This document shows, one piece after another, positions 1 through 64,000 of a DNA stretch of 64,000 nucleotides. Location: positions 13,743-77,742 of the forward strand of contig CACKIH010000002.1 in NCBI GenBank assembly GCA_902600225.1, given 5' to 3'. Source of the stretch: an uncultured Alphaproteobacteria bacterium. Lineage in GTDB: Bacteria > Pseudomonadota > Alphaproteobacteria > HIMB59 > GCA-002718135. A model generated the notes under the pieces. That model searched no databases. It worked only from the letters and a program-made list of their open reading frames with translations, and was not told where the DNA came from. The stretch's first letter is position 1. The number at the start of each line of letters is the position of its first letter. A program made the position numbers and the translations under genes.

Positions 1-514
1 CAACAATCTTACTGACTGATGATAGATTGTGATTAAAGAAATCTGAGCCAGTTTCTTCAGCTAATACTTTTAATTGTTCTTGTGCTGCTGGTCGATAAAT
101 GTCTGCCGATGCTAGTAAAATTTTTTTCTTTGAAGACTTCTTTAGCAAATAGGAAAGTTTGGCAATTGATGTTGTTTTCCCAGATCCCTGTAATCCACAA
201 AACAATATTTTAGTTAATTGAGACGAAGATAAATTTAGAGATTTATTTTCTGATCCAAGAATTTTTACAAGCTCATCTTGCACAAGCTTTATGATCATTT
301 GATCAGGCTTAACAGATTTGAGAATTTCTTTTCCTAAAATGTTTGACTTGATGGAATTTATAAATTCTTTTACTACAACTAATGAAACGTCTGCCTCTAA
401 CAGAGCAATTCTAATTTCACGTAATGTAACTTCAAGATCTGTTTCTGATATAACAGCTTTACCCCGAATACTTTGAACAATTTTTTCAAATTTTGTGTTC
501 AGTGTATCAAACAT
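1..514 (-). CDS. ffh: Signal recognition particle protein Ffh (SRP54), N-terminal part; gene continues past window start
   Basis: Hand translation of the minus strand from the ATG at 514-512 gives MFDTLNTKFEKIVQSIRGKAVISETDLEVTLREIRIALLEADVSLVVVKEF...GLQGSGKTTSIAKL...ASADIYRPAAQEQL. This shows the Ffh N-domain plus the G1 P-loop. It is absent from the ORF track because the window edge truncates it. Confidence 0.85.
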   Translation of the reverse strand, partial: MFDTLNTKFEKIVQSIRGKAVISETDLEVTLREIRIALLEADVSLVVVKEFINSIKSNILGKEILKSVKPDQMIIKLVQDELVKILGSENKSLNLSSSQLTKILFCGLQGSGKTTSIAKLSYLLKKSSKKKILLASADIYRPAAQEQLKVLAEETGSDFFNHNLSSVSKIV

Positions 515-711
515 AAATCTCCAATAGCCTTTTAACTCCAGGGCACGAAACTCGTGGGCTAGAGTACCTATCACAATTGTAACAAGCTCAATTCGTTTAC
601 AAATATAGGATTTGTTGGTGACCCTCTATTAGCTGAATAATTGAAAGTCAAGTATTCTTAAATTTCCCATATTTACTGAGATTTATCGATAAATTAGGTT
701 ATAAAACAAAT

Positions 712-1530
712 ATGCAAAAAGTAGACTTTATAAAGATGCATGGACTTGGTAATGATTTTGTTATCATAGATAAAAGGTCTAACAATATCACAATTACTGA
801 AGATATTATTAAAAGACTCAGTGACAGAAGAACTGGGGCAGGGTGTGATCAATTAATCACAATTAATAATACAAATAATCAAAGTGCTGATGCTGAAATT
901 GAAATTTTTAATCCTGGTGGTGATAGAGCCGAAGCTTGTGGTAATGGAACACGCTGCGTGGCAAAAATACTATTTGAAGAAGATTCAAATAAAGAAATTT
1001 TAAAAATTCAATCTGATGCAGGCATATTAGAATCAAAAAGAATAGATAATAATATAAGTGTCAACATGGGTTCAATAAAAAATACTTGGGATAAAATTCC
1101 TTTAAGTAAAGAAGTCGATACAATGAATATTCCAATTTCGATTGATGGATATAGTAATGGAGTTGCTGTTAATGTAGGTAATCCACATATAGTTTTTTTT
1201 GGGAAATCGATCAAAGATACAGATCTTGAAAGTATAGGTCCTAGAATAGAAAATCATGAGCTCTTTCCAAAAAAAACTAATGTTGAAATAGTTAAAGTTA
1301 TTAATACAAATTTAATTGAAATGAGGGTTTGGGAACGAGGAGTTGGAATCACATTAGCTTGTGGTAGTGGTGCCTGTGCGGCTGTATATGCTGCGTGGAA
1401 AAAAGGATTGATTGAAAATAACGCTGAAGTGAAACTTGAAAAAGGTTCACTGCACATAAATATAATTAATAATGAATCTATTATGACAGGACCTGCAGAA
1501 ATAAGTTATCGGGGTAGTTTAGAAATATAA
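712..1530 (+). CDS. dapF: Diaminopimelate epimerase
   Basis: Contains MHGLGNDFVIID, the NPGGDRAEACGNGTRC and ACGSGACA catalytic Cys motifs, and GNPH. Length is 272 aa. Confidence 0.95.
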   Translation: MQKVDFIKMHGLGNDFVIIDKRSNNITITEDIIKRLSDRRTGAGCDQLITINNTNNQSADAEIEIFNPGGDRAEACGNGTRCVAKILFEEDSNKEILKIQSDAGILESKRIDNNISVNMGSIKNTWDKIPLSKEVDTMNIPISIDGYSNGVAVNVGNPHIVFFGKSIKDTDLESIGPRIENHELFPKKTNVEIVKVINTNLIEMRVWERGVGITLACGSGACAAVYAAWKKGLIENNAEVKLEKGSLHINIINNESIMTGPAEISYRGSLEI

Positions 1531-1533
1531 TTT

Positions 1534-2793
1534 ATGAAAAATAAAAACTACGTAGTCAATCTAGGTTGTAGACTGAATATTTATGAAGGTGAAATTATTA
1601 AAAACCATCTTAGAAAAAATAATTTAAATAATGTTACAGTCATAAACTCATGTGCAGTAACTGAAGAAGCTGAGAAGAAAGTTTCTTATGAAATTAGAAA
1701 GGCAAAAAAAAATTTTCCTAATAATAAAATAGTAGTTACAGGATGTGCGGCTCAAATCAATCCATTAAAATATAAAGATTTAAAAGAAGTAGACTCAGTA
1801 ATTGGAAACACAGAAAAATTAGAAACTTTAACATGGAAAAATATCGATCATTCTAAAAATCTTAAAGTAGGAAATATATTAGAAGAAAGTAAAACAGTAC
1901 CTAATTCAATTGAAAAATTTGAAGGAAAATCGAGAGCTTATATTGAAATACAACAAGGTTGTAACCACCGCTGTACTTTTTGTATTATTCCATTTGGGAG
2001 GGGCAATAATAGAAGTGTACCTGCTGGAGAGATAGTAAATAAAATAAAAAAAATTGTTAGCAATGGATATAATGAAGTAGTCTTAACAGGAGTAGATATA
2101 ACTGATTATGGAAAAGATCTTCCAGCAAAACCTACTTTTTCTAATTTAATTAAAAGAATTCTAAAATTAGTACCTGAATTAAAACAACTGCGTTTGTCCT
2201 CAATTGACTGCGCTGAAATAGACGAAGATTTTTGGGATGTTTTAAAGGACGAAAGATTGATGCCTCATTTTCATATAAGTTTACAAGCTGGAAACAATTT
2301 AATTTTGAAAAGAATGAAAAGAAGACATTCAAGGGAAATGGCAATTAATTTTTGTAAGAAAGTTTTATCTATTAGGAAAGATGCAACATTTGGTGCTGAT
2401 ATAATTGCCGGTTTTCCAACAGAAACAGAAACGATGTTTCAAGATTCAATTAAACTAGTTGATGAGTGCAATTTAACCCATCTTCATATTTTTCCTTATT
2501 CACCAAGAGAAAACACTCCTGCATCTAGAATGCCTCAAGTTCAAAAAAATATTATCAAAGATAGAGCTAGAAGACTTAGAGAAAAAGGTATGGAAAAATT
2601 AAAACAACATTTAAAAAAAAATATTGGAAAGAAGGAACAAATTTTAATTGAAAGTAGAAAAGAAAATTTTTCACTTGGAAAAGATCAGCATTTTTTAAAA
2701 GTAAAACTTGAAGAAGAGTTTAAAGAGGGAAATATAGTTTCCTGTATATATACAGGCATAGAAAATGATACGTTGTTAGCAAGAATAACATGA
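1534..2793 (+). CDS. mtaB: Radical SAM methylthiotransferase, MiaB/MtaB family (tRNA ms2t6A-type)
   Basis: Has an N-terminal LGCRLNIYEGE (UPF0004) domain, the radical SAM cluster motif CNHRCTFCIIP, and a C-terminal TRAM-like region. Confidence 0.8.
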   Translation: MKNKNYVVNLGCRLNIYEGEIIKNHLRKNNLNNVTVINSCAVTEEAEKKVSYEIRKAKKNFPNNKIVVTGCAAQINPLKYKDLKEVDSVIGNTEKLETLTWKNIDHSKNLKVGNILEESKTVPNSIEKFEGKSRAYIEIQQGCNHRCTFCIIPFGRGNNRSVPAGEIVNKIKKIVSNGYNEVVLTGVDITDYGKDLPAKPTFSNLIKRILKLVPELKQLRLSSIDCAEIDEDFWDVLKDERLMPHFHISLQAGNNLILKRMKRRHSREMAINFCKKVLSIRKDATFGADIIAGFPTETETMFQDSIKLVDECNLTHLHIFPYSPRENTPASRMPQVQKNIIKDRARRLREKGMEKLKQHLKKNIGKKEQILIESRKENFSLGKDQHFLKVKLEEEFKEGNIVSCIYTGIENDTLLARIT

Positions 2794-3710
2794 GTTTGTT
2801 CTCAATATTTAAAGATAAGTTAAGTAAAACTTCAAATATACTTTCTTTTAATATTTTAGAGATTTTAAAAAATAAAAAAATAGATCATTTAACTTTAGAA
2901 GAATTAGAAAATGTTCTTATTTCATCTGATATTAGTTTGGATGTTGTAAATCAGCTAATAGATTCTATAAAAAAAATAAAAATTTCAAATGATGATGGAA
3001 TAAAAAATGTACTAGAAATCTTAGCTCAAAATATAGAAAGTATATTAATTCCAAGAGAACATGTTCTGATAAATGAAAAAAATGATGAAAAAAAAATATT
3101 AATATTCGTCGGAGTAAACGGAAGTGGAAAGACAACCACTATTGGTAAAATTGCAAATAAAATTTTATCAAATAAAAAAATTCTGATTGCAGCTTGTGAT
3201 ACATTTAGGGCAGCAGCTGTTGAGCAGTTGGAAAATTGGGCGAAAAAAAATAATAATGGTTTTATCGCTGGAAAAAATAATCAAGATCCAGCAAGCGTAG
3301 CGTATCAGGCAACTGAAGAATTTGGAAAAGAAAATTATGATTTTTTACTTATAGATACTGCTGGAAGACTATCAAATAATACTAACCTCATTAATCAACT
3401 AATTAAATTGAAGAATGTTATCTCAAAAGTTAATTCCTCTTTTAATATTGAAACTGTGTTAGTTTTAGATGGCACGAATGGTTCGAACATGATTAAGCAA
3501 GTGGAAATCTTTGGAAATGAACTTAATGTATCAAGTCTTATAATAACTAAATTGGATGGAACAGCAAAAGGTGGAGCATTAATTTCAATTGCAAATAAAT
3601 TTGAAATCCCTATAAGTTATGTTGGACTTGGAGAAAGTATTGAGGACCTAGTAACCTTTAATTCTCAAAACTTTGCTAGATCTATTTTAAACCTAGAAGA
3701 ACAAAAATGA
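2790..3710 (+). CDS. ftsY: Signal recognition particle receptor FtsY
   Basis: Contains GVNGSGKTTTIGKIA, DTAGRL and TKLDGTAKGG SRP-GTPase motifs. It overlaps the upstream gene by 4 nt. Confidence 0.95.
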   Translation: MSLFSIFKDKLSKTSNILSFNILEILKNKKIDHLTLEELENVLISSDISLDVVNQLIDSIKKIKISNDDGIKNVLEILAQNIESILIPREHVLINEKNDEKKILIFVGVNGSGKTTTIGKIANKILSNKKILIAACDTFRAAAVEQLENWAKKNNNGFIAGKNNQDPASVAYQATEEFGKENYDFLLIDTAGRLSNNTNLINQLIKLKNVISKVNSSFNIETVLVLDGTNGSNMIKQVEIFGNELNVSSLIITKLDGTAKGGALISIANKFEIPISYVGLGESIEDLVTFNSQNFARSILNLEEQK

Positions 3711-4246
3711 AGTCAGTTTACAAATTATTAATTGATATAGGACCGCTTGCAGTATTCTTTATTTTTTATACAAGAAGTGGTCTTCAAGAAGCAATACTTC
3801 CACTTATGATTGCAACCGTAATTTCAGTAATCATTTCATATATACTTGAGAAAAAAATACCAATTATGCCAACTCTTGGGGCTGCGATTGTATTAATATT
3901 TGGAGGTCTAACTATTTATTTTGACAATGAAATTTTTATTAAAATGAAACCAACAATAATAAATATGGTCTTCGCATTAATTTTATATGGAGGAGTGATT
4001 GTTAAAAAACCTCTTTTAAAGTATCTTTTAGGTGCTGCACTTAAACTAGAAGAAGATGGATGGAGAATATTAACTCAAAGGTGGATTGCTTTTTTTGTTG
4101 CACTTGCTGTTTTAAATGAAATTGTTTGGAGAACACAAAGTACTGATGTTTGGGTTAATTTTAAAGTTTTTGGTATATTGCCAATTACGTTTATTTTTAC
4201 GATGACACAATTCCCTTTAATTAAAAAATATCAAATTGAAGATTAA
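3707..4246 (+). CDS. yciB: Intracellular septation protein A / YciB family inner membrane protein
   Basis: A 179-aa protein with 5 TM segments. The N-terminus LLIDIGPLAVFFIFY is typical of IspZ/YciB, and the ftsY-yciB position is common in alphaproteobacteria. Confidence 0.75.
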   Translation: MKSVYKLLIDIGPLAVFFIFYTRSGLQEAILPLMIATVISVIISYILEKKIPIMPTLGAAIVLIFGGLTIYFDNEIFIKMKPTIINMVFALILYGGVIVKKPLLKYLLGAALKLEEDGWRILTQRWIAFFVALAVLNEIVWRTQSTDVWVNFKVFGILPITFIFTMTQFPLIKKYQIED

Positions 4247-4247
4247 A

Positions 4248-5444
4248 TTAAAAATTATTTTCTCTTAATGCTATAAATCCTGGTGATTTATTTCCCTCAA
4301 GCCACTCTAGAAAAGCACCCCCAGCTGTAGATAAATATTTAAATGCATCATTGGCTTTAGCTTTTTTTATTGCTGCAAGTGTATCTCCTCCTCCTGCTAA
4401 AGCATCTAATTGAGAATTACTTGAATAATTTTGTATAATATTTGCAACTGAAATTGTACTTTTATCAAATGGACTATATTCGAATGCACCTAAAGGCCCA
4501 TTCCACAATAGTGATTTAGATTTTAATATTTCATCTGAAATTAATTTTGTAGTTTGCTCACCAACATCTAATATCATTTGGTCATTTGGAATATTATTGA
4601 TTGAATAAGTCTCAACATTTACTCTTTCTTCTATTTTTTTTGAGCAAACAGCATCAATTGGTAAAAGTATTTTGCAATTTTTTGATTCTGCTTTTTTTTG
4701 TATCTTTTTTGATAGTTCAATAAAATCATTTTCTACTAGAGAAGAACCGACGTTATAATTATTTGATAATAAAAAAGTATTAGCCATTGCACCTCCAATT
4801 ACTAGAGAATCAAAAATTTCAACTAAATTTTCTAAAACTTTTATTTTTGTTGAAACCTTTGAACCACCTATAATAGCTAGATTTGGTTTGTCTGAATTTT
4901 CTAAAAATTTATCTAAATTTTCAATTTCTTTTGAGAAACTTAATCCAGCGTATGAAGGTAAGTATTTTGTAATACCTACTATAGATGCATGATTACGATG
5001 AGATGCAGAAAACGCGTCATTAATATATATGTCAAAACTAGAAGCTAATAATTTTGAAAAATTAAGATCATTTTTTTCTTCTTCAGCATTAAAACGAATA
5101 TTTTCTAATAGACAAATTTCCCCCATGTCCATTTCAGCAATTTTTGTCTCAATTATTTTTTTTTCACAGTTAGCTAAAAAATGAATTGTGTTTAAATTTA
5201 AAAATTTATTTAATTCGGAACATAAAAACTCTATGGAATATGTTTTATTAACTTGACCTTTAGGTCGGCCAAAATGGGCAATTAAGAATACCTTATTTTT
5301 ATTTTTAATTAGTTTTTCTAATGTTGGTAAAATAGCATGAATTCTTGAATGATCTGTAATTGTCCCTTCCAAAACTGGTACGTTTAAATCAACTCGAACA
5401 ATTATTTTTTTATTTTTACAGTCTAGATCTCTTAATTCTTTCAT
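4248..5444 (-). CDS. pgk: Phosphoglycerate kinase
   Basis: Contains RVDLNVP, HFGRPKG and STAGGAFLEWLEG. Length is 398 aa. Confidence 0.97.
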   Translation of the reverse strand: MKELRDLDCKNKKIIVRVDLNVPVLEGTITDHSRIHAILPTLEKLIKNKNKVFLIAHFGRPKGQVNKTYSIEFLCSELNKFLNLNTIHFLANCEKKIIETKIAEMDMGEICLLENIRFNAEEEKNDLNFSKLLASSFDIYINDAFSASHRNHASIVGITKYLPSYAGLSFSKEIENLDKFLENSDKPNLAIIGGSKVSTKIKVLENLVEIFDSLVIGGAMANTFLLSNNYNVGSSLVENDFIELSKKIQKKAESKNCKILLPIDAVCSKKIEERVNVETYSINNIPNDQMILDVGEQTTKLISDEILKSKSLLWNGPLGAFEYSPFDKSTISVANIIQNYSSNSQLDALAGGGDTLAAIKKAKANDAFKYLSTAGGAFLEWLEGNKSPGFIALRENNF

Positions 5445-5582
5445 TTCTATTCACATGTATATAAAAAAAATACTGGAAATCATTGATTTTTTTTAAAAAT
5501 TTGCAGTTTTATCTTTTTTAATACATACATTTAGTATATTAAACCTTATTTAAACTACTAAATGTAGTAATGGAGATAGATA

Positions 5583-6053
5583 ATGCCTTGGGATGATAAT
5601 AATGTAGCAAAACTTAGAGATTTGTGGGACCAAGGCCTACCAACTGCACAAATTGGAAAATTATTAGGTTTCACTAAAAACGCAGTAGTGGGAAAAGCCC
5701 ATAGAATTGGACTAGAGAGACGTCCATCTCCTATAAGAAGAACGGCTGTTAAGCCTGATCGAAAAAAAGCCAGATCTCCAGTAATGCCAAAATTAAATTT
5801 TGAGAGCAATAAAGAACCAGAGAGTGTCTCTAATGAGCCCGCTGTTTTCCAACCGGTGGTTAAAAATTTATTCAATACAGCTCCAAAGAGAGGTTGTGAA
5901 TGGCCTGAAGGTCATCCTGATGAAACTGACTTTCGTTTTTGTGGTAAAGATAGATTTGAAGATAAGCCTTATTGTTTAGATCATTGTGCTGTTGCATATG
6001 TTGTTCCTGAAAAAGAAGAAAACGAAAAGACAGAATTAAATAATACGATTTAA
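5583..6053 (+). CDS. gcrA: Cell cycle regulator GcrA
   Basis: N-terminal MPWDDNNVAKLRDLWDQGLPTAQIGKLLGFTKNAVVGKAHRIGL and C-terminal CEWPEGHP...FCG...PYCLDHCAVAY match the GcrA family. Confidence 0.85.
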   Translation: MPWDDNNVAKLRDLWDQGLPTAQIGKLLGFTKNAVVGKAHRIGLERRPSPIRRTAVKPDRKKARSPVMPKLNFESNKEPESVSNEPAVFQPVVKNLFNTAPKRGCEWPEGHPDETDFRFCGKDRFEDKPYCLDHCAVAYVVPEKEENEKTELNNTI

Positions 6054-6103
6054 AAATAATAAAAATTCTAGAAATAAAAATTCTACCTGTTATCTATTAA
6101 AAT

Positions 6104-7357
6104 ATGAAAGAAGAGAGAGTTAATTCTGTATTTACTCCTATTCTGATTGGTGGAAGCTTAATTCTTCTAATAAGTTTTGCAATTCGTTCAACATTTGGCC
6201 TATTTCAAATTCCTATTGCTTCTGATTTTTTATGGAACCGATCAGAGTTCTCTCTTGCCATTGCTATTCAAAATTTAGCTTGGGGTATAGGCACTCCTTT
6301 ATTTAGTGCTTTTGCTGAAAAGTATGGTGATAGAAAAGCAATTGCACTAGGCTTAATTCTTTATGCAATTGGAATTTTTATAAGTAGCACTGCCACAACT
6401 CCAGAGGCGCATCAGACTTTAAATTTATTAATTGGATTTGGAATAGCTGGTAGTGGTTTTGGTCCAATTTTGGCAGTAGTTGGAAGAGCTACATCTCCAG
6501 AAAAAAGATCATTGGCACTAGGTATTACAACTGCAGCAGGATCAGCTGGACAAGTGGTTGGTCCACCACTTGCTTCTATACTATTATCATTTTTGCCTTG
6601 GTCTTCAGTATTTGAAATCTTTTCAATTATATTATTAATAACACTGATCCTTGTTCCAATTTTAAAAACAGAATTTTCAAGTTCAAATATTAATAACGAA
6701 AATGAAAAAATTACTGATGCCGTATTCATTGCATTAAAAGACCCAACATATTCAATGTTGTTCTTTGGTTTTTTTTCTTGCGGCTTTCAGTTAGCATTTA
6801 TCACTGCACATTTTCCTGCATTTATTGTTGAATCTAGTAGTCCAATTATAGAAGGAAGTTTAATAAGTTTGGTTTGTAGTTCTGTAGAAGGTTTAGGAGC
6901 ATTATCTATGGCTCTTATAGGATTATTTAATATAATTGGTTGTTTGATTGCAGGCGCTTTAGGAAAGGGACATTATAAGAAATATCTTTTATCTTTAATT
7001 TATACCGGAAGGACTATTGCGGCAATTTTATTTATCTTACTACCTATTACACCAACATCTATTGCAATATTTTCAATAGTTATGGGTGCTTTATGGTTAG
7101 CAACAGTTCCTTTAACTTCAGGAATTATAGGTCATATTTATGGATTAAAATTTATGGGTACATTATATGGCATTGTATTTTTTTCTCATCAGCTAGGATC
7201 TTTTGTAGGTGTTTGGTTAGGTGGTCTATTTTATGATATCTATGGAAGTTATGATATTATATGGTGGGTTGGTATAGGAGTAGGTGCTTTTTCTGCAATA
7301 ATCCATTTACCAATTAGAGAAAAACCATTATCTAATACAAATATACAAACTGCGTAA
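6104..7357 (+). CDS. MFS transporter, substrate unknown
   Basis: A 417-aa protein with about 12 predicted TM helices and two 6-helix halves separated by a polar loop (SSSNINNENEK). Confidence 0.8.
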   Translation: MKEERVNSVFTPILIGGSLILLISFAIRSTFGLFQIPIASDFLWNRSEFSLAIAIQNLAWGIGTPLFSAFAEKYGDRKAIALGLILYAIGIFISSTATTPEAHQTLNLLIGFGIAGSGFGPILAVVGRATSPEKRSLALGITTAAGSAGQVVGPPLASILLSFLPWSSVFEIFSIILLITLILVPILKTEFSSSNINNENEKITDAVFIALKDPTYSMLFFGFFSCGFQLAFITAHFPAFIVESSSPIIEGSLISLVCSSVEGLGALSMALIGLFNIIGCLIAGALGKGHYKKYLLSLIYTGRTIAAILFILLPITPTSIAIFSIVMGALWLATVPLTSGIIGHIYGLKFMGTLYGIVFFSHQLGSFVGVWLGGLFYDIYGSYDIIWWVGIGVGAFSAIIHLPIREKPLSNTNIQTA

Positions 7358-7361
7358 TTTT

Positions 7362-7484
7362 ATGGATGAAAAAAAGATTATACGAAACTTAATTATAGTA
7401 ATTTTTTTCTTAGTTATTATTTATTCATTAGCAAGAGTTGGTGTAGGTCTAGATCTTAGCTTTGGACCTTATTTAAAACAATAG
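7362..7484 (+). CDS. Candidate small membrane protein (40 aa), not in ORF track
   Basis: Hand-translated as MDEKKIIRNLIIVIFFLVIIYSLARVGVGLDLSFGPYLKQ. It has one hydrophobic helix and fills almost the whole 132-bp gap between two converging genes. No homology is known to me. Confidence 0.3.
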   Translation: MDEKKIIRNLIIVIFFLVIIYSLARVGVGLDLSFGPYLKQ

Positions 7485-7489
7485 TAGAA

Positions 7490-8728
7490 TTAATTACACC
7501 ATTCTCCTTGTTTAAATATAGGCGTTACAACACCATCCTTATCAACACCGTCGACATCAATTTTGCCTGAGCCAATCATCCAATCAATGTGTATCATACT
7601 TGAATTACCACCTCTTTGAGTAATTTCATCTTTCGATAAGTCTTTTTTGGATTTGAAACATTTTGAGTAACACTGTCCTAAAGCAATATGAGAAGCAGCA
7701 TTTTCATCAAATAGAGTGTTATAGAAAGTTATTCCTAATTGTGAAATCGGTGAACTATTTGGAACTAAGGCTACTTCACCAAGTCTTCTTGAGCCTTCAT
7801 CTGAATCAAGAACTTTTAATAAAACATCTTGTCCTGTAGAAGATTTTGCATCAACAATTTTACCTTCTTCAAAGCGAACATTAATATCTTCAATTAGTGT
7901 TCCTTGATAAGATAGAGGTTTTGTTGAGCAGACTTGACCACTTACACGACTAGCGTGAGGAGTTGTGAATACTTCTTCAGATGGAATATTTGGATTACAA
8001 ATAATACCATTTTGGGCTTCTGAAGCGCCGCCCATCCATTCATGGTCATCAGCAAGACCTACAGTTAAAGAAGTTCCAGGACCAGAATATTTTAAAGAAT
8101 GAAAATTTTTAGCATTTAACCAATCTGTTTTATCTCTTAAATTTTTATTATGTTGGTCCCATTCAGCTACAGGATCATCATTGCTAACTCTTGATGCATG
8201 AAATATTGCATCTCCTAATTTTTTAATTGCTTCACTTTCATCAAGATCTGGGAAGACTCTTTTTGCCCATGCTTTTCCTGGCCACGAAATTATATTCCAG
8301 TTAATTTTAAATTCAGTAATTCTTTCTCTAGCTGGTTTGTATGCAATAGCATTAGCTTTGTTTGCACGTGAAACTTTATTAGGATCAATTTCAGATAGTA
8401 GCATGGGATCATCACCGGCAATAGCCATTCTAGCTGTATTGTTATCAAAAGCTTCGCCCATCCCATTATAAAGCCAATTTGCTGCAACATTGAAAGATTC
8501 ATCATTGCCAAACTTAAATCGAGATAATGTAATATCAGAATCATTAAAAAGTGGGGTCACAAGTCCAGCTCCTTCTTTGTAAGCGTATTCAGCTATTTTT
8601 CTAACTAAAGGTAGAGATTCTAACGGTGCTGTTATTAAAAGATTTTGACCTTTTTGAAGTGCAACTCCTCTTTTAATAGATAGATGAGCAAGTTTATCTA
8701 TCTTTTTTTTATCTACGTCATAAAACAT
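7490..8728 (-). CDS. Aminopeptidase, M29 (AmpS/PepS/aminopeptidase T) family
   Basis: A 412-aa protein with the motifs EEVFTTP, GEVALV, HIALG and IHIDWMIG, which are characteristic of family M29. Confidence 0.85.
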   Translation of the reverse strand: MFYDVDKKKIDKLAHLSIKRGVALQKGQNLLITAPLESLPLVRKIAEYAYKEGAGLVTPLFNDSDITLSRFKFGNDESFNVAANWLYNGMGEAFDNNTARMAIAGDDPMLLSEIDPNKVSRANKANAIAYKPARERITEFKINWNIISWPGKAWAKRVFPDLDESEAIKKLGDAIFHASRVSNDDPVAEWDQHNKNLRDKTDWLNAKNFHSLKYSGPGTSLTVGLADDHEWMGGASEAQNGIICNPNIPSEEVFTTPHASRVSGQVCSTKPLSYQGTLIEDINVRFEEGKIVDAKSSTGQDVLLKVLDSDEGSRRLGEVALVPNSSPISQLGITFYNTLFDENAASHIALGQCYSKCFKSKKDLSKDEITQRGGNSSMIHIDWMIGSGKIDVDGVDKDGVVTPIFKQGEWCN

Positions 8729-8867
8729 TAGTATTATAATTAGTTTTTAAATTCTAAAAAGTCTAGAAATTTTATCTTTAAAATTTATCTCTTAAATCTT
8801 TCCACAAACACTTGTTTTTTTTCAGATATAAAAATATCAAATCTAATCAAAAATAGTAAAATAAATT

Positions 8868-10784
8868 ATGGATTATGATCTTTTAGATAAAATTAATTTT
8901 CCATCAGATTTAAGGGAATTTAAAAAGAAAGATCTAAAGCAAATCTCAGAAGAATTAAGAGCTAAAACAATTGAGACTGTTTCAAAAACTGGCGGTCATC
9001 TTGGTGCAGGACTTGGTGTTGTTGAATTAACTGTTGCAATTCATTATGTATTTAATACCCCTCATGATAAATTAATTTGGGATGTTGGACACCAAGCGTA
9101 TCCTCACAAAATTATAACAGGTAGAAAAAAAAATATCGAGACACTGAGAAAAAAAGATGGTGTTTATGGTTTTGTTAGAAGATCAGAAAGTGAATATGAT
9201 CCATTTGGTACAGCCCATAGTTCAACAGCAGTTTCAGCAGGATTGGGAATTAAAGCTGCAAAAGATATAAATAAAGATAACTCTAAAGTTATATGTGTTG
9301 TTGGAGATGGTGCATTAAGTGCAGGTTTAGCTTTTGAAGGATTAAACAATGCTGGCGCACAAAAAAAAGGTTTAATTGTCATTTTAAACGATAACAAAAT
9401 GTCAATAGACAAACCAGTTGGTGCTATGAGTACTTATCTAACTAGGTTACTATCATCTAAATCTTACTCAAGTTTAAGAAATATTATTAAAAAAATATCT
9501 AAAACGTTACCATCAAACCTATCAAAGACTCTTTATAGAACAGAAGAGTATTCTAAAGGACTTATCACTGGAGGAACTCTATTTGAGGAATTGGGTTTTT
9601 ATTATCTTGGTCCTATAGATGGGCATAATATAGATGATATGGTTTCAGTTCTAGAAAATATAAGAGACAACAAATTTGATAAACCAGTTTTTCTTCATTG
9701 TATAACCAAAAAAGGTAAAGGATATAGTCCTGCAGAAAAATCAGAAGATAAATTTCACGGAGTTGAAAAGTTTGATATTAACACTGGGAACTCAGTTAAA
9801 AAAACAAATTTAAAATCCTATTCAAATGTTTTTGGTGAAACATTATCAAAACTTGCCGAAAATGATGAAAAAATTGTAGCAATAACAGCCGCTATGATGT
9901 CTGGAACAGGCTTAAAATTATTCCAACAAAATTTTGAAAAAAGATTTTTTGATGTTGGTATTGCTGAACAACATGCTGTTACAATGGCAGCTGGATTGGC
10001 GACAGAGGGTTTCAAACCTTTTGTTGCAATTTATTCAACTTTTTTACAAAGAGCTTACGATCAAATCGTACATGACGTGGCTATTCAAAAATTACCTGTT
10101 AGATTTGCAATTGATAGAGCAGGTTTAGTAGGATCAGATGGCCCTACTCATGCTGGCTCATTTGATATTACTTATTTAGCCACATTACCAAATTTTATAG
10201 TTATGGCGCCTAGCAACCAAAGAGAGTTATCTAGTATGATAGAGTTATCCTGTGAGATTAATGACACGCCATCTGCTTTTAGATTTCCAAGAGGAACAGG
10301 ATCGGAAGAACTATTTAATAATCAGCCAACAGATATCAATATAGGTAAGGGATATATTTTAATTGAAGGTAATGATGTTGCTATTTTAAATTTAGGAACA
10401 AGGCTTGAAAAATGTATTGAAGCTAGTAAATTTCTTAATCAAAACAATATTTATCCTACTATCGCAGATGCAAGGTTTGCAAAACCATTAGACACACAAT
10501 TAATAGATAACTTATTAAACAATCATAAGTATATTTTAACAATAGAAGAAGGCTCTATAGGTGGATTTTCATCACATGTTTTACATTATATTCATAATAT
10601 GAGATCAAAAAAAGATAATGTAGTTATAAAAAATTTAATTTTTCCAGATCGGTTTGTTGAACATATGACACCGGATGAACAATATCAAGATATTAAAATG
10701 GATACAGAATCAATAATCAGAGAAATTAATAATTTTTATGAGAATAAAATTATTGATATAAAGAATTTTAAACTTAAAGTTTAA
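8868..10784 (+). CDS. dxs: 1-deoxy-D-xylulose-5-phosphate synthase
   Basis: Contains GGHLGAGLGVVELTVAIHYVF, the GDGALSAG TPP motif and IAEQHAVT. Length is 638 aa. Confidence 0.97.
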   Translation: MDYDLLDKINFPSDLREFKKKDLKQISEELRAKTIETVSKTGGHLGAGLGVVELTVAIHYVFNTPHDKLIWDVGHQAYPHKIITGRKKNIETLRKKDGVYGFVRRSESEYDPFGTAHSSTAVSAGLGIKAAKDINKDNSKVICVVGDGALSAGLAFEGLNNAGAQKKGLIVILNDNKMSIDKPVGAMSTYLTRLLSSKSYSSLRNIIKKISKTLPSNLSKTLYRTEEYSKGLITGGTLFEELGFYYLGPIDGHNIDDMVSVLENIRDNKFDKPVFLHCITKKGKGYSPAEKSEDKFHGVEKFDINTGNSVKKTNLKSYSNVFGETLSKLAENDEKIVAITAAMMSGTGLKLFQQNFEKRFFDVGIAEQHAVTMAAGLATEGFKPFVAIYSTFLQRAYDQIVHDVAIQKLPVRFAIDRAGLVGSDGPTHAGSFDITYLATLPNFIVMAPSNQRELSSMIELSCEINDTPSAFRFPRGTGSEELFNNQPTDINIGKGYILIEGNDVAILNLGTRLEKCIEASKFLNQNNIYPTIADARFAKPLDTQLIDNLLNNHKYILTIEEGSIGGFSSHVLHYIHNMRSKKDNVVIKNLIFPDRFVEHMTPDEQYQDIKMDTESIIREINNFYENKIIDIKNFKLKV

Positions 10785-10814
10785 TTCTTGTAAAAATTTA
10801 ATTTAAATTAAAAA

Positions 10815-11600
10815 ATGAAGAAAATAAAAATTTTACACAAAAGTTTTTCTAAACCGATAAGCTGTTTAACTGCATACTCTCCATCAATTGCAAATATTTT
10901 AGATGGAAAAATTGATTTAATACTGGTTGGAGACTCTCTTGGCTCAACACTTTATGGGATGAAAAATACTCAAGGAGTTACTATGGATATGATGAAACAT
11001 CATGGGGCAGCTGTTAATAAAGAAATTAAGAAAAGTTTAAAGGTTTTAGATATGCCTTATAAAACATATGATAATAAAATCGATGCATATAGAAATGCTA
11101 AAATACTTTTAAATCACTGTAAGCCTGATTTATTAAAGATAGAAATTAGTGAAAAAAAATTAGTTGTTTTGAAACACTTAGTAGATAAGAAGATAAACGT
11201 CATTTCTCATATAGGAGTAACTCCACAAAGTTATAAGAATTTTAATAAAATTAAAGTTTTAGGAAGAACTAATAAAGAGAAAAAAAATTTATTAAAGTTA
11301 GCAAAAGAATCTGAAACACTTGGAGCTAAAGCCGTATTGTTAGAATGTGTAACAGCCAATACAGCTAAGCTAATTACGGAAAATGTTTCGATACCTACAA
11401 TAGGTATAGGTGCTTCAAAATACTGTGATGGTCAAGTTTTAGTGTTTGATGATTTAATAAATCTAAATATAAATGATAAAAAACCAAAATTTGTAAAAAA
11501 TTATTTTAATTTTAATAAAGTTGCTACTAATGTAGTTAAAAAGTACAATAGAGAAGTTAAACTTAAAAAATTTCCTAGTACTAAATTTACTTACAATTAG
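10815..11600 (+). CDS. panB: 3-methyl-2-oxobutanoate hydroxymethyltransferase
   Basis: Contains LTAYSPSIANILD, LVGDSLG and IGIGAS..CDGQVLV, matching the KPHMT family. Confidence 0.9.
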   Translation: MKKIKILHKSFSKPISCLTAYSPSIANILDGKIDLILVGDSLGSTLYGMKNTQGVTMDMMKHHGAAVNKEIKKSLKVLDMPYKTYDNKIDAYRNAKILLNHCKPDLLKIEISEKKLVVLKHLVDKKINVISHIGVTPQSYKNFNKIKVLGRTNKEKKNLLKLAKESETLGAKAVLLECVTANTAKLITENVSIPTIGIGASKYCDGQVLVFDDLINLNINDKKPKFVKNYFNFNKVATNVVKKYNREVKLKKFPSTKFTYN

Positions 11601-12226
11601 TCTAGATCTATAAAGCTATTATTTTTATCTAAAAACTTGATTAAACCAGAATTTATTTGATACCACAAACCAATTACATTCAGTTTATTTTCATTAATTA
11701 GTTTATTTACAAAATCATATTCACTTAAATTTTTAATTGATTGTTTTATGTTTTCCTGCTCAAAAAAAGTTATTTTTTCACTTTCTGAAAAGTCATTAGG
11801 AATATTTTTGTAAGATTTTTGTAAACAACTTACCCATTGATTTATATATTCAAAATCATTAACATTTTTTTTATCTAATGTTTTGTAAGAATACTCAACT
11901 CCACCACAATTTGAGTGTCCTAAAATGATTAAGTTTCGAATTTTTAGAACTTTTAATGCGTATTCTATTGCAGATAATGTTTGAATATTTTGGCTCTTAT
12001 CATTTATGGAAGGTACTATATTAGCGATATTTCTATGTATAAAATAATCTCCAACACTTCCGCCAAATATCGTATTTTCAAGAATTCTAGAATCACAACA
12101 AGTAATAATCATAGCAATTGGTTTTTGGCGAGTTTTAGAAGCTTGCTGATATATATCTTTATAATCTTTAAAGGTATTCTCTTTCCAGAATTGATATCTT
12201 TCAATTAAAAATTTTGGTATTTCCAT
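11597..12226 (-). CDS. Beta-class carbonic anhydrase
   Basis: Contains the zinc-ligand motifs CCDSR and GHSNCGG. Length is 209 aa. Confidence 0.85.
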   Translation of the reverse strand: MEIPKFLIERYQFWKENTFKDYKDIYQQASKTRQKPIAMIITCCDSRILENTIFGGSVGDYFIHRNIANIVPSINDKSQNIQTLSAIEYALKVLKIRNLIILGHSNCGGVEYSYKTLDKKNVNDFEYINQWVSCLQKSYKNIPNDFSESEKITFFEQENIKQSIKNLSEYDFVNKLINENKLNVIGLWYQINSGLIKFLDKNNSFIDLD

Positions 12227-12265
12227 AATATTATTTTTTAAAAACTATTTATATAGCAAAATTAA

Positions 12266-13240
12266 GTGAAAAAGGAAATTAGTAGGAAATTCTGTGTAGC
12301 TCCAATGATGGGATATACAACGCCATATGCCAGAAAACTTTATAGAATTTTATCAAACAACAGTTTTTTATTTAGTGAAATGATAGCAACAAAATCACTG
12401 ATTTATTCAAAGAGTAGAGAAAATATTATTGATAATGACTTTAATAACCCTGTTGCTCTTCAAGTAGGGGGTTCTGAAATAGAAGATTTAAGAAAAGCTT
12501 CAAAAATAGCAATAGATTACAATTATGATGAAATTAATTTAAATGTCGGTTGTCCAAGCAAAGCAGTACAAAAAGGAAGTTTTGGTGCATGTCTAATGCG
12601 AGATAAAATTCTTGTTAGAAATTGCATGGAGGCTTTACAAAATGATAAGATTGAAGCTTCATTAAAATGTAGATTGGGGTTAGGTAAAGAATTAAATTAT
12701 GAATTCTTTGAAGAGTTTATTGATGAGATATCAAAAACTGGAATCAAATTTATTTATGTGCATGCAAGAAATGCAATTTTAAGTGGAATTAGTCCACAAG
12801 GTAATAGGACAATACCTCCTCTTAGTTATGACTTTGTAAAAAAAATCAAAAATAAGTTTCCTAATATAACATTTATACTCAACGGAGGTATAAAAAATCT
12901 TGATGAAGCAGAGAGTCTATTAAAGGAATTCGATGGAGTAATGCTTGGAAGACTAATTAAGAATAATCCTTTTATATTAAAAGAAGTAGATAAAAAAATT
13001 TTTAAAGAAAAAAATAAATTAATTGATGAATCAATAATCAATAATTATTTCGAGTATATAAAACCAAAATTAGGTTTAGAATCAATATTTAGATTATTAA
13101 GTCCTCTACTTAGTATCTTTTTTTCAGTTCCTCATAGCAAAACCTATAGATCTAAAATCAATGATTACATGAAAGATCAAAAGATAAATTTAATTGAAGA
13201 TCTATTAATAAAATTTGTAAGTGAGAAAAATCTAAGTTAA
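12266..13240 (+). CDS. dusA: tRNA dihydrouridine synthase A
   Basis: GTG start. Contains FCVAPMMGYTT and NLNVGCPS. The TIM-barrel Dus family match and the length fit DusA. Confidence 0.85.
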   Translation: MKKEISRKFCVAPMMGYTTPYARKLYRILSNNSFLFSEMIATKSLIYSKSRENIIDNDFNNPVALQVGGSEIEDLRKASKIAIDYNYDEINLNVGCPSKAVQKGSFGACLMRDKILVRNCMEALQNDKIEASLKCRLGLGKELNYEFFEEFIDEISKTGIKFIYVHARNAILSGISPQGNRTIPPLSYDFVKKIKNKFPNITFILNGGIKNLDEAESLLKEFDGVMLGRLIKNNPFILKEVDKKIFKEKNKLIDESIINNYFEYIKPKLGLESIFRLLSPLLSIFFSVPHSKTYRSKINDYMKDQKINLIEDLLIKFVSEKNLS

Positions 13241-13244
13241 GTTT

Positions 13245-13775
13245 TTAGTAAGGTATATGATAAGAAAAGCTTAGAATTTCAACTCCTGGATTTTTGTCAC
13301 CTAAATTTGCGTTTGAAATGTGACTAAATGAAATACCAATTCTATTTTGATTTTTTAATTCATAACTTAATTCAAATGAAGTTCTAAACTGTAGATTGTG
13401 TCCTAATTTTTTTCCAGAACCATCATCATAAATACCTGCCCCAAAACTTGGTGTAAAAAAAAATTTACTTTTATCTCCCTCCAATAATTCACCTATATTA
13501 TCTTCAAAATAAATACCAGTTAAAAAATAAGTAGCTGAGTCGTTTGTATACTCAACACCAAAGAAAGGTTTCAAGAAAAAAAAATTGTCTTCTTCTGGAC
13601 CAATATCAAGTAATGATTTATCACTTCTATATTCATATCTAAAGTCTGTAGCTTGATTTTTTTCAGAGCCATCAAATTTAATATCATAAATACCTAATCC
13701 GAATACATTTGTTCCTTTGCTAGCTAAAGAATTTGAAAAAAAAATAATCACTAATGGGATAAGTATTCTGATCAC
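13245..13775 (-). CDS. Outer-membrane acyloxyacyl hydrolase, lipid A 3-O-deacylase (PagL)-like
   Basis: Has a signal peptide, alternating beta-strand sequence, and a C-terminal FSHISNANLGDKNPGVEILSFSYHIPY that carries the H-x-S-N catalytic motif of the PagL family. Confidence 0.55.
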   Translation of the reverse strand: MIRILIPLVIIFFSNSLASKGTNVFGLGIYDIKFDGSEKNQATDFRYEYRSDKSLLDIGPEEDNFFFLKPFFGVEYTNDSATYFLTGIYFEDNIGELLEGDKSKFFFTPSFGAGIYDDGSGKKLGHNLQFRTSFELSYELKNQNRIGISFSHISNANLGDKNPGVEILSFSYHIPY

Positions 13776-13806
13776 AATATTATCTTATAATTATTTGATT
13801 AAGCTA

Positions 13807-14673
13807 TCAAATAAAAAATTCTTTATTTTGTTGAGATATATCTAATAGAGCTTTTTTTAGTTTATCTAGTGCTTTTGTTTCTATTTGCCTTACTCTTTCT
13901 TTGCTTATTTTTAATTTTTGTCCTAGTTCATCCAAAGTTATACTTCTCTCTCTAAATTTTCTGAGACGAATAATCGTTTTCTCTCTCTCATTTAAAGTAT
14001 CAATTGCTTGATTAATAAAATCTTTTTTTATATTCTTATCATTAAAATCTTCATATGACTCTTCAGGATTTTGACGCTCATCTGCTAAAAGACTCATTAG
14101 ATCATTTTCAGTTTCGTTATCAACTTTTTGATTAAGATGTAAGTCACCTCCAGTAAGTCTTGATTCCATGTTTTGAACTTCTATAGATTTAACATTAAGC
14201 ATATTTGATACTTTGTTAAGCTCTTCTTGACCCATAAATTCTCTTGATACATCATTAATTTGTTGTTTAATTTTTTTAAGATTAAAAAATAGAGCTTTCT
14301 GAGAGGCAGTAGAACCAGTTCTTACCACTGACCAGTTTTTTAAAATATAATCCTGAATAGAAGCTCTAATCCACCATGAAGCATAAGTTGAAAGTCTGAA
14401 ATCTTTAGAAGTATCGAATTTTTCTAAAGCATGCATAATTCCCAAAACACCCTCATGAATTAGATCGTCTATAGGTAAACCATAGCTAGAATATTTTCTT
14501 GCATATGAAATGGCTAATCGCAGATAAGAGTTAAGAATCTTTTGCAACGATTTTGGGGTTTTATTATCTCTCCAATCATTAATTAAATAGAATTCTTCTT
14601 CTTTTTCAAGAATTGCAGCTTTTTTTGAAAGCTCAATAAGATTGTTAGAAAAATAACGATTTTTTAAATCCAT
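13807..14673 (-). CDS. rpoH: RNA polymerase sigma-32 (heat shock) factor
   Basis: Sigma-70 regions 2-4 are present, along with an RpoH-box-like QKALFFNLKKIK. Length is 288 aa. Confidence 0.9.
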   Translation of the reverse strand: MDLKNRYFSNNLIELSKKAAILEKEEEFYLINDWRDNKTPKSLQKILNSYLRLAISYARKYSSYGLPIDDLIHEGVLGIMHALEKFDTSKDFRLSTYASWWIRASIQDYILKNWSVVRTGSTASQKALFFNLKKIKQQINDVSREFMGQEELNKVSNMLNVKSIEVQNMESRLTGGDLHLNQKVDNETENDLMSLLADERQNPEESYEDFNDKNIKKDFINQAIDTLNEREKTIIRLRKFRERSITLDELGQKLKISKERVRQIETKALDKLKKALLDISQQNKEFFI

Positions 14674-14704
14674 ATATTATTATACGTAGCGTATTTAGTT
14701 TAGA

Positions 14705-15517
14705 TCAATTATTTTCAAATAAATCTAATATTTCCCCATTTTCAGTAAATATACCGCATAAAACACTTTTGTTGAATAAAGGCTGTTTAAACAAAGTACA
14801 AACAATATTTTTTTTTGAAATTTCTTGCTGATTTAAGTGTTCAGATTCATACCCTCTAACAATTCTCAAAAACGTTTTATAAGGTCTGTCTATTGTAGAA
14901 AAGTTTTGAAAACCCCACCAAAAACAATCGTTTTGAGCAGATAACGGTCTAGTTATATCTACACCTCTGTTAACAAATAATATTTTTTTTGTATTTGAAT
15001 ATGCAGCGTGTTTCAAATTTAAAAAGTATTGTGTATGACCTAAATTGTTTTGAAGAGTTTTATTTAGAGTTGTTGTCCATTTTGATATATTCATGGTTCC
15101 AGATGAGGCTATGCGTTTGACTTCACTCTCAGAAAAACCATATGATTTTATTGTTTCATTTACACCATGATCGAACATCCATTCAATTATCTCAGTCGGG
15201 TTGGGGGCAAGTTGAAGTTGTAATAATTTACTAAACATTTCTTCTTGTGCTCCTCTTAGAAATACTATCGACTCGGGTTTTAATTTATATTTTGCCATCA
15301 ATCTAAATCTTAAATCTATAACGCTACTGAGAGTTTCTTTCGAATTATTCCCAAGTCCAATAACGTTACCAAGAAAAATTAATTTATCATATTCTTCAAA
15401 ATTATTTAGAAGGAATTTTTTTATAGAATTAAAAGATTTTAGATTTGAATGAATAGAGCCAATTGCCCATATTTTATTAGATTTTTTTAATTCTACAAAA
15501 TTACTTTTTTTATCCAA
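14705..15517 (-). CDS. Metallophosphoesterase-fold protein with degenerate metal-binding motifs (putative pseudo-phosphatase)
   Basis: The layout is collinear with PPP/ApaH-type phosphatases: WAIGSIHSN (for GDxHG), LIFLGNVIGLG (for GDxxDRG) and FLRGAQEEMF (for GNHE). The acidic and His/Asn ligands are replaced. Confidence 0.6.
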   Translation of the reverse strand: MDKKSNFVELKKSNKIWAIGSIHSNLKSFNSIKKFLLNNFEEYDKLIFLGNVIGLGNNSKETLSSVIDLRFRLMAKYKLKPESIVFLRGAQEEMFSKLLQLQLAPNPTEIIEWMFDHGVNETIKSYGFSESEVKRIASSGTMNISKWTTTLNKTLQNNLGHTQYFLNLKHAAYSNTKKILFVNRGVDITRPLSAQNDCFWWGFQNFSTIDRPYKTFLRIVRGYESEHLNQQEISKKNIVCTLFKQPLFNKSVLCGIFTENGEILDLFENN

Positions 15518-15521
15518 AATA

Positions 15522-16025
15522 TTATTTGTTACTCAAAATTTGTTCTATTTTTTCTGTCGATTGAAAATAATCAGTTTTTTCAACAGCTGCAACTTCTCTT
15601 GCTAAACGCTCTATTGCCACCTGAAACATTTGTCTTTCACTATATGATTGTTCAGCTTGACTACTTTTTCTAAATAAGTCTCTAACTACTTCAGAGATTT
15701 TTACAGGATCACCTGAAAAAATCTTTGTTTCATATTCTTGAGCCCTTCTGCTCCACATAATTCTTCTAATTCTTGGTTTGAGTTTTAATGTTGAATATAC
15801 TTCGTCTATAGTTTTTTTTGAAGAAATTTTTCTGAGACCAACCTCATCTTTTTTATCAAGAGGTACTCTTATTATGAGTTTAGATTGTTCCATCTTGACA
15901 ACATAAAAACTCGTTTTGATATTGGCCACTTCCATATTTTCAATTTTTGTTATCTCTCCTACTCCATGTTTAGGGTAAACTACCATCTCACCAATTTTAA
16001 ATTCAGAACTTTTTTTTGCTTTCAT
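15522..16025 (-). CDS. carD: CarD/CdnL family RNA polymerase-binding transcription regulator
   Basis: FKIGEMVVYPKHGVGEI forms the Tudor-like N-domain. Length is 167 aa, and the gene is adjacent to fdxA as in other alphaproteobacteria. Confidence 0.9.
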   Translation of the reverse strand: MKAKKSSEFKIGEMVVYPKHGVGEITKIENMEVANIKTSFYVVKMEQSKLIIRVPLDKKDEVGLRKISSKKTIDEVYSTLKLKPRIRRIMWSRRAQEYETKIFSGDPVKISEVVRDLFRKSSQAEQSYSERQMFQVAIERLAREVAAVEKTDYFQSTEKIEQILSNK

Positions 16026-16358
16026 TTATCTTCCTGGTTTTTCACTAAAGTGCTTATTAAACTTATCTTGAATATTCTGCCACTCTTCTGCATCAGCTGG
16101 AGGTTCTTTTTTTTCAGAAATATTGGGCCAAATTTCTGAGTATTTTCTATTTATTTCAGCCCATTTTTCTATACCATCTTCTGTATCTGATAAAATTGCC
16201 TCAACAGGACATTCCGGCTCACAAACGCCACAATCTATACATTCATCAGGATGTATAACTAGCATATTTTCCCCTTCATAGAAACAATCTACAGGACAAA
16301 CTTCCACACAATCCATGTGCTTACATTTTATACATTTTTCATCAACAACGTATGTCAT
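16026..16358 (-). CDS. fdxA: Ferredoxin, 7Fe (3Fe-4S/4Fe-4S) type
   Basis: Contains the cluster motifs [18 protein letters not shown] and [12 protein letters not shown]. Confidence 0.9.
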
Positions 16359-16359
16359 A

Positions 16360-16806
16360 TTACTTTTGGTTTTTATCTAGAGCTCTTTTCTTTGCATTTC
16401 CAGAGTCTACATCAGAAATATAAAGTAATCCAGCTAGTCTTCTTATAAGATTTGATTCAAAATCATGAACCTCTCCATCAGATAAGACAATTTCCCATAG
16501 AGTTTCAATAAGAAGAATTTTCTTTTTATCATCAAAATTTTTATTAATAAAAGAAGTGTAATGATGAAGAGATTTAGAATTATTTTTATTTTCTTCTGCC
16601 TTTTCAAGAACTAAATTAACTTCTTTTGGATCCTCAGAAAAAATGTTGATTAAACTTAGTTTTATTTTATTTAATTCAATTTCATCAATTTGACCATCTG
16701 TATATGCAGCTTCGATCATTAATCCACAAAGTAATTCTAAATCTTTGTTATTATTATCTTCTTTAGAATTTTGACTGTTTAAAATATTTTTTAATAAATT
16801 TAGCAA
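16360..16806 (-). CDS. TerB-like (tellurite resistance TerB / DjlA N-domain fold) protein
   Basis: Carries two acidic repeats of the A..DG.i...E type ([13 protein letters not shown] and [11 protein letters not shown]). Length is 148 aa. Confidence 0.5.
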
Positions 16807-16826
16807 TTTATACCTACAATATACAT

Positions 16827-19376
16827 TTAAAGAAGTTTTTCTAAAACTGCAAAAGGAGAATTAGGGTCTTTTTTAATTTTATCTTTCTTAATTGTTTTAC
16901 TTATTTTTTTATTAGATTTAACATTTACTGTCTTTTTTAACTCCCTTTCTTTATTGGGAAGAAAAAATAGTTTCTTCTCATCAGAAATAATTACATATTC
17001 ATATCCACAAAAGGTCATAATATCTTTTAATTGATTGCTATTACAACCTATTGGATTCATAAGATCAGATGATTCTAGAAATGGACCTTTCTTTAATTTT
17101 TGTCTTGCAATAAAAAAAACTTTTTCAAAAACATCTATTCTGAAAATAAAATTTTTTATATTTATATAACCTATTGATTTCCAATAATTGTCAGGCATTT
17201 TAGTTTCAGATGTGAAAGATACCCTGCCATTTGATGGTAATGGCAAAAATTCATCATTACTATTTTGATAATATGTTTTCCATAATATGGCACTAAGCTC
17301 TAAAGGTTTTTTCTTTAATAAATTAGGTATAAAAAAATACTTTGCACCAATTCTTATTCCTAGCTTTGAAAGTTGTGTTTTACTTTCCTGAGAAATTGTC
17401 TTTAAAGTATCTTTAAATTTTTCAATTGGGTAATTTCCAAAATTTTCGAGACAATTAAAAACAATTGCCCTAACTTCTGAATTTATATTTTCATCTAATT
17501 TTTTGTTAAGAGGATGAAGGGTATCATTTATTTCTTTATCCAGCCATTTCTGAAGTTTTGCAGAAACCAATAATTTATTTTCTGACGATAAATATTCAGA
17601 ATTTAAAGCATCAGCAATTGGCTTATATATTGAATTTCCTTTTTTTAATTTTCCTATTGGCTCATCACCCCAATAAATAAAGGTGTCGTCTTTTATCTTG
17701 GAATTACTAATTTCACCAAAATTTATTGAGTCAAAGGGTGAATTCAAAAAATTTTCTACTTTTTCATTAATCATGTTTCTTACCGATTTTTTTATATTAC
17801 TAATCGAAAAAAAAGATTGTGAATATATATTCTTTTGTTCAATTAGATCAAAACCTTTAATAATTCCATATTTATTCTTGTCTAGAAATATTTCATTTTT
17901 ATTTTTTATAAGATTATCTTCAATATTTAGAAATTCTTTTTCTCCAATAAAAAATTTTGAAGAATAATCTATAAATTTATTTGTAAGACTATTATGTAAT
18001 TGATCAGATAATTCATTTTCTATTTTTTGTGTTTTTTCTTGCCAATAGTATGTATTTTTAAGCCAGTTGTGATTATTTGAAATATATGTCCAGGTTCTGA
18101 TTTGAGAAATTTTAATTGAAAGTTCAGGTATGCCACCTCCAAAGTTGTTAAGCTTACTTATCTTACTATTGATCCATTCTTCAGGTATACGATAATTATT
18201 ATCGATTAAGATTAAATATATATCTTTTAAGAGTAGTAAATAATTATCATTAAACAGTTTTTCAAAATCTGGTATTTGACATATATTCCATAGTAACTTT
18301 AAATTTTTTTTTGATTTAAGAAATTTTTGAACATCAATGTCGTTAATTAAATTACGAAAATTAATCTCATCCAGAGCATTTTTTTTATGAATGAAATAAC
18401 TATTAATAGGATATTTTTTTAATGAAGATAATAATGTTTGTGTAGAATTGAAATCTAAATCACTATTTCTCCAATAAAATTTTTGAATTTTATCAAAGTT
18501 ATGGTTCTCTATCTGTTGAATGATTAAGGGATCTAAATTACCTGCTTCTTTTGTATGACTAAATGTGCCATCCTGTTTATATCTACCTGCTCTTCCAGCA
18601 ATTTGACCTAATTCATTAGGAGTAAGATTTCGATTATATCTACCATCAAATTTCTCTAGCGATGAGAAGCTTACATGATTAATATTTAAATTTAAACCCA
18701 TCCCAATAGCATCTGTAGCTACAAGATAATCAACATTTTTGTTTTCGTATATCTCAACTTGTGCATTTCTAGTTCTTGGACTGAGTGAGCCTAATACAAC
18801 CGCAGTACCGCCCTTATAGGTCCTAATATTTTCGGCAATTTCATAAACCTTATTAATATTAAATGCTATTATTGCGGATCTAGGTTCAAGTTTAGAAAAA
18901 TTTTGTTTTCTTAAAAAAGTAAGTTGAGAAAATCGATTTTTTTTTTCAATAATAATATTTGGGTAAATTTTTTTTAGTATATTTTCAACATTCATTGATC
19001 CTAAAAAAATGGTTTGAAAGTTACCTTTTAAATTTAGAATTCTATCTGTAAAAATATGCCCACGTTCATAATCAGCAGCTAATTGAATCTCATCAATAAT
19101 AACACAATCTACGGGAATATCATTTGGCATTGACTCAACAGTGCAGAAAAAATATTTGGCTTCTTTGGGTAATATTTTTTCCTCACCAGTAACTAAAGCT
19201 ACTTTACTTAGTCCAATTCTTTTTACTGCTTTGTCATAATTTTCCCTCGCAAGTAGTCTTAAAGGAAAGCCAAATATTCCAGAAGAGAAAGAGAGTAATT
19301 TTTCAAATGCTGCATAGGTTTTACCTGTATTAGTAGGCCCAAGTATGGCTAATAGGTTTTCATTTGTATTAGACAT
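16827..19376 (-). CDS. SUV3-like ATP-dependent helicase with long uncharacterised C-terminal extension
   Basis: Contains GPTNTGKTYAAFEKL (motif I), PLRLLARENYDK, IIDEIQ (motif II) and QIAGRAGR (motif VI), all within the first ~300 aa. The remaining ~500 aa have no motif I recognise. Confidence 0.75.
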   Translation of the reverse strand: MSNTNENLLAILGPTNTGKTYAAFEKLLSFSSGIFGFPLRLLARENYDKAVKRIGLSKVALVTGEEKILPKEAKYFFCTVESMPNDIPVDCVIIDEIQLAADYERGHIFTDRILNLKGNFQTIFLGSMNVENILKKIYPNIIIEKKNRFSQLTFLRKQNFSKLEPRSAIIAFNINKVYEIAENIRTYKGGTAVVLGSLSPRTRNAQVEIYENKNVDYLVATDAIGMGLNLNINHVSFSSLEKFDGRYNRNLTPNELGQIAGRAGRYKQDGTFSHTKEAGNLDPLIIQQIENHNFDKIQKFYWRNSDLDFNSTQTLLSSLKKYPINSYFIHKKNALDEINFRNLINDIDVQKFLKSKKNLKLLWNICQIPDFEKLFNDNYLLLLKDIYLILIDNNYRIPEEWINSKISKLNNFGGGIPELSIKISQIRTWTYISNNHNWLKNTYYWQEKTQKIENELSDQLHNSLTNKFIDYSSKFFIGEKEFLNIEDNLIKNKNEIFLDKNKYGIIKGFDLIEQKNIYSQSFFSISNIKKSVRNMINEKVENFLNSPFDSINFGEISNSKIKDDTFIYWGDEPIGKLKKGNSIYKPIADALNSEYLSSENKLLVSAKLQKWLDKEINDTLHPLNKKLDENINSEVRAIVFNCLENFGNYPIEKFKDTLKTISQESKTQLSKLGIRIGAKYFFIPNLLKKKPLELSAILWKTYYQNSNDEFLPLPSNGRVSFTSETKMPDNYWKSIGYINIKNFIFRIDVFEKVFFIARQKLKKGPFLESSDLMNPIGCNSNQLKDIMTFCGYEYVIISDEKKLFFLPNKERELKKTVNVKSNKKISKTIKKDKIKKDPNSPFAVLEKLL

Positions 19377-19380
19377 TGAT

Positions 19381-22023
19381 TTATGCGGCTTCTGAAATTA
19401 TTTCATTTAATACGTAATTTAAAATTCCTCCTGCTTTGTAATATTCAAGTTCTTTATTTGTATCTATTCTGCACTTTAATTTTATATTTTTAATTTCTTT
19501 TGAATTTATTTCACAACTAAGTAAGATTGCTGGTTTTAAATCAGACAAACCAGATATGGATATAAGTTCTTCACCTTCAATATTGAGATTTATTCTGTTT
19601 TCATTATTCATAAATTCCAAAGGCAAAACACCCATTCCAATTAAATTAGATCTGTGAATCCTCTCAAAGCTTTCAGCAATAACTGCTCTAACTCCTAAAA
19701 GTCTTGTTCCTTTTGCAGCCCAATCTCTTGATGAGCCTGTACCATATTCTTTTCCAGCAATTATTACAGTATCAATATTGCTTTTTATATATTCTTGAGC
19801 AGCATCATAAATTGACATTTGTTTGTTAGAGAGAAAAGATTTCGTGTACCCTCCTTCTACATTGTCTAAGATCTGATTCTTGATTCTTATATTTGCAAAG
19901 GTACCCCTCATCATAATTTCATGATTACCTCTTCTAGATCCATAAGAATTAAAGTTTCTAGAATTAATCTGTCTGTCTGTTAAATAGAGGCCTGCGGGAC
20001 TATCTACTTTAATATTTCCTGCAGGTGAAATATGGTCAGTTGTAACGCTATCACCAAGTAATGCTAATATTCTTGCATTTTTTATATCTCTTAGTTCAAA
20101 TTTATTTTTTATATCAAAAAAAGGTGGGTGCTTTATGTAAGTACTAGTATCGTTCCAATCATACGTAGTATTTTTAGAATTGTTAATAGATTTCCAGTTG
20201 TCATCTCCTTTGTAAATTTCTTTGTATCTTTCTTTAAACATCTCTGGAGTTAAACACAAACTAAGTGTCTCGTTAATTTCTTTATTTGATGGCCATAAGT
20301 CTTTTAGATATATTTTTTTTCCAGATTTAGATTTACCTATAGAGTCAGTTGTGAGGTTAACATTAATATTTCCCGCAATAGCATAAGCGACAACAAGAGG
20401 GGGTGAGGCAAGAAAATTCGCTTTCACTTCTTGATGAACTCTACCCTCGAAGTTTCTATTTCCAGATAAAACTGAACAAACAGTTAAATTATTTTTTTTG
20501 ATTTCATTAGACACCCATTCATCTAAGGGACCAGAATTGCCAATACAGGTTGTACATCCATAGCCAACGGTATTGAAACCTAAAAAATCAAGATATTCTG
20601 TTAATCCAGCCTTATCAAGATAGTCACTAACAACTTTACTACCTGGTGCTAAACTTGTCTTAACCCAAGGTTTTACTTCTAAATCTAAATCGATTGCCTT
20701 TTTAGCAACTAATCCTGCTGCGATCATAACATTGGGATTAGATGTATTTGTACAACTAGTAATAGCTGCTATTACAACATCACCAGTATTTAATTTGTTT
20801 ATATTTGAAATTTTTTTATTATCCATCTTACTAAATTCATTTGGTACTTCTTTTAAAAGAATTTTGTCTTGAGGTCTTTTGGGGCCTGCGAGAGTAGGTT
20901 CGACTGTTTCTAAATCTAATAATATTTTGTCAGAAAAATCTGGTGAATAATTATCATCTGCCCAAAGTGTTTGTTTTTTTGAATATTCTTCAACAATATT
21001 TAAGTGCTCACTTCTTTTGCCAGTTAATTTAAGATAATTAATTGTTTCTTCATCTGTTGGAAAAAATCCACAAGTTGCACCGTACTCTGGAGCCATGTTG
21101 GAAATTGTTGCTCTGTCAGCTAATGATAAATTGTTTAACCCTTTTCCATAAAATTCTACAAACTTTCCAACAACACCCTTGTCTCTAAGTATTTTAGTAA
21201 TAGATAAAACTAAATCAGTTGCTGTTATACCTTCCTTCAAGTTTCCTTTTAGTTCAAAACCAATAACTTCAGGAATATTCATGGAAATTGCTTGGCCTAA
21301 CATAGCAGCTTCAGCCTCTATTCCCCCAACTCCCCAGCCTAAAACAGAAAGCGAGTTTACCATTGTTGTATGGCTATCTGTTCCCACAACTGAATCTGGA
21401 AATAAATAATTTTGATTATTAATTTCTTTCATCCAGATGGTCTTTGCTATGTTTTCTAAATTTACTTGATGACAAATTCCTGCCCCTGGCGGCACAAGAT
21501 AAAAATTATCGAACGAACTTTGTCCCCATTTAAGAAATTCATATCTTTCTTTATTTCTATCAAATTCTTTTCTAACATTTTCTTTAAGTGAATTTTTATC
21601 CTTATAGTTATCTACCATAACAGAGTGATCAATAACCAGATCAACTCTAGATAATGGATTTATTTTTTTTGGTTCAATTCCTCTTGATTTTAATGCATTT
21701 CGCATTGCAGCAAGGTCGGCAACTGCTGGAACTCCAGTAAAATCCTGCATTAAAACTCTAGTCGGAAAAAAAGCTATTTCAATTTTTTCTCCCTTTTTAT
21801 TAATTTCTTTTAAAGAATTGAAAACTTTTGAGATCATATCTTTATTGATATTCTCGCCATCTTCGTTTCTAAGTAGATTTTCAATTATTATTTTTATAGA
21901 AATTGGTATTTTACTTAATTCGGTATCAAAATATTCAGCTGCTTTATTTAAATTAAAATATTTGAACTTTTGATCATTTATTTCAATTGTATCTTCTGAA
22001 TTGAAAGAATTTGTATTTTTCAT
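19381..22023 (-). CDS. acnA: Aconitate hydratase A
   Basis: An 880-aa protein with the Fe-S ligand regions GTDSHT, ITSCTNTSNP and CTTCIGNSG. Confidence 0.97.
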   Translation of the reverse strand: MKNTNSFNSEDTIEINDQKFKYFNLNKAAEYFDTELSKIPISIKIIIENLLRNEDGENINKDMISKVFNSLKEINKKGEKIEIAFFPTRVLMQDFTGVPAVADLAAMRNALKSRGIEPKKINPLSRVDLVIDHSVMVDNYKDKNSLKENVRKEFDRNKERYEFLKWGQSSFDNFYLVPPGAGICHQVNLENIAKTIWMKEINNQNYLFPDSVVGTDSHTTMVNSLSVLGWGVGGIEAEAAMLGQAISMNIPEVIGFELKGNLKEGITATDLVLSITKILRDKGVVGKFVEFYGKGLNNLSLADRATISNMAPEYGATCGFFPTDEETINYLKLTGKRSEHLNIVEEYSKKQTLWADDNYSPDFSDKILLDLETVEPTLAGPKRPQDKILLKEVPNEFSKMDNKKISNINKLNTGDVVIAAITSCTNTSNPNVMIAAGLVAKKAIDLDLEVKPWVKTSLAPGSKVVSDYLDKAGLTEYLDFLGFNTVGYGCTTCIGNSGPLDEWVSNEIKKNNLTVCSVLSGNRNFEGRVHQEVKANFLASPPLVVAYAIAGNINVNLTTDSIGKSKSGKKIYLKDLWPSNKEINETLSLCLTPEMFKERYKEIYKGDDNWKSINNSKNTTYDWNDTSTYIKHPPFFDIKNKFELRDIKNARILALLGDSVTTDHISPAGNIKVDSPAGLYLTDRQINSRNFNSYGSRRGNHEIMMRGTFANIRIKNQILDNVEGGYTKSFLSNKQMSIYDAAQEYIKSNIDTVIIAGKEYGTGSSRDWAAKGTRLLGVRAVIAESFERIHRSNLIGMGVLPLEFMNNENRINLNIEGEELISISGLSDLKPAILLSCEINSKEIKNIKLKCRIDTNKELEYYKAGGILNYVLNEIISEAA

Positions 22024-22228
22024 GCTAAAGTTGATAAATAATTATAATAATTAAATAGTATGAAGATAAATTTTTGTATAGCAAAATGTTTATTTATTAT
22101 CAGTTTTCTGCGAAAAAATAAAAAAGTAAGTTAATTTTTTTTATATTAAGTTTTTTAAAATAATAATTTAAATCTATAATAAGATTAATCTAATAATATT
22201 GCTATATTGTTGACTTTAATCGTAAGTT

Positions 22229-22257
22229 TTGGGAATAAACTCTTAGCCTTTTATAAT
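22229..22257 (+). promoter_or_regulatory. Putative sigma-70 promoter (TTGGGA-17 nt-TATAAT) for the lysine-rich gene
   Basis: The -35 element ttggga lies at 22229-22234, followed by a 17-nt spacer and a perfect -10 tataat at 22252-22257. An AAGGAG RBS sits 7 nt before the ATG at 22319. Confidence 0.4.
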
Positions 22258-22318
22258 TATCACTTAGGTGATAATGGAGGGAGGTTCCTCCGGGGTAACA
22301 AAATACAAGGAGTATTTT

Positions 22319-22495
22319 ATGGCTAAGAAGAAAAAGAAAGCTGCTCCAAAGAAAAAGAAAAAAGCAGCTCCTAAGAAAAAGAAAAAAGCAGCTCCTAAAA
22401 AGAAAAAGAAAAAAGCTGCTCCTAAGAAAAAGAAAAAAGCAGCTCCTAAAAAGAAAAAGAAAAAAGCTGCTAAAAAGAAGAAGAAAAGAAGATAG
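22319..22495 (+). CDS. Lysine-rich (AAPKKKKK)n repeat protein, histone H1-like / polycationic, 58 aa
   Basis: Translates as MAKKKKKAAPKKKKKAAPKKKKKAAPKKKKKKAAPKKKKKAAPKKKKKKAAKKKKKRR. A strong AAGGAG RBS precedes it and two hairpin terminators follow it. The track ORF (22268) carries an in-frame 5' extension that I consider less likely. Confidence 0.7.
   Translation: MAKKKKKAAPKKKKKAAPKKKKKAAPKKKKKKAAPKKKKKAAPKKKKKKAAKKKKKRR
22340..22465 (+). repeat. In-frame tandem repeat: 24/27-nt units, including a 51-nt unit duplicated at 50/51 identity
   Basis: Segments 22364-22414 and 22415-22465 differ only at one position (gca vs gct). A related 24-nt unit lies at 22340-22363. Confidence 0.9.
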
Positions 22496-22514
22496 TAATA
22501 CTTCAATTTTTCAG

Positions 22515-22542
22515 GAAAACTTTAATTTAAAGTTTTCTTTTT
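22515..22542 (+). terminator. AT-rich hairpin + T-run (weak intrinsic terminator)
   Basis: The 9-bp stem is gaaaacttt/aaagttttc with a 5-nt loop, followed by ttttt. Confidence 0.45.
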
Positions 22543-22562
22543 CTTATCTTTTTCAAAAAGAT

Positions 22563-22589
22563 AAAACGGGGTTCTGCCCCGTTTTTTTT
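22563..22589 (+). terminator. Rho-independent terminator
   Basis: The sequence aaaacgggg-ttctg-ccccgtttttttt has a GC stem flanked by an A-run and a T8 run, so it may act bidirectionally. Confidence 0.8.
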
Positions 22590-22624
22590 ATTGTTTTAAA
22601 TCAAAAAGTGATTAGATCAAAATA

Positions 22625-23230
22625 ATGCTAATTGTTAAGGATTTATCAGTAGAAAGAATAAATAAAAAAATATTTGAAAATATTAATTTATCACTTACGC
22701 CAGGTAATATTACTATCTTAAAAGGTAAAAATGGTTCTGGCAAAACCACTTTGCTAAAAACAATGTTAAATATAATAGAGCCATCTGCTGGATCAATATT
22801 TTGGAAAGGGAAATTATTGAAAAGAAATTTTTATGATTTCTATAATCATACTACATACATAGCTGATACAACATCAAGCTTAAAAAAGTTAACTGTAAAA
22901 GATAATGTTAATATTTGGAGAAAATTTTTTATATCCAATATTAATGATGCTCAAATTGAAATGGCGTTAAAAACCTTAAAATTAGATAATTATTTGAATA
23001 AAAAAGTTGCAACATTATCTTTTGGTGAAACTAAAAAATTAGAATTTTTAAGATTAATAATAGAAAACAAAAAAGTTTGGATTTTAGATGAACCTCTTTC
23101 TAATTTAGATGAAGATTCTATTGAACTAATGAAACAAACTTTTGAAGATCATTCCTCAAAAGAAGGATCTATAATTTTTAGCTCACATCAAAATCCAGGT
23201 ATTTATGTGACAGAAGAAATTGAGCTATAA
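22625..23230 (+). CDS. ccmA: Heme exporter ATP-binding protein CcmA
   Basis: Contains Walker A GKNGSGKTTLLK, the signature LSFGETKK and Walker B ILDEP. It is the first gene of the ccm operon. Confidence 0.85.
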   Translation: MLIVKDLSVERINKKIFENINLSLTPGNITILKGKNGSGKTTLLKTMLNIIEPSAGSIFWKGKLLKRNFYDFYNHTTYIADTTSSLKKLTVKDNVNIWRKFFISNINDAQIEMALKTLKLDNYLNKKVATLSFGETKKLEFLRLIIENKKVWILDEPLSNLDEDSIELMKQTFEDHSSKEGSIIFSSHQNPGIYVTEEIEL

Positions 23231-23906
23231 AATAATGAATTTTTTAAATAAAATAATTTTCTTTTATTACAGAGAATACAAATTAAATATGAGTGGTGCT
23301 CAAGATATTTTAACAAATATCATTTTCTTTTTCGTATCAATATTTATTTTTATTTTCTCTATTGGACCAGATAAACAAACAATTTCTATAATAGGGGTTG
23401 GTATATTGTGGACATTATTATTACTAAGCTCAACTTTATCTTTAAGGAAATTTTATCAAGATGACTTTGAGAATGGCAATTTAATTATAATGCATTTAAA
23501 TGGTTTAAGTTTTGGTTTTATCGCTATTTTAAAAACTTTTTCACATTTTATTTTTGTACAGATACCCTTTTTATTATCGATACCGATTGCATGTATCTTA
23601 CTAAATATTGCGAACGATAAACTCTTCTACTTATTTGCTAGTTTTGGCATTGGATCACTTATTCTGTCCTGTTTAGGTTCAATTTCATCTTCAATGAACT
23701 TAATGAATCAACGAAACTTTCTACTGGGAAGTGTCATAATTATGATATTTAGTGTTCCAATAATTATTTTTTCAGTAGGTATTATTAATATGGAAGAAAG
23801 CTTTAATTCTCTTATAAACATATTATTTGGAATATTATTAATAGTTTTTGCGATAAATCCCTGGGCAAGTGGGTTGTGTCTTAAACTTTCATTAGAAAAT
23901 AATTAA
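23220..23906 (+). CDS. ccmB: Heme exporter membrane protein CcmB
   Basis: A 6-TM protein positioned between ccmA and ccmC. The start is uncertain: TTG at 23220 or ATG at 23235. Confidence 0.85.
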   Translation: MSYKIMNFLNKIIFFYYREYKLNMSGAQDILTNIIFFFVSIFIFIFSIGPDKQTISIIGVGILWTLLLLSSTLSLRKFYQDDFENGNLIIMHLNGLSFGFIAILKTFSHFIFVQIPFLLSIPIACILLNIANDKLFYLFASFGIGSLILSCLGSISSSMNLMNQRNFLLGSVIIMIFSVPIIIFSVGIINMEESFNSLINILFGILLIVFAINPWASGLCLKLSLENN

Positions 23907-23907
23907 T

Positions 23908-24606
23908 ATGAAATTCTTAGTTAATCCTAGTAAATTTAATGAGATGGCTGATTATATATTTAAACCAGTACTAATCTTATCTATCATATTGTTTGCAATA
24001 GGATTATTGTTTTCTTTTTATCTATCACCAGATGATTATCAACAAGGATCAAGTGTAAGAATAATGTATGTACATGTTCCGAGTGCGTGGTTAGCTTTGC
24101 TAACTTATGCAATAATGACTCTTTATAGTATTATGGCACTTGCTTTTAGAATACCCTTTGGTTTTATTTTTAATACAGCAGTAGCACCAATAGGAGCAGT
24201 TTTTACGTTAATATGTATAATAAGTGGATCTTTATGGGGAAAGCCAATGTGGGGCACCTGGTGGGTGTGGGATGCACGGTTAACTTCTGTTGCAATACTT
24301 TTTATTATTTATCTAATTATTATTTTTATGAATTTATCTTTTGAAAATAGGATTGTAAGAGAAAAGGTTGTTGCTATATTTGTTCTTGTTGGATCAGTAA
24401 ACCTACCAATAGTTAAATTTTCTGTGGATTGGTGGAATACACTACATCAACCAGCAACAATAAGTAAATTATCAAAACCCAGTATTGATCCTTCAATGAT
24501 GACACCTTTAATTATCATGACATTTGCATTTATAATGATTGGAATAGCAATAGCCATTTTGAGAATAAAAACAGAGATAATTTCAAGAAAATCTTATTTA
24601 AGTTAA
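23908..24606 (+). CDS. ccmC: Heme exporter protein CcmC
   Basis: Contains the WGKPMWGTWWVWDARLT tryptophan-rich (WWD) heme-handling motif. Confidence 0.9.
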   Translation: MKFLVNPSKFNEMADYIFKPVLILSIILFAIGLLFSFYLSPDDYQQGSSVRIMYVHVPSAWLALLTYAIMTLYSIMALAFRIPFGFIFNTAVAPIGAVFTLICIISGSLWGKPMWGTWWVWDARLTSVAILFIIYLIIIFMNLSFENRIVREKVVAIFVLVGSVNLPIVKFSVDWWNTLHQPATISKLSKPSIDPSMMTPLIIMTFAFIMIGIAIAILRIKTEIISRKSYLS

Positions 24607-24667
24607 TTTGTGACTTTTAGTCCATTGGATTAAGTATCATTCCTGAATTATTTTGTTATTAGACAAT

Positions 24668-24772
24668 ATGTATTTTTGGTATATTTTAGGATCTTATATC
24701 TTTGCCTTTCTTTTAATTTTTTTGTTATTATTTTTTAGTTACTTAAAACTTAGAAGAATAAAAAATAAATGA
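24668..24772 (+). CDS. ccmD: Heme exporter protein CcmD (34 aa), not in ORF track
   Basis: Hand-translated as MYFWYILGSYIFAFLLIFLLLFFSYLKLRRIKNK. It has a single TM followed by a basic tail, sits in the canonical position, and makes an ATGA overlap with the ccmE start. Confidence 0.55.
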   Translation: MYFWYILGSYIFAFLLIFLLLFFSYLKLRRIKNK

Positions 24773-25209
24773 GTCTACGATTTCAAAGATTGCTATTTAT
24801 ATTGCTTACTTTGGTAATTATACTGAGTGCAGTCCTACTTATTTTATATAATACAAGAGAAAATGTGTCGTATTTTTATACACCATCTGAAATTGATAAA
24901 TCAGAAATCATAATAAATAAAATAATAAGAATAGGCGGTTTTGTTGAAAATAATAGTTTTAATAAAATTTCTTCAAGTTCATTTAAATTTAAAATTACTG
25001 ATGAAAAAACATCTATACTCGTTACTTTCAAAGGTATTCTTCCTGATTTATTTAGAGAAGGGCAGGGTGCAGTAATAGAGGGTGCTTTTGTTGATAAAAA
25101 TATTTTTAATGCAACCAATGTTTTTGCTAAACATGATGAAAATTATATGCCAGCATCAATAAAAGAAGATCTGAAAGATACGGGTTATTGGAATAAAAAA
25201 TATAAATGA
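24769..25209 (+). CDS. ccmE: Cytochrome c-type biogenesis heme chaperone CcmE
   Basis: Has an N-terminal TM anchor, an OB fold, and the heme-binding His motif AKHDENYMP. Confidence 0.9.
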   Translation: MSLRFQRLLFILLTLVIILSAVLLILYNTRENVSYFYTPSEIDKSEIIINKIIRIGGFVENNSFNKISSSSFKFKITDEKTSILVTFKGILPDLFREGQGAVIEGAFVDKNIFNATNVFAKHDENYMPASIKEDLKDTGYWNKKYK

Positions 25210-27068
25210 GTTCATTAGTTGGTTTTTTAAGCTTAGTTTTTGCGATAGGTATTAATTTTTACTTATTTTTATCTAGATACATATTTAAATTTCAAAAACA
25301 GAAATTTAATTTATTCACCCGCTTTTCATCCTTATTAACTTTGTTATCTTTTTTTTCATTAATGTATGCCTATGTGGTATCTGATTTCTCAAATTATAAT
25401 GTCTTCCAAAACTCTCACTCAAATAAACCATTAATATATAAAATTTCAGGTACTTGGGGGAATCATGAGGGTTCGATGCTTTTGTGGTTAAGTATATTAT
25501 CTATTTTTAGTTTCTTTTTTTCTTTTACAAAGAATATTGATGAAAGCTTTAAAAGATTAACATTAATTATCCAATCTTTACTTCATATTTTATTTGGACT
25601 CTTTATTATCTTTACATCTAATCCGTTTCTAGTTAATTCAATTTTAGTAAATGAAGGTTTGGGTTTAAATCCAATTTTACAAGATCCAGGTTTAGCTGTT
25701 CACCCTCCAATTTTATATGGAGGTTATGTTGGCTATTCCATAGTTTTCAGTATTGCTATTGCAGGTTTATTTCAAAACACAGATGATGAATGGCTTTATG
25801 TTGCAAAGAAATGGTCATTGATTAGTTGGACTTTTTTAACTGGTGGAATAGCTCTAGGTTCGTATTGGGCATATTATGAATTAGGATGGGGTGGTTGGTG
25901 GTTTTGGGATCCGGTCGAAAATGTTTCACTGATGCCTTGGATTGCTGGACTTGCATTAGTTCATTCTCTCATGATGGTAAGAGGTGAGCAAGCTATTAAA
26001 AAGTGGATAATCTTTTTATCAATTCTATGCTTTTCATTAAGTGTTTTTGGAACATTTTTGGTAAGATCTGGAATCTTAACAAGTGTACATTCATTTGCAG
26101 CAGATGCATCCAGAGGTATATTTATATTACTAATTTTTTTTATTGTAACTGGATTTGGTTTTTTAGTTTTCTTGTTAAAAGAACCAAAAAAATCAAAAAC
26201 TTTAAACTTGTTATTTATCAATAAAGTTTCAGCACTTGTAATAAATAATATTTTAATGATTATAGCAACCTTAACTATTCTTTTAGGAACTATATACCCA
26301 ATTATAATTGAAGTTTTGTATAATAAGAGAATATCAGTTGGAGGTCCTTATTTTAATGCAACAGTAATTCCTATAATGATCCCTGGTTTTTTGTTAATGA
26401 GCATTGCGCCAATTTTATCCTGGCAAACAAATAAAATACAAAATTCAAAAAAATATGTGCTAGGTTTTATTATCTTAAGTGTTTTAGTTTTAATTCAATC
26501 ATATTTTTTAAATTTCAATACATGGGGCTTTGTTGGACTACTTTTAGGTTTTTGGATAATATTGGCCTCAATTATAGCAATTTTTTCTTCTTACAATGTT
26601 AAATTTAATATCAAGTTTTTCCAAATAATTAATCCTCATATAGCACATATTGGAGTTGGTATTGCTATAGTTGGTATCACTTGTTCTAGTGTTTTTCAAA
26701 ATGAGTTAGATTTTAATCTTAATGAGGGAGATGAATTTAATGTAAATGGAAAAAAAGTAATATTTGAGAAAATAGAAACTACTAATGAAATTAATTTTCA
26801 ATCTTTAAGAGGAAATTTTTTATTTGATATTGAAAAAAAACAATCAAAAAAAATAGAAGCTGGAAAAAATTATTATCCTGTGTCTAAGATGATTACATCT
26901 GAAGCTGGTATCTTACATCAATGGAATAGAGATATATATTTCATACTAGGAGATCAAAAAAATAATGAATGGTTTGTAAAAGTATTAATTAACCCATTTG
27001 TTAGCTTTATTTGGCTAGGAGTGGTAATAATGATTTACTCAGGCTTTATTGCAGTAACAAAAAGATGA
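25206..27068 (+). CDS. ccmF: Cytochrome c heme lyase subunit CcmF
   Basis: A 620-aa polytopic protein with the WGGWWFWDPVEN WWD motif. Confidence 0.92.
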   Translation: MSSLVGFLSLVFAIGINFYLFLSRYIFKFQKQKFNLFTRFSSLLTLLSFFSLMYAYVVSDFSNYNVFQNSHSNKPLIYKISGTWGNHEGSMLLWLSILSIFSFFFSFTKNIDESFKRLTLIIQSLLHILFGLFIIFTSNPFLVNSILVNEGLGLNPILQDPGLAVHPPILYGGYVGYSIVFSIAIAGLFQNTDDEWLYVAKKWSLISWTFLTGGIALGSYWAYYELGWGGWWFWDPVENVSLMPWIAGLALVHSLMMVRGEQAIKKWIIFLSILCFSLSVFGTFLVRSGILTSVHSFAADASRGIFILLIFFIVTGFGFLVFLLKEPKKSKTLNLLFINKVSALVINNILMIIATLTILLGTIYPIIIEVLYNKRISVGGPYFNATVIPIMIPGFLLMSIAPILSWQTNKIQNSKKYVLGFIILSVLVLIQSYFLNFNTWGFVGLLLGFWIILASIIAIFSSYNVKFNIKFFQIINPHIAHIGVGIAIVGITCSSVFQNELDFNLNEGDEFNVNGKKVIFEKIETTNEINFQSLRGNFLFDIEKKQSKKIEAGKNYYPVSKMITSEAGILHQWNRDIYFILGDQKNNEWFVKVLINPFVSFIWLGVVIMIYSGFIAVTKR

Positions 27069-27589
27069 ACAGAATAGTTGTTTTAACACCCTTAATAATA
27101 CTTTTGATAATATGTATTTTTTCGCTAACTTATTTATTAAGTGGCAAAGATCCTAACAAACCACCAAGTGCACTTTTAAACAAAGATGTTCCTAGCTTTG
27201 AAAGTAGTTCTTTGTACAATTCAAAGAAAGTAATCAAAACAAAAGATATAAAAAATAAGAAGACCTTAATTAATTTTTTTGCTTCTTGGTGTAGTCCTTG
27301 CAAGATAGAACATCCACTTTTTTTTGAAATTCGTAAAAAATATCCTCAGCTATATTTGTTGGGGTTTAACCACAAGGACCCTACATCAGATGCAATAAAG
27401 TATTTAGAAGATGATGGAAATCCATATCATTTTGTTGGTGTAGACTCTGATGGATTAATTGCGTTAGAGTTTGGAGTTTTTGGTCTACCAGAAACATACT
27501 TAATTGATGAAGATGGTAAGATTATATTTAAGTTTATGGGTCCAATAACGAAGGATATTTTAAAAAATGAAATCGAGCCACTTCTTTAG
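27065..27589 (+). CDS. ccmG: Thiol:disulfide oxidoreductase CcmG/DsbE
   Basis: Contains the thioredoxin motif WCSPC and GVFGLPETYLID. I place the start at ATG 27065 (MNRIVVL, TM anchor), which makes an ATGA overlap with the ccmF stop. The track start at 27011 lies inside ccmF. Confidence 0.85.
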   Translation: MNRIVVLTPLIILLIICIFSLTYLLSGKDPNKPPSALLNKDVPSFESSSLYNSKKVIKTKDIKNKKTLINFFASWCSPCKIEHPLFFEIRKKYPQLYLLGFNHKDPTSDAIKYLEDDGNPYHFVGVDSDGLIALEFGVFGLPETYLIDEDGKIIFKFMGPITKDILKNEIEPLL

Positions 27590-27953
27590 AATTTTACATA
27601 TAACAATCTTAAGTTTTATGTTTTTTACTTTCAAAATATATGCACTAGAAAATATCGATGAAAGAGTAAAAAATTTAACCTTAGAGTTACGTTGTATGAC
27701 TTGTCAAAACCAAAGTATTTATGACTCGGATGCTGAATTCTCAAATGATATCAAAAAAATAGTTAAACAAAAATTACAAGCAGGTGAAAGTGAAAGAGAT
27801 ATAAAGAAATTTTTAGTTGAAAGATATGGTGAATACATTCTTTTTAGACCACTTATGAATTATAATAATATTTTTCTTTGGAGTTTTCCTTTTATATTAC
27901 TAATAATTGGCGTATTTTTTGTATTAATTAAGACCAAAACAAAAAAGGCTTGA
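27567..27953 (+). CDS. ccmH: Cytochrome c-type biogenesis protein CcmH (CycL)
   Basis: Contains the LRCMTCQNQSIYDSDA motif (LRCxxC) and a C-terminal TM. Confidence 0.8.
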   Translation: MKSSHFFRILHITILSFMFFTFKIYALENIDERVKNLTLELRCMTCQNQSIYDSDAEFSNDIKKIVKQKLQAGESERDIKKFLVERYGEYILFRPLMNYNNIFLWSFPFILLIIGVFFVLIKTKTKKA

Positions 27954-28029
27954 ACAATTTATTTTGTTTTTTTTTATTTAGCTTATATGGTTTCCCTATA
28001 ATTTAGAAATACTTCTTCAAGGAGGAAAC

Positions 28030-28863
28030 GTGAAAAAACTTATTATATACTTATTATCAATTGGTATTTTTGGAGTTGCATCAATTGCAAATTCACAAAC
28101 AATAAGAATTGGTACAGAAGGTGCTTATCCACCATGGAATAATCTAAACTCAGCTGGTGAACTTGAGGGCGCAGAAATAGACTTTGGTAACGAAGCTTGC
28201 AAAAGAATGGGTGTTACTTGTGAGTGGGTAACTCAAGATTGGGATGGTATAATACCTGCCCTTCTTCAAGGTAAATATGACATTATTATTGCTGGAATGT
28301 CTATTACTGAAGAAAGAAAAGAAAAAGTTAATTTTACAACTGGTTATATGACTGATGGTGCAAGATTTGCTGTTTTAAAAAATAGTGGTTTAGCAAATTT
28401 AAATATTGCAGGTATGGCTAAAGTTAATCTTAATAATGCAGGTGGAAAAGAACAAGCTGCAATAGGTCAACTAATTGCTGCAATGGACGGTAAAACTGTC
28501 TGTGTTCAATCTTCAACAATTCACCAAAATTTCTTAGAAAAACACATGTCTGGTGCGGTAGATGTAAAACTTTACCAAGCAGTTGACGATCACAATTTAG
28601 ATTTAGCTGCTGGAAGATGTGATGCAGTTCTTGCTGATGTAGGATCAATTATTGACTTTATGGAATCTGATGGCGGTGTTGATGTTGCATTTACTGGTCC
28701 AACTTTTTCTGGTGGAGTTTTCGGCGATGGTGTTGGTGGAGCAGTTAGAAAAGAAGATACAGATATCTTAGAGATGTGGAATACTGCTATTGCAGAAATG
28801 TCTAAAGATGGAACTACTGCTGAAATAACTAAAGAGTGGTTTGGTAGAGATATTTCTATGTAA
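28030..28863 (+). CDS. Periplasmic amino-acid (polar/basic, opine-type) ABC substrate-binding protein, family 3
   Basis: GTG start preceded by an AAGGAGG RBS. It has a signal peptide, and IRIGTEGAYPPWN is typical of the HisJ/LAO/OccT family. No permease or ATPase gene is adjacent. Confidence 0.8.
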   Translation: MKKLIIYLLSIGIFGVASIANSQTIRIGTEGAYPPWNNLNSAGELEGAEIDFGNEACKRMGVTCEWVTQDWDGIIPALLQGKYDIIIAGMSITEERKEKVNFTTGYMTDGARFAVLKNSGLANLNIAGMAKVNLNNAGGKEQAAIGQLIAAMDGKTVCVQSSTIHQNFLEKHMSGAVDVKLYQAVDDHNLDLAAGRCDAVLADVGSIIDFMESDGGVDVAFTGPTFSGGVFGDGVGGAVRKEDTDILEMWNTAIAEMSKDGTTAEITKEWFGRDISM

Positions 28864-28886
28864 ATACATCATATTTAAATAAAAAA

Positions 28887-28911
28887 GCGGTCTTATAGAC
28901 CGCTTTTTTTT
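28887..28911 (+). terminator. Rho-independent terminator
   Basis: The sequence gcggtct-tat-agaccgc is followed by a T8 run and preceded by an A6 run. Confidence 0.85.
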
Positions 28912-28960
28912 AATAAAATTATAGTAATAATGATTAAATAAAATTAAATAAAAATTTATA

Positions 28961-29242
28961 ATGAATTCTCTTTTGTATTTAATTATCCAAATAATAAACC
29001 TATTTCAATTTGTTCTTATAATTTACATAATTCTAACATGGTTAGTAAACTTTAATATAATTAATACAGGCAATAGATTTGTTTATAGCATCCTCGATGC
29101 TTTATATCGATTATGTGAACCAAGCTTAAATTTTGTTAGAAGATACTTACCAAATTTTGGATCTATAGATTTGTCTCCTATAGTTGTTTATTTAGGTTTG
29201 TGGTTTATTAAAAGTTTATTAATTGAGTATTGGCCTAGATAA
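28961..29242 (+). CDS. yggT: YggT family membrane protein
   Basis: A 93-aa protein with two TM helices. Its size and pattern (ILTWLV..N... and DLSPIV) match YggT. Confidence 0.8.
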   Translation: MNSLLYLIIQIINLFQFVLIIYIILTWLVNFNIINTGNRFVYSILDALYRLCEPSLNFVRRYLPNFGSIDLSPIVVYLGLWFIKSLLIEYWPR

Positions 29243-29244
29243 TT

Positions 29245-30123
29245 ATGCCACAAATCTTAGATGGAAAAAAAGTAGCGCAAAAATTGAAAGATGAGCTAAA
29301 AATAGAAATTGATAATTTAAAGTCAAAATTTAATTGTGTTCCAGGATTAGCTGTAGTTCAAGTAGGAAATGTCTCTGCAAGTAGTGTCTATGTTAAAGCT
29401 AAAACAAAAGCTGCTAAAGAAGTTGGAATTAATGTCTTTGATCATCATCTAGAGGAGACAACTAACCAAGATAAGTTAATCAATTTAATTAATCATTTAA
29501 ATATTGATAAAAATATAAATGGCATACTTGTACAATTACCACTCCCAAAAACTATAAATGAAGAGATTGTTCTAAATAGTATAATTCCGGAAAAAGATGC
29601 AGATGGTTTTCATCCATTAAATGTTGGCAAACTTTCTATCAGCCAAAAAAATGATGAAAAATTATTGATTCCATGCACTCCTTATGGTTGTCTGTTACTT
29701 TTACGAGAACTTAATATTAATTTAGCTGGTAAAAATGCTGTGGTGATTGGAAGATCAAATATAGTTGGAAAACCTATGTCTCAATTATTGCTCAAGGAAT
29801 CTTGTACTATAACAACAGTTCATTCAAAAACTGTAAATATTGAAAGTATTTGCAGAAATGCTGATATTTTAGTAGCTGCTATAGGTAGGCCTGAATTTGT
29901 AAGAAAAAATTGGGTAAAAGAAGGAGCAATTGTTATTGATGTGGGTATAAATAGAATCAAAATAAATGAAGAAAAATCTAAATTAGTTGGTGATGTTCTA
30001 TTTAGTGAAGTAGAAAATATTGTAAGTGCAATAACTCCGGTTCCCGGAGGAGTAGGCCCAATGACTATTGCTTGTCTTCTAAGAAACACAACTATAGCCT
30101 TTAAAAATTCAAATAACTTATGA
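29245..30123 (+). CDS. folD: Bifunctional methylenetetrahydrofolate dehydrogenase/methenyl-THF cyclohydrolase
   Basis: Contains ILVQLPLP, DADGFHP, VIGRSNIVGKP and PGGVGPMT. Confidence 0.95.
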   Translation: MPQILDGKKVAQKLKDELKIEIDNLKSKFNCVPGLAVVQVGNVSASSVYVKAKTKAAKEVGINVFDHHLEETTNQDKLINLINHLNIDKNINGILVQLPLPKTINEEIVLNSIIPEKDADGFHPLNVGKLSISQKNDEKLLIPCTPYGCLLLLRELNINLAGKNAVVIGRSNIVGKPMSQLLLKESCTITTVHSKTVNIESICRNADILVAAIGRPEFVRKNWVKEGAIVIDVGINRIKINEEKSKLVGDVLFSEVENIVSAITPVPGGVGPMTIACLLRNTTIAFKNSNNL

Positions 30124-30211
30124 AAATTAGCTGTAAAGCAAAATAGAGTTAAAAAATAAAAATAGAAAATAATGGAAATTAAAGATTTAAGGTTGTTAAA
30201 TAATTAAATTT

Positions 30212-30955
30212 TTATTTGTTCCCTTTTTTATGCTTTATATATTTGTTAATAAAGTTATCGTGACCCATTACGTCTAAATCTTGTTTTATTGACCAATTAC
30301 CAAGTATTTTTTCTTCATAATTGGAATGCTCTTGAGTATAATTTTTTAAAAAGATGAACCGTGATCTAGTTGCATCAAGAGCATGACAATCAGTAAATGC
30401 AGGTAAGCTATATATTAAGTCGTAAGTATAATAGCTAGTATATTGAGTAAAAAAAACATCTAATAATTTTTGTTTTTTTTTATTTAAAGGAAGATTATTA
30501 AAACCAATAAACCCCGATTCTGTATAATAGCCAATCCTATCATAAATTGATAACAAAGTATTTTCAGGTAAACATTTATTAAACCATGTATTAGGAATCT
30601 TACTAAGAAATTCAGTATCAGCATCAATATAGAAAAATTGATCGGAGTATTTTCTTGCATCACTCTGAGCAAAAACCTTATAAGAAAATCTTACAGGGTC
30701 TAGTAAATAAGATACTTTTGAATTAATTTTAGACTTTTCTTTATTTCTCTCAATAAATTTATAACATAAAGGCTGTTCTGTAAATAAGTTTAGATAAACT
30801 ATATTTTTATTTTTAGGATATAAGTCTACATTATCTTCTACATAACAATAAAGTTTAAGATTTTGATCTGTTTTTATAAAACTATCAATAAGTTTGTTTG
30901 CATATTTTTCAAATAATGAAAAATTAAAAGTTGTAACAAAAATTTTTTTAATCAT
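30212..30955 (-). CDS. Hypothetical protein, possible GT-A-fold nucleotide-sugar transferase (DxD motif)
   Basis: A 247-aa protein with no signal peptide. It has a DxD-like YIDADTEF after a beta-strand-like stretch. I recognise no family with confidence. Confidence 0.35.
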   Translation of the reverse strand: MIKKIFVTTFNFSLFEKYANKLIDSFIKTDQNLKLYCYVEDNVDLYPKNKNIVYLNLFTEQPLCYKFIERNKEKSKINSKVSYLLDPVRFSYKVFAQSDARKYSDQFFYIDADTEFLSKIPNTWFNKCLPENTLLSIYDRIGYYTESGFIGFNNLPLNKKKQKLLDVFFTQYTSYYTYDLIYSLPAFTDCHALDATRSRFIFLKNYTQEHSNYEEKILGNWSIKQDLDVMGHDNFINKYIKHKKGNK

Positions 30956-30967
30956 TTATTATTAAGT

Positions 30968-32149
30968 CTAATTTTTTAATCTTAATGAAGAAATCTTTAT
31001 AAAACCTTCTGCATCTTTTTGATTATAATCTCCTACTTCATCAAATGACACCAAAGATAATTTATATTTGCTTAAAGGGGATTTACGCCCACTAATTATT
31101 ATGTTTCCTTTATAAAGTTTTAATCTGACGTCACCAGTTACATTTTTTTGGGTAGAATCTATTAAATTTTGCATAGCAATTCTTTCAGAAGAAAACCAAA
31201 AACCGTTATATATAGTTTCAGCATACTTTGGCATAATTTCATCTTTTAAATGGGCTTCTCCTGTATCAAGAGTTATACTTTCAATTGCTCTATGAGCTTT
31301 TAGTAATATTGATCCACCAGGAGTTTCATAAATACCTCTAGACTTCATCCCTACAAAACGATTTTCTACAATATCCTCTCTTCCTATTCCGTGTTCAAAG
31401 CCATAATTATTTAATTCAGTAAGTATTTCATGTGGTCTTAATTCTTTTTGATTGATAGCCACCACATCTCCACTTTTAAAACTTAGGATAATTTCATCAG
31501 GTGAATTTTTAGAATTGTCTATTGATTTAGTTCTTGAATAAACATACTCGGGCGCTTCTAACCATGGATCCTCTAAAATTTTACCCTCAGAAGATGTATG
31601 AAGTAAGTTAGCATCAGTGCTGAATGGCGCCTCTCCTCTTTTATCTTTTGGAATAGAAATTTGGTTTTTTTCTGCAAAATTAATTAAATCTTTTCTTGAA
31701 TTCAAGTCCCACTCTCTCCATGGAGATATTACGTTTATTTTTGAATTATTTGCATAGTAGCCTAATTCAAATCTAACTTGATCATTCCCTTTACCTGTTG
31801 CTCCATGGGCTACAGTATCTGCACCTACTTCTTCAGCAATTTCAATTTGTCTTTTAGCTATTAAAGGTCGTGCTATAGCAGTTCCTAAATAATAAGATCC
31901 CTCATAAATAGTGTTTGCTCTAAACATAGGAAATACATAATTTTTAACAAATTCTTCTTTTAAGTCTTCTACAAAAATCTCTTTCACCCCTAGTGACTCT
32001 GCTTTTTTTCTAACTGGAGATAACTCTTCACCTTGACCAAGATCAGCTGTGAATGTAACAACTGGACATTCATATTTATTTTGGAGCCACTTAAGTATAA
32101 CACTAGTATCTAGTCCACCAGAGTAAGCTAAAACAATTTTTTTAGGCAT
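30968..32149 (-). CDS. argG: Argininosuccinate synthase
   Basis: Contains [22 protein letters not shown] and the [10 protein letters not shown] motifs. Confidence 0.97.
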
Positions 32150-32623
32150 TTAACACTCTTCAGTTAATTTATTATAAGCTGCAGTAAATCCATTAAGTGT
32201 ATATGTATCAACAGTAACTGTACCTCTAGAAGACTCGCCTGTAACTTTGAGTTCAAGCCCTTTTTTCATAGCAAAAATTACTTTAGCATCTTCTTCTGTC
32301 CAAGCAGCAGTTGGCAAATCTTCGGTTGTGTAAAATTTGTATTCTCCTTTATCTATACTTATAATAATATCAGAAGGAATTTTGTAACTATAACCAGCCT
32401 CTATTTGAACTACAGTGTCTGGATTGCCTATATTTTTATAGACTAAAACGTAGAAGTCTCCTCTTTTTTTATCACTTGGTAAATCTGTTTCTGTTGCTAA
32501 ACTGCCAATATAACAATACTCATCAGCCTTCTCAAAAGACCATTTACCTACTTCTAAAGCATTTAGGGTAATAGGAAGTGCTACATATAGCACAAGTAAA
32601 AACTTAAGAATAATTTTCATCAA
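32150..32623 (-). CDS. Secreted hypothetical protein, possibly IalB-like (invasion-associated locus B family)
   Basis: Has a signal peptide, is 157 aa, and carries a Cys near the N-terminus of the mature protein and at the C-terminus. The sequence ...LNGFTAAYNKLTEEC resembles IalB-family termini as I remember them. Confidence 0.35.
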   Translation of the reverse strand: MMKIILKFLLVLYVALPITLNALEVGKWSFEKADEYCYIGSLATETDLPSDKKRGDFYVLVYKNIGNPDTVVQIEAGYSYKIPSDIIISIDKGEYKFYTTEDLPTAAWTEEDAKVIFAMKKGLELKVTGESSRGTVTVDTYTLNGFTAAYNKLTEEC

Positions 32624-32692
32624 TTGCTTCTTTTAGTATATCTTATGCAATTAGTTAAGAGCGTTTAATCAATGTTAGAGTCTTTTTGAATT

Positions 32693-33229
32693 ATGGAAAA
32701 ACCAAACTTAGATAACTTGATGAGAAAGATTCAAAAAGACCGCGACGAAATGGCTTTTTCTCAAATCTTTGATTTTTTTGCCCCAAAAATAAATGCTTAT
32801 TTTATTCAAAATAGAATCAAAATTGAGAGTTCTGAGGAATTAACTCAAGAGGTTTTAAGTACTGTTTGGATAAAATCAAACCTGTATAACTCAAAAAAAT
32901 CAGCTCTTTCAACGTGGATATTTACTATTGCCAGAAACAAAAAAATAGACTTTTTCAGGAAAAATTCCAAAATAAATTTTAAAGAGGAGGATATACGAGA
33001 ATTTTTATACCAAGATAGAGAAGTTGACCTCATTGAAGAAAATGAAGCGAAAAAACAAATAGAAAGAATAAATAATGAGCTCGATGAACAGCAAAAAATA
33101 ATGATAAAAATGAATTTTTTTGAAAATAAAAGTCATAAAAAAATCGCGGATGAACTTGAAATTCCTTTGGGGACAGTTAAATCAAGAATAAGGTATATAT
33201 TAACAAAAATGCAGAGATTTTTAAGATGA
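32693..33229 (+). CDS. ECF-type RNA polymerase sigma factor
   Basis: Contains sigma-70 region 2 (LTQEVLSTVWIK...WIFTIARNKKIDFFR) and region 4 (HKKIADELEIPLGTVKSRI). It overlaps the downstream anti-sigma gene by 4 nt. Confidence 0.85.
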   Translation: MEKPNLDNLMRKIQKDRDEMAFSQIFDFFAPKINAYFIQNRIKIESSEELTQEVLSTVWIKSNLYNSKKSALSTWIFTIARNKKIDFFRKNSKINFKEEDIREFLYQDREVDLIEENEAKKQIERINNELDEQQKIMIKMNFFENKSHKKIADELEIPLGTVKSRIRYILTKMQRFLR

Positions 33230-33855
33230 ACGGAACACTAGTAAAAAACCAGCTTATATTTGATTTTGCATCAGGAATATTAGGTCCAGCAAAGTCTCTA
33301 TTTGCTTCAACATATTTACAACTAAATTCAAATGCTTCTAAAATTGGAAGTGCATTTGAAGATATGTTGGGTGAAAATTTAATGGATAACGAAAACATTC
33401 ATCCTAGAAATTTAAAGTATACTGATTGCATTGATAGCCCAAATAACAGAACTGCTTTAAATATTAAAAATCCAGTAACTAGCTTCTTTGGAGACCTCAA
33501 CAATATAAAGTGGAAACAAGTTTATAAAGGTTTTAAGGAGCATACAGCATCGATTGACGATAAAGATGAATTAAAATTAATAAAAATGGACCCTGGAATT
33601 TCTGTACCACTTCACTCCCATGGTGGAAAAGAGTACATATTAGTTTTGGAAGGCAGTTTCTGTGATGAATATGGTGAATACTCTAAGGGTGATATTCAGA
33701 TAAACGATCAAAAAATAAAACATACTCCTATCGCCTCAAGAGATACTGGCTGTGTATGTTTAAGTATTACTGAAAAAGATGTTATTTTCTTTGGTAAATA
33801 TGGATCTTTCTTAAATTTATTTACATTTATTAAATCTTTTTTTAAGCCAAAATAA
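33226..33855 (+). CDS. chrR: ChrR-like anti-sigma factor (N-terminal anti-sigma domain + C-terminal cupin)
   Basis: The N-terminus is collinear with the ChrR anti-sigma domain. The cupin motif is VPLHSHGGKEYILVLEG...KHTP. The gene is translationally coupled to the ECF sigma gene. Confidence 0.7.
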   Translation: MNGTLVKNQLIFDFASGILGPAKSLFASTYLQLNSNASKIGSAFEDMLGENLMDNENIHPRNLKYTDCIDSPNNRTALNIKNPVTSFFGDLNNIKWKQVYKGFKEHTASIDDKDELKLIKMDPGISVPLHSHGGKEYILVLEGSFCDEYGEYSKGDIQINDQKIKHTPIASRDTGCVCLSITEKDVIFFGKYGSFLNLFTFIKSFFKPK

Positions 33856-33879
33856 AATCATTATTGTATAACTCTAAGC

Positions 33880-34875
33880 GTGACCAAAATTCACGTCAAT
33901 TTTATTAGAGGTAAAGGAGTTGAAAGTACTCATCAAGTTAAAGCATTAGTAACAAGTATTGATGGTAGAATTTTGTTATCTACAAATAATGATAATGATT
34001 TTTTTTTTCCTCGATCTTCAATTAAAATATTTCAAGCTATTCCTTTCGCAATGTCAGGTGCTGCCAAAAAATATAAATTAAACGGTAAACAAATAGCTTT
34101 AGCTTGTGCTTCTCACAAAGGAGAGGGATTTCATATAAGTGAACTAAAAAAATGGATTTCCAAAATAAAGTTAAAAACAAAAAATTTACAATGTGGTATT
34201 CATGGGCCATTAGATAAAACAGCTTCAGAAAAAATAATATATTCTCGTAAGAAATTTAATGAGTTACATAACAATTGTGCTGGTAAACACTTGGCTATGT
34301 TAACAAGCTGTCTACATAATAATCATAGCATTACAAATTATTTAGATTTCAATCATCCACATCAAAAAAATATTAGAACAGTTTTTAATAACTTCACAGA
34401 AACAAAATTATCAAAAAAAAATTTCTCTTTAGATGGTTGTAGTGCTCCACAATATTCATTCCGAATAAAATCAATATGTAAAGCCTTAAATAATTTAATT
34501 AAATGCTATAATAGTAATCTTAAATATTCAATAGCAGCAAGAATACTGATTGATTCAACTTTAAAATATCCAAATTATATTGGAGGAACAAAAAGCTTTG
34601 ATACAAAAGTAATTGATTCTTCAAAAAGTAAAATATTTTGTAAACATGGGGCTGAAGGTGTTTTTTTGTTTGCTCATTTGACAAAAGGAGTAAGTGGAGT
34701 GGTTAAAGTAACAGATGGCAATGAAAGAGCAATACCAATTACTATAATGAATATTTTTAAAAAACTAAAAATTATGAATAAAAGTGAATTAAGAAACTTA
34801 CAAAGAAAGGAAGAGTTTTATCTTAGGAACCATGCAGAAAAAAAGATTGGGTATATTAACTTTAAGATAATATAA
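33880..34875 (+). CDS. Asparaginase II family (PF06089-like) protein
   Basis: GTG start, 331 aa. RGKGVESTHQV...PRSSIKIFQA...CASHKGE...NNCAGKH...DGCSAP are typical of the Rhizobium-type asparaginase II family. Confidence 0.7.
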   Translation: MTKIHVNFIRGKGVESTHQVKALVTSIDGRILLSTNNDNDFFFPRSSIKIFQAIPFAMSGAAKKYKLNGKQIALACASHKGEGFHISELKKWISKIKLKTKNLQCGIHGPLDKTASEKIIYSRKKFNELHNNCAGKHLAMLTSCLHNNHSITNYLDFNHPHQKNIRTVFNNFTETKLSKKNFSLDGCSAPQYSFRIKSICKALNNLIKCYNSNLKYSIAARILIDSTLKYPNYIGGTKSFDTKVIDSSKSKIFCKHGAEGVFLFAHLTKGVSGVVKVTDGNERAIPITIMNIFKKLKIMNKSELRNLQRKEEFYLRNHAEKKIGYINFKII

Positions 34876-35293
34876 GTAACAAAAATATAGCAATCAGTAT
34901 TGTTAATGGCAATCTTAGAAAATAAAAGGCGCTTTTATTTAATTCGTTAGAAAATATAATAATGTAGTCAAAAAATAATTGTGTTAACAAAAGCAGAATT
35001 ATTAAGATAAATATTATTAAAATATTAATATTATAAAGATTTAATATTATAATAATAACTGAGAATAGGCTTGGTAGAAAACCATAAACTACGATATGTA
35101 TAGGTGGATTATTTTTTAAATTCCAGTTAATTGACCCAATAAAAACTATAATTATTAAACTGTAATAAGTAATAAAATTAAATAAAATCTCTTCTTTAAT
35201 TTTAAAAAAATAATATTTATCTAAAAATACTATAGCGTATGGTATTAATCCAAAATATGAAATTAGGAATTGTATATTAATTTTTTTGAACAT
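34862..35293 (-). CDS. Small polytopic membrane protein (DUF3429-like)
   Basis: A 143-aa protein with 4-5 TM helices. Its 3' end overlaps the convergent upstream gene by 14 nt. Confidence 0.5.
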   Translation of the reverse strand: MFKKINIQFLISYFGLIPYAIVFLDKYYFFKIKEEILFNFITYYSLIIIVFIGSINWNLKNNPPIHIVVYGFLPSLFSVIIIILNLYNINILIIFILIILLLLTQLFFDYIIIFSNELNKSAFYFLRLPLTILIAIFLLLILS

Positions 35294-35298
35294 TTATT

Positions 35299-36174
35299 AT
35301 GATTAAAAATAATATCATTTTAGAAATAGAAAAACTTTTAGATAATAAAAAAATTTTAGAATACAACATTTTATCTGACTCTTTTGGAATAAATTGTTTG
35401 AAAATTGAGACAGAAGATAAGGAGCGATATATTGTAAAGTATTATTACAAAAAAGAGGGTGGGTTCAATGCAATAAAATCTGAAGCTGATAATATTCTTT
35501 TTTTAAATAGTCATAAGTACAACTTTTTTCCAAAAATCATTAATAATAATAATAAATTTCTTATAATGTCATTTATAGACAACAATAATGATCTACCCAT
35601 TAAGACTAATGATGATTTATTAGGTGCTATAATTTCACTTCATTCTAAAAGGAGTGATAATTATGGATTTAATTTTGATACTCAAATTGGTGGATTAAAG
35701 CAGTCAAATTCTAACTCAAAAAACTGGGTAGAATTTTACAGAGACAAAAGATTGCATTACATATTTGATTTAATTAATAAAAATAATCCAATGGATAAGA
35801 CTATAAATGCTAAAATTGAACTATTATTAAAAAAAATAGACAATTTCATTCCCAAAAAACCAAAACCATCACTGCTACATGGTGATTTATGGGAAGGAAA
35901 TATACTTTTCAAAAATAAAAAGTTTTCAGGTTTTATTGATCCAGGATCTTTTTATGGTCATAATGAATTAGAAGTATCCTATTTGAGATGGTTTAATCCT
36001 AAATTTATTGATAGGAATTTTTTAGTTAAATATAATGATCATATTATTATTGATAAGTATTACGTAAATTATGAACCAATTTATCAATTGTACTATTCAT
36101 TATTAAACGTCTATTTATGGGATAGAAGCTATATTGAAAATGTTCGAGGATTGTTAGATAAAATTAAAATATAA
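35299..36174 (+). CDS. Fructosamine/ketosamine-3-kinase family protein
   Basis: Contains the kinase-like catalytic loop LLHGDLWEGNILF, plus IDPGSFYGHNELE. Length is 291 aa. Confidence 0.8.
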   Translation: MIKNNIILEIEKLLDNKKILEYNILSDSFGINCLKIETEDKERYIVKYYYKKEGGFNAIKSEADNILFLNSHKYNFFPKIINNNNKFLIMSFIDNNNDLPIKTNDDLLGAIISLHSKRSDNYGFNFDTQIGGLKQSNSNSKNWVEFYRDKRLHYIFDLINKNNPMDKTINAKIELLLKKIDNFIPKKPKPSLLHGDLWEGNILFKNKKFSGFIDPGSFYGHNELEVSYLRWFNPKFIDRNFLVKYNDHIIIDKYYVNYEPIYQLYYSLLNVYLWDRSYIENVRGLLDKIKI

Positions 36175-36176
36175 AA

Positions 36177-37229
36177 TTAAACACAGGGGTTGGGATCAGA
36201 TAAGTGTATGTCTTCAATTTCTTTTAATAATTCTTTTGACAGTGAAATATCGATGCTATCTATATTCTCTTTAAGTTGATCCATTGTTGTAGCTCCAATT
36301 ATATTACTCGTAACAAATGGACGATCATTGACAAAAGCATTTGCGAAAGTGGAAGGAGCGATATTGTGTTTTTGAGCAAGTTTAAAATATTTTTCAATTG
36401 CTCTTTCTCCTCTTTCGGTATGATGTCTAGAAAATCTTCGTGGCCAAAGGGTGTATCTAGCTTTTTGAGGATTTTTTCCTCCAATATATTTACCGCTTAA
36501 TCTACCGCCTGCTAAAGGTGAGTAAGCAAGCAAACCACAGCTTTCTCGGATAGAAACTTCAGAATTATGAATATCAAATACACGGTTAACTAGACTATAA
36601 ACATTCTGTATTGACATCATGCGAGGAAGATTTTTTTCCTTAGAAATTTGGAGATATTTCATAACACCCCAAGGCGTTTCATTTGACAAGCCAGCGTATC
36701 TAATCTTACCTACCTTAACAAGCTGATCTAGATTATATAAAACCTCTTCTACTGTAGTCCAATCATTATCACTTGCATCATACTCAAAGTCTAAAACTCC
36801 AAACTTTGGTACTTTTCTTTCAGGCCAATGAAGTTGGTATAAATCTATATAATCAGTTTTTAATCTTTTAAGACTTTCATCTATTGCTGCATTCATATTC
36901 CTTTTATCAAAACCAAGACTTTTAGATCCTTCTCTAATCCACTCTAGACCGTCAGATTTTGATGCTATTTTTGATGCTAAAATTATTTTATCTCTATTTT
37001 TTTTTTCATGAAACCAGTTGCCAACTATTTCTTCAGTTTTTCCATAAGTTTCTTTTCGAGGCATTACAGCATACAATTCTGCGGTGTCAAAAAAATTTAC
37101 TCCTCTTTCGACAGCATAATTCATTTGATCAAAACCATCTTGTTGGCTATTTTGTTCACCAAATGTCATGGTACCTAAACAAATGACGCTTACATCAATT
37201 TCTGTATTTCCTAGTTTTCTATATTTCAT
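36177..37229 (-). CDS. NADP-dependent aldo/keto reductase (Tas-like)
   Basis: Contains LGTMTFG, FFDTAELY, DLYQLHWP and IIGATTMDQLKENI. Length is 350 aa. Confidence 0.9.
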   Translation of the reverse strand: MKYRKLGNTEIDVSVICLGTMTFGEQNSQQDGFDQMNYAVERGVNFFDTAELYAVMPRKETYGKTEEIVGNWFHEKKNRDKIILASKIASKSDGLEWIREGSKSLGFDKRNMNAAIDESLKRLKTDYIDLYQLHWPERKVPKFGVLDFEYDASDNDWTTVEEVLYNLDQLVKVGKIRYAGLSNETPWGVMKYLQISKEKNLPRMMSIQNVYSLVNRVFDIHNSEVSIRESCGLLAYSPLAGGRLSGKYIGGKNPQKARYTLWPRRFSRHHTERGERAIEKYFKLAQKHNIAPSTFANAFVNDRPFVTSNIIGATTMDQLKENIDSIDISLSKELLKEIEDIHLSDPNPCV

Positions 37230-37299
37230 ACTATTTTTATAAAATGCCTTGAAATTGTCGGATTTATAGCGATATTAGTAATAATTAAAAGGAGAAATT

Positions 37300-38052
37300 A
37301 TGGCTTTAGACTTTAATCAACGATCTTATACTAAATCAGTAGATCAGGCGGCAATTGATGAAGGCTTGAGAGCGTATATGCTTAAAGTCTACAATTATAT
37401 GACTACAGGTTTGGTATTAACAGGATTTATTGCATATTTTTTTGGAAAAGCATCAATTGTGACTGGGGAAAATGGTCAACTTCTAGGATATACAGATCTT
37501 GGCGTATTACTTTTTGGATCTCCACTTGCATGGGTAATCATGTTAGCACCCTTAGGATTTGTGTTTTACCTTAGCGCGAGAATAAATAAAATTTCAACAA
37601 GCGCAGCCCAAATCACATTTTGGTTATTTGCATCAATAATGGGTTTATCAATGGCTTCGATTTTTATTCAATTTACAGGAACTTCAATAGCAAGGGTATT
37701 TTTTATAACAGCAGGTACTTTTGGAGCAATGAGTTTGTATGGATATACAACAAAAAGAGATCTTACAAAACTTGGTGGTTTCTTATTTATGGGTTTAATT
37801 GGAATTATTATTGCAAGTATTGCAAATTTTTGGTTTCAAAGTGGTCCGCTGTCATTTGCTATTTCAGTAATTGGTGTATTGGTTTTTGTAGGTCTAACAG
37901 CTTATGATACTCAAAACATTAAAAATGTATATTATGCCGGTGATAGTGAGGAGATAGGTTCTAAGAAAGCACTAATGGGTGCCTTAAAATTATACTTGGA
38001 TTTCATTAACCTATTCATTTTATTACTTCAATTATTTGGTCAAAGAAGATAA
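37300..38052 (+). CDS. Bax inhibitor-1/YccA family membrane protein
   Basis: A 250-aa protein with 7 TM helices, the N-terminal YMLKVYNYM, and a C-terminal LYLDFINLF motif. Confidence 0.85.
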   Translation: MALDFNQRSYTKSVDQAAIDEGLRAYMLKVYNYMTTGLVLTGFIAYFFGKASIVTGENGQLLGYTDLGVLLFGSPLAWVIMLAPLGFVFYLSARINKISTSAAQITFWLFASIMGLSMASIFIQFTGTSIARVFFITAGTFGAMSLYGYTTKRDLTKLGGFLFMGLIGIIIASIANFWFQSGPLSFAISVIGVLVFVGLTAYDTQNIKNVYYAGDSEEIGSKKALMGALKLYLDFINLFILLLQLFGQRR

Positions 38053-38083
38053 TTCTTTTAAAACCCGAATATCTTTTTATTAT

Positions 38084-38112
38084 ACCCAGTCTTTTAAAGG
38101 CTGGGTTTTTTT
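38084..38112 (+). terminator. Rho-independent terminator abutting next start codon
   Basis: The stem is acccag(tc)-ttttaaa-(gg)ctgggt, followed by T7. The ATG of the next ORF begins at 38113. Confidence 0.7.
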
Positions 38113-39918
38113 ATGTCTAACTTAGAAAATAAACTTAAGAAAATAGTTAACACATTTAACAATATAAATAAGGAAGAAGGCTATAGAGATATAATAAAAT
38201 TATCTGAAAAATATAAGAAGAATATGAAAGTTCTTAATGTATTGTCACAGATATCCCAAAAGATGGGTGATATAGATACAGCATTAAATTCTTTAAAAAA
38301 AATTTTATTAATAGAAAATAATAATGTCACTATTCTTTCTAAAATTTATAAATTATTATTAATCAAATCTTCATTGAACGAAGCTTTAAAATATATCGAT
38401 ACTATTTTAAGAATAGATAAGGAACATTATGAATCAATGCGTGATAAAGCTTATATTTATTTTTTAAAAAATGATTTTGTTAATGCAAAAAAATACATAG
38501 ATGAAATTCTAAAATTAAAAGATGAAGATTTCTTTGCCTATAATATTAAAGGTTTAATATATTTAAAAAATAATATTTTGCATGAAGCAAAAGATTATTT
38601 TCAGCAAGCAATTGAAATTAATAATAAACATGTTGATAGTTACAATAATTTAGGTGTTTGTTTGCTCGAATTAGAAAAATTAAATGAAGCATACAAAATT
38701 TTTAAAGATGCTTATGAAATAGACTCTAATAATACTAAAACTCTTATAAATTTAGGTAATGTTTTAAGTCTTCAAGATAATATTTTAGAAGCTATAAAAA
38801 TTTACAGTAAAGCTTTAAATTTGTCTCCTAATAATCAAGAAATTTTATCTAATATAGCAATATGTTATTGCAGAGAAAATAAAGAAAAAGAAGCTAAAAT
38901 TTATTATGATAAAGCGATAAAAATTAATCCATATGATTATAAATTAAAATATGCCTATTGTACTTTACAGTTAAAAATAAATAATTTTGCTGGTGCATGG
39001 GACTTGTTTGACTCAAGATTATTGATTGAAAAAAATAAAATTAAATTAAAAAATTTTGATTTAATTAAGAATAATCTGTTTGAGAATTTAAAAATTAATC
39101 CAGATAATAAAATACTAATTTTAAGAGAGCAAGGAATTGGTGAAGAAATTTTATTTAGCTCTGTATATCAAGAGATCATTGATAAATTTAAAGATATTAA
39201 AATTGAAGCTGATAAAAGACTGGTATCTGTATTTAATCGATCGTTTCAAAAGGATATATTCGTTGAAGATGGATATTATTCAAAAAATTCAAAAATATCT
39301 GAATTCGATAATGTAGTATTCGCTGGAAGTATAATCAAATTTTTTAGAAAAAGAAAAAGAGATTTTATTAATAGTAATTATTTAATAGCTAGAAATGATA
39401 TTATTAATAAATACAAAGAAAAATTATCTAATTACAAAGAAAAACTCAAAGTGGGTATTTCATGGAAAAGTTTAATAAATATTTATGGAAGTTTAAAATC
39501 ATTATCTATCAGGGATTTTGAGCCATTATTTACTAGTGACAGGCTTATTATAAACTTACAATATGGAAATGTTGAAAAAGAAAAAGAATATTTATCAAGT
39601 CAGAATAAGAATTTAAAAATTTTTAATGAATTAGACTTATACAATGATATTGAAGCTTGTATGGGTTTACTAAAAAACTTAGATTTATTTATAACAGTAA
39701 GTAACTCAACAGCTCATTTTGCTGGAGCTCTAGGTATACCCACGATATTAATATGTCCTAAAAAATCATCTACGTATTACTATTGGGATACAAATAGTGG
39801 ATCATCAGTATGGTATAAAAATATAAAAGTTTTAGGAATAGAAAGTTCAATAAATAAAACTGTAGAGCAAATAAACAACATTGTAGAAAAGAATAATGAA
39901 TTTAATTTCTCAAATTAA
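38113..39918 (+). CDS. TPR-repeat protein with C-terminal GT9-like (heptosyltransferase-fold, GT-B) domain, paralog 1
   Basis: The N-terminal ~290 aa contain TPR repeats. The C-terminal part has ILILREQGIGEEILFSS, GISWKS and LDLFITVSNSTAHFAGALGIPTILI, which are collinear with the GT9 motifs (RLSSLGD..., ...nDSGpmHLAaALG.P). Confidence 0.6.
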   Translation: MSNLENKLKKIVNTFNNINKEEGYRDIIKLSEKYKKNMKVLNVLSQISQKMGDIDTALNSLKKILLIENNNVTILSKIYKLLLIKSSLNEALKYIDTILRIDKEHYESMRDKAYIYFLKNDFVNAKKYIDEILKLKDEDFFAYNIKGLIYLKNNILHEAKDYFQQAIEINNKHVDSYNNLGVCLLELEKLNEAYKIFKDAYEIDSNNTKTLINLGNVLSLQDNILEAIKIYSKALNLSPNNQEILSNIAICYCRENKEKEAKIYYDKAIKINPYDYKLKYAYCTLQLKINNFAGAWDLFDSRLLIEKNKIKLKNFDLIKNNLFENLKINPDNKILILREQGIGEEILFSSVYQEIIDKFKDIKIEADKRLVSVFNRSFQKDIFVEDGYYSKNSKISEFDNVVFAGSIIKFFRKRKRDFINSNYLIARNDIINKYKEKLSNYKEKLKVGISWKSLINIYGSLKSLSIRDFEPLFTSDRLIINLQYGNVEKEKEYLSSQNKNLKIFNELDLYNDIEACMGLLKNLDLFITVSNSTAHFAGALGIPTILICPKKSSTYYYWDTNSGSSVWYKNIKVLGIESSINKTVEQINNIVEKNNEFNFSN

Positions 39919-41683
39919 TGTTATTCTTAAAAAATTTGAAACTGGTGATAAATTAAAAAGTTATAAAGAACTTCAAAAAATTTTTAAAAAAAACAAAGGT
40001 AATAATTTATTAAGATATAACCTAGCAGTTATTCAACAAAGTTTAAACATGAATAAAGAGGCTAGAATAAATTATAATTATTTAATAAAAAATGAGAAGA
40101 ATCTGAAAGCAATGATTAATCTTTATAATATGGATATTTCAGAAGCAAATTATTATGAGGCATTTAATACAATAGAAAGTATTTTAAAAATAAAAACAAT
40201 TGAAAACGTAATTAAAGACAAAGCTTTTGTTCTTTATAAATTGAATAGAATTGAAGAAGCAAAAAAAATTTGCATATTTTACCTAAATAAAAATAATAAA
40301 GATTTAGGTTTTCTTACTGTAATAGGTCAGTGCTTATTTCATGAAAGAAAATATGATGATGCAATTAAAATATTTGAAAATATTCTACAAATAGACTCAC
40401 AGAATCTATCAGCATTAAACTCTTTAGCAAGAACACATAATGAAAAAAACGAAAAAGTAAAAGCAGAAGAATACTATCTTAAAGCCTTAAAAATTGACGG
40501 TTCATCTTTTTATTTATTAAATAATATTGCGGGTTTTTATAGAGAGAATGCATCTTATGATAAAGCTATTGATTACTACAAACAAGCTCTTTTAGTAAAT
40601 CCAAATAATGCATATATCTATAACAATTTAGCTAAAATCTATTTTGATTTAAACAAACATGAAAAAGCTATAGAAAATAGTTTTAAAGCTTTAAAAATGA
40701 AAAAAAATGATGGTGATATTCAAAAAACAATTGCCTTCATATATCTCAAAGATCATGATTTTGAAAATGGTTGGAACTACTATGATGGAAGATTAGATAT
40801 TGATGATTTTAAAGAAAAGAATTATTTCATAGAGAAGTTAAACAAAAAATTATACAGATCAAGTAGTCTTAATAATAAAAAAGGTAAATTTCTAATTGTA
40901 CGTGAACAGGGAGTTGGAGATGAAATACTTTATAGTTCTATGTATGAAGATCTTTTAAGTGATTTTGATAATACAATTATAGAGTGTGATCCTCGTCTAT
41001 TAAATTTTTACAAAAGATCATTCCCAAAATATAGAGCAAAATTTGTTAGCCTTGGAACTATTACAGATGATGAAGAAAAGTTTAAAAAAATTGACAATAT
41101 AATTTATGCTGGAAGCCTAGGAAGATATTATCGTAAGAATATTAAAGATTTTAAAAATAATTCTTTTTTAAAAGTAGACGAAAAAAAATTAGAAAAAATA
41201 AAAAGAAAATTGTCAATTTATAAACAAAAATACAAGATTGGATTATCGTGGAAAAGTTTTAGTGATAAATTTGCAATAGATAAATCTCTAAACCTTAAAG
41301 ATTTTAATAATATTTTTAATCTTACTAATTGTGATATCTTTAATTTACAATATGGTATTGCTGAGGATGAAATAAATAGTTTCAATAATACAACTAAAAA
41401 TAAACTACTTAATATAGAAGGTTTGGATTTGTATAATGATTTTGAAGGTATTGCTGCATTATTAAAGTCACTTGATGTTTTTATTACTGTTAGTAACAGT
41501 ACTGCCCATCTTGCAGGAGCATTGGGTGTGAGAACAATTTTGATTAAACCAGAAAATTTTGCTATTTTTCATTACTGGAATCAAAAAACAGATAATACTC
41601 CATGGTATCCTTCAGTTAAACTAATTGATAAAAAAAAGTTTTTAAATGATACTAAATTTTTAAAAAAAATTTTAGGAATTTGA
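39896..41683 (+). CDS. TPR-repeat protein with C-terminal GT9-like domain, paralog 2
   Basis: Same architecture as paralog 1, with FLIVREQGVGDEILYSS, IGLSWKS and LDVFITVSNSTAHLAGALGVRTILI. It overlaps paralog 1 by 23 nt. Confidence 0.6.
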   Translation: MNLISQINVILKKFETGDKLKSYKELQKIFKKNKGNNLLRYNLAVIQQSLNMNKEARINYNYLIKNEKNLKAMINLYNMDISEANYYEAFNTIESILKIKTIENVIKDKAFVLYKLNRIEEAKKICIFYLNKNNKDLGFLTVIGQCLFHERKYDDAIKIFENILQIDSQNLSALNSLARTHNEKNEKVKAEEYYLKALKIDGSSFYLLNNIAGFYRENASYDKAIDYYKQALLVNPNNAYIYNNLAKIYFDLNKHEKAIENSFKALKMKKNDGDIQKTIAFIYLKDHDFENGWNYYDGRLDIDDFKEKNYFIEKLNKKLYRSSSLNNKKGKFLIVREQGVGDEILYSSMYEDLLSDFDNTIIECDPRLLNFYKRSFPKYRAKFVSLGTITDDEEKFKKIDNIIYAGSLGRYYRKNIKDFKNNSFLKVDEKKLEKIKRKLSIYKQKYKIGLSWKSFSDKFAIDKSLNLKDFNNIFNLTNCDIFNLQYGIAEDEINSFNNTTKNKLLNIEGLDLYNDFEGIAALLKSLDVFITVSNSTAHLAGALGVRTILIKPENFAIFHYWNQKTDNTPWYPSVKLIDKKKFLNDTKFLKKILGI

Positions 41684-42373
41684 GTTAAATTTATTAGAAA
41701 GATACTCATCTCTTTCCAATATCCATTCTTTTGCAAATTCAACATCTTGCCATTCAGAAAACCAAGGTCCGCCTCGTGTATAATGAACTGCATATGGTTT
41801 TTTATTATTGTGACCTGAAGTCCAACCTTCTAACCAATTCCATCTTTCATCTAGTATTCCAATTTCACTATCTTGACACCATTTAAATTGATGCAAATAT
41901 GCGCCAGTTTCATTATTTACTTTCTCAATTGTAAGGTTCTTTGTACTTGGATGAGAGCAATTATATAGAATAAAACTAGACCAATTTTTTCTTGGATAAT
42001 TTGTTTGTTTTTGTCCATCCATCTTATGTTTTTCTTTAGGGGTATAGTCATGTTGAACACAATAAGCAGCTTTTGTTTCATCAAGATTGTTTAACAAATT
42101 TGCCACATCTCCTAAAAAAATAAAATCACAATCACAAAAAACTGCCCATCCTTCATAATTCATTAGTTTAGGAACTAAAAATCTGGAATAAGTAAATTCT
42201 GTAGAAGCTAATGGATCGACATTTCTAGTATATAGGTTTTTAGCTATAAGCTCTTCAAGTTTTAAAGACACAACGTTCACTTTAATACTTGATCGCTTTA
42301 AAAGTGAATGTTTGCATACTCTATAAGCAATATCTTCTTTAGAATCATAACCTATAAAGAAATTTAAATTCAT
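41672..42373 (-). CDS. Putative GT-A glycosyltransferase, GT8-like
   Basis: A 233-aa protein with STEFTYSRFLVPKL and the DxD-type FCDCDFIF, then NWSSFILYN and VHYTRGGPWF. This order matches the retaining GT8-type layout. Confidence 0.5.
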   Translation of the reverse strand: MNLNFFIGYDSKEDIAYRVCKHSLLKRSSIKVNVVSLKLEELIAKNLYTRNVDPLASTEFTYSRFLVPKLMNYEGWAVFCDCDFIFLGDVANLLNNLDETKAAYCVQHDYTPKEKHKMDGQKQTNYPRKNWSSFILYNCSHPSTKNLTIEKVNNETGAYLHQFKWCQDSEIGILDERWNWLEGWTSGHNNKKPYAVHYTRGGPWFSEWQDVEFAKEWILERDEYLSNKFNSNS

Positions 42374-42374
42374 A

Positions 42375-43676
42375 TTAATAATTAGTATTTCTTAACATTT
42401 TATACGATGCCCAAACAAGCGAATTATAATTTCCAGAATTAGATATACTACTCCACTCATCTTGGGTTTGATTTGTAATTCTACAAATCCATGTATCTTC
42501 CATACTAGCATTTTCAGCTCTCATAATCCATGCATCACTTTTCTGTTTATCATTATTTTCTCCAAGTTCTATATCTGACATAAAGTAACAGATTTCTTTT
42601 GATGGATTAGATCCGATCATACCTGAAATATTTTCTCTAGCTAAATCCCAATTTAAATTTTTTATTGCAAAATACACTAAAAGTTTTTTAGATTCTTCCG
42701 AATTTAAATTATTTTTAATTAATTCAGTTATAAATTTTATTTGACCTAAATCATTCTGAATTATTATTTTTGTTATAATTGATCTAAGTAAAGAACTTTG
42801 GTTTAAATTCCAATACTTTTTAATTTGTTTACTTAAATTTCTTTTATCATTTGAGTTTGTGAGAATTTCTAAATGTAATTTTATATATGGAGCAAAGCTT
42901 TTCTTCAACTCAATTGCTTTAAGAATATTTTTTAAAGCATCTTTTATATCACTGTCAGATTTTATTTTTGCTATCTCATAATATCCAATTGATTTATTTT
43001 CACTAAGATCATTTTTATTTATAATTTTATTTGAGAAGGCTCTTTCTGATAATGAAATTAGTTGGTTCCAATTCTTTGTTTTAGCTGCAATAAATATTAG
43101 CGTTTCATAAAGCTTTTCAATATTTGGGTTCAACGAAAATAATTTTTCTCCATACAAAAAAGCATGGTGATAATCATGGTTTTGTAAATTTTGTTCCATT
43201 AACCCCCTGTACCCTAGTGTTTCTGTTTTTTTTGATTTAATCATATTTTCATAGACGTTGCTTAGTTCTGGAAATTTTTTCTCAATTTTTAAAACCTCAG
43301 ATTTTAGTAAGAGTGACAAAGAGGGATCATCTTTTAAATAAGAAGCCATTTTATTATGAGATTTTATTGCATTTTTATTATCTTTATTTGCTACAGCAAT
43401 CATTGCATCAACAAAATATAGATATCCTTTTTCAATTTTTTTGTATTTGTTTTTTAGTAAATATTTGCCTAATGATAATCTTGAGCGAAAAAATAAATAA
43501 AATATTAAATATAATAAAAAAACAAATGAAATGAAAATTACAGAAAATAAATTAGAAGAAAAAGAATATTTTAAATTTCCAATGTCCAAAGATATTGTAA
43601 ATGGATTAGTAAAAATAAATGTAAGAACTACTATTAAAAGTAATAATTGTAATATGAATATTGAAAACTTATACAT
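42375..43676 (-). CDS. HemY-like membrane protein (HemY_N + TPR-like helical repeats)
   Basis: Two N-terminal TM helices are separated by a short loop, followed by ~350 aa of helical repeats. Its start overlaps the upstream gene's stop by 1 nt. Confidence 0.65.
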   Translation of the reverse strand: MYKFSIFILQLLLLIVVLTFIFTNPFTISLDIGNLKYSFSSNLFSVIFISFVFLLYLIFYLFFRSRLSLGKYLLKNKYKKIEKGYLYFVDAMIAVANKDNKNAIKSHNKMASYLKDDPSLSLLLKSEVLKIEKKFPELSNVYENMIKSKKTETLGYRGLMEQNLQNHDYHHAFLYGEKLFSLNPNIEKLYETLIFIAAKTKNWNQLISLSERAFSNKIINKNDLSENKSIGYYEIAKIKSDSDIKDALKNILKAIELKKSFAPYIKLHLEILTNSNDKRNLSKQIKKYWNLNQSSLLRSIITKIIIQNDLGQIKFITELIKNNLNSEESKKLLVYFAIKNLNWDLARENISGMIGSNPSKEICYFMSDIELGENNDKQKSDAWIMRAENASMEDTWICRITNQTQDEWSSISNSGNYNSLVWASYKMLRNTNY

Positions 43677-44554
43677 TATTTAATTCTTGAAATTTCTTTC
43701 ATAAAACTATTATAATTTTTCATTTCATTAGAAGATATTTGAAAGAAATCTTCATATCTTTCAATATTACTTATACTATCGTATGCATTTTCTATTTGTC
43801 TATTTAGTATATATAAATTGATTTCTTCTAATAATTTAATTTTTTCATCAATAATTGTGTTCTCTGAGCTAGGTGAGAGTTTTATATATGGTAATAAAAC
43901 TTTATTAATAAAATTACTATTTTGATTCATCATGTTTTTTAAATAAAAATCTAATTCAGCTTTAAATTGGTTTTCTAAAAAAGTATGGCCTTTATATTTG
44001 TTATTTTTTAAAATTGATAATTTTTCTAAGACAGTATGATTACTATTACCTGATATTTTTTGGAGATAAATTAATTCTTTATCAAAAGTCAAACTGTTTT
44101 CATACTTAATTTTGATTAGTTCAACTATTTCATTTATTGACTGATTGATTAATTCTGGATTATTTTTTGATTGATTTTCAAAATTTTGATTTTTAATTGA
44201 AGAAATTTCTGTATTTAAAGTATTAAAATTTTTATTTAATATATCAATACTTTCATTAATTGCTGACAAATCAATATTACGATCTTTATTTAAATTTTCC
44301 TTAATGGAATTCTCTATGTTTAACAAAGATGCTTTTGTTTCAATTATTTCTTTAGAAATATTTTTTATAAATTCAGTATTTTCATTGATATTTTTTCTAA
44401 GCTCTTTTTCTAATTCAATTTGGTTTTTGGTAACCTCATCTTCATTTTGATAATTAATGTAAAGTATATAAATTAAGAAAAAAATACACAATAATAGAAT
44501 AAAACTTAAAGAAAATTTTGAGAAAATATAAAAACTTTCAAATATTTTTTTCAT
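43676..44554 (-). CDS. Membrane-anchored coiled-coil protein, HemX/alphaproteobacterial Mic60 (mitofilin)-like candidate
   Basis: Has an N-terminal TM (FSLSFILLLCIFFLIYILY), a long heptad-rich middle region and a ~90-aa C-terminal helical domain. It lies immediately upstream of the hemY-like gene. Confidence 0.35.
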   Translation of the reverse strand: MKKIFESFYIFSKFSLSFILLLCIFFLIYILYINYQNEDEVTKNQIELEKELRKNINENTEFIKNISKEIIETKASLLNIENSIKENLNKDRNIDLSAINESIDILNKNFNTLNTEISSIKNQNFENQSKNNPELINQSINEIVELIKIKYENSLTFDKELIYLQKISGNSNHTVLEKLSILKNNKYKGHTFLENQFKAELDFYLKNMMNQNSNFINKVLLPYIKLSPSSENTIIDEKIKLLEEINLYILNRQIENAYDSISNIERYEDFFQISSNEMKNYNSFMKEISRIK

Positions 44555-44617
44555 TATCTTTTTTTAGCATTATTAGATTGTTGTTTAACAGTGTAAAATA
44601 TTGTACCAAAATAAAAT

Positions 44618-45628
44618 ATGCTTGTATTTGCTACAGAAACCTCATGCGACGAAACATCAATATGTCTAATGGATAATAAGAGAATTATTGAGCATATTAC
44701 TTTTTCCCAAGAAATTCATAGCATACATGGGGGTGTTGTTCCAGAATTGGCAGCTAGATCACATTTAGAGAAAATTCAAATTATGACAGATTATCTGTTT
44801 AATAAAAAAAAAATAGAGCCAAATAAAATAGATATATTTGCCGCCACGTGTGGGCCTGGACTTATTGGAAGTTTGTTGGTTGGATCAACTTTTACAAAAT
44901 CTTTAGCAATTTCTTTTCAAAAACCTTTCATTCCGGTTAATCATCTTGAGGGTCATATCCTGTCAACAAGTTTTAATAATGATATTAAATTTCCAAGTCT
45001 GATTTTGCTTTTAACAGGAGGTCATACTCAGGTATATCTTATGAAAGACGAGAATAATGTTGAACTGTTAGGACAAACTGTTGATGATGCAATTGGAGAA
45101 GCCTTCGATAAAACAGCAAAGTTAATTGGATTGTCATATCCAGGTGGTGCTGAAATTGAAAGAGAGGCATTGGATGGAGATGAAAATAGGTTTATTTTGC
45201 CAAAACCATTAGTTAACGAAAAAAATTTTAATTTTTCATTTTCTGGCATTAAAACTCATGTCAATCTTTTAACAAAAAAAAATAAAATTGATAAAAAATT
45301 TATAAAAGATTTATCAGCATCCTTTCAAAAAAATATTGCAGAAATATTAATAAAAAAACTGCAACGAGGATTGGAGAGGCTTATGTCAGATAGAAAAATT
45401 ATAAGATCTATTTCTGTTGTAGGCGGAGTATCAAATAATAAATATATAAAAAATAAAATGGAAAATTTTTTTGTTAATAAAAATATTGAAATATATTATC
45501 CATTAAAAGAAATGATGATTGATAATGCAGCTATGATTGCGTGGGCAAGTATAAAACATTATAACAAAAAAAAAGATGATTTATTTTTTAAACCAAAACC
45601 TAGATTAAGTGTAAGAAGTGTACTATAA
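44618..45628 (+). CDS. tsaD: tRNA N6-adenosine threonylcarbamoyltransferase TsaD
   Basis: Contains ETSCDETS, HGGVVPELAARSH, NHLEGH and GGVSNN. Length is 336 aa. Confidence 0.95.
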   Translation: MLVFATETSCDETSICLMDNKRIIEHITFSQEIHSIHGGVVPELAARSHLEKIQIMTDYLFNKKKIEPNKIDIFAATCGPGLIGSLLVGSTFTKSLAISFQKPFIPVNHLEGHILSTSFNNDIKFPSLILLLTGGHTQVYLMKDENNVELLGQTVDDAIGEAFDKTAKLIGLSYPGGAEIEREALDGDENRFILPKPLVNEKNFNFSFSGIKTHVNLLTKKNKIDKKFIKDLSASFQKNIAEILIKKLQRGLERLMSDRKIIRSISVVGGVSNNKYIKNKMENFFVNKNIEIYYPLKEMMIDNAAMIAWASIKHYNKKKDDLFFKPKPRLSVRSVL

Positions 45629-45668
45629 AACTAATTTTATTAGTAAGTTTTAAGTGAAGAAAAAAATA

Positions 45669-46076
45669 ATGAAATACTGGCTGTTAAAATCTGAACCTGA
45701 TGCTTGGTCTTGGAATGATCAGGTTAAAGAAAAAGCATCAATGTGGGATGGTGTTAGAAATTATCAAGCAAGAAATAATTTAAAAAATATGAAAAGAGAT
45801 GATTTATGTTTTTTTTATCATTCAGTTACTGAAAAAAGTGTTGTTGGAATTGTCAAAGTAGTTAAAGAACACTATCCAGATCCTACTGATAAGACAGAAC
45901 GTTTTGTAGTAGTTGATGTTAAAGCAACAAAAAAACTCAAAAGACCTGTTTCTCTTGAACAAATTAAAAACAACAAAAAGTTAAAAAATATTGCTCTTGT
46001 AAAACAAAGTAGACTATCAGTAATGCCAATTAAAGAAGCTGAATGGAATGAAATAATTAAAATGTCATCAATTTAA
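45669..46076 (+). CDS. EVE (PUA-like) domain protein
   Basis: MKYWLLKSEPDAWSW...FFYHS...VVGIVKV...LSVMPI match the EVE family. I prefer the ATG at 45669 over the track's GTG at 45654. Confidence 0.8.
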   Translation: MKYWLLKSEPDAWSWNDQVKEKASMWDGVRNYQARNNLKNMKRDDLCFFYHSVTEKSVVGIVKVVKEHYPDPTDKTERFVVVDVKATKKLKRPVSLEQIKNNKKLKNIALVKQSRLSVMPIKEAEWNEIIKMSSI

Positions 46077-46085
46077 TTGAGTAAT

Positions 46086-46985
46086 ATGAGTAAACATATT
46101 TTTTGGATAGCCTCATATCCCAAAAGTGGTAATACGTTAATTAGATCAATTCTTTCATCATTATTTTTTTCGGAAAGTGGTATTTTCAGTTTTGATTTAT
46201 TAAAAAAAATAGTGAGTTTTGAAGAACTTAGTAGATTAACTAAATGCTATAATACTAGAGCAGAAAATATTAATACAAAAAATTGGAAAGAAAAAAATAT
46301 TTTAATTTTCCAAAATTTTAGAGATATCCAAAAAAAAAATAATTTAGGTTTTAGAGAAGATTTTGCTTTTTTTAAAACACATTTTAATGGAAAAAATTTT
46401 GATGGTCAGAGGTTTTTAATTAACGATTATTTAAGAGGAATAATTTATATTTATAGAGATCCTAGAGATGTTTGTGTGTCATGGGCAAGGCATTCAAATT
46501 TATCAAAAAATCAAAGTGTAGACTTTATGCTCAATGAATCAGCATGGATTAGATGGTTAGGTAAAGAAAAATTTAAAAATTACAAAAATGATGTACCTGT
46601 TTTTTTATCTAGTTGGGAAAAACATGTTAGATCTTGGATTGATTTAAAACATAATTGTCCATTCTTGTTACTTAATTACGAAGACTTAGTATATCAAAAA
46701 AAAGATACAATAAAAAAAATAATAGATTTTTTTGAAGATAACTTCAAAATTAAAATAAGCAACAAAGAAATAAAAATTAATAATATTCTAGATTCTACTT
46801 CTTTCAATAATTTACAAAAACTAGAAATTAAACAAGGTTTTAATGAAAGTATTAATGAAAATAAATTTTTTGCTGTAGGACAAAAAAATCAATGGAAAAA
46901 TGAATTAGAACAAAATCAAATAAAAATTTTAGAAGATGAATTTGGATTAATGATGAAAAAATTAAAATACAAACTCTATAACTAA
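46086..46985 (+). CDS. Sulfotransferase (Sulfotransfer_1-like, PAPS-dependent)
   Basis: The 5'-PSB is SYPKSGNTLIRS and the 3'-PB is IYRDPRDVCVSWARH. I prefer the ATG at 46086 over the track's TTG at 46077. Confidence 0.8.
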   Translation: MSKHIFWIASYPKSGNTLIRSILSSLFFSESGIFSFDLLKKIVSFEELSRLTKCYNTRAENINTKNWKEKNILIFQNFRDIQKKNNLGFREDFAFFKTHFNGKNFDGQRFLINDYLRGIIYIYRDPRDVCVSWARHSNLSKNQSVDFMLNESAWIRWLGKEKFKNYKNDVPVFLSSWEKHVRSWIDLKHNCPFLLLNYEDLVYQKKDTIKKIIDFFEDNFKIKISNKEIKINNILDSTSFNNLQKLEIKQGFNESINENKFFAVGQKNQWKNELEQNQIKILEDEFGLMMKKLKYKLYN

Positions 46986-47029
46986 TTTAATTCTTGAATT
47001 TTTACATTTTTAGAATTACTCTTAAAAAG

Positions 47030-48955
47030 ATGATGAATATTAAAGACAAATGGATTGCAGAAGCAAAGATTAATAATGAAGATTATATATCACTTTACAA
47101 AAGTTCTATTGAAAATGGTGATGATTTTTGGAACAAACAAGGAGACAGGATAGATTGGTATTCAAAATATACAAAAATTAATAATGTAAAGTATTCGAGT
47201 AAGGATGTAAGTATAAAATGGTATGAAGATGGAAAACTTAATGTTTCATATAATTGTATTGATAGACATGCAAAAAAAAATCCTGATAAAATTGCAATAA
47301 TATGGGAAGGCGATAATCCTGATGATGTAAAAAAAATTACATATAAGGAACTTTTAACTAATGTATCCAAAGCGGCCAATGTTTTAAAAAAAATTGGAAT
47401 AAAAAAAGGTGACAGAGTAACAATATATTTAACCATGATACCTGAATTAGCTTACATAATGCTTGCTTGTGCAAGAATTGGAGCTGTCCACTCTATTATT
47501 TTTGGAGGTTTCTCCGCAGAGTCTATTGCTGGTAGAATTAAAGATTGTAGATCTGAATATATTGTAACCGCTGATGAAGGGGTAAGGGGTGGTAAAACTA
47601 TTCCTTTAAAATTAACAACAGATAAAGCATTAGAAACATGTCCCGATGTTAAGAAGTGTTTAATTGTTAAAAGAACAAATAAAGAAATAGAATTAATAAA
47701 AGATAGAGACGTATACTATGATGATGTTCTTAAAGAAGTTGATGATTTTTGTGAACCAGAAATTTTAAATGCTGAAGATCCATTATTTATTTTATATACA
47801 TCAGGATCAACTGGTAAGCCAAAAGGTGTAATGCATACATCTGGTGGTTATATTGTATATACTTCAATGACTCATGAATATATCTTTAACTATAATGATG
47901 AAGACATATATTGGTGTACGGCAGACATAGGATGGATCACTGGTCATAGTTATATAATTTATGGACCCCTTTCTAATGGAGCAACAACTTTAATGTTTGA
48001 AGGAGTTCCTAATTATCCTGACTTCTCTAGGTTCTGGCAAATAGTCGATAAGCATAAAGTAAATATCTTTTATACAGCTCCTACTGCAATTAGAGCTTTA
48101 ATGAGAGAAGGTGATGATTACGTAACTAAAACTAGCAGATCATCATTAAAACTTTTAGGAACAGTTGGCGAACCAATAAACCCAGAGGCATGGAAGTGGT
48201 ACTTTGAAGTACCAGGTAATTCAAATTGTCCAATTGTTGATACTTGGTGGCAAACTGAAACAGGTGGAATTTTAATATCTCCTCAGACGGGTGCTATAAA
48301 ATTGAAACCTGGTTCAGCTTCAAAGCCATTCTTTGGTATTGAACCATGTATTGTAGATAAAGACGGTAAAGAACTAAAAGGAGAATGTGAAGGAATGTTA
48401 TGTATGAAAAGATCATGGCCTGGTCAAATGAGAACGGTTTATGGTGATCATAAAAGATTCATTGATACATATTTTTCACAATTTGATGGAAAATATTTTA
48501 CTGGCGATGGATGTAAGAGAGATAAAGATGGTTATTATTGGATCACAGGAAGAGTAGACGACGTTATTATTGTTTCTGGTCATAATTTAGGTACAGCAGA
48601 AATAGAAAGTGCTTTTGTTTCTCATAAAGATGTATCTGAAGCAGCGGTAGTAGGCTACCCTCATGATGTTAAAGGTAATGGTTTATATTGTTATGTTTCC
48701 TTAAAGGCGGGTATCAAATCATCTGACGATTTAGAATTAGATTTAAAAAAAACTATTAGAGAAAAAATTGGTCCAATTGCAACTCCTGATTTTATACACA
48801 TTACTGCTGGTTTACCAAAAACTAGGTCAGGAAAGATTATGAGAAGAATTCTAAGAAAGATTGCTTCTAATGATTTTGATAATTTAGGAGACACATCAAC
48901 ACTAGCAGACCCGTCAGTTGTAGATGATTTGATTGAAAATAGAAGAAATAAATAA
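47030..48955 (+). CDS. acs: Acetyl-CoA synthetase
   Basis: Contains [20 protein letters not shown], the [20 protein letters not shown] motifs and [12 protein letters not shown] place the start at ATG 47030. Confidence 0.97.
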
Positions 48956-48958
48956 AAA

Positions 48959-49510
48959 TTATCTAGGCTCCCAATGCTTTAAACATCTTGGCTCGTAAAT
49001 ATTTGCTGCTCCAACTTGCGTTCTTTTACCACCTGATGTTTTTCTGAAAGTTTTAGTAGCTTCCAAACCACAAACATTGCAAAAACCATAAATTTTTACT
49101 ATTTTATCTGATAAACCCAGTAACATTGCAGAAGTTTCCCAAGGCTTTCCTCTTGAATCTTGATCAAGACCGGCACAAACAACATCTATGCCCTTATTCA
49201 AGATTAATTCTACATTGCTTAATGTATCTTTCGTATTCATAAACTGAATTTCATCTAAAAATACAATATCAACTTCACTTTTTTCAAAAATAAATTTAGT
49301 TAATGTTGTTGACCAATCACTCATTGCATAACACTCATGACTCAAATCATTATGTGTAATAATTTTCTCATTAGAATATCTATCATCAATACTTGGTTTA
49401 ATTACGATAATTTTTTTATTCTGATGTTTAGCCCAAAGAATTCTCTTAAGTAATTCACTTGTTTTACCAGCAAACATCGCTCCAACAATCGTCTCAAGAT
49501 TTCCTCGCAT
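48959..49510 (-). CDS. tdk: Thymidine kinase
   Basis: Contains the P-loop GAMFAGKTSELL, FLDEIQF, and a C-terminal Zn ribbon (CNVCG...RC). Confidence 0.9.
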   Translation of the reverse strand: MRGNLETIVGAMFAGKTSELLKRILWAKHQNKKIIVIKPSIDDRYSNEKIITHNDLSHECYAMSDWSTTLTKFIFEKSEVDIVFLDEIQFMNTKDTLSNVELILNKGIDVVCAGLDQDSRGKPWETSAMLLGLSDKIVKIYGFCNVCGLEATKTFRKTSGGKRTQVGAANIYEPRCLKHWEPR

Positions 49511-49579
49511 AACTCAATATATTTTATTTTCATAATTTATTATATAATTATTTTAAATAAATATTTATTTTTTGAAGTA

Positions 49580-50848
49580 ATGATCAAGGGTGTAAAAATT
49601 AGATTTGAAATCCATAATATATTATTTTCAATTTATAAATTGAATAAAACATTAAATTATTCTTCAATTATAAAGCAAATAAATAAACAAAAAAAAGAAG
49701 ATATTGCCTTCTTATATAATGTAACGTTAAATTCAATGAGATTACATTTACATTGTTTAAAAATAATAAATAAATTTATAAAAAAAAAATTAAGAGATCA
49801 AGAAAAGATTATATTGATAAGTGCAATAACTCAAATTGTATTTTTAAACTTTAAGGAATACGCTGTCATAAATTGTTCAGTTGAAATAACAAAAAAACTA
49901 AATTTATATCCTGGACTAATTAATGCAACATTAAAAAAAATAACCAAAGATAAAAATGATTTGAAAAAAATCAAAATTAATTTTTGTGATTTACCTTTAT
50001 GGTTTCAAAAAAAAGCTAGTTTTTTGTCTGACTATGAGAAAAAACAATTTTTAGAAAATTTTCATATGGAGCCAAACATTCACATTGTTTTTAAGGATGA
50101 AGAAAGGTTAAAAAAATTCGAGGCTAAGTTATTTAAAACATCTTTAATATCTGGTTTTTTATTAGATGAAAAAAATTTTCAGAATAGAAATTCTTTTATT
50201 AAGGGTGATTGGTGGGTACAAGATTTTAGCTCCTTTCTTCCATTGTATAATTTTAAAGAAATAAATAAAAGTATGGTATTTCTTGATGCCTGTGCTGCAC
50301 CTGGTGGAAAATCTTTTCAAATTTTATCAAAAAAATTTAATATTATCTTGAACGATAAAAACAAGAATAGAATTAAAACTCTTAAAACTAATTTAGAACG
50401 ACTCAAATTTACTACCAAAATTTTTAATAAAGATTTTATTCAATTTGAAAATAAAAGAAAGTTTGACGTAATTATAATTGATGCTCCTTGTTCGGCTGTA
50501 GGAACAATAAGGAGAAATCCTGAAATATTTTTTAAAAACAAAGGTCCAGATTTTGACAAACTTCTTTCTTTACAAGAAAATATGTTAGAAAAAGCTTCAC
50601 TTTTATTGAATACTGACGGATATATAATTTACATGACTTGCTCTTTTTTAAAAATTGAAACCGTTAATCAAGTTGAAAAGTTCCTTAAACTAAATAAAAA
50701 TTTTATGCTTTCAAATTTTGAATTAAAAGAAAATAAAAAAAATTACTCAAAGTTTATTAAAAATAATTTTATGATAACTATTCCTAATATACTTTTTGAC
50801 TATAAGGTTGATGGATACTTTGCAGCTTTTTTAAAAAAAATAAAATGA
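49580..50848 (+). CDS. rsmB: 16S rRNA m5C methyltransferase RsmB/Sun family
   Basis: Has a NusB-like N-domain and the SAM motifs LDACAAPGGKS, IIDAPCSAVGTIRRNPE and YMTCS. Confidence 0.85.
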   Translation: MIKGVKIRFEIHNILFSIYKLNKTLNYSSIIKQINKQKKEDIAFLYNVTLNSMRLHLHCLKIINKFIKKKLRDQEKIILISAITQIVFLNFKEYAVINCSVEITKKLNLYPGLINATLKKITKDKNDLKKIKINFCDLPLWFQKKASFLSDYEKKQFLENFHMEPNIHIVFKDEERLKKFEAKLFKTSLISGFLLDEKNFQNRNSFIKGDWWVQDFSSFLPLYNFKEINKSMVFLDACAAPGGKSFQILSKKFNIILNDKNKNRIKTLKTNLERLKFTTKIFNKDFIQFENKRKFDVIIIDAPCSAVGTIRRNPEIFFKNKGPDFDKLLSLQENMLEKASLLLNTDGYIIYMTCSFLKIETVNQVEKFLKLNKNFMLSNFELKENKKNYSKFIKNNFMITIPNILFDYKVDGYFAAFLKKIK

Positions 50849-52377
50849 TTTTGATAATAAAAAAAATAGTATTTATATTTATAACTTCTAAATTTAATTC
50901 AAAAAAAAATTTATCTTATTTAGACTTAAACTTTAGAAAAATAGATTTTACAAATCATGATAAAGTAAAGACATTTATTTTTAAAAAAAATTTTTATACT
51001 TTCAAAAATAAGAATATTCATAGTTTTGATTTTTTAAATTTCTCAAATAAACTTGGTGGTAAAATAGGAATAAATTTATCTAAAAAAGCTATCTTTGGTT
51101 GGTATAAATTAAACAAAAATAAGCTTGGCTTTCCTTGGGTAGAAGATTTGTCTTCAAAAAGACTGATAAATCTTTTGTATAACTATGAATATATAAATTC
51201 TGCATCTAAAGAAGATGACAAGAAAAAATTAGATTTTATAATTTATTTTCACATTCAAAGAATTTTATTTGACTTCAACTCAAAAAAAATAACTGAATTT
51301 ACTTCATTTGATTTAATAGCATACTTGTTGTCTTGCTTGCTCCTAAAAAAAATTAATGAAACAGAAATTAATTATATTAAGTTTATTGTTGATAACCAGA
51401 TTGATAAAATCGGTGTGCATAAAAGTTATAATTTCTTAGAACATTCTAAGTTTATAAATAATCTCAATGAAATAAAAAATATATTACTTTTTTTTAAATC
51501 AAAGAAATCAAATGTGTTTGATGAAGTAATTCTTAAAATGTCATCGATATTAAATGAATATTTTCACTTAGATGGTTCACTAGCTTTATTTAACGGTACT
51601 AATAATGTTTATACAATGAATATCTACAAATCATTAAACAAAGAGAGTTACTTAAAAAAACGAGATTTTTCAAATATTAATAATGGAATTGCATTTTACT
51701 CAGATACGAATAAAAAAATTTTTTTTGATGTAGTACAGCCAAATTCTGATATGATAAGTTCTAGCTTGAGTGCTGGAACTCTATCGGTTGAATTAAGCGG
51801 TTTTGGAGAGAAAATTCTTACAAATTGTGGTGCATCAGAAAACTTTGGGAAGAATCCTGAATATTTGAGATACAGTGCAGCCCATTCAACTATTATTTTA
51901 CAAAATACTAATATAAGTGAAATAAAGGAAGACAATCCACATGTAAAATTTCCACAATCAGTGGTCTTTAGAAAAGAAGCAAATGATCAAGAAGAAATAT
52001 TTGAAGGATCACATAATGGATATTTAAAAAAGTTTAATAAAATAATAAAAAGAAGATTAGTTATTTATAAAAATAAAAATAAATTAGAGGGCGAAGATAG
52101 CTTTATTTCATACAAAAATCAGAATGCTCGAATGATTTACCATATTAGATTTCACTTAGCAAATGAAATGGTCTTAAATTTTACAAATAATAAAAAAAAT
52201 ATAATTTTAAAAACAAAAAAGAACAATATATGGTTATTTAAAAGTAATACGGAACTTATAATAGAAGATAGTATATCAGTTGATAATAATATTACAAAGC
52301 CTACTAAACAAATTGTGATTAAAGGTGTATTGTTAAATAAAAAAATTATAGAGAAATGGTCCTTAGAAAAAATCTAA
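50845..52377 (+). CDS. Hypothetical protein, heparinase II/III-like family candidate
   Basis: A 510-aa protein located between rsmB and purH. From memory, many alphaproteobacteria carry a heparinase II/III-like ORF at this position. I cannot verify a motif-level match by eye. Confidence 0.45.
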   Translation: MILIIKKIVFIFITSKFNSKKNLSYLDLNFRKIDFTNHDKVKTFIFKKNFYTFKNKNIHSFDFLNFSNKLGGKIGINLSKKAIFGWYKLNKNKLGFPWVEDLSSKRLINLLYNYEYINSASKEDDKKKLDFIIYFHIQRILFDFNSKKITEFTSFDLIAYLLSCLLLKKINETEINYIKFIVDNQIDKIGVHKSYNFLEHSKFINNLNEIKNILLFFKSKKSNVFDEVILKMSSILNEYFHLDGSLALFNGTNNVYTMNIYKSLNKESYLKKRDFSNINNGIAFYSDTNKKIFFDVVQPNSDMISSSLSAGTLSVELSGFGEKILTNCGASENFGKNPEYLRYSAAHSTIILQNTNISEIKEDNPHVKFPQSVVFRKEANDQEEIFEGSHNGYLKKFNKIIKRRLVIYKNKNKLEGEDSFISYKNQNARMIYHIRFHLANEMVLNFTNNKKNIILKTKKNNIWLFKSNTELIIEDSISVDNNITKPTKQIVIKGVLLNKKIIEKWSLEKI

Positions 52378-52961
52378 AAAAAAAATTTGCTTTAATATCT
52401 GTATTTGAAAAAAAAAATTTAAAGTATCTCTGTTCAAACTTAAATAAATTTAATTATAGTCTTATGTCTAGTGGATCTACTGGAAATAAAATTCGCGAAT
52501 TAGGATTTAAATGTAAAGATATTTCAAAAATAACAAATTCTAAAGAGATGTTTGGCGGTAGAGTTAAAACATTAAATCCATTAATATACAGTTCATTACT
52601 TTACATAAGAGATGATAAAATTCATAAAAAACAGTTTCAATTATTAAACATACCTGAAATAGATATTGTTGTTGTTAACTTATATCCATTTAAAAGTTAT
52701 TTAAAAAAAAATAATAATGATCAACTTATTGAAATGATTGATATTGGTGGACCAAGTTTATTAAGAGCTGCCGGAAAAAACTTTAAATACATAACTCCAA
52801 TAGCTGATATAATGGACTATAAAAAATTAGTAACAAATTTAAGTAAAAATAAAGGAAAAACTGACATTATTTTTAGAAAACAAATGGCTCTTAAAGTTTT
52901 TAAACAAACAGCACAATATGACAAAATTATTTATAATTGGCTAAATGAAAAGCAAAGATAG
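52356..52961 (+). CDS. purH: PurH N-terminal domain (IMP cyclohydrolase, MGS-like) as separate ORF
   Basis: Contains GGRVKTL, VVNLYPF, IDIGGPSLLRAAGKN and ALKVFKQTAQYD. The ORF ends WLNEKQR* at the position of the interdomain linker. Confidence 0.8.
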   Translation: MVLRKNLKKKFALISVFEKKNLKYLCSNLNKFNYSLMSSGSTGNKIRELGFKCKDISKITNSKEMFGGRVKTLNPLIYSSLLYIRDDKIHKKQFQLLNIPEIDIVVVNLYPFKSYLKKNNNDQLIEMIDIGGPSLLRAAGKNFKYITPIADIMDYKKLVTNLSKNKGKTDIIFRKQMALKVFKQTAQYDKIIYNWLNEKQR

Positions 52962-53862
52962 TAAAATAAAATTAAGATATGGAGAAAATCCAAATCAAAG
53001 AAGCTATTTGATGAGTAATAAAAAAAATTCAATTTTTACCTATCAAATTAGTGGGAAACAAATAAGTTATAACAATTTAATTGATATTGATAGCGGACTA
53101 AAATGTTTAAAAGAATTTCCTGAGCCTACTTCCATAATTCTTAAACATACTAATCCTTGTGGTATAGCTTCAGCGAAAAACATAGAGATGGCCTTTAATA
53201 GATCTTATGAAAGTGACCCTAAAAGTGCTTTTGGAGGAATAATTTTTCTAAATAGAAGAGTGACTTATAAACTTGCAATGAAAATATACAAAAATTTTTA
53301 CGAGATGATAGTTGCATTAGATTTCAATCAAGATGCACTAAAAATTTTAAAAAAGAAGAAGAATTTAATTTTATTAAAAATACCCAATATAAAGAAAACA
53401 ACTCTTGAATATAGATCTACTTTATTTGGTGATCTTTATCAAACAACAGATTTAGATACAATTAATAGAAAATTTTTAACTTTAGTTTCAGAAAAGAATG
53501 GTTCAACTAAATCAATTAATGATTTAATTTTTTCACTGAAAGTTGCAAAACACTTAAAATCAAATGCTATTGTTTTATCAAGAAACAAACAAACTCTAGG
53601 TTTAGGTCATGGTCATACAAATAGAGTAGATGCATTACATTATGCAATTAAAAATATGAATAAATATTTTAAAAAAGGTACTTTTGTTTGTGCTTCAGAC
53701 GGTTTTTTTCCTTTTGTAGACAGTATAAACCTACTCAATAGGAATGGATGCAATGCTGTAGCTCAACCTGGTGGCTCAATAAATGATAAACTAATAATTT
53801 CTTTTTCAATAAAAAATAAATTACCATTGTATTTCATAAAAAACAGACTCTTTAAACATTGA
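52945..53862 (+). CDS. purH: PurH C-terminal domain (AICAR formyltransferase) as separate ORF
   Basis: Contains LRYGENPNQ, SYNNLIDIDS, KHTNPCGIA, DPKSAFGGII, SDGFFPF, AQPGGSIND and the terminal RLFKH. Its own ATG lies at 52945, in a different frame from the upstream ORF. Confidence 0.85.
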   Translation: MKSKDSKIKLRYGENPNQRSYLMSNKKNSIFTYQISGKQISYNNLIDIDSGLKCLKEFPEPTSIILKHTNPCGIASAKNIEMAFNRSYESDPKSAFGGIIFLNRRVTYKLAMKIYKNFYEMIVALDFNQDALKILKKKKNLILLKIPNIKKTTLEYRSTLFGDLYQTTDLDTINRKFLTLVSEKNGSTKSINDLIFSLKVAKHLKSNAIVLSRNKQTLGLGHGHTNRVDALHYAIKNMNKYFKKGTFVCASDGFFPFVDSINLLNRNGCNAVAQPGGSINDKLIISFSIKNKLPLYFIKNRLFKH

Positions 53863-54018
53863 ATAAAAAAAATAAAATTTCAAAGTATTTAAAAGTTTTA
53901 ATAAAAGATCATCCTAAAATTTTATCAGGTAGAAAAAACTTTGATCAACATAATTATAGAATTATAAAAACAATAGAAATAATTAGGAAATATTTTAAAT
54001 TGAAAGAATAGATCAAAA

Positions 54019-54783
54019 TTAAGAAGAGATATTATTAAAAATATTTTCCCAAGCTTCTCCAGTTTCTATCTCTTTGAGAGTCCACTGACCATATGCTAAA
54101 TTATTAAAAATTTTATAATCTATGATAGGATTTTCTATGTTCTGTATTTTACCTATATTACATAAGGTTTGATCAGTAAAGTATGAAGGGATTCCGTTAC
54201 ACATTGCCATAAAACCAGCTGTTGATTGCAAACTAACAAATGCCCACGCATCTTTTAATAATAAACTCAATGGTTTTTTTGCTAATTTATTATGTACTAC
54301 AATTCTTCTATCAGAGTATTTTTTTACTAATTGTGTTGTCTCTTCTGTCCACTTAGGCACGTTATACATTTTTTTCATAGTTTCAGATGGTTCAGAAAGG
54401 ATTATATAGCTGCCTGTTTTTTTTTGATCATGTATCTTTAAATTTAGTTTACTTAATCTATCACTTGGAAAATTACCCCTACCATCGTGTATAAAGTTAT
54501 TATAAACAATTCTAAAATAACCATCCATATTTTTAACTTTAGTCGATTTACTTTCAAATATTCTTTCTGATTGATTAAAATAACCATGGTCCATATAATA
54601 AAAATTTTTAACTTTATTGATTACTTCAAGAGTTCCTCTTAACACTCCATAAGTTGCAATAGTTTTATTAAATTCCTTAAAATTATCTACATGACACAAA
54701 GGAGAATCAGAACCTTTGGCAAAATTATAACATAGAGTTCTATTCATTATATGGTCTGTATAAATTACTATGGGTTTTTCCAT
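54019..54783 (-). CDS. Hypothetical protein (254 aa), island orphan
   Basis: Long ORF with no signal peptide or TM. It has alternating beta-alpha character (IVIYTD..., YIILSEPSE..., RIVVHNK..., AFVSLQSTAGFMAMCNGIP) suggesting a Rossmann-like transferase fold. That reading is speculative. Confidence 0.5.
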   Translation of the reverse strand: MEKPIVIYTDHIMNRTLCYNFAKGSDSPLCHVDNFKEFNKTIATYGVLRGTLEVINKVKNFYYMDHGYFNQSERIFESKSTKVKNMDGYFRIVYNNFIHDGRGNFPSDRLSKLNLKIHDQKKTGSYIILSEPSETMKKMYNVPKWTEETTQLVKKYSDRRIVVHNKLAKKPLSLLLKDAWAFVSLQSTAGFMAMCNGIPSYFTDQTLCNIGKIQNIENPIIDYKIFNNLAYGQWTLKEIETGEAWENIFNNISS

Positions 54784-54844
54784 TATATTGAGTGTATAAA
54801 CTAATAAGTTTTTTATAATAAAGCGAAACGCTTAATAACGGTAT

Positions 54845-56380
54845 CTATTTCTTTTTAAAAATTATTTTTACTTCTGAATTAGGTTGAATTTCACTAAGTG
54901 TGTCTTCTTTTTTTTTATATGAAAACTTAATAGAATTTTTTTTATTACTAAAATTAAATATTCTCAATTCTGTTTTTTCATCTGACAATTCACGAATCAA
55001 CGGCAAACACCCTGCTGTTATAGTAGCTGATTTAAATTTTATTAAATAATCAGATTTTCCAAGGTTTTCATTACTACCAATAATTAACTTTGTATAACAT
55101 CCTGTAACCGGTCCAATTCCCCAATTTCTACCATGTCCAGATATTATAGAGCTAAAATGCTTTCCAGAGTCTGAGTGTTCACAGCCAAGACGGAGTATGG
55201 ATGAAGCAATTTTAATTTTTTTAGCAGCAGTTCTAAAAGCCCTTTCTGCGTATTCAATTTTACCAGTAATATTATACAGCAATGAGAAATATGAAGTTGA
55301 GGGTTCTGTTAATTCTTTAGGCTCAAAAGCGTTAAAGAAATACCAATAAATCATGTCTTTTCTATTTCCTAAACCAGGTCTTCTAATTGTTTGGTTCTGT
55401 GGAAATGTTAACATGATTTCTGAATCGTCATAAGGTTTTAAATTAGATATAGAATCTAAAACTAACTTATCAAAATAATAATCAGAAAAAGCATTTCTAT
55501 AATAAGAAATAATTGCTCCCACATTATCAGAATATGGATGCTTAATGATAGGGATTAATTTTTTGATTATTTTTTTTGAGGCTTCCAAAAAAATATTATC
55601 ATTTGTTATATGATAAAGCTCGCCAAATATATATATAAAACCTGATGTAATTAAATTTTCAATTCCTGAAAAGGGATCATCTTTGAAATGATGGTGGTTT
55701 GATGCTAAAAATTTTTCTTCTGGGTTTATCATATCTTTTGAAAAAAACTCATCCCATTCACAATTCCAAGCAACGGGTATGGTTTCTTTTGCAATAATGA
55801 TTTTCTCAGCAAATTTTTTACTATAATTAATTGACCAGTCTAAATATTTTTGATCTGAAGTTATATTCCATGCCAGTAAAGATATATGAACAAATCTTAA
55901 ATGATCAGCAGTATTAAATTTGTAATTGTCTCTTTCGCTTATACCATCGCTACCAAAATACCAGCTGTTAAAGTTTTTAAGTGAATAATTATACCAGTCT
56001 TCAGTTTCTTTATCCCAATTTCCAATTAATTTAGAAACATTTATAATTAATTCTTTTGCTTTTACATCTTCAGGAAAGAGATCTATGTATCTAGGTAAAA
56101 AACCTAAAAAAAGTTCTGATCCATGATGAACATCCTCCATTTTAAAATATCCTTTGTGGAGATTTTTTTCTGCCCAGTTGATCAATTTTTTTCCCATATA
56201 AAATAAAAAATTTTTATTAGATTCATTTGGATCTATTAAATAATCATGGAAAAGAGATATACAATAATTTGCATTATCACCTTGATAAATTGAATTAGAA
56301 AAACTGTCTAACGCTTCTTTATTAATAAGTTTTTTGATTTCTTGATTTATTGTTAATGCTGATTCAAATAAAATTTTCAT
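54845..56380 (-). CDS. Hypothetical protein (511 aa), island orphan
   Basis: Long ORF that overlaps the upstream sulfotransferase gene by 4 nt. The first ~400 aa are rich in aromatics (W/Y/F/H), followed by a ~100-aa beta-rich tail. I recognise no family. Confidence 0.5.
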   Translation of the reverse strand: MKILFESALTINQEIKKLINKEALDSFSNSIYQGDNANYCISLFHDYLIDPNESNKNFLFYMGKKLINWAEKNLHKGYFKMEDVHHGSELFLGFLPRYIDLFPEDVKAKELIINVSKLIGNWDKETEDWYNYSLKNFNSWYFGSDGISERDNYKFNTADHLRFVHISLLAWNITSDQKYLDWSINYSKKFAEKIIIAKETIPVAWNCEWDEFFSKDMINPEEKFLASNHHHFKDDPFSGIENLITSGFIYIFGELYHITNDNIFLEASKKIIKKLIPIIKHPYSDNVGAIISYYRNAFSDYYFDKLVLDSISNLKPYDDSEIMLTFPQNQTIRRPGLGNRKDMIYWYFFNAFEPKELTEPSTSYFSLLYNITGKIEYAERAFRTAAKKIKIASSILRLGCEHSDSGKHFSSIISGHGRNWGIGPVTGCYTKLIIGSNENLGKSDYLIKFKSATITAGCLPLIRELSDEKTELRIFNFSNKKNSIKFSYKKKEDTLSEIQPNSEVKIIFKKK

Positions 56381-57003
56381 TTTTGTATTAATTTAAAGTC
56401 TTTTGCATATATTTTTTCAATTTTATCAATCTGCAAGCCAGTCAGTTTTACTTTAATATCACTTCCACCAGTTTGGATTTTGGGAAAGATAACTTTTCTT
56501 GAAAAAAAATCGTTAACCTGTTCAGCAAAAAAACTAATCTCTTCTACTGTAGACCAAAAAGTATAATAACTTAAATCTTCACCCAAAAAATACACCTGCG
56601 GTAAAAAATGTCTATTCTCAAAATTATTATTTTCAAGCTTTTCAAGTATCATATCAACTGAATGATCTTTAAATTGAATATCGCGATGATAAAGTATTCT
56701 GTTTTTATATGCAGAAATAAACCTTTTAATAGGGTCTCTTACAATACAACATTTAATATCTACATTAATTCTTTCAAAAGGCTGTTTGGATGGAATTATT
56801 CCTATAATATTTTGTTTGCTCCCATATTGCTCCGGAGTTTGTTCTATCTGGGGTATTTCATCTCCTAAAAAAAGATAGTGTTTATCAATGTTTAAATGTT
56901 TAGCAAAAAACATTTTAGCAGAAGTGTTAGCGTTTTTAGGACATGGGTAGTAGATTAGTTTTTTATTTGTAATCTTATTAGTAAATACAGCATATTTTGA
57001 CAT
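56377..57003 (-). CDS. Sulfotransferase (Sulfotransfer_2/carbohydrate-type-like)
   Basis: The 5'-PSB-like motif is YYPCPKNANTSAKMFF and the 3'-PB-like motif is CIVRDPIKRFISAYKNR. Length is 208 aa. Confidence 0.65.
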   Translation of the reverse strand: MSKYAVFTNKITNKKLIYYPCPKNANTSAKMFFAKHLNIDKHYLFLGDEIPQIEQTPEQYGSKQNIIGIIPSKQPFERINVDIKCCIVRDPIKRFISAYKNRILYHRDIQFKDHSVDMILEKLENNNFENRHFLPQVYFLGEDLSYYTFWSTVEEISFFAEQVNDFFSRKVIFPKIQTGGSDIKVKLTGLQIDKIEKIYAKDFKLIQK

Positions 57004-57055
57004 TTTCTATTTACTAAAAAAATTTAAGATATATTTTCTTCTTAATAAATAAATC

Positions 57056-57652
57056 ATGTCTAATCCTAATCTTTTCTTCTCTACACCTGTTTGGGTTTCT
57101 AATATAAATAATTATAAAGAAACTAATGAAAAAATATATCATTACATTAAAGATTTATATAGTGAAGATAACAAAGGAATCATTCGAAGCAATGTTAAAG
57201 GCTGGCACTCCAACAATTTTAATTTAGAAGATGAAAATGTAGTTGAATTTATTAATTTGATTTCTCCAAATATTAACAATGTTTTAAATGATATGAATTG
57301 GGATATAACTAAACAAAGAGCAAGGATGTCAGCTATGTGGGCAATCATTAATATTGGCGGAGCTTCCAATTCTAGACATCATCATGGAAATTGCGACATA
57401 AGTGGAGCATATTATGTAAGAGCACCTAAAAATTGTGGTGAGATTGTTTTTTATGATCCAAGACCCGCCCCAGTATACTTTCATCCATTATCAACAAAAC
57501 CAAACAGTTTAAATGCTATGCAGAATTCAGTAAATCCTGTGGAAGGTGGTCTAGTTATCTTTCCTAGTTATTTAGATCATTCAGTGAACCCAAATCTCAG
57601 TAATCAAGAGAGAATTGTAATAAGTTTTAATATTAATTTAGTTAGGAAATAA
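57056..57652 (+). CDS. 2OG-Fe(II) oxygenase superfamily protein (TIGR02466/PF13759-like)
   Basis: Contains FSTPVWVSNI, KGWHSNNF, SNSRHHHGNCDISGAYYV, LVIFPSYLDHSVNPN and RIVISFNI. This pattern is typical of the small marine/phage 2OG oxygenase family. Confidence 0.7.
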   Translation: MSNPNLFFSTPVWVSNINNYKETNEKIYHYIKDLYSEDNKGIIRSNVKGWHSNNFNLEDENVVEFINLISPNINNVLNDMNWDITKQRARMSAMWAIINIGGASNSRHHHGNCDISGAYYVRAPKNCGEIVFYDPRPAPVYFHPLSTKPNSLNAMQNSVNPVEGGLVIFPSYLDHSVNPNLSNQERIVISFNINLVRK

Positions 57653-57655
57653 ATT

Positions 57656-58495
57656 TTATAATTTTACGAACAATTTTTTTATATCCTGTTCTTTATATAA
57701 TTTGTCATCTGTTTTGTAATATGGAGATACTATGCATATGTTTTTATTATACTTATCATCCTTGTTAATTTTAAAATTGTTTTTAAATTCAGTAATTTTT
57801 CTGTAAATTATAAAATCATAATAATAATATTGATTAATTAAATTTATATCTTCTTTTTTGGGTGAATAAAAAAAATTATATTTATGTTCTTGAAACTTAG
57901 AATATAAAATTGATGGAAATCCAAATAAACTAAGTATTTCTGACAAAAACTGATCCCAATTTTCAAGTGTATAGATTGAATCAAATGACTTAGTGTTGTT
58001 AATAGCTTCTAAACAGACATTATCTACAATTTCTTTTTTTTCATTTAAAAAACCAGAAAAGTGTCTTGTTATCAAATTATCCCTATTCTTTCTAACTTCT
58101 TCATTTATAAATATCTGAAAAGGATATTTTTCTGGTGTTGTGTTTAATCTAAAAACCATAAATTTATAATGTGAAATTACTCTGCTTATTGGTTCTCTAA
58201 CAACAGAACATTTGTATATATTTTTTAAATTATTACAAAAATCATAATTTAAATGGCCTGAGATAAAATACTTTTTTGAATAATCAATTTCGTTTTGGCT
58301 TAATTTATTTTTTTTTATTTCCTTACTATTTTTAAATCTTTTGAAATTATAATTTTTTAAAATTGAAAAAACTTTTACAAAAATATGGTCAATAGTTGTG
58401 CCTCCACATTTTGGTATATGCATAAAGTATATGGATTTATCTAAATTATTTTTAGTATTAATTTTGCTGGGAACAAATTTAAGTTCTATTTTCAT
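57656..58495 (-). CDS. Sulfotransferase (Sulfotransfer_2/3-like)
   Basis: The 5'-PSB is FMHIPKCGGTTIDHIF and the 3'-PB is SVVREPISRVISHYKF. Length is 279 aa. Confidence 0.7.
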   Translation of the reverse strand: MKIELKFVPSKINTKNNLDKSIYFMHIPKCGGTTIDHIFVKVFSILKNYNFKRFKNSKEIKKNKLSQNEIDYSKKYFISGHLNYDFCNNLKNIYKCSVVREPISRVISHYKFMVFRLNTTPEKYPFQIFINEEVRKNRDNLITRHFSGFLNEKKEIVDNVCLEAINNTKSFDSIYTLENWDQFLSEILSLFGFPSILYSKFQEHKYNFFYSPKKEDINLINQYYYYDFIIYRKITEFKNNFKINKDDKYNKNICIVSPYYKTDDKLYKEQDIKKLFVKL

Positions 58496-58584
58496 GATGT
58501 CAGTATGACTAATAACAAATCTAAGTTTAATATAGCATATTGAGATGTTGCTTTAATGTCACGCAATATTTTTTAGAGAAAAGA

Positions 58585-58621
58585 TGGAGCAGGCTAAGAA
58601 GTTCGGGCCATCGACTTCAAC
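58585..58621 (-). other. Decayed copy of the 3' half of tRNA-Gly(GCC) (att-like scar / pseudo-tRNA fragment)
   Basis: I aligned tggagcaggctaagaagttcgggccatcgacttcaac to tggagcgggcgaagggattcgaaccctcgacttcaac (60502-60538) by hand. They match at 29 of 37 positions in the same orientation. The copy includes the CCA end and stops at the anticodon stem. Confidence 0.65.
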
Positions 58622-58745
58622 TATGTAATGCTTACAAACATTAAAGGATAAGCAAAGTTTTAGGATAATATATCTTTTATTAGACCAAAAATATTGAATT
58701 ATTTTTTATTGATAGCATGTTAATAATGAATAAAAGAAAGTTCTA

Positions 58746-60368
58746 ATGAATTATAAAGATCTAATTAAATATGGAATTAATTTAGCACAAAATGGAAAGC
58801 TTATAGAGGCTGAGAATAATTTTAAGATAGCTATTGAAAAAGATTCAGGTCTTACTGATTCATATATTAATTTGGCAAATGTATATATAATGCAGAGGAA
58901 AATTGAAGAGGCCATTAATTTATTAAAGACCTATTTAATTAATATATCTTTTAATCAAAATATCATTGATCATATTTGGAAAATTAGCCAAAATTTTAAT
59001 AGAGAAGAAAAGTTCTTTGAAATAATTAATTCTTATGAGGATTCAAAAAATCTAAATAAAAAAGAATTAGCTTACATATATTATATACATGGAAGATATT
59101 ATGCTAAATTAAATGACATTGAATTGTCAATTAAATATTTTAAAAAATCTATATTTTTTGATGAACTATTCACTGATAGTTACATCAATCTTTTAGACTG
59201 GTTAGAAAGAATAAATGAAATTTCGCAAGCAAACTTATATTTAAATAAGTTTAATAATATAGTAAAAAAAACTGATTATAAAATAAAGTTTTTTGAAGCA
59301 TTATTATTGTCAAGAGGAAAAAAATTTAAAGCATCTGAAAATATTCTAAATAAATATAAATTAGAAAAATATTTCGAAAAAGATAAATACTATTTCATTA
59401 AACTATTAAATCTTAAATCAAAAAATAATGAAAGGTTAAAAAATTTTTCAATAGCTTATAATTCTATTGTGAAAAGAAACTTATTTTTATCTAGTTTAGA
59501 AGAAAATCAAAAAATTGATAGGGGTGATATTGATCAAACAATACAAAATTATAAAGAAGTTTACTCAAAAGAAAATAAACATGTTGATATAAATAAATTA
59601 AAAATAGGTAAAGAAATTGACCTGACTTTTTTAATTGGATTTCCTAGATCAGGTACTACTTTACTAGATACTATATTACGCACTCATTCAAAAACACTTG
59701 TTTTAGAGGAAAAACTTTATCTTGAAAACACAAGAAATTATTACTTTACTTCTAAAAATAATAAACTTGATGCGATTAAAAACATTTCATTAAAAGAAAT
59801 AATAAATTTGCGCAAATATTATTTTGATCAAATAAACATTGATGATAAAAATATAACAACAGTAATTGATAAACTACCTCTTACAATTACAGAATTGGGA
59901 TTTGTAAAAAAAATTTTTCCAGATGCTAAAATAATTCTGGCATTAAGACATCCATGTGATGTGGTCATAAGCTGTTTTTTTAGCTCTTTCAAAATGAATA
60001 GGGCAATGATTAATTTTTTGAGTATTAAAAACACAGTAGATTTTTATAATAAAGTATTAGATCTATTTGAATTTTATGAGAACAAGTTAAATCTCGAAAT
60101 TATAAAAATAAAATATGAAGATATTGTCTTTGATTTTGAAAATGAAACAAAAAAATTATTTAAATTTTTAAATCTTGACTATGAGAGTAGTATAAATAAA
60201 TTTTATGAAACTGCTAAAAGTAGAAAAATGATATCAACACCCAGTTACTCACAAGTAACTAATCCTATTTATTCAAGCTCTATTGATAGATGGAAAAATT
60301 ATGAATCTTTAGTCAAAATTGAAAAACCTTTAAGAAAATGGATAAAGAGACTGAATTATTTAAACTGA
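58746..60368 (+). CDS. TPR-repeat protein with C-terminal sulfotransferase domain
   Basis: The N-terminal ~280 aa are TPR-like helical repeats. The C-terminal part carries the 5'-PSB LIGFPRSGTTLLDTIL and the 3'-PB LALRHPCDVVISCF. Confidence 0.75.
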   Translation: MNYKDLIKYGINLAQNGKLIEAENNFKIAIEKDSGLTDSYINLANVYIMQRKIEEAINLLKTYLINISFNQNIIDHIWKISQNFNREEKFFEIINSYEDSKNLNKKELAYIYYIHGRYYAKLNDIELSIKYFKKSIFFDELFTDSYINLLDWLERINEISQANLYLNKFNNIVKKTDYKIKFFEALLLSRGKKFKASENILNKYKLEKYFEKDKYYFIKLLNLKSKNNERLKNFSIAYNSIVKRNLFLSSLEENQKIDRGDIDQTIQNYKEVYSKENKHVDINKLKIGKEIDLTFLIGFPRSGTTLLDTILRTHSKTLVLEEKLYLENTRNYYFTSKNNKLDAIKNISLKEIINLRKYYFDQINIDDKNITTVIDKLPLTITELGFVKKIFPDAKIILALRHPCDVVISCFFSSFKMNRAMINFLSIKNTVDFYNKVLDLFEFYENKLNLEIIKIKYEDIVFDFENETKKLFKFLNLDYESSINKFYETAKSRKMISTPSYSQVTNPIYSSSIDRWKNYESLVKIEKPLRKWIKRLNYLN

Positions 60369-60501
60369 AACTTCCTTTTGAGTTGGACAATTGAATAGAT
60401 ACATTATTCAATTTAATTGTTTTAAATTATGAAACAAATACCTTAAATATATTGAATTATATTGAGGAGTTTATTACAGAAATAAAAATGGAGTTAGAAT
60501 T

Positions 60502-60576
60502 TGGAGCGGGCGAAGGGATTCGAACCCTCGACTTCAACCTTGGCAAGGTTGCGCTCTACCCCTGAGCTACGCCCGC
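60502..60576 (-). tRNA. tRNA-Gly (anticodon GCC), CCA encoded
   Basis: I folded the cloverleaf by hand. The acceptor stem is GCGGGCG/CGCCCGC, the D arm GCTC-AGGGGTA-GAGC, the anticodon arm CAACC-TTGCCAA-GGTTG and the T arm GAGGG-TTCGAAT-CCCTT, with 3' TCCA. Total length is 75 nt. Confidence 0.95.
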
Positions 60577-60630
60577 TTAAAATAGACAATTACCACTTTG
60601 TATTTATAAGTCAATATTTGAGGAAATGAT

Positions 60631-61449
60631 TTATTTAAATCTTTTTCTGTAAACAATATCAACAAGCAACATATGTGGAAGAGTTAATGCAGCTAGGCCA
60701 ATAAACATTACTTTTAATATCGATTCATATAGAGACAAATTTTGAAACAAATAGTAAATTATTCCTAAACCACCAACCCAAGAAATTACTGTGAAAACTA
60801 ATGTTGAATAGATGACAAATTTTTTATTTTTTAAATTTAAATAAATATTTTTGATCAAATGCTTTAGATGTTTATAAGTATGAAAAAAACAAAAATATAT
60901 TGCAAAACTTAGTAATGGATCAAAGTAATGAAAAATTAACAAAAGAAATAAAATTTCAATGACCCCTTGTCTTAATTTTTTTTCAAAAAAAGATAAATAA
61001 ATGAAATATATTATTGATAAAAAGGTTAAAGAATATGGAATGAATAGATATTTCTGAATCAAATAAATTTTACTATTAGTTAAATATTCAAATATTAAAA
61101 AAGATTGATTTTCATTAAAGAAAATAATACCAAAAATAATTGTCATACCGTAGGTAAAGCTTACAGAATACTTGTATTTATTTATTTTAAAGTTTGTCCA
61201 ATCACATAATCCAAAATGGACAACAGTCATCATAATAAAAATAGTTAATCCAGCAATAGGAAAATATAACCAAAATAAAATAACTAGAAAGAATAAAACG
61301 AGGTAGTAAAAGAGAAATTGTAGGAATTGAATTCTATTTCTAAAACCTACTAATGAAGCAACTGCACCATCGAATGAACCGTGAGGCAATCCAATAAAAA
61401 AAATTAATAAAAAGGAAATTATATTTAATATTGTAAGATCAGTGATCAT
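60631..61449 (-). CDS. blh: Beta-carotene 15,15'-dioxygenase, Brp/Blh family (retinal synthesis)
   Basis: A polytopic membrane protein with GLPHGSFDG, VVHFGLCDW, FFHTYKHLKH and LPHMLL His motifs. It is the last gene of the crt cluster. Confidence 0.85.
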   Translation of the reverse strand: MITDLTILNIISFLLIFFIGLPHGSFDGAVASLVGFRNRIQFLQFLFYYLVLFFLVILFWLYFPIAGLTIFIMMTVVHFGLCDWTNFKINKYKYSVSFTYGMTIIFGIIFFNENQSFLIFEYLTNSKIYLIQKYLFIPYSLTFLSIIYFIYLSFFEKKLRQGVIEILFLLLIFHYFDPLLSFAIYFCFFHTYKHLKHLIKNIYLNLKNKKFVIYSTLVFTVISWVGGLGIIYYLFQNLSLYESILKVMFIGLAALTLPHMLLVDIVYRKRFK

Positions 61450-61450
61450 T

Positions 61451-62533
61451 TTATCTAAATAGTTCTTTTATAAATGGTAGCTTGGGCATACTTTTAATGA
61501 TCTTTAACTTAGTTAATATACTAGACTCTCCCATCATAAAACTTTGGAACTCGTTTCCATTTAAATTAGAAGCAAGCTTAATAAAAGATTGGCCATCTTC
61601 ATTATTATTTTTTAAAAAACTTATGAAAATTTTGTCCATTTTTCTTTCTAAAAATCTATGAATATTTACATTATTTTTTTTCGAGTTTTTTAATAATTGA
61701 ATGTGTTTAATAAGAAATGCAAAAGCATATCCTGTTGAAGGTTTGCAAGCCCCTCCCCTTATTCCAATGTTGAAAATATTAGGACTAGGAGAATTTTTTT
61801 CTTCTGCAAAAAACATCGGTATCACACCTTTTTCAGAGCTAATTTCTCTAAATTCATTGATATTTTTTAATTGTAGGTAGTGATTTATTTTCTCTCTGTA
61901 CCAAGAACTTTTTAAAACCTCTTTTGAAAAAACTGTAGATTCAATAAGAGCCTTATTATGACTAAAGGGTAAAATATACATAAAATGCAAAAGGTTTTTT
62001 TCTTTAGTAAAATGCATTAAAGTTAATTCATTTTCGTTAAAAGTGTTGTCCGGTACGGTAATATTAATTCCGAAGAAGTGTTGCAGTAACTCACCTTTTT
62101 TTTCTTTTTTAGATCGTGAATCGTATATTTTTTCTGCATAATATTCATTGTTATCCGCTGTAACAATCTTAAAATGATTTTGTAAAGGACTGTATTTTAG
62201 GACTTTCTTATTTTTTATTTCTAATTTGTTTTTTGTTTCTAAGCAAAATTTTTTCCATTTTTTAAAACTAATTACACAATATGGTTTATCTATACTTGTA
62301 TGTGTAATTTTAGTTTTTTTATTACCAATAGACCATTTAAACCATTTCTTTTCAATAATGTGTTCAAACGGTTTCATCCAGTCGACTAACCAGAAACCAA
62401 AAAAATTATCTCTATTGTTTATATCTCCATTATCAAATGCGATAATCTCATCAACACTATTTCCATAAAGAATTTTATTAACAGCTAAGCCGCTAGGACC
62501 TAAACCAATTATAGCAGCTTTATAAATTTTCAT
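61451..62533 (-). CDS. crtY: Lycopene beta-cyclase CrtY
   Basis: Has the N-terminal FAD fold IIGLGPSGLAV. It is 360 aa and sits between crtB and blh. Confidence 0.8.
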   Translation of the reverse strand: MKIYKAAIIGLGPSGLAVNKILYGNSVDEIIAFDNGDINNRDNFFGFWLVDWMKPFEHIIEKKWFKWSIGNKKTKITHTSIDKPYCVISFKKWKKFCLETKNKLEIKNKKVLKYSPLQNHFKIVTADNNEYYAEKIYDSRSKKEKKGELLQHFFGINITVPDNTFNENELTLMHFTKEKNLLHFMYILPFSHNKALIESTVFSKEVLKSSWYREKINHYLQLKNINEFREISSEKGVIPMFFAEEKNSPSPNIFNIGIRGGACKPSTGYAFAFLIKHIQLLKNSKKNNVNIHRFLERKMDKIFISFLKNNNEDGQSFIKLASNLNGNEFQSFMMGESSILTKLKIIKSMPKLPFIKELFR

Positions 62534-63401
62534 TTGGGAGACTATCTCTTATTTTTTGATACTGAAAATTCATCAATGGGAAAAAAATAAAAATTAAAAT
62601 TGATTTAATTGTTATAAAAGATTTTTCAAATAAATTTAAATATACTCTTTCTCTCAAATATTTTTTTTTATTATATTTTATCTTAATACCAATACCTCTA
62701 TAGACATTAGCCGCAATGAATATGCCTAGTCTAGTAGAAATAGGGATATATTTTAAACCAGCAAAACCATTTTTATAAAATTTTTCTGATAAACTTATTA
62801 CTCTAAGAATTGCATTTGATATTTTTTCATCTTTGTGTGCATTTGATTCACTAAGATCAGTTAAATTGTTTAGAGATATTTCAGGAAGCCAATCAGCAGG
62901 TAAATATATTCTTTCCATTTTTGAATCTTCATAAACGTCACGTGCTATATTTGTTAATTGCATACCAATACCCAAATCAATCGCAGATCGTGCAGCCTTT
63001 CTGTCTTTTACTCCAATAATTTTAGACATCATTAATCCAACAGTACCTGCGACATGATAAGAATATTGTATAAGTTCATCTTTATTCTTAATTTTAACTT
63101 TCTTCTGATCTAAAATTAACCCTTCAATTAAATCGATAAAAATATAATGATTAATTTTATTTTTTTGTAAAAAAATACTTACCTTATTGTTTTTATTTTT
63201 CTTAATTTCCTCAATTGTATTTTTAAGATAGCTTGTTTGATCTTTTCTATGTTTATCTGCTACATCGTCAAAATGTCTACAAATTGAATAAAGAATACCT
63301 GCCTTTATTTTTAGGTTTCTTGGTAAAAAAAAACTTGCCCAATAAAAACTTTTACCTTCTTTTTTAAGGTCAGCTAGTGAATTGGTTTCTAATTCAATCA
63401 T
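62520..63401 (-). CDS. crtB: Phytoene synthase CrtB
   Basis: Contains SFYWASFFLP, CRHFDDVAD (first Asp-rich motif) and NIARDVYED (second). Length is 293 aa. Confidence 0.9.
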   Translation of the reverse strand: MIELETNSLADLKKEGKSFYWASFFLPRNLKIKAGILYSICRHFDDVADKHRKDQTSYLKNTIEEIKKNKNNKVSIFLQKNKINHYIFIDLIEGLILDQKKVKIKNKDELIQYSYHVAGTVGLMMSKIIGVKDRKAARSAIDLGIGMQLTNIARDVYEDSKMERIYLPADWLPEISLNNLTDLSESNAHKDEKISNAILRVISLSEKFYKNGFAGLKYIPISTRLGIFIAANVYRGIGIKIKYNKKKYLRERVYLNLFEKSFITIKSILIFIFFPLMNFQYQKIRDSLPNENL

Positions 63402-63403
63402 TT

Positions 63404-64000
63404 TTATTTTAATTCAGCTTTAATTATATTTTCAACAACTTTAGCTGAAGAAAGCACGCCCGGAATACCTGCACCAGGATGGGAGCCTGCAGCAGAAAAA
63501 TATAAATTTTTAATTTTTTTATCTTTGTTGTGGTATCTAAACCAAGCTGATTGTGTAAAAATAGGAGCTATAGAAAAACCCGCTCCGTGCATAGAATTAT
63601 AATCATTTTTAAAATCTTTAGGATTCATCCAAAAAACATCAGTAATGGTCTTTTCTAAATCTGGCATAATGGTTTGTGATAATTCTTTTACTATTTTATT
63701 TTTTAGATTTTCTGATTCAATATCCCAATCAATATTGCCTTGTAAATTAGGTACTGGACACAGTACATAAAAACTATCGCAGCCGTCTGGAGCAAATGAT
63801 TTATCTGTTGCGGTAGGTCTATGAATGTATAAAGAAAAGTCATCAGATAAGATTTTATTTTTAAATATATCATGAAGTAAAGATTTAAATCTTTCTGTCA
63901 TCCAAATAGTATGATGAGCAACTTTATGATATTGTTTTTTTGTTCCAAAAAAAAGCACAAAAAGTCCCATCGAATACAATAGGTTTTGCTCTCTCAGTAC
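63404..64000 (-). CDS. crtI: Phytoene desaturase CrtI, C-terminal part; gene continues past window end
   Basis: Contains LLYSMGLFVLFFG, HHTIWM, YVLCPVPN and the C-terminal FSAAGSHPGAGIPGVLSSAKV. The reading frame is open to the window edge. Confidence 0.85.
   Translation of the reverse strand, partial: VLREQNLLYSMGLFVLFFGTKKQYHKVAHHTIWMTERFKSLLHDIFKNKILSDDFSLYIHRPTATDKSFAPDGCDSFYVLCPVPNLQGNIDWDIESENLKNKIVKELSQTIMPDLEKTITDVFWMNPKDFKNDYNSMHGAGFSIAPIFTQSAWFRYHNKDKKIKNLYFSAAGSHPGAGIPGVLSSAKVVENIIKAELK

Follow-up and report, generated by a model that had tools for sequence, protein, structure and literature searches.

A conserved SAR11 gene for a putative stand-alone, intrinsically unfolded polycation

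Positions 22319–22495 of the window (by which we mean the whole 64,000-nucleotide stretch of DNA that was analysed) hold a genuine, selected coding gene, sitting between acnA and ccmA, whose 58-residue product is made up chiefly of lysine, alanine and proline. We propose, with moderate confidence in the explanation as a whole, that positions 22210–22589 form a self-contained and conserved gene of SAR11 (Pelagibacteraceae) for a stand-alone, intrinsically unfolded polycation, one whose most likely function in these tiny marine cells is to coat DNA or RNA and neutralise its charge. The real significance of the locus comes from its conservation in other genomes, and not from a promoter match alone.

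The gene and its product

Exact translation of the forward strand yields 37 Lys, 13 Ala, 5 Pro, 2 Arg and a single Met, reproducing the sequence, composition and charge reported in the first-pass annotation; the protein is 67% basic, with a computed charge of +38.5 at pH 7, a pI of 12.0, a mass of 6.6 kDa and 101 nitrogen atoms in its 58 residues. The mass works out at 6,613 Da with Met and at 6,482 Da once Met is removed. TRF reports a 24/51-bp tandem repeat spanning 22323–22487, and at the protein level the unit is AAPK(4-6), of 7–9 residues, such that all 58 residues belong to the repeat and no further domain is present. Neither a signal peptide nor a hydrophobic segment is found in the sequence. 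With a charge of +38.5 and neither hydrophobic nor acidic residues, the protein could not conceivably fold, insert into a membrane or act as an enzyme.

The non-coding stretch around the gene had been described as unusually long, and so it is: the acnA–ccmA gap of 601 nt is the largest in a window whose median gap is 5 nt (the next-largest apparent gaps contain GTG-start or small genes). The description of a stand-alone gene with its own expression signals likewise stands, those signals (Table 1) being conserved across relatives.

Table 1. Features of the polycation locus, in coordinates of the window.
Feature	Position	Strand	Basis or remark
Near-invariant upstream block, candidate promoter P1, TTGACT-18-AATAAA	22200..22239	+	53-sequence leader alignment
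Candidate promoter P2, TTGGGA-17-TATAAT	22229..22257	+	10/12 positions match
Putative structured 5' leader, ~74 nt	22245..22318	+	RNAalifold consensus and pair counts
Leader hairpin UUAUCAC-UUAG-GUGAUAA	22257..22274	+	Compensatory changes
Leader hairpin GGAGG-GAGGUU-CCUCC, duplex like a Shine-Dalgarno:anti-Shine-Dalgarno pair	22276..22291	+	Invariant stem
Consensus Shine-Dalgarno AAGGAG, 6 nt before ATG	22307..22312	+	Invariant in all copies
Polycation CDS, 58 aa, MAKKKKK(AAPK5-6)5AAKKKKKRR	22319..22495	+	24/27-bp tandem repeats as building units
3' UTR hairpin H1, GAAAACUUUAA/UUAAAGUUUUC	22515..22537	+	Perfect 11-nt inverted repeat
Invariant pyrimidine tract UUUUCUUUUUCUUA	22533..22546	+	Complementary to coding sequence
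3' UTR hairpin H2, UUAUCUUUUU-C-AAAAAGAUAA	22544..22564	+	Perfect 10-nt inverted repeat
Intrinsic terminator H3, AAAACGGGG-UUCU-GCCCCGUUUU, with eight-U run	22563..22589	+	Stem invariant, loop variable, all clades
ccmA, first gene of the ccmABCDEF operon	22625..23230	+	Downstream neighbour, outside the polycation unit

Conservation and selection

Relatives were picked through the neighbouring aconitase gene, independently of the ORF itself, giving 71 species loci. The ORF is present in every one of the 53 Pelagibacterales loci with sufficient upstream DNA, a set that takes in a divergent clade whose aconitase is 69–72% identical, and these loci encode 27 protein variants of 47–82 amino acids, all of them in frame. 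It is also carried by some 75 metagenome contigs, which supplied 54 additional complete copies (49–92 amino acids); here the frame is intact in 53, the single exception being a frameshifted lone Sanger read, so that 106 of 107 complete copies from both sources are intact. The first-pass annotation had staked its proposal on an intact, conserved frame in relatives, and this comparison upheld it. Repeat number varies in frame, which takes the protein from 47 to 92 residues across copies, and the design is retained: blocks of 3–7 Lys/Arg (mostly 4–6) with Ala-Ala-Pro between them, a conserved AAP spacing, N-terminus and C-terminus, and a basic content of 57–68%.

We also observe that 21 of the 75 SAR11-type metagenome contigs terminate inside the ORF. 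Polybasic ORFs of 19–22 amino acids in high-GC contigs (L137, L143), together with scan matches in L105, L109 and L118, were judged unrelated in view of their different contexts, and DNA coding for (AAPKKKKK)2 was absent from the viral contigs searched.

The pattern of substitution is that of a protein-coding gene under purifying selection, with a maintained frame, third-position bias and conservative replacements. Among the 28 orthologues of 58 amino acids, variable columns fall at first, second and third codon positions in the ratio 1:1:22; at approximately 4,280 basic positions in the 106 intact copies K or R is found exclusively, with zero occurrences of N, E, Q, I or T, to which other single-base changes of AAA would lead; and the residue alphabet across copies is confined to M, A, K, P, R, T and S. 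Replacement of K by R is frequent in the divergent clade, reaching 12 Arg per protein. These comparisons demonstrate strong purifying selection for the frame and for positive charge.

Codon usage within the lysine blocks is similarly constrained. AAG accounts for 16 of the 37 Lys codons, compared with 13.8% in the genes of the window (p = 1.2e-5), and the longest A-run is 6 nt in the window copy and 5–8 nt in all 54 orthologues, against an expected median of 18 nt in 100,000 back-translations (P(<=8) < 1e-5). Judged against these back-translations, codons are shown to be chosen such that poly(A) runs are interrupted, which fits the known sliding of ribosomes on poly(A) lysine tracts (PMC4363877).

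Signals flanking the coding sequence

Both the 5' leader and the 3' UTR are nearly invariant between clades with ~70% aconitase identity. Upstream of the leader, the P1 block comprises TTGACT (22210–22215), CGTAAGTTTTGGGAA (22221–22235) and AATAAA (22234–22239); its motif is single-copy in the window, and it is invariant in both clades, giving way to five variable nucleotides (22240–22244) before invariance resumes from AGCC. We infer that this block acts as a promoter, with a predicted transcript start near A22245. The first-pass annotation had proposed P2, and the element is there, with a counterpart (TTGGGA-16-TATGTT) in the divergent clade, but its standing as main promoter is doubtful: the covarying RNA hairpin of the leader starts at the last base of the P2 -10 box, so that transcripts from P2 would lack part of it, which favours the upstream P1. 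Promoter-like sites number 5 against 4.7 expected in shuffles, such that a match by itself is not significant, and readings of the upstream block as a sigma-32, sigma-54 or ECF promoter found no match by eye.

For the leader, RNAalifold was applied to 30 distinct sequences; pair counts show 98.5% of cells paired, against 44–67% with the partners slid, and the leader of the window folds at -25.1 kcal/mol (z = -3.5). The first leader hairpin carries compensatory changes in two pairs (A-U to G-C and U-A to A-U) and many G-U wobbles that fit plus-strand RNA only; additional compensated variants occur in three metagenome copies (L096, L097 and L121), and in the divergent clade the stem at this position is longer (UCACUUA/UAAGUGA). 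In the second hairpin, the GGAGG/CCUCC stem is invariant among all aligned leaders, with variation confined to the loop, and the sole stem variant, GGGGG, still pairs through G-U; GGTTCCTCC has a single occurrence in the window. At the 5' end, AGCCUUUUAU (22245–22254) is able to pair with AUACAAGGAG, which contains the ribosome-binding site, and since this helix is invariant, covariation speaks neither for nor against it.

The GC hairpin and the AAGGAG ribosome-binding site had both been pointed out before, and both prove to be conserved, the ATG being invariant in all copies as well. AAGGAG lies upstream of just 1 of the 62 crudely called genes of the window, 57 of which have no Shine-Dalgarno-like 4-mer. 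Three further ideas, namely a hairpin with the ribosome-binding site in its loop (AAAAUAC/GUAUUUU), an AGCC/GGCU pairing from a single-sequence fold and a reading of leader GUAACAA as a mimic of the 16S rRNA 3' region, were dropped, none being conserved in the divergent clade.

Past the stop codon, the two hairpins claimed at 22515–22537 and 22563–22585 were recovered, and a third (H2) was found at 22544–22564; terminator-like sites number 2 where 0.3 are expected. Three pairs of H1 are compensated between clades, for example C-G to A-U in 11 of 28 sequences. At the position of H2 the divergent clade has UAAUUUU/AAAAUUA, which, from a reading of the alignment without a formal pair count, would be a compensated stem. 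The pyrimidine tract is perfectly complementary to a Lys-codon block of the coding sequence, U AAG AAA AAG AAA A, and this complement is kept in 54 of 54 orthologues, lying in the divergent clade always in the last AAP block, where it is fixed at synonymous sites. Two loci, L067 and L070, have extra copies of the complement in earlier AAP blocks. Rfam 15 gave nothing above gathering in 21900–22750, the best being wcaG at 29.6 bits against 42, over the terminators; on the whole window it returned one tRNA only.

All 120 loci with sufficient flanking sequence have ccmA downstream in the same orientation, its start 124–164 nt past the polycation stop, with only 33–36 nt between the terminator U-run and the ccmA ATG.

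Likeness to known proteins

Pfam (hmmscan) returned zero families for the polycation at E<=10, a search in which HMMER composition filters penalise such sequences, and there was no match to NCBIfam models or, specifically, to the ribosomal-protein models of Pfam and NCBIfam. Word-indexed phmmer gave 8,000 candidates, none significant, and full phmmer against 1.84 billion representatives gave three weak matches, to unrelated eukaryote-like repeat proteins, while missing the SAR11 copies too; the protein collection consulted by exact-sequence cluster look-up does not contain the polycation. Missing matches mean little here, since the search methods are blind to such a composition. The locus is not mentioned in a survey of Pelagibacter structured RNAs, nor among the intergenic regions and misannotated genes that it lists, and the polycation is not mentioned in the results of literature keyword searches or in SAR11 transcriptome, proteome and RNA-motif papers; a Red Sea transcription-start-site paper covers annotated genes only.

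The product had been called histone H1-like, and this is a compositional analogy only. The K/A/P-rich disordered tail of linker histones H1/H5 (PF00538) is matched by composition, but the winged-helix globular domain is missing, and there was no Hc1/Hc2, Pfam or NCBIfam match and no phmmer homologue. With the eukaryotic H1 C-terminal domain and its SPKK/APKK motifs the polycation has in common its K/A/P composition, disorder and A-P-K-K turns, whereas H1 has a winged helix and the polycation, of bacterial origin, has a far higher charge density. The chlamydial proteins Hc1 (hctA; PF07432) and Hc2 (hctB; PF07382), whose profiles gave no match at E<=10, are likewise Lys/Ala-rich, low-complexity and bacterial, and condense DNA; Hc1 is under translational control. 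However, Hc1 has a conserved N-terminal region, Hc2 is 165–237 amino acids long with a less extreme charge, and the expression of both is tied to a developmental cycle, which SAR11 does not have. Hc2 also consists of short lysine-rich repeats whose number varies between strains, as in the SAR11 polycation (PMC2848022). As far as profile searches can tell, the likeness is one of convergent composition, with no demonstrable homology.

Pseudomonas AlgP (AlgR3), Bordetella BpH1 and the K/A/P tails of PhaF and mycobacterial HupB have K-P-A-A-type tandem repeats, are H1-tail-like and bind polyanions, AlgP being associated with polyphosphate granules and the nucleoid (PMC9239181). Their repeats, KPAA or AAKP with ~25–40% Lys, are joined to a structured domain, whereas the SAR11 polycation has neither the KPAA tetrapeptides nor the N-terminal structured domain of the AlgP type and is repeat only, with runs of 5–6 Lys. 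In charge density, protamine or polylysine is a better comparison than the H1 tails: with protamines and poly-L-lysine the polycation has in common small size, about two-thirds basic residues, the lack of a fold and a presumed electrostatic condensation of nucleic acid, although protamines are Arg-rich, eukaryotic and sperm-specific, and the polycation is rich in Lys, with Arg enrichment in one clade, and is probably made constitutively, in a free-living bacterium. The small ribosomal proteins bS22, bL37, bTHX and eL41 also have only tens of residues, over 50% of them basic, and do not fold independently, but they are of fixed length and non-repetitive, unlike the repetitive polycation of variable length. 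A comparable consensus Shine-Dalgarno, in a genome poor in such sites, is found at the autoregulated rpsU of Bacteroidetes. An amino-acid-sensing leader peptide is a poor description of the ORF, whose Lys codons are freely replaced by Arg and for which the folds show no conserved structure that competes with the GC terminator, although pairing between the tract and the coding sequence leaves a small doubt.

Discussion

We suggest that a short, stable and abundant mRNA of ~345 nt would be transcribed from the locus, and that its product, being without a fold or specificity of its own, would therefore work by electrostatics alone, binding and condensing the polyanions of the cell as a counter-ion, with AAP kinks each 6–9 residues serving to space the charge blocks along the backbone. 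Our best reading, on which we are evenly poised, is that of a non-specific nucleic-acid binder for which DNA is favoured over the ribosome or RNA; the main target may be chromosomal DNA, through protamine-like or H1-tail-like nucleoid compaction and charge neutralisation in an extremely small cell, a choice of target that we infer from composition and general knowledge of cell size only. A nucleoid role of the H1 type would be plausible, but the protein has no homology to DNA-binding proteins of validated function; UTRs as strongly conserved as these, and a Shine-Dalgarno:anti-Shine-Dalgarno-mimic hairpin, are more typical of RNA-binding proteins that autoregulate their own translation, ribosomal proteins for example, than of nucleoid proteins; and a nucleoid role does not explain the fixed linkage to ccmA.

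We also speculate that the conserved leader, possibly along with the 3' UTR pyrimidine tract, probably limits translation, by means of the mimic hairpin and of a leader 5' end that could pair with the ribosome-binding site. Feedback by the polycation is a plausible mode for this, although the RBS-sequestering helix offers no covariation in its favour. A fuller version, which we regard as rather unlikely, is a bacterial ‘protamine’ with self-limited synthesis, acting as the main counter-ion of the chromosome and perhaps of RNA, where free polycation would stabilise inhibitory structures in its own mRNA (the mimic hairpin, base-pairing of the ribosome-binding site to the 5' end, and a duplex of the purine-rich coding repeats and the pyrimidine tract), and where the strongly terminated transcript might also give low-level read-through into the ccm operon.

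Several of these features could equally be read as those of a ribosome- or RNA-associated polycation, that is, a lineage-specific small ribosomal or RNA-chaperone protein, like bS22, bL37, bTHX or eL41, that fills rRNA grooves or stabilises RNA and represses itself through the mimic hairpin. The leader is conserved in sequence, beyond structure, with its invariant GGAGG/CCUCC and a consensus Shine-Dalgarno in a window where most genes have none; translational feedback through mRNA mimicry is the customary logic of ribosomal-protein genes; and in size and charge density the polycation is similar to eL41 and bS22. We nonetheless consider this somewhat unlikely, as no ribosomal model matches, a span of 47–92 amino acids among close relatives is unusual for a fixed rRNA pocket, the gene is outside any ribosomal-protein operon, and the 16S-like leader segment is not conserved in the divergent clade. 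Nor do electrostatics by themselves discriminate between polyanions, and AlgP, an H1-like protein of K/P/A repeats, localises to and spaces polyphosphate granules (PMC9239181); a target among such granules, anionic lipids or the cell envelope, or a role in lysine or nitrogen storage, might be entertained on these grounds. Against this, the polycation has no signal peptide or hydrophobic segment, nothing in the data analysed shows polyphosphate granules in SAR11, and a store that spends 101 nitrogens on 58 residues is hard to reconcile with a nitrogen-thrifty organism and a strict repeat architecture, which leaves this family of targets with little credence.

That the ORF always immediately precedes ccmA in the same orientation, even in L056, the one genome where acnA has been rearranged away, invites the idea of an upstream ORF that regulates the ccm (cytochrome c maturation) operon in cis, its slow Lys-rich translation modulating terminator read-through into ccmA and the peptide being incidental. 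The short distance from the U-run to ccmA leaves scant room for a separate promoter, and the pyrimidine tract beside the terminators is able to pair with the coding repeats. Yet the frequent replacement of K by R in the divergent clade indicates that charge is conserved, rather than Lys codons or a demand on Lys-tRNA; the AAP spacing, termini and basic content are conserved as for a functional product; no antiterminator that would compete with the strong GC terminator H3 is evident; and linkage to ccmA is weak evidence on its own, since SAR11 genomes are highly syntenic. We know of no connection between lysine and haem export, and hold this explanation to be improbable. It would be less probable by far that no plus-strand protein is made, and that the conserved entity is an RNA or DNA element of purine-rich repeats, as the highly conserved untranslated regions might suggest, or a Phe/Leu-rich antisense ORF (22264–22506, minus strand), whose 80-residue frame is open and shares its third codon positions with the plus frame, such that synonymous changes on the plus strand are silent on the minus. 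That frame is open automatically, since codons starting AA, GC, CC, AG or AC cannot make a stop there; whichever antisense frame is open, rather than one fixed frame, 128 of 132 copies have no ATG, GTG or TTG before the Phe-rich part; and changes of F to I, V or L(TTA/TTG), tolerable in a hydrophobic peptide and equivalent to K to I, T or N on the plus strand, are never seen. The antisense ORF was rejected on this start-codon scan and codon reasoning. Shine-Dalgarno, ATG, stop and terminators are all conserved in plus-strand orientation, the 1:1:22 periodicity, in-frame repeat changes and A-run avoidance point to translation, and no Rfam family matches the locus.

SAR11 bacteria are among the most abundant organisms of the ocean and a model of genome streamlining, and a gene that is universally conserved and furnished with elaborate, conserved expression signals has to be important in a genome with a median intergenic spacer of 5 nt. 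It has been hidden from homology searches, which are blind to it, from metagenome assembly, which tends to break inside the ORF, and from tryptic proteomics, since trypsin, with a cleavage site at nearly every residue, would destroy the protein; the Glu-C or Asp-N digests that had been suggested for its detection would not cut it, there being no D or E in its sequence.

If the polycation is indeed a major counter-ion of DNA or RNA, it would bear on the packing of a 1.3-Mb chromosome into so small a cell, on the economy of cations, polyamines and nitrogen, and on how extreme polybasic proteins are translated, where alternating AAG with AAA, and allowing no more than 7 basic residues in a row, look like natural answers to poly(A) sliding and exit-tunnel stalling. 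The locus would also provide a minimal natural system for the condensation of nucleic acids by a polycation, and possibly for feedback through RNA structure.

Conservation of the polycation gene

The 58-aa product of the polycation ORF (37 K, 13 A, 5 P, 2 R, 1 M; computed charge +38.5 at pH 7, pI 12.0, 6.6 kDa) is encoded by DNA that forms a 24/51-bp tandem repeat. Re-translation bears out the ORF and product described in the first-pass annotation, along with the unusually long gap that holds them: at 601 nt, the acnA-ccmA interval is the largest in the window, where the median spacer is 5 nt and other apparent gaps are filled by GTG-start or small genes. An apparent 566-nt gap, for example, is a GTG-start ORF of 176 aa (13245-13775, minus strand); neither this nor the adjacent 288-aa ORF (13807-14673, minus strand), presumably a sigma-70-family factor from the look of its sequence, is related to the polycation gene.

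Coordinates of features at the polycation locus
Feature	Position	Strand	Remarks
Polycation ORF	22319-22495	+	ATG to TAG; product MAKKKKKAAPKKKKKAAPKKKKKAAPKKKKKKAAPKKKKKAAPKKKKKKAAKKKKKRR
Aconitase, acnA	19381-22023	-	one flank of the ORF
ccmA	22625-23230	+	other flank of the ORF; followed by ccmB, C, D, E, F
Leader hairpin	22257-22274	+	compensatory changes at two pairs; many G-U wobbles workable only in plus-strand RNA
GGAGG/CCUCC hairpin	22276-22291	+	stem invariant, loop variable
Third leader helix		+	predicted (RNAalifold); invariant 5' AGCCUUUUAU with AUACAAGGAG (Shine-Dalgarno sequence inside the latter)
H1 hairpin	22515-22537	+	three pairs compensated between clades
Pyrimidine tract	22533-22546	+	UUUUCUUUUUCUUA (also given as TTTTCTTTTTCTTA); between H1 and H2; invariant
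H2 hairpin	22544-22564	+	appears compensated between clades, by reading of the alignment
H3	22563-22589	+	GC-rich intrinsic terminator

Contigs encoding the exact 58-aa product occur in 948 blocks of the public collection, and the order acnA / ORF / ccmABC is identical in ten SAR11 single-cell or metagenome genomes. As these ten loci were picked by protein identity, conservation was assessed again without reference to the ORF, by a scan with the aconitase protein (one genome per species, 71 loci). The ORF is found in 53/53 Pelagibacterales loci that extend far enough, including those of a divergent clade whose aconitase is just 69-72% identical and whose polycation reads MAKKKKKAAPKRKKAAPKRKK...AAKKRRR; of the 18 loci that lack it, 17 are truncated by a contig end and one belongs to a Halobacteriovoraceae genome. 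The first-pass annotation had tied its claim to the ORF being kept, with its frame unbroken, in relatives, and we find that the gene is universally conserved in the Pelagibacteraceae sampled. In the divergent clade (loci L057-L070, L075 and many metagenome loci) Arg (AGA) takes the place of many Lys residues, a protein having as many as 12; the basic blocks, KRKK or KKKK, are shorter and the repeats more numerous, giving up to 92 aa (L117).

Scanning metagenomes with an N-terminal coding pattern gave 106 matches, 80 of them listed as loci, about 75 of which are SAR11-type. The SAR11-type loci among the matches listed are 54 complete copies (49-92 aa), one of which, a single Sanger read, has a frameshift, and 21 whose contigs stop within the ORF; several other contigs have an end no more than a few dozen bases away from it. 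Metagenome assemblies tend to break at the repeat, such that metagenome-assembled genomes probably contain the gene too seldom or in truncated form. The few non-SAR11 matches were judged unrelated: ORFs starting MAKKKKKAAPK lie on unrelated, higher-GC contigs (44-56% GC; L143:3610-4045, L137:81-308 and L118:1136-1326), two being polybasic mini-ORFs of 19 and 22 aa (that of L143 adjoins an rpoD encoding a protein with a K/A/P-rich N-terminus) and the third a longer H1-like K/A/P/R protein on a contig of 44% GC.

Selection on the protein and its codons

Changes in repeat number are always in frame (product length 47-92 aa), and in 28 orthologues of 58 aa the variable columns at codon positions 1, 2 and 3 stand at 1:1:22. 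Residues in 106 intact copies are limited to M, A, K, P, R, T and S; their ~4,280 basic positions hold K or R exclusively, with none of the other one-step neighbours of AAA (N, E, Q, I, T). AAG accounts for 43% of Lys codons in the ORF; across 62 genes of the window its share is 13.8% (p = 1.2e-5). The longest A-run is 6 nt (5-8 nt across all 54 orthologues), whereas the median in back-translations drawn from window codon usage is 18 nt, and none of 100,000 trials stayed within 8 nt; runs of basic residues reach 7 at most. Ribosomes are documented to slide on AAA-lysine tracts (PMC4363877), which matches the interruption of A-runs seen here. Since breaking such runs would be pointless unless the reading frame matters, we count it as evidence for a selected protein, and consider the ORF to be, very probably, a real, translated gene.

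The Phe-rich, 80-aa ORF on the opposite strand was rejected as a by-product, its frame being unable to gain stops given the plus-strand codons; it is without a conserved start codon in 128/132 copies (by a loose, frame-agnostic script), and no substitutions tolerable for a hydrophobic antisense peptide were seen in the copies compared.

RNA features and neighbourhood

Given how AT-rich and fast-evolving the genome is, the ORF has strikingly conserved flanks; from 22200 to the ATG the two clades share ATTGTTGACTTT-nnn-CGTAAGTTTTGGGAA.AAA-[~5 variable nt]-AGCCTTTTAT..TT.TCAC-loop-GTGAT.ATGGAGG..GGTTCCTCC....TAAC..A.TACAAGGAG.ATT..ATG. Three leader helices are predicted from 30 distinct leaders (RNAalifold), in which 98.5% of cells pair, versus 44-67% with partners slid. 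Metagenome copies add further compensated variants of the first hairpin, and the sole stem variant of the second still pairs via G-U; the third helix, which may join the 5' end to the Shine-Dalgarno sequence, shows no covariation among these leaders.

Every signal noted in the first-pass annotation is present: GGAGG-N6-CCTCC, an AAGGAG ribosome-binding site (22307-22312), hairpins after the stop codon and the promoter-like TTGGGA-17-TATAAT (22229-22257). Taken alone, this last match is not above chance (5 promoter-like sites versus 4.7 in shuffles), so that the case rests on comparative evidence. The first hairpin begins at the last TATAAT base and could not be transcribed whole from there; because that promoter would cut the hairpin, we favour TTGACT (22210), 18 nt and AATAAA (22234), with a start near A22245, as the more likely main promoter, in which case the variable 22240-22244 would be the region between -10 box and start. 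AAGGAG is an exception in this window: it lies upstream of 1/62 genes, their starts placed crudely by taking the longest ATG ORF, and 57/62 lack any Shine-Dalgarno-like 4-mer in the 20 nt before the start; judged by these crude starts, this genome appears to initiate translation largely without Shine-Dalgarno pairing.

Downstream, the pyrimidine tract perfectly complements the coding block U-AAG-AAA-AAG-AAA-A over 14 nt, with perfect 13-14-nt complements at 22328-22342, 22349-22361, 22372-22385, 22400-22412, 22423-22436 and 22451-22463. A complement is kept in 54/54 orthologues. Members of the divergent clade invariably carry it in their last AAP block, where synonymous sites are fixed, the other blocks being variable; L067 and L070 have extra complements in earlier blocks as well. 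Tract and Lys-codon block could form a coding sequence/3' UTR duplex. The whole predicted transcript has a folding z of -4.7, and Rfam gave no family matches in the locus.

ccmA lies downstream on the same strand in 120/120 loci with enough flank, starting 124-164 nt past the polycation stop, and aconitase is divergent upstream in 80/81. In the exception (L056, 1-6596; AG-897-D18, aconitase 76% identical), acnA is rearranged to the same strand and the ccmA linkage is kept; a 298-aa ORF sits between acnA and the polycation gene there. In every clade the ccmA ATG comes just 33-36 nt after the terminator U-run. Hence the ccm operon either has a promoter that overlaps the terminator, with a near-leaderless mRNA as the result, or is fed by read-through that starts at the polycation promoter. 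A weak promoter-like pattern, TTG...TTAGAT/TTTAAT, overlaps the 22582-22627 stretch (loci L011-L075).

Relatives and proposed function

The polycation may work like the bacterial H1-like K/A/P-repeat proteins (Hc1/Hc2, AlgP, BpH1, and the PhaF and HupB tails); repeat number varies in Hc2 as it does here (PMC2848022), and AlgP binds polyphosphate granules (PMC9239181). However, it lacks the globular domain of H1, differs from the bacterial proteins in repeat unit and in having no attached domain, and has about twice their basic content. Pfam and NCBIfam gave no profile matches to Hc1, Hc2 or others, and membership of any of these families is not demonstrable from sequence; no relatives were found outside SAR11, HMMER-type searches being blind to such composition. 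The 'H1-like nucleoid protein' candidate of the first-pass annotation is reasonable as a putative functional analogy, not as a family assignment. We found no literature describing the SAR11 polycation, a minimal example that consists of repeats alone and whose RNA features are unusually conserved.

Without any hydrophobic or acidic residue, the product is excluded by composition from folding, catalysis, membrane insertion and secretion, which leaves electrostatic binding to polyanions; we consider it probable that it is a non-specific nucleic-acid polycation. A leader peptide for ccm is an unlikely role, given that Lys is swapped freely for Arg and the architecture of the protein is conserved. 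The chief alternative is a mini-protein associated with ribosomes or RNA and subject to translational feedback, which would suit a leader conserved at sequence level and a hairpin that mimics the Shine-Dalgarno:anti-Shine-Dalgarno duplex; that the protein varies in repeat number speaks against its sitting in a fixed pocket of the rRNA. In a very small cell, DNA, and not rRNA, is a dominant polyanion. That the target is DNA, rather than RNA or the ribosome, we put at slightly short of an even chance, and the chromosome would be our favoured target: here the polycation would neutralise charge and compact DNA, in the manner of a protamine or an H1 tail, within a very small cell.

Follow-up and report, generated by a model that had tools for sequence, protein, structure and literature searches.

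Sulfotransferase genes and their motifs

The window, which is the whole 64-kb stretch of DNA analysed, contains four intact sulfotransferase ORFs, designated ST1, ST2a, ST2b and TPR-ST3. Their positions and those of the associated features are as follows:

46086..46985, + strand: ST1, SULT-like sulfotransferase (Sulfotransfer_1), from Pfam, homologues and synteny
46116..46136, + strand: 5'-phosphosulfate-binding loop of ST1, YPKSGNT, from alignment and motif reading
46455..46481, + strand: 3'-phosphate-binding motif of ST1, RDPRDVCVS, from alignment and motif reading
54019..54783, - strand: 254-aa protein with no assigned family, first island gene after purH
54845..56380, - strand: protein of 511 aa with an (alpha/alpha)6 toroid and a beta-sandwich, predicted to be carbohydrate-active
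56377..57003, - strand: ST2a, Sulfotransfer_2 enzyme of 208 aa, partner of the 511-aa protein, from Pfam and motifs
57056..57652, + strand: 2OG-Fe(II) oxygenase of the TIGR02466 family (Pfam 2OG-FeII_Oxy_5, 85 bits; NCBIfam TIGR02466, 122.6 bits)
57655..58736, no strand: strain-specific 1,082-bp insertion relative to Tara contig L165, from blastn
57656..58495, - strand: ST2b, 279-aa Sulfotransfer_2 enzyme, from Pfam and motifs
58746..60368, + strand: TPR-ST3, N-terminal TPR repeats and C-terminal Sulfotransfer_3 domain, from Pfam and PDB sequence matches
60502..60576, - strand: tRNA-Gly(GCC), distal island boundary in this genome, from ARAGORN and Rfam

Family membership was based on matches to Pfam profiles (PF00685, PF03567 or PF13469) in comparison with their curated cut-offs. 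ST1 matched Sulfotransfer_1 (104.5 bits, cut-off 22), ST2a and ST2b matched Sulfotransfer_2 (41.5 and 34.5 bits, cut-off 22), and TPR-ST3 matched Sulfotransfer_3 (104.1 bits, cut-off 27). All four proteins keep a 5'-phosphosulfate-binding loop (P-K/R-x-G-x-T) and a 3'-phosphate-binding motif (R-x-P-...-S), which read YPKSGNT and RDPRDVCVS in ST1, CPKNANTS and RDPIKRFIS in ST2a, IPKCGGTT and REPISRVIS in ST2b, and FPRSGTT and RHPCDVVIS in TPR-ST3. The original prediction of four ORFs with PAPS-binding motifs is borne out by these scores and by the presence of both motifs in every protein, which demonstrate the sulfotransferase identity; from their sequences, the four genes are predicted to encode functional PAPS-dependent O-sulfotransferases from three families. 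Candidate catalytic residues of ST2a, ST2b and TPR-ST3 were assigned by eye only.

A PAPS-independent arylsulfate sulfotransferase (ASST) identity was rejected, as none of the four proteins matched an ASST family or the ASST beta-propeller and Pfam gave PAPS-type sulfotransferases and TPR repeats only. An aryl sulfate, previously suggested as an alternative donor, is unlikely, because all four proteins have P-loop motifs of the PAPS type and lack the ASST fold.

ST1 starts with an ATG at 46086 (an in-frame TTG lies upstream at 46077), and the publicly available copy, P0001, has 299 aa and uses the ATG. Among its 883 homologues, some are named Pelagibacteraceae, and its position between an EVE-domain gene and acs is the same in four related contigs (L001-L004). 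An alignment of 42 homologues revealed invariant PKSG, K97-x-H99, R124DPRDxxxS132 and GxxxQW motifs, including each of R124, D125, P126 and S132, so the PAPS-contacting residues singled out for checking proved fully conserved; K97-T-H99 is also invariant and corresponds to the Lys/His pair of SULTs. Among solved structures, cytosolic SULTs and TEG12/StaL come nearest. These features mark ST1 as a conserved, syntenic and housekeeping-like enzyme, possibly with a small-molecule acceptor.

There are no rRNA genes within the 64-kb window. The earlier assignment to SAR11 agrees with the occurrence of MDC3083510.1 and MDC3083513.1 (Pelagibacteraceae bacterium) in clusters of at least 90% identity with window proteins, with the names of ST1 homologues, and with a gene order common to the two single-cell genomes from which L001 and L163 derive and which we take to be GORG SAGs. 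On these comparisons, the assignment holds, and the window is a Pelagibacteraceae (SAR11) genome fragment.

Island of variable gene content between purH and tRNA-Gly

The presence of four sulfotransferases in 14 kb reflects neither chance clustering nor a single operon or unit: ST1 is one conserved, core-like gene, and the other three lie in a 6.5 kb variable island bounded by purH and tRNA-Gly, next to genes for a 2OG oxygenase and a predicted carbohydrate-active enzyme of (alpha/alpha)6 fold. In the same island of close relatives, genes for FkbM-type methyltransferases, GT2 glycosyltransferases, nucleotidyltransferases, IspD-like proteins, radical SAM proteins and CofD-GT2 are found. The 254-aa protein has no match in Pfam or NCBIfam; of the 204 members of its 90% cluster, one is named Pelagibacteraceae, and copies with 66-89% identity occur in L001 and L163-L165. 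The 511-aa protein, whose start overlaps the ST2a stop by 4 nt, has no Pfam match and belongs to a family of approximately 195 representatives. Its AF2 model (pLDDT 91.9) gave best Foldseek matches to GH47, GH88, AGE-type epimerases and GH127 (TM 0.4-0.5), and its relatives showed weak matches to GH127 and C5-epimerase, so a carbohydrate-enzyme fold is predicted for this ST2a partner.

Strain variability is evident within the island. ST2a copies with 88-89% identity occupy the same position in L163-L165, the oxygenase is kept in L001 and L163-L165, and L165 has a full-length TPR-ST3 copy (87% identity). The 1,082-bp insertion, with blastn breakpoints at 57654/58737 in the window and 7036/7071 in L165, consists of ST2b and approximately 240 bp of non-coding DNA, and has no Rfam match. 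ST2b gave no tblastn match in L001 or L163-L165 and is missing from all close relatives examined; it forms a singleton 90% cluster, and its single-sequence structure model has a pLDDT of 34, too low for the model to be used. The lowest GC in the region is found in ST2b (0.208) and TPR-ST3 (0.217). Concerning acceptors, we infer that ST2a, ST2b and TPR-ST3 most likely put sulfate esters on cell-surface glycans, which would vary what phages and grazers see; TPR-ST3 may alternatively act on a protein or peptide.

The source of PAPS

In the window, tblastn with E. coli CysC, CysN, CysD and CysQ gave a best E value of 0.45, and no sat was present among all its ORF translations, which confirms that it carries no ATP sulfurylase or APS kinase gene and shows that cysQ is missing from it as well. 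On the source of PAPS, published gene inventories give part of the answer. Assimilatory sulfate reduction is absent from SAR11 in the literature, and a survey of 135 complete Pelagibacter genomes ('Pelagibacter, resolved') revealed no such pathway, consistent with the premise of the original prediction. The PAPS paradox built on this premise is overstated, since reduction (cysH, cysIJ) was merged with activation and the AprBA route was overlooked. Lack of cysH/cysIJ does not preclude activation, as an organism can lose sulfate reduction yet keep sulfate activation, and the AprBA of the SAR11 core can make APS from sulfite and AMP, bypassing ATP sulfurylase.

The SAR11 core contains aprAB, which is under the strongest purifying selection, and the sulfite-producing xsc and suyAB, and AprA-AprB adjacency is kept in at least 120 of the 135 complete genomes. 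We infer a route encoded entirely outside the window, in which organosulfonate and DMSP-linked catabolism would provide sulfite, the core AprM-AprBA, working oxidatively, would convert sulfite and AMP to APS, APS kinase would form PAPS, and CysQ would recycle the PAP product, with ATP sulfurylase being dispensable. If this route is used, sulfate-ester sulfur would come from organosulfur compounds and not from seawater sulfate. PAP also arises from phosphopantetheinyl transfer, and CysQ is therefore no proof of PAPS turnover.

The APS kinase step in SAR11 is uncertain. Smith 2016 (Table 3) counted cysC in five subclade Ia genomes, the same five strains that have aprA, at odds with the text of that paper, in which cysDNCHIJ is described as absent. 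In contrast to this count, the portion of the Tucker 2025 core-gene table available to us lists aprAB and cysQ and no K00860/COG0529 cluster, and the sequences in that portion contain no CysC motif. No SAR11 cysC sequence was found in the searches made. However, an aprM-aprB-aprA-...-cysC gene cluster was found in a related marine alphaproteobacterial lineage of low GC, which makes a link from AprBA to CysC biologically plausible. Its AprB and the core AprB of SAR11 share only 71% identity. For an arginase gene in its neighbourhood, one cluster mate is named SAR116, and several of its proteins, including AprA and AprB, have identical copies on a 2.45 Mb contig; the cluster probably belongs to SAR116 and not to SAR11. 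Taken as a whole, the explanation that a Pelagibacteraceae fragment encodes four PAPS enzymes, three of them in a surface-glycan island, supplied through AprBA and APS kinase, is tentative and falls a little short of being probable.

An unlikely alternative is that the strain has sat (or cysDN) and cysC elsewhere, for example in HVR2, and uses them for sulfation only and not for assimilation. Grote 2012 mentioned APS kinase and reported sat in HVR2 of HTCC9565, although this was only one of seven SAR11 genomes, and Smith 2016 (Table 3) listed cysN in HTCC7211 and both cysD and cysN in HIMB59. In other marine lineages, cysC, often with cysDN or sat, lies beside sulfotransferases in polysaccharide islands, whereas sat, cysDN and cysC are found neither in the 64 kb window nor in the versions of the island carried by close relatives, and the 135 complete genomes mentioned above argue in the same direction.

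That no PAPS is made, with another donor (APS itself or a sulfo-nucleotide) or sulfate activated by a non-canonical enzyme serving instead, appears distinctly improbable. The core-gene sheet of Tucker 2025, as far as it was available, would fit this possibility, and uncharacterised adenylyltransferase and kinase families tied to APS metabolism exist in marine genomes; moreover, the family-wide conservation of ST1 with invariant binding residues implies that some donor must be available. However, all four proteins keep the Arg/Ser motif recognising the 3'-phosphate that sets PAPS apart from APS, the island contains no gene related to a donor, and we know of no APS-dependent member of these sulfotransferase families. 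It is even harder to credit that the three sulfotransferases of the island arrived recently as cargo and are silent or non-functional for want of a donor. The low GC of ST2b and TPR-ST3 and the confinement of ST2b to a strain-specific insertion would be expected of such cargo, but every ORF is intact and its motifs are complete, several relatives retain ST2a and TPR-ST3 at 87-89% identity, and ST1 is conserved across the family. Streamlined SAR11 genomes have few pseudogenes.

Within the AprBA-based route, we know of no outlet for AprBA-made APS in SAR11 without sat. Conserved PAPS-type sulfotransferases might contribute to one, exporting DMSP, taurine and DHPS sulfur as sulfate esters on surface or secreted molecules, with PAPS formed by a patchily annotated cysC or a non-canonical enzyme; this remains a speculative and rather improbable proposal. 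A candidate for such an enzyme is an uncharacterised NMNAT-like adenylyltransferase family, members of which occur beside APS kinase or fused to it in marine phages, Flavobacteria-like contigs and the aprM-aprBA-cysC cluster.

SAR11 is the most abundant ocean heterotroph and has an unusual sulfur metabolism. Activity of these enzymes would mean that SAR11 necessarily maintains a pool of PAPS even though it has no ATP sulfurylase, and the sulfur of its sulfate esters would then probably derive from dissolved organosulfur compounds. AprBA, a core enzyme under strong selection, would gain a biosynthetic role besides sulfite detoxification, and sulfation would join the surface-variation repertoire shaping phage and grazer interactions. 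An ordinary cysC in the full genome, with or without sat, would make the finding routine annotation.

Comparison with known systems

ST1 belongs to the same fold family as cytosolic SULTs (PF00685), including TEG12 and StaL, and keeps the PKSG 5'-phosphosulfate-binding loop, the Lys-x-His catalytic pair, the RDPxDxxxS 3'-phosphate-binding motif and a C-terminal GxxGxWK-like motif. Its identity to solved SULT structures is low (E ~1e-9), with the alignment limited to the C-terminal two thirds, and it is a syntenic chromosomal gene of a streamlined heterotroph, whereas TEG12 and StaL are antibiotic-cluster enzymes. ST2a and ST2b resemble carbohydrate sulfotransferases (Sulfotransfer_2, PF03567) in scoring above the family cut-off and in their PKxxxT(T/S) and R(D/E)PxxRxxS motifs, and the translational coupling of ST2a to a carbohydrate-enzyme-like protein adds to this likeness. 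However, both are much shorter than those enzymes, and no solved-structure relative of either is detectable by sequence. TPST1/2 can be aligned with the C-terminal domain of TPR-ST3 across approximately 230 residues (residues 285-517 in the PDB sequence search), and this domain carries the PRSGTT loop characteristic of TPSTs; unlike TPST1/2, TPR-ST3 has a 290-aa TPR N-terminus and is located in a glycan-decoration island. It presumably also resembles bacterial RaxST. As for PAPS supply, the aprM-aprBA-cysC cluster represents the same sat-independent way to PAPS as that proposed here for SAR11, although it was seen in probable SAR116.

The purH to tRNA-Gly/blh site was not found named in the SAR11 literature examined. 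It is small and separate and, unlike HVR2, is not flanked by rRNA genes. SAR11 hypervariable regions typically carry sulfotransferases, and the low-GC island resembles their surface-polysaccharide content (Wilhelm 2007; 'Pelagibacter, resolved') in its strain-variable glycosyltransferases, methyltransferases and sulfotransferases. Sulfotransferases in a small variable sugar-decoration island are ordinary for this lineage, and the four window enzymes are new members of an already described kind of SAR11 variable-region gene.

Four sulfotransferase genes and their host

ORFs of the window were listed and then scanned against Pfam, and four of them matched sulfotransferase families well above the curated cut-offs.

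Sulfotransferase genes of the window (coordinates, strand, name, Pfam match with score / curated cut-off)
46086-46985, + strand, ST1: Sulfotransfer_1, 104.5 / 22 bits
56377-57003, - strand, ST2a: Sulfotransfer_2, 41.5 / 22 bits
57656-58495, - strand, ST2b: Sulfotransfer_2, 34.5 / 22 bits
58746-60368, + strand, TPR-ST3: TPR repeats and Sulfotransfer_3, 104.1 / 27 bits

Both nucleotide-binding motifs of PAPS-dependent sulfotransferases are present in all four proteins, namely the 5'-phosphosulfate loop (YPKSGNT in ST1, CPKNANTS in ST2a, IPKCGGTT in ST2b and FPRSGTT in TPR-ST3) and the 3'-phosphate motif (RDPRDVCVS, RDPIKRFIS, REPISRVIS and RHPCDVVIS, in the same order). The four PAPS-motif ORFs of the original prediction are thus real, intact PAPS-type sulfotransferases and members of known families, and it is very likely that the enzymes depend on PAPS. 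They fall into two different things, ST1 and the three genes of a variable island between purH and tRNA-Gly.

The SAR11 host that had been assumed for this DNA is borne out at the family level by named relatives and shared gene order. The heparinase-II/III-like and 254-aa proteins of the window share clusters at the 90% level with two proteins that bear the label Pelagibacteraceae (MDC3083510.1 and MDC3083513.1), ST1 homologues at 71% and 53% identity carry the name "[Pelagibacteraceae bacterium]", and the gene order is common to the window, Tara contigs and NCBI single-cell assemblies, which we take to be GORG SAGs. No rRNA that would allow the host to be placed more finely was found within the window, whose ORF translations represent ordinary housekeeping (dapF, ftsY, pgk, dxs, acnA, ccm genes, argG, acs, tdk, rsmB, purH, blh and crtY). 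The purH gene is split into two ORFs with a 17-nt overlap (52356-52961, MGS/IMP-cyclohydrolase, 201 aa; 52945-53862, AICAR-transformylase, 305 aa); since the identical split occurs in three of the contig loci retrieved for comparison (L001, L163 and L165), the split is a conserved trait rather than a sequencing artefact. In addition, tandem paralogous TPR proteins of 601 and 595 aa (38113-39918 and 39896-41683), each with an unannotated C-terminal domain of about 300 aa, adjoin a weak GT8-like gene (41672-42373) in an arrangement kept in L001, and these genes may constitute a second glycosylation module.

ST1 is both conserved and syntenic: L001-L004 share the gene order EVE domain, ST1, acs, tdk, rsmB, heparinase-like and purH, and a homologue search detected 883 family members. 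In an alignment of 42 sequences with identity down to 43%, the PKSG loop, K97-x-H99, R124-D-P-R-D-x-x-x-S132 and a C-terminal GxxxQW are invariant. The PAPS-contacting residues, whose loss would have made the question of a PAPS source moot for this enzyme, are therefore conserved, which shows that the gene is under selection for nucleotide binding. K97-x-H99 corresponds to the Lys/His catalytic pair of SULTs. Among solved structures, ST1 comes closest to cytosolic SULTs and to TEG12 and StaL, which are glycopeptide sulfotransferases.

The island between purH and tRNA-Gly

ST2a, ST2b and TPR-ST3 lie within the 6.5 kb island from purH to tRNA-Gly. Close relatives, at 86-90% amino-acid identity to the window, keep the 254-aa protein, a 511-aa protein, ST2a, a 2OG oxygenase and TPR-ST3 and differ in their extra insertions, such as FkbM-type methyltransferases in L163-L165; the Tara contig L165 continues into GT2 glycosyltransferases, an IspD-like nucleotidyltransferase, a radical-SAM enzyme and a CofD-GT2 fusion. 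ST2b has no copy in any close relative compared. It occupies, together with a spacer of about 240-250 bp, a strain-specific insertion of 1,082 bp (57655-58736) at a place where L165 has 34 bp instead, and its GC content (0.208) is the lowest of the region in a window that is itself AT-rich (27.2% GC). The spacer contains a locally GC-richer stretch and has no Rfam match. An AlphaFold model of ST2b from its single sequence was unusable (pLDDT 34). Neither ST2a nor ST2b has close relatives in IMG/VR, and a resemblance of ST2a to phage sulfotransferases seen by eye was discarded because tblastn was not significant.

Between the stop of ST2a and the start of the 511-aa ORF (54845-56380) there is an overlap of 4 nt, and the gene pair is kept in relatives. 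The 511-aa protein matches nothing in Pfam or NCBIfam; its family, for which neither database has a model, comprises about 195 representatives. Its AlphaFold model, built on a 40-sequence alignment, is confident (pLDDT 91.9) and predicts an (alpha/alpha)6 toroid with a beta-sandwich at the C-terminus. The top structural neighbours (TM 0.4-0.5) are all carbohydrate enzymes, namely GH47 mannosidases, GH88 unsaturated glucuronyl hydrolases, AGE-type epimerases and GH127, and some homologues weakly match GH127 or glucuronyl C5-epimerase; the predicted fold resembles known glycoside hydrolases and epimerases only remotely. Considering this carbohydrate-enzyme fold and the glycosyltransferases and methyltransferases of sister islands, decoration of surface glycans is the most economical reading of the island's function. 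For one of the enzymes, TPR-ST3, the acceptor may be a protein or peptide, as sequence comparison places its catalytic domain nearest to protein-tyrosine sulfotransferases.

Supply of PAPS

It had been argued that the window lacks ATP sulfurylase and APS kinase and that sulfotransferases in a lineage reported to lack assimilatory sulfate reduction pose a paradox as to the source of PAPS. The first point holds: tblastn with E. coli queries found no CysC, CysN, CysD or CysQ in the window, and no sat was found on reading through all of its ORF translations. The question itself is legitimate; the paradox is overstated, because it takes the absence of sulfate reduction for the absence of activated sulfate, and reduction and activation are separate steps. 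Sat was found in one of seven SAR11 genomes, and an APS kinase was mentioned (Grote 2012). AprBA is present and thought to convert sulfite to APS (Smith 2016, PMC5069961), aprAB belongs to the Pelagibacteraceae core and ranks with the genes under the strongest selection, and the sulfite producers xsc and suyAB are also part of the core or close to it (Tucker 2025, PMC12636525). Of 135 complete genomes, at least 120 keep AprA and AprB adjacent. The gene cysQ is core, a status that published inventories give consistently to it and to aprAB. APS can therefore be obtained from sulfite and AMP without ATP sulfurylase, a route that the core aprBA would give to every SAR11 genome.

Of the steps on the PAPS route, APS kinase alone is the weak link. 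Published SAR11 gene inventories conflict over cysC. Table 3 of Smith 2016 (PMC5069961) gives one cysC each for HTCC1002, HTCC1062, HTCC7211, HTCC9565 and HIMB5, exactly the strains having aprA, whereas the text of the same paper counts cysC among the missing genes and its supplements contain no cysC locus tag. The accessible part of the core-gene sheet of Tucker 2025 (PMC12636525, supplementary file 2) has no K00860/COG0529 cluster and no CysC motifs, its sole CysC-like entry being a singleton annotated as CDP-amidate kinase; as this sheet is truncated and contains some corrupted sequences, it does not prove that cysC is absent.

In a search for a SAR11 cysC, viral and metagenome contigs were scanned for the DPKGLYK motif with a DNA pattern biased towards AT. 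The matches listed include over 130 loci with CysC, none of which could be shown to be SAR11; by gene content, the metagenome matches listed were Flavobacteria-, Campylobacterota-, archaeal- and eukaryote/giant-virus-like. One candidate was a conserved cluster in L127, L161 and L162 (NMNAT-like gene, aprM, aprB, aprA, metallophosphoesterase, small ORF, cysC), which establishes that genetic linkage of AprBA with CysC is possible. It was rejected as a SAR11 answer because it probably belongs to low-GC SAR116: the neighbouring arginase has a 90% cluster mate named SAR116, several proteins of the cluster, AprA and AprB among them, recur as identical copies on a contig of 2.45 Mb, and the AprB of the cluster shares only 71% identity with the core AprB of SAR11. 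The CpdA/SpdA-like metallophosphoesterase between aprA and cysC (L162:8781-9563; homologous genes in L127 and L161) is a possible hydrolase for APS, PAPS or PAP. Another candidate, the SAR11-looking divergent APS-kinase-like proteins P0121/P0125 from AT-rich polysaccharide islands, was assigned to Gammaproteobacteria MAGs by a scan of genome contigs. A divergent APS-kinase-like subfamily (L142-L149 and L070, e.g. L142:7726-10528) from polysaccharide islands in MAGs of AT-rich marine Gammaproteobacteria carries WFTGMSGAGKS ... NLIGYS without the ENIRR arginines, always follows pyruvate-kinase-barrel-like and 430-aa Sulfotransfer_3-like genes, and may act on a substrate other than APS.

The scans also revealed an uncharacterised NMNAT-like adenylyltransferase family (129-163 aa; GR[WYF]QPxHxGH ... 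YGRGVGY ... ISATK[IV]R) linked to APS kinase.

Loci of the NMNAT-like family
L096, 2104-3036, - strand: example
L162, 5169-5558, + strand: example
L011, 2705-3157, + strand: example
Other loci: L006, L009, L013, L021, L047, L048, L082, L083, L102, L122, L127, L141, L161

Of the 133 CysC-bearing loci listed, one (L096) has it fused to APS kinase and 13 more have it at a distance of no more than about 1.2 kb from that gene; another three loci have it at the head of the aprM-aprBA-cysC cluster. It scores far under every NCBIfam cut-off and is a candidate for a non-canonical APS-forming or APS-handling enzyme. In IMG/VR contigs L006, L011, L012 and L013, which from their gene content look like phage or giant-virus DNA, it occurs together with DUF2061, CysC and a small Sulfotransfer_2-like gene, a gene set that suggests virus-encoded PAPS supply and sulfation.

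Taken as a whole, the evidence best supports a mechanism in which surface glycans are sulfated from PAPS that originates in sulfite, a chain which we propose tentatively and with a somewhat less than even chance of being correct: AprBA would form APS from sulfite and AMP, a single APS kinase would convert it to PAPS, and the sulfotransferases would transfer sulfate to surface glycans.

Relation to known SAR11 variable regions

Sulfotransferases have previously been listed in SAR11 hypervariable regions (HVR4 and SAR11_0312, Wilhelm 2007), in the universal HVR ("Pelagibacter, resolved") and likewise in Red Sea genomes, so their presence is not new and the genomic context of the four genes is largely known. 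No description of the purH/tRNA-Gly site was found in the SAR11 literature examined; it is a different site from HVR2 of SAR11, which is rRNA-flanked.

Follow-up and report, generated by a model that had tools for sequence, protein, structure and literature searches.

[quoted passage not shown] It lies in a 250-nt gap separating two divergent genes and aligns with the tRNA-Gly gene (60502-60538) on the same strand at 29 of 37 positions, starting from the encoded CCA, in agreement with the hand alignment of the initial annotation. The clear match covers tRNA-Gly positions 39-75, with the encoded CCA included. Because ARAGORN places tRNA-Gly(GCC) at 60502-60576 on the minus strand, the copy is a direct repeat located 1,880 nt past the 3′ end of the tRNA. 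With ungapped scoring (+2/−3), the match reached a score of 34, higher than the best score of every one of 300 dinucleotide-preserving shuffles of the window, both strands included (mean, 21.7; sd, 1.9; maximum, 33), and an nhmmer search of the whole window with the tRNA gave E = 0.0015 for the copy. Its GC content is 54%, compared with 23% for the remainder of the 250-nt intergenic region and 27% for the window.

Two details of the initial annotation need to be revised. The similarity had been said to end at the anticodon stem, but the nhmmer alignment continues to tRNA position 26/27 (window 58633/58634), and 7 of the 14 bases at tRNA positions 25-38 match, against 3.2 expected (P = 0.02). 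This fits the 51-nt repeat length seen in relatives, and the copy was probably once longer than 37 nt; counted over the whole scar (58585-58635 on the minus strand, clear to 58621 and weaker to 58635), 36 of 51 positions are identical to the tRNA. The T-arm of the copy had likewise been described as unable to pair, but 4 of 5 T-stem pairs are still possible when G-U pairs are counted. As read from the sequence, the T-loop TTC has changed to CCC and the 5′ half is absent; therefore, the copy is not a tRNA. With the tRNA as query, nhmmer detected no other significant tRNA-like copy anywhere in the window. A weak tRNA-like match at ~55252-55306 (score, 25; nhmmer E = 0.41) lies inside a 511-aa open reading frame (ORF), recurs in the L010 ortholog of that ORF, and was treated as chance.

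The island that contains the scar runs from the tRNA through a TPR-sulfotransferase gene, the decayed repeat, a 279-aa sulfotransferase gene, a 2OG oxygenase gene, a 208-aa Sulfotransfer_2 gene, and ORFs of 511 and 254 aa to purH. tRNA-Gly(GCC) (60502-60576, minus strand; Rfam tRNA, 70.9 bits), the sole tRNA that ARAGORN finds in the window, is the island anchor and would be the attachment gene (attL side); past it lie the retinal/carotenoid genes blh, crtY, and crtB (Pfam). Its positions 25-75 (60502-60552, minus strand) form the 51-nt core that is repeated in relatives and spans the anticodon stem-loop, variable loop, T-arm, acceptor 3′ strand, and CCA. A single-gene unit (58622-60501) fills the space from the tRNA 3′ end to the decayed repeat; its cargo is a 540-aa TPR-sulfotransferase (58746-60368, plus strand; Pfam Sulfotransfer_3 and TPR). 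The 279-aa Sulfotransfer_2 gene (57656-58495, minus strand; Pfam) is the cargo of a second cassette; it converges with the oxygenase gene, the two stop codons being 3 nt apart, and the distal repeat of this cassette is missing from the window. In the purH-proximal part of the interval (54019-57652), where nhmmer detected no tRNA repeats, are the 2OG-Fe(II) oxygenase gene (57056-57652, plus strand; Pfam), the 208-aa Sulfotransfer_2 gene (56377-57003, minus strand; Pfam), and two ORFs of unknown function, one of 511 aa (54845-56380, minus strand) and one of 254 aa (54019-54783, minus strand). The left island boundary, supported by synteny in relatives, is purH (52356-53862, plus strand; Pfam AICARFT_IMPCHas), which is present as two overlapping ORFs. 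These ORFs (52356-52961 and 52945-53862) overlap by 17 nt in different frames and encode a 201-aa MGS/IMP-cyclohydrolase and a 305-aa AICAR-transformylase, with the break in the inter-domain linker. The split form (~199-201 aa plus 305 aa) occurs in most related loci, and a fused purH of ~503 aa is found in another subclade (L003, L033, L034, L054, L058, L059, and L152); either a conserved split of the gene or a programmed frameshift may underlie this arrangement.

To place the scar in its population context, relatives were gathered with a Blh protein scan, one genome per species, which yielded 68 SAR11 loci (here given L numbers) from single-cell or metagenome-assembled genomes. An identical tRNA-Gly follows blh in 67 of the 68. 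Among these 67 loci, the distance from the tRNA to purH ranges from ~2.6 kb to >10 kb and the gene content is very different, with the differing cassettes that the initial annotation had anticipated. An empty site, with the tRNA directly beside purH, had been anticipated as well and was not found among the 67 loci, the smallest interval being ~2.6 kb (L053).

A scan with the tRNA sequence revealed one to six extra direct copies of the tRNA-Gly 3′ end downstream of the tRNA in 51 of the 67 loci, and this bounding of cassettes by direct repeats supports the original proposal of an integration scar left by a tRNA-targeting element. Of the 102 extra copies, 52 have tRNA position 25 as their exact first base, and others start just inside it, at position 26 (4 copies) or position 27 (11 copies). 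Copies that begin at position 25 form a 51-nt block, usually 51/51 identical, and this block (positions 25-75) takes in the whole anticodon stem-loop rather than ending at the anticodon stem, as the first reading had it. A second, shorter class of repeat begins at position ~45 or 53, and a few copies are nearly full-length tRNAs. Altogether, 104 repeat-bounded units were counted in 52 loci. The higher the rank of a repeat, counted from the tRNA, the less intact it tends to be (Spearman rho = −0.44, P = 3e-6): exact repeats make up 65% of those at rank 1 but 34% and 21% of those at ranks 2 and 3, in line with the earlier suggestion that the locus is a hotspot of serial insertion; on these sequences, the hotspot extends across the population. 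The cassette bodies are ~84-87% identical between genomes, about as diverged as core genes, and yet their repeats are often perfect, as would be seen if the tRNA ends displaced by successive integrations had each been under selection up to that event. No general recent transfer was seen when cassette identity was compared with core identity; the alternative-oxidase cassette alone is clearly above the core (95.5% versus 87.6%).

The second-class, T-loop-type repeats (position ~45 or 53 to 75) were observed in L008, L016 (e.g., 13291-17107), L038, L048, and L065. They are preceded by TTGCAATATAG-like tandem repeats and bound cassettes for small proteins with N-terminal signal-peptide-like sequences; as many as six of these T-loop-type repeats follow one another. 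Upstream of the relatives' 51-nt repeats, the adjoining 24 nt retain some likeness to the tRNA 5′ half (7.0 versus 4.3 matches of 24), and G18-T19-A20 is kept in 70-90% of 36 distinct upstream flanks. This weak likeness suggests that the attachment sites of the elements derive from full-length tRNA copies.

A copy at the place orthologous to the window scar is present in a single-cell genome (L146) and in five Tara contigs (L147-L151), all of which share with the window the order of TPR-sulfotransferase, 279-aa sulfotransferase, and oxygenase genes. The orthologous copy matches the tRNA at 28 of 51 positions, compared with 36 of 51 for the window copy. The window and L147 scars differ from each other at 19 positions; of these, the tRNA base is kept by the window in 12, by L147 in 4, and by neither in 3; in the L147 scar, 18 of 23 changes are GC to AT (a bias of 18:1). 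From which lineage keeps the tRNA bases, it appears that the two scars descend from a much more tRNA-like ancestor and decay independently. The window and L147 are identical at 32 of 51 positions in the repeat and at 169 of 199 positions in the flanking intergenic DNA, and this faster divergence of the repeat indicates that the scar is not conserved for function. The insertion of the TPR-sulfotransferase unit is accordingly dated as older than the split from the L146/L147 lineage.

The scar is not carried by all relatives. L014 and L071 (a metagenome contig) lack the segment equivalent to window 57681-58624, that is, the scar and almost all of the 279-aa gene, and one end of this deletion lies at most a few bases from the point of the scar that corresponds to the anticodon loop. 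Clean excision was considered as the origin of this state and rejected; because no hybrid repeat is present at the junction, we treat the state as a plain deletion (or as a different history). The sequence of L010 diverges ~80 nt from the scar. Taken at the sequence level, the repeat is real, lies at a cassette boundary, and evolves without constraint.

The units at this locus behave as movable cassettes: recurrent ones occupy different ranks in different genomes, and their orientation is always the same. Examples are a ~1.3-kb cassette for a 275-aa Sulfotransfer_1 protein (14 units at ranks 1-5), a cassette of 0.58 kb whose ORF is 97 aa long (12 units at ranks 1-3), and one of 2.04 kb that encodes an alternative oxidase together with an ABM monooxygenase and a flavodoxin-like protein (4 units). 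In L022 (14383-14472), L029, L030, L043, L050, and L056, the 275-aa sulfotransferase cassette occurs in a variant that bears a tRNA-Ser(TGA) on the opposite strand just inside its distal repeat.

The TPR-sulfotransferase gene itself occurs in L010, L014, L071, and L146-L149 with 85-92% amino acid identity, similar to that of the flanking core genes, and there it follows a well-preserved tRNA repeat and not the tRNA itself. Other units have come between: the 97-aa cassette and an exact repeat in L010, the 275-aa sulfotransferase cassette and a 50/51 repeat in L014, and a methyltransferase cassette and repeat in L146 and L147-L149, with a primase-bearing element and its repeat in addition in L146. 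Since these newer units lie on the tRNA side of the TPR-sulfotransferase gene, the order of the array is newest nearest the tRNA, and the view that this gene arrived as the cargo of an insertion at tRNA-Gly gains support. A metagenome scan with the TPR-sulfotransferase returned one locus, L071, which is the second scar-less relative and has no intact distal repeat; none of the relatives compared has an intact repeat distal to the TPR-sulfotransferase unit.

The initial annotation had further proposed that an older sulfotransferase module (54019-58495) was pushed outward by the later insertion. This holds for the 279-aa sulfotransferase gene, which is itself a cassette, judging by its surroundings in relatives: in L152, an 87%-identical homolog lies between an exact 51-nt repeat and a 44/51 repeat, and in L147-L151, a decayed copy (E = 1e-4), absent from the window, is found between the 279-aa gene and the oxygenase gene. 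For the rest of the module, outward movement is not borne out, because the oxygenase and 254-aa genes are nearly universal and 54845-57003 has no flanking repeat. Of the related loci, 42 have the oxygenase gene and 31 the 254-aa gene, and for this reason, both look like long-standing residents and not recent cargo. Between them, the 208-aa and 511-aa pair (54845-57003) is common to the window and L010 only, and L014, L146, and L147 hold a different, 238-aa gene; this slot appears to be of the replacement type because its content is swapped without tRNA repeats.

No integrase was detected in the window by tblastn with the integrases of related loci, as the initial annotation had stated; the lone match is the tRNA itself, where an over-extended ORF runs across it. 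Among relatives, a tyrosine integrase (PF00589, E = 4e-18; phrog_1, E = 1e-47 to 1e-51) is found at the tRNA or a repeat in five loci. It stands directly after the tRNA in L045 and L066, directly before a repeat in L035 and L063, and truncated at the locus end in L061; six more loci have N-terminal integrase fragments behind the tRNA or behind a second copy of it. The L066 element occupies the 5.8 kb between the tRNA and an exact 51-nt repeat; it encodes the integrase and an 868-aa P4/D5-type primase. In L045, the cargo includes an MMPL transporter and a LolA-like protein. The matches of the integrases are to generic phage integrase families, and their scores against Xer/integron-integrase models are far below the cut-offs.

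Short repeats accompany the 51-nt repeats of relatives. An exact direct repeat of at least 8 nt, mostly with an 11-nt period, was found in 47% of repeat flanks, against 4% of control windows. They include paired, exact, GC-rich direct repeats of 8-11 nt with an 11-nt period, which are specific to the cassette family and lie ~85-96 nt upstream of the 51-nt repeats (for example, GCGGGACA, CGTCCCACTT, TGCAGTAGTT, TCCGACACT, and TGGGGGACA; sites include L015 11609, L022 14562, L020 14058, and L042 11703). Such pairs also flank the repeats of integrase-less cassettes. By analogy with the arms of lambda-type attP sites, they look like putative arm-type binding sites of an integrase. By inspection, no 11-nt-period repeats of this kind are present in the window cassette or beside the window scar.

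Based on these observations, the following origin of the scar is proposed. A small circular element carrying the TPR-sulfotransferase gene, with a copy of the last ~51 nt of tRNA-Gly (positions 25-75) in its attachment site, would have recombined site specifically with tRNA-Gly(GCC). The element-borne copy would then complete a functional tRNA-Gly, and the old 3′ segment of the chromosome would move to the far end of the insert, where, freed from selection, it could drift to the present 36/51 overall and 29/37 in its better part. The scar would thus divide the TPR-sulfotransferase cassette from the older 279-aa sulfotransferase cassette, which may have entered by the same route, and repeated rounds would stack units with the oldest furthest from the tRNA. 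In the 51-nt block, the strands of the anticodon stem form a natural inverted repeat around a 7-nt loop. An inverted-repeat stem flanking a 7-nt loop is the classical target geometry of tyrosine integrases at tRNA genes, a geometry for which Williams in 2002 is reportedly the source, and we place the crossover, by inference, in the anticodon stem-loop. The shorter repeat class would fit a T-loop sublocation by the same geometry.

The window copy has the features of an attR-type scar: it is a direct repeat of the tRNA 3′ segment that reaches the tRNA 3′ end, its inner end at 26/27 falls in the shared 25-27 class, and the DNA between tRNA and repeat varies among relatives. An integrase within the element is the one feature that the window itself does not have, and integrases occur at the site in L035, L045, L061, L063, and L066. 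Neither an excised circle nor a free element bearing attP was found among phage records and IMG/VR viral contigs. We infer that the TPR-sulfotransferase unit was inserted by an integrase, acting in trans or since lost, and not by RecA exchange between repeats, and that integrase-less cassettes in general would be served in trans.

The alternative that survives best, although we regard it as unlikely, accepts the described origin of the units and attributes their present arrangement and movement to RecA-dependent homologous recombination between 51-nt repeats, either within a genome or with incoming DNA. An exact identity of 51 nt is long enough for RecA. Most cassettes, and the window, are without an integrase, the cassette bodies are as diverged as core genes, and the second variable slot, from the oxygenase to the 254-aa gene, changes its content with no tRNA repeat at all. 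However, unrelated cassettes share sharp repeat boundaries (position 25, or ~45/53), cassette orientation is fixed, the 11-nt-period repeats keep a constant upstream distance, and integrases are located exactly at repeat junctions. Each of these features speaks for site-specific recombination, at least when a unit first arose. For later movement, RecA exchange across the 51-nt repeats and an integrase acting in trans are inseparable by sequence data alone, and RecA remains a partial alternative to insertion by an integrase.

It is very unlikely that the copy is instead what is left of a duplicated tRNA-Gly gene, a pseudo-tRNA without its 5′ half, with no relation to integrative elements. Such duplicates do exist: L035, L044, and L056 have a second full-length or nearly full-length tRNA-Gly, L002 and L047 have one with a degenerate D-arm, and the 5′-half likeness of the upstream flanks (7.0 versus 4.3 of 24, with G18-T19-A20 in 70-90%) could be read in the same way. 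The window alignment, however, stops at 26/27, the standard cassette boundary, and the full-length second copies of relatives are followed by integrase genes or fragments and are therefore element associated too. Chance similarity is hardly credible, as is a terminator or a conserved RNA of regulatory or structural function, for a GC-rich stretch that, although short, 22% mismatched, and placed between divergent genes where regulatory DNA would be expected, is significant in both the shuffle test and nhmmer, has orthologs that trace to the tRNA sequence, diverges faster than its flanks, is missing from L014 and L071, and gave no match in Rfam and terminator scans, the sub-threshold HPnc0260 match being antisense to the tRNA.

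Going beyond a single insertion by an integrase, the tRNA-Gly(GCC) site may be an integron-like platform, an idea that we put forward tentatively. Integrase-less cassettes, most of them with a single gene, would carry complete attachment sites, each made up of the 51-nt core, a degenerate tRNA 5′ half, and a family-specific 11-nt-period pair ~90 nt upstream, and would be captured, excised, and reshuffled in trans by rare elements that circulate in the population and encode an integrase and a primase. Two integrase specificities, one for the anticodon loop and one for the T-loop, would then operate on one tRNA, and the window scar would be a fossil of this activity.

Reading the stretch as a scar between two cassettes explains the layout of the purH/tRNA-Gly island in the window. 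SAR11 bacteria are often called almost free of mobile elements; yet, at one tRNA site, three-quarters of the sampled genomes have repeat-bounded cassettes, and a few have integrases. The cargo includes sulfotransferases, methyltransferases, an alternative oxidase, and small putative secreted proteins, and the site offers a concrete, testable locus for the gain and loss of single genes in streamlined ocean bacteria.

Temperate pelagiphages of the HTVC019P type have tyrosine integrases that target SAR11 tRNA genes with cores of 11-46 bp, and their att sites lie in tRNA-Cys, tRNA-Leu, and tRNA-Arg (bioRxiv 10.1101/410191). In contrast, the target here is tRNA-Gly, and the window island has no phage genes; an insert of one sulfotransferase gene does not have the makeup of a pelagiphage prophage remnant. 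The initial annotation had looked to pelagiphages for an attP matching the tRNA-Gly 3′ half, but no pelagiphage was among the 57 phage records that matched. In IMG/VR, the exact 51-mer occurs in one viral contig, which is GC-rich, has a full tRNA-Gly, and was set aside as irrelevant, and a 25-mer occurs in 75 loci, of which 8 are low in GC. No phage record and no viral contig from a low-GC host was found to have the tRNA-Gly 51-nt core in these two sources. One of the eight low-GC loci, L072 (IMG/VR contig 3300036820_000038, 32% GC), is the sole one with a partial tRNA-Gly 3′ piece (547-596), at 3 mismatches to SAR11; the piece is followed by an ORF whose N-terminus resembles a P4-type integrase by eye only, and it adjoins another tRNA on the opposite strand.

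The scar is a further case of a known mode of island building, as seen in tycheposons, additive islands, and the partial tRNA repeats of SAR11 islands. Tycheposons in Prochlorococcus islands integrate serially and leave scattered partial tRNAs (Hackl et al., bioRxiv 10.1101/2020.12.28.424599), and for Pelagibacter, elements of a tycheposon-like or tyrosine-recombinase kind have been described close to tRNAs (PMC11876622). The tRNA-Gly locus resembles tycheposons in its integration at a tRNA, its partial tRNA flanks, the displacement of older elements to deeper positions by later ones, the degenerate partial tRNAs and integrase fragments within islands, the cargo-only stretches, and the pairing of integrase and primase in L066. 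It differs in that the target is tRNA-Gly(GCC) in SAR11 and most units are single-gene cassettes of 0.6-2 kb without an integrase; in the window, only the scar is present. The hallmark set of tycheposons, in which a deep-branching tyrosine recombinase and a replication or mobility module are integrated at a tRNA, is absent from the window, and among relatives, L066 has an integrase and a P4/D5-type primase.

The additive islands of Methylophilaceae are defined by recurring tRNA-end repeats. Here, too, the island lies beside a tRNA, direct repeats of the tRNA 3′ end separate strain-variable cassettes, and the locus has the character of an additive flexible genomic island, with 104 units in 52 loci and recurrent families at different ranks. 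The 51-nt repeat, in contrast, is longer and extends from the whole anticodon stem-loop to the CCA, and the shorter ~45/53 class coexists with it. The gMED genomic islands of SAR11 likewise have partial tRNA repeats, with integrases almost absent (Microbiome 2025, PMC11796062). These come from the same organism group; the window copy, at 71-78% identity, is below the 90% criterion used there and would be missed. The ordered, promoter-proximal, mostly single-gene cassettes with fixed orientation, the newest nearest the attachment point, recall integrons. Unlike integrons, the recombination site is a segment of a tRNA gene and no IntI-type integrase is present: the repeats are tRNA derived, and the integrases of the locus score far below Xer/integron-integrase cut-offs. 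No attC was found in SAR11 variable regions in earlier work (Wilhelm et al., PMC2217521). In the literature compared, we found no description of how large the array at tRNA-Gly is, of its two classes of repeat, or of the arm-like repeats, and on present sequence evidence, these appear to extend the known picture; the tycheposon and additive-island concepts are thereby extended and not overturned.
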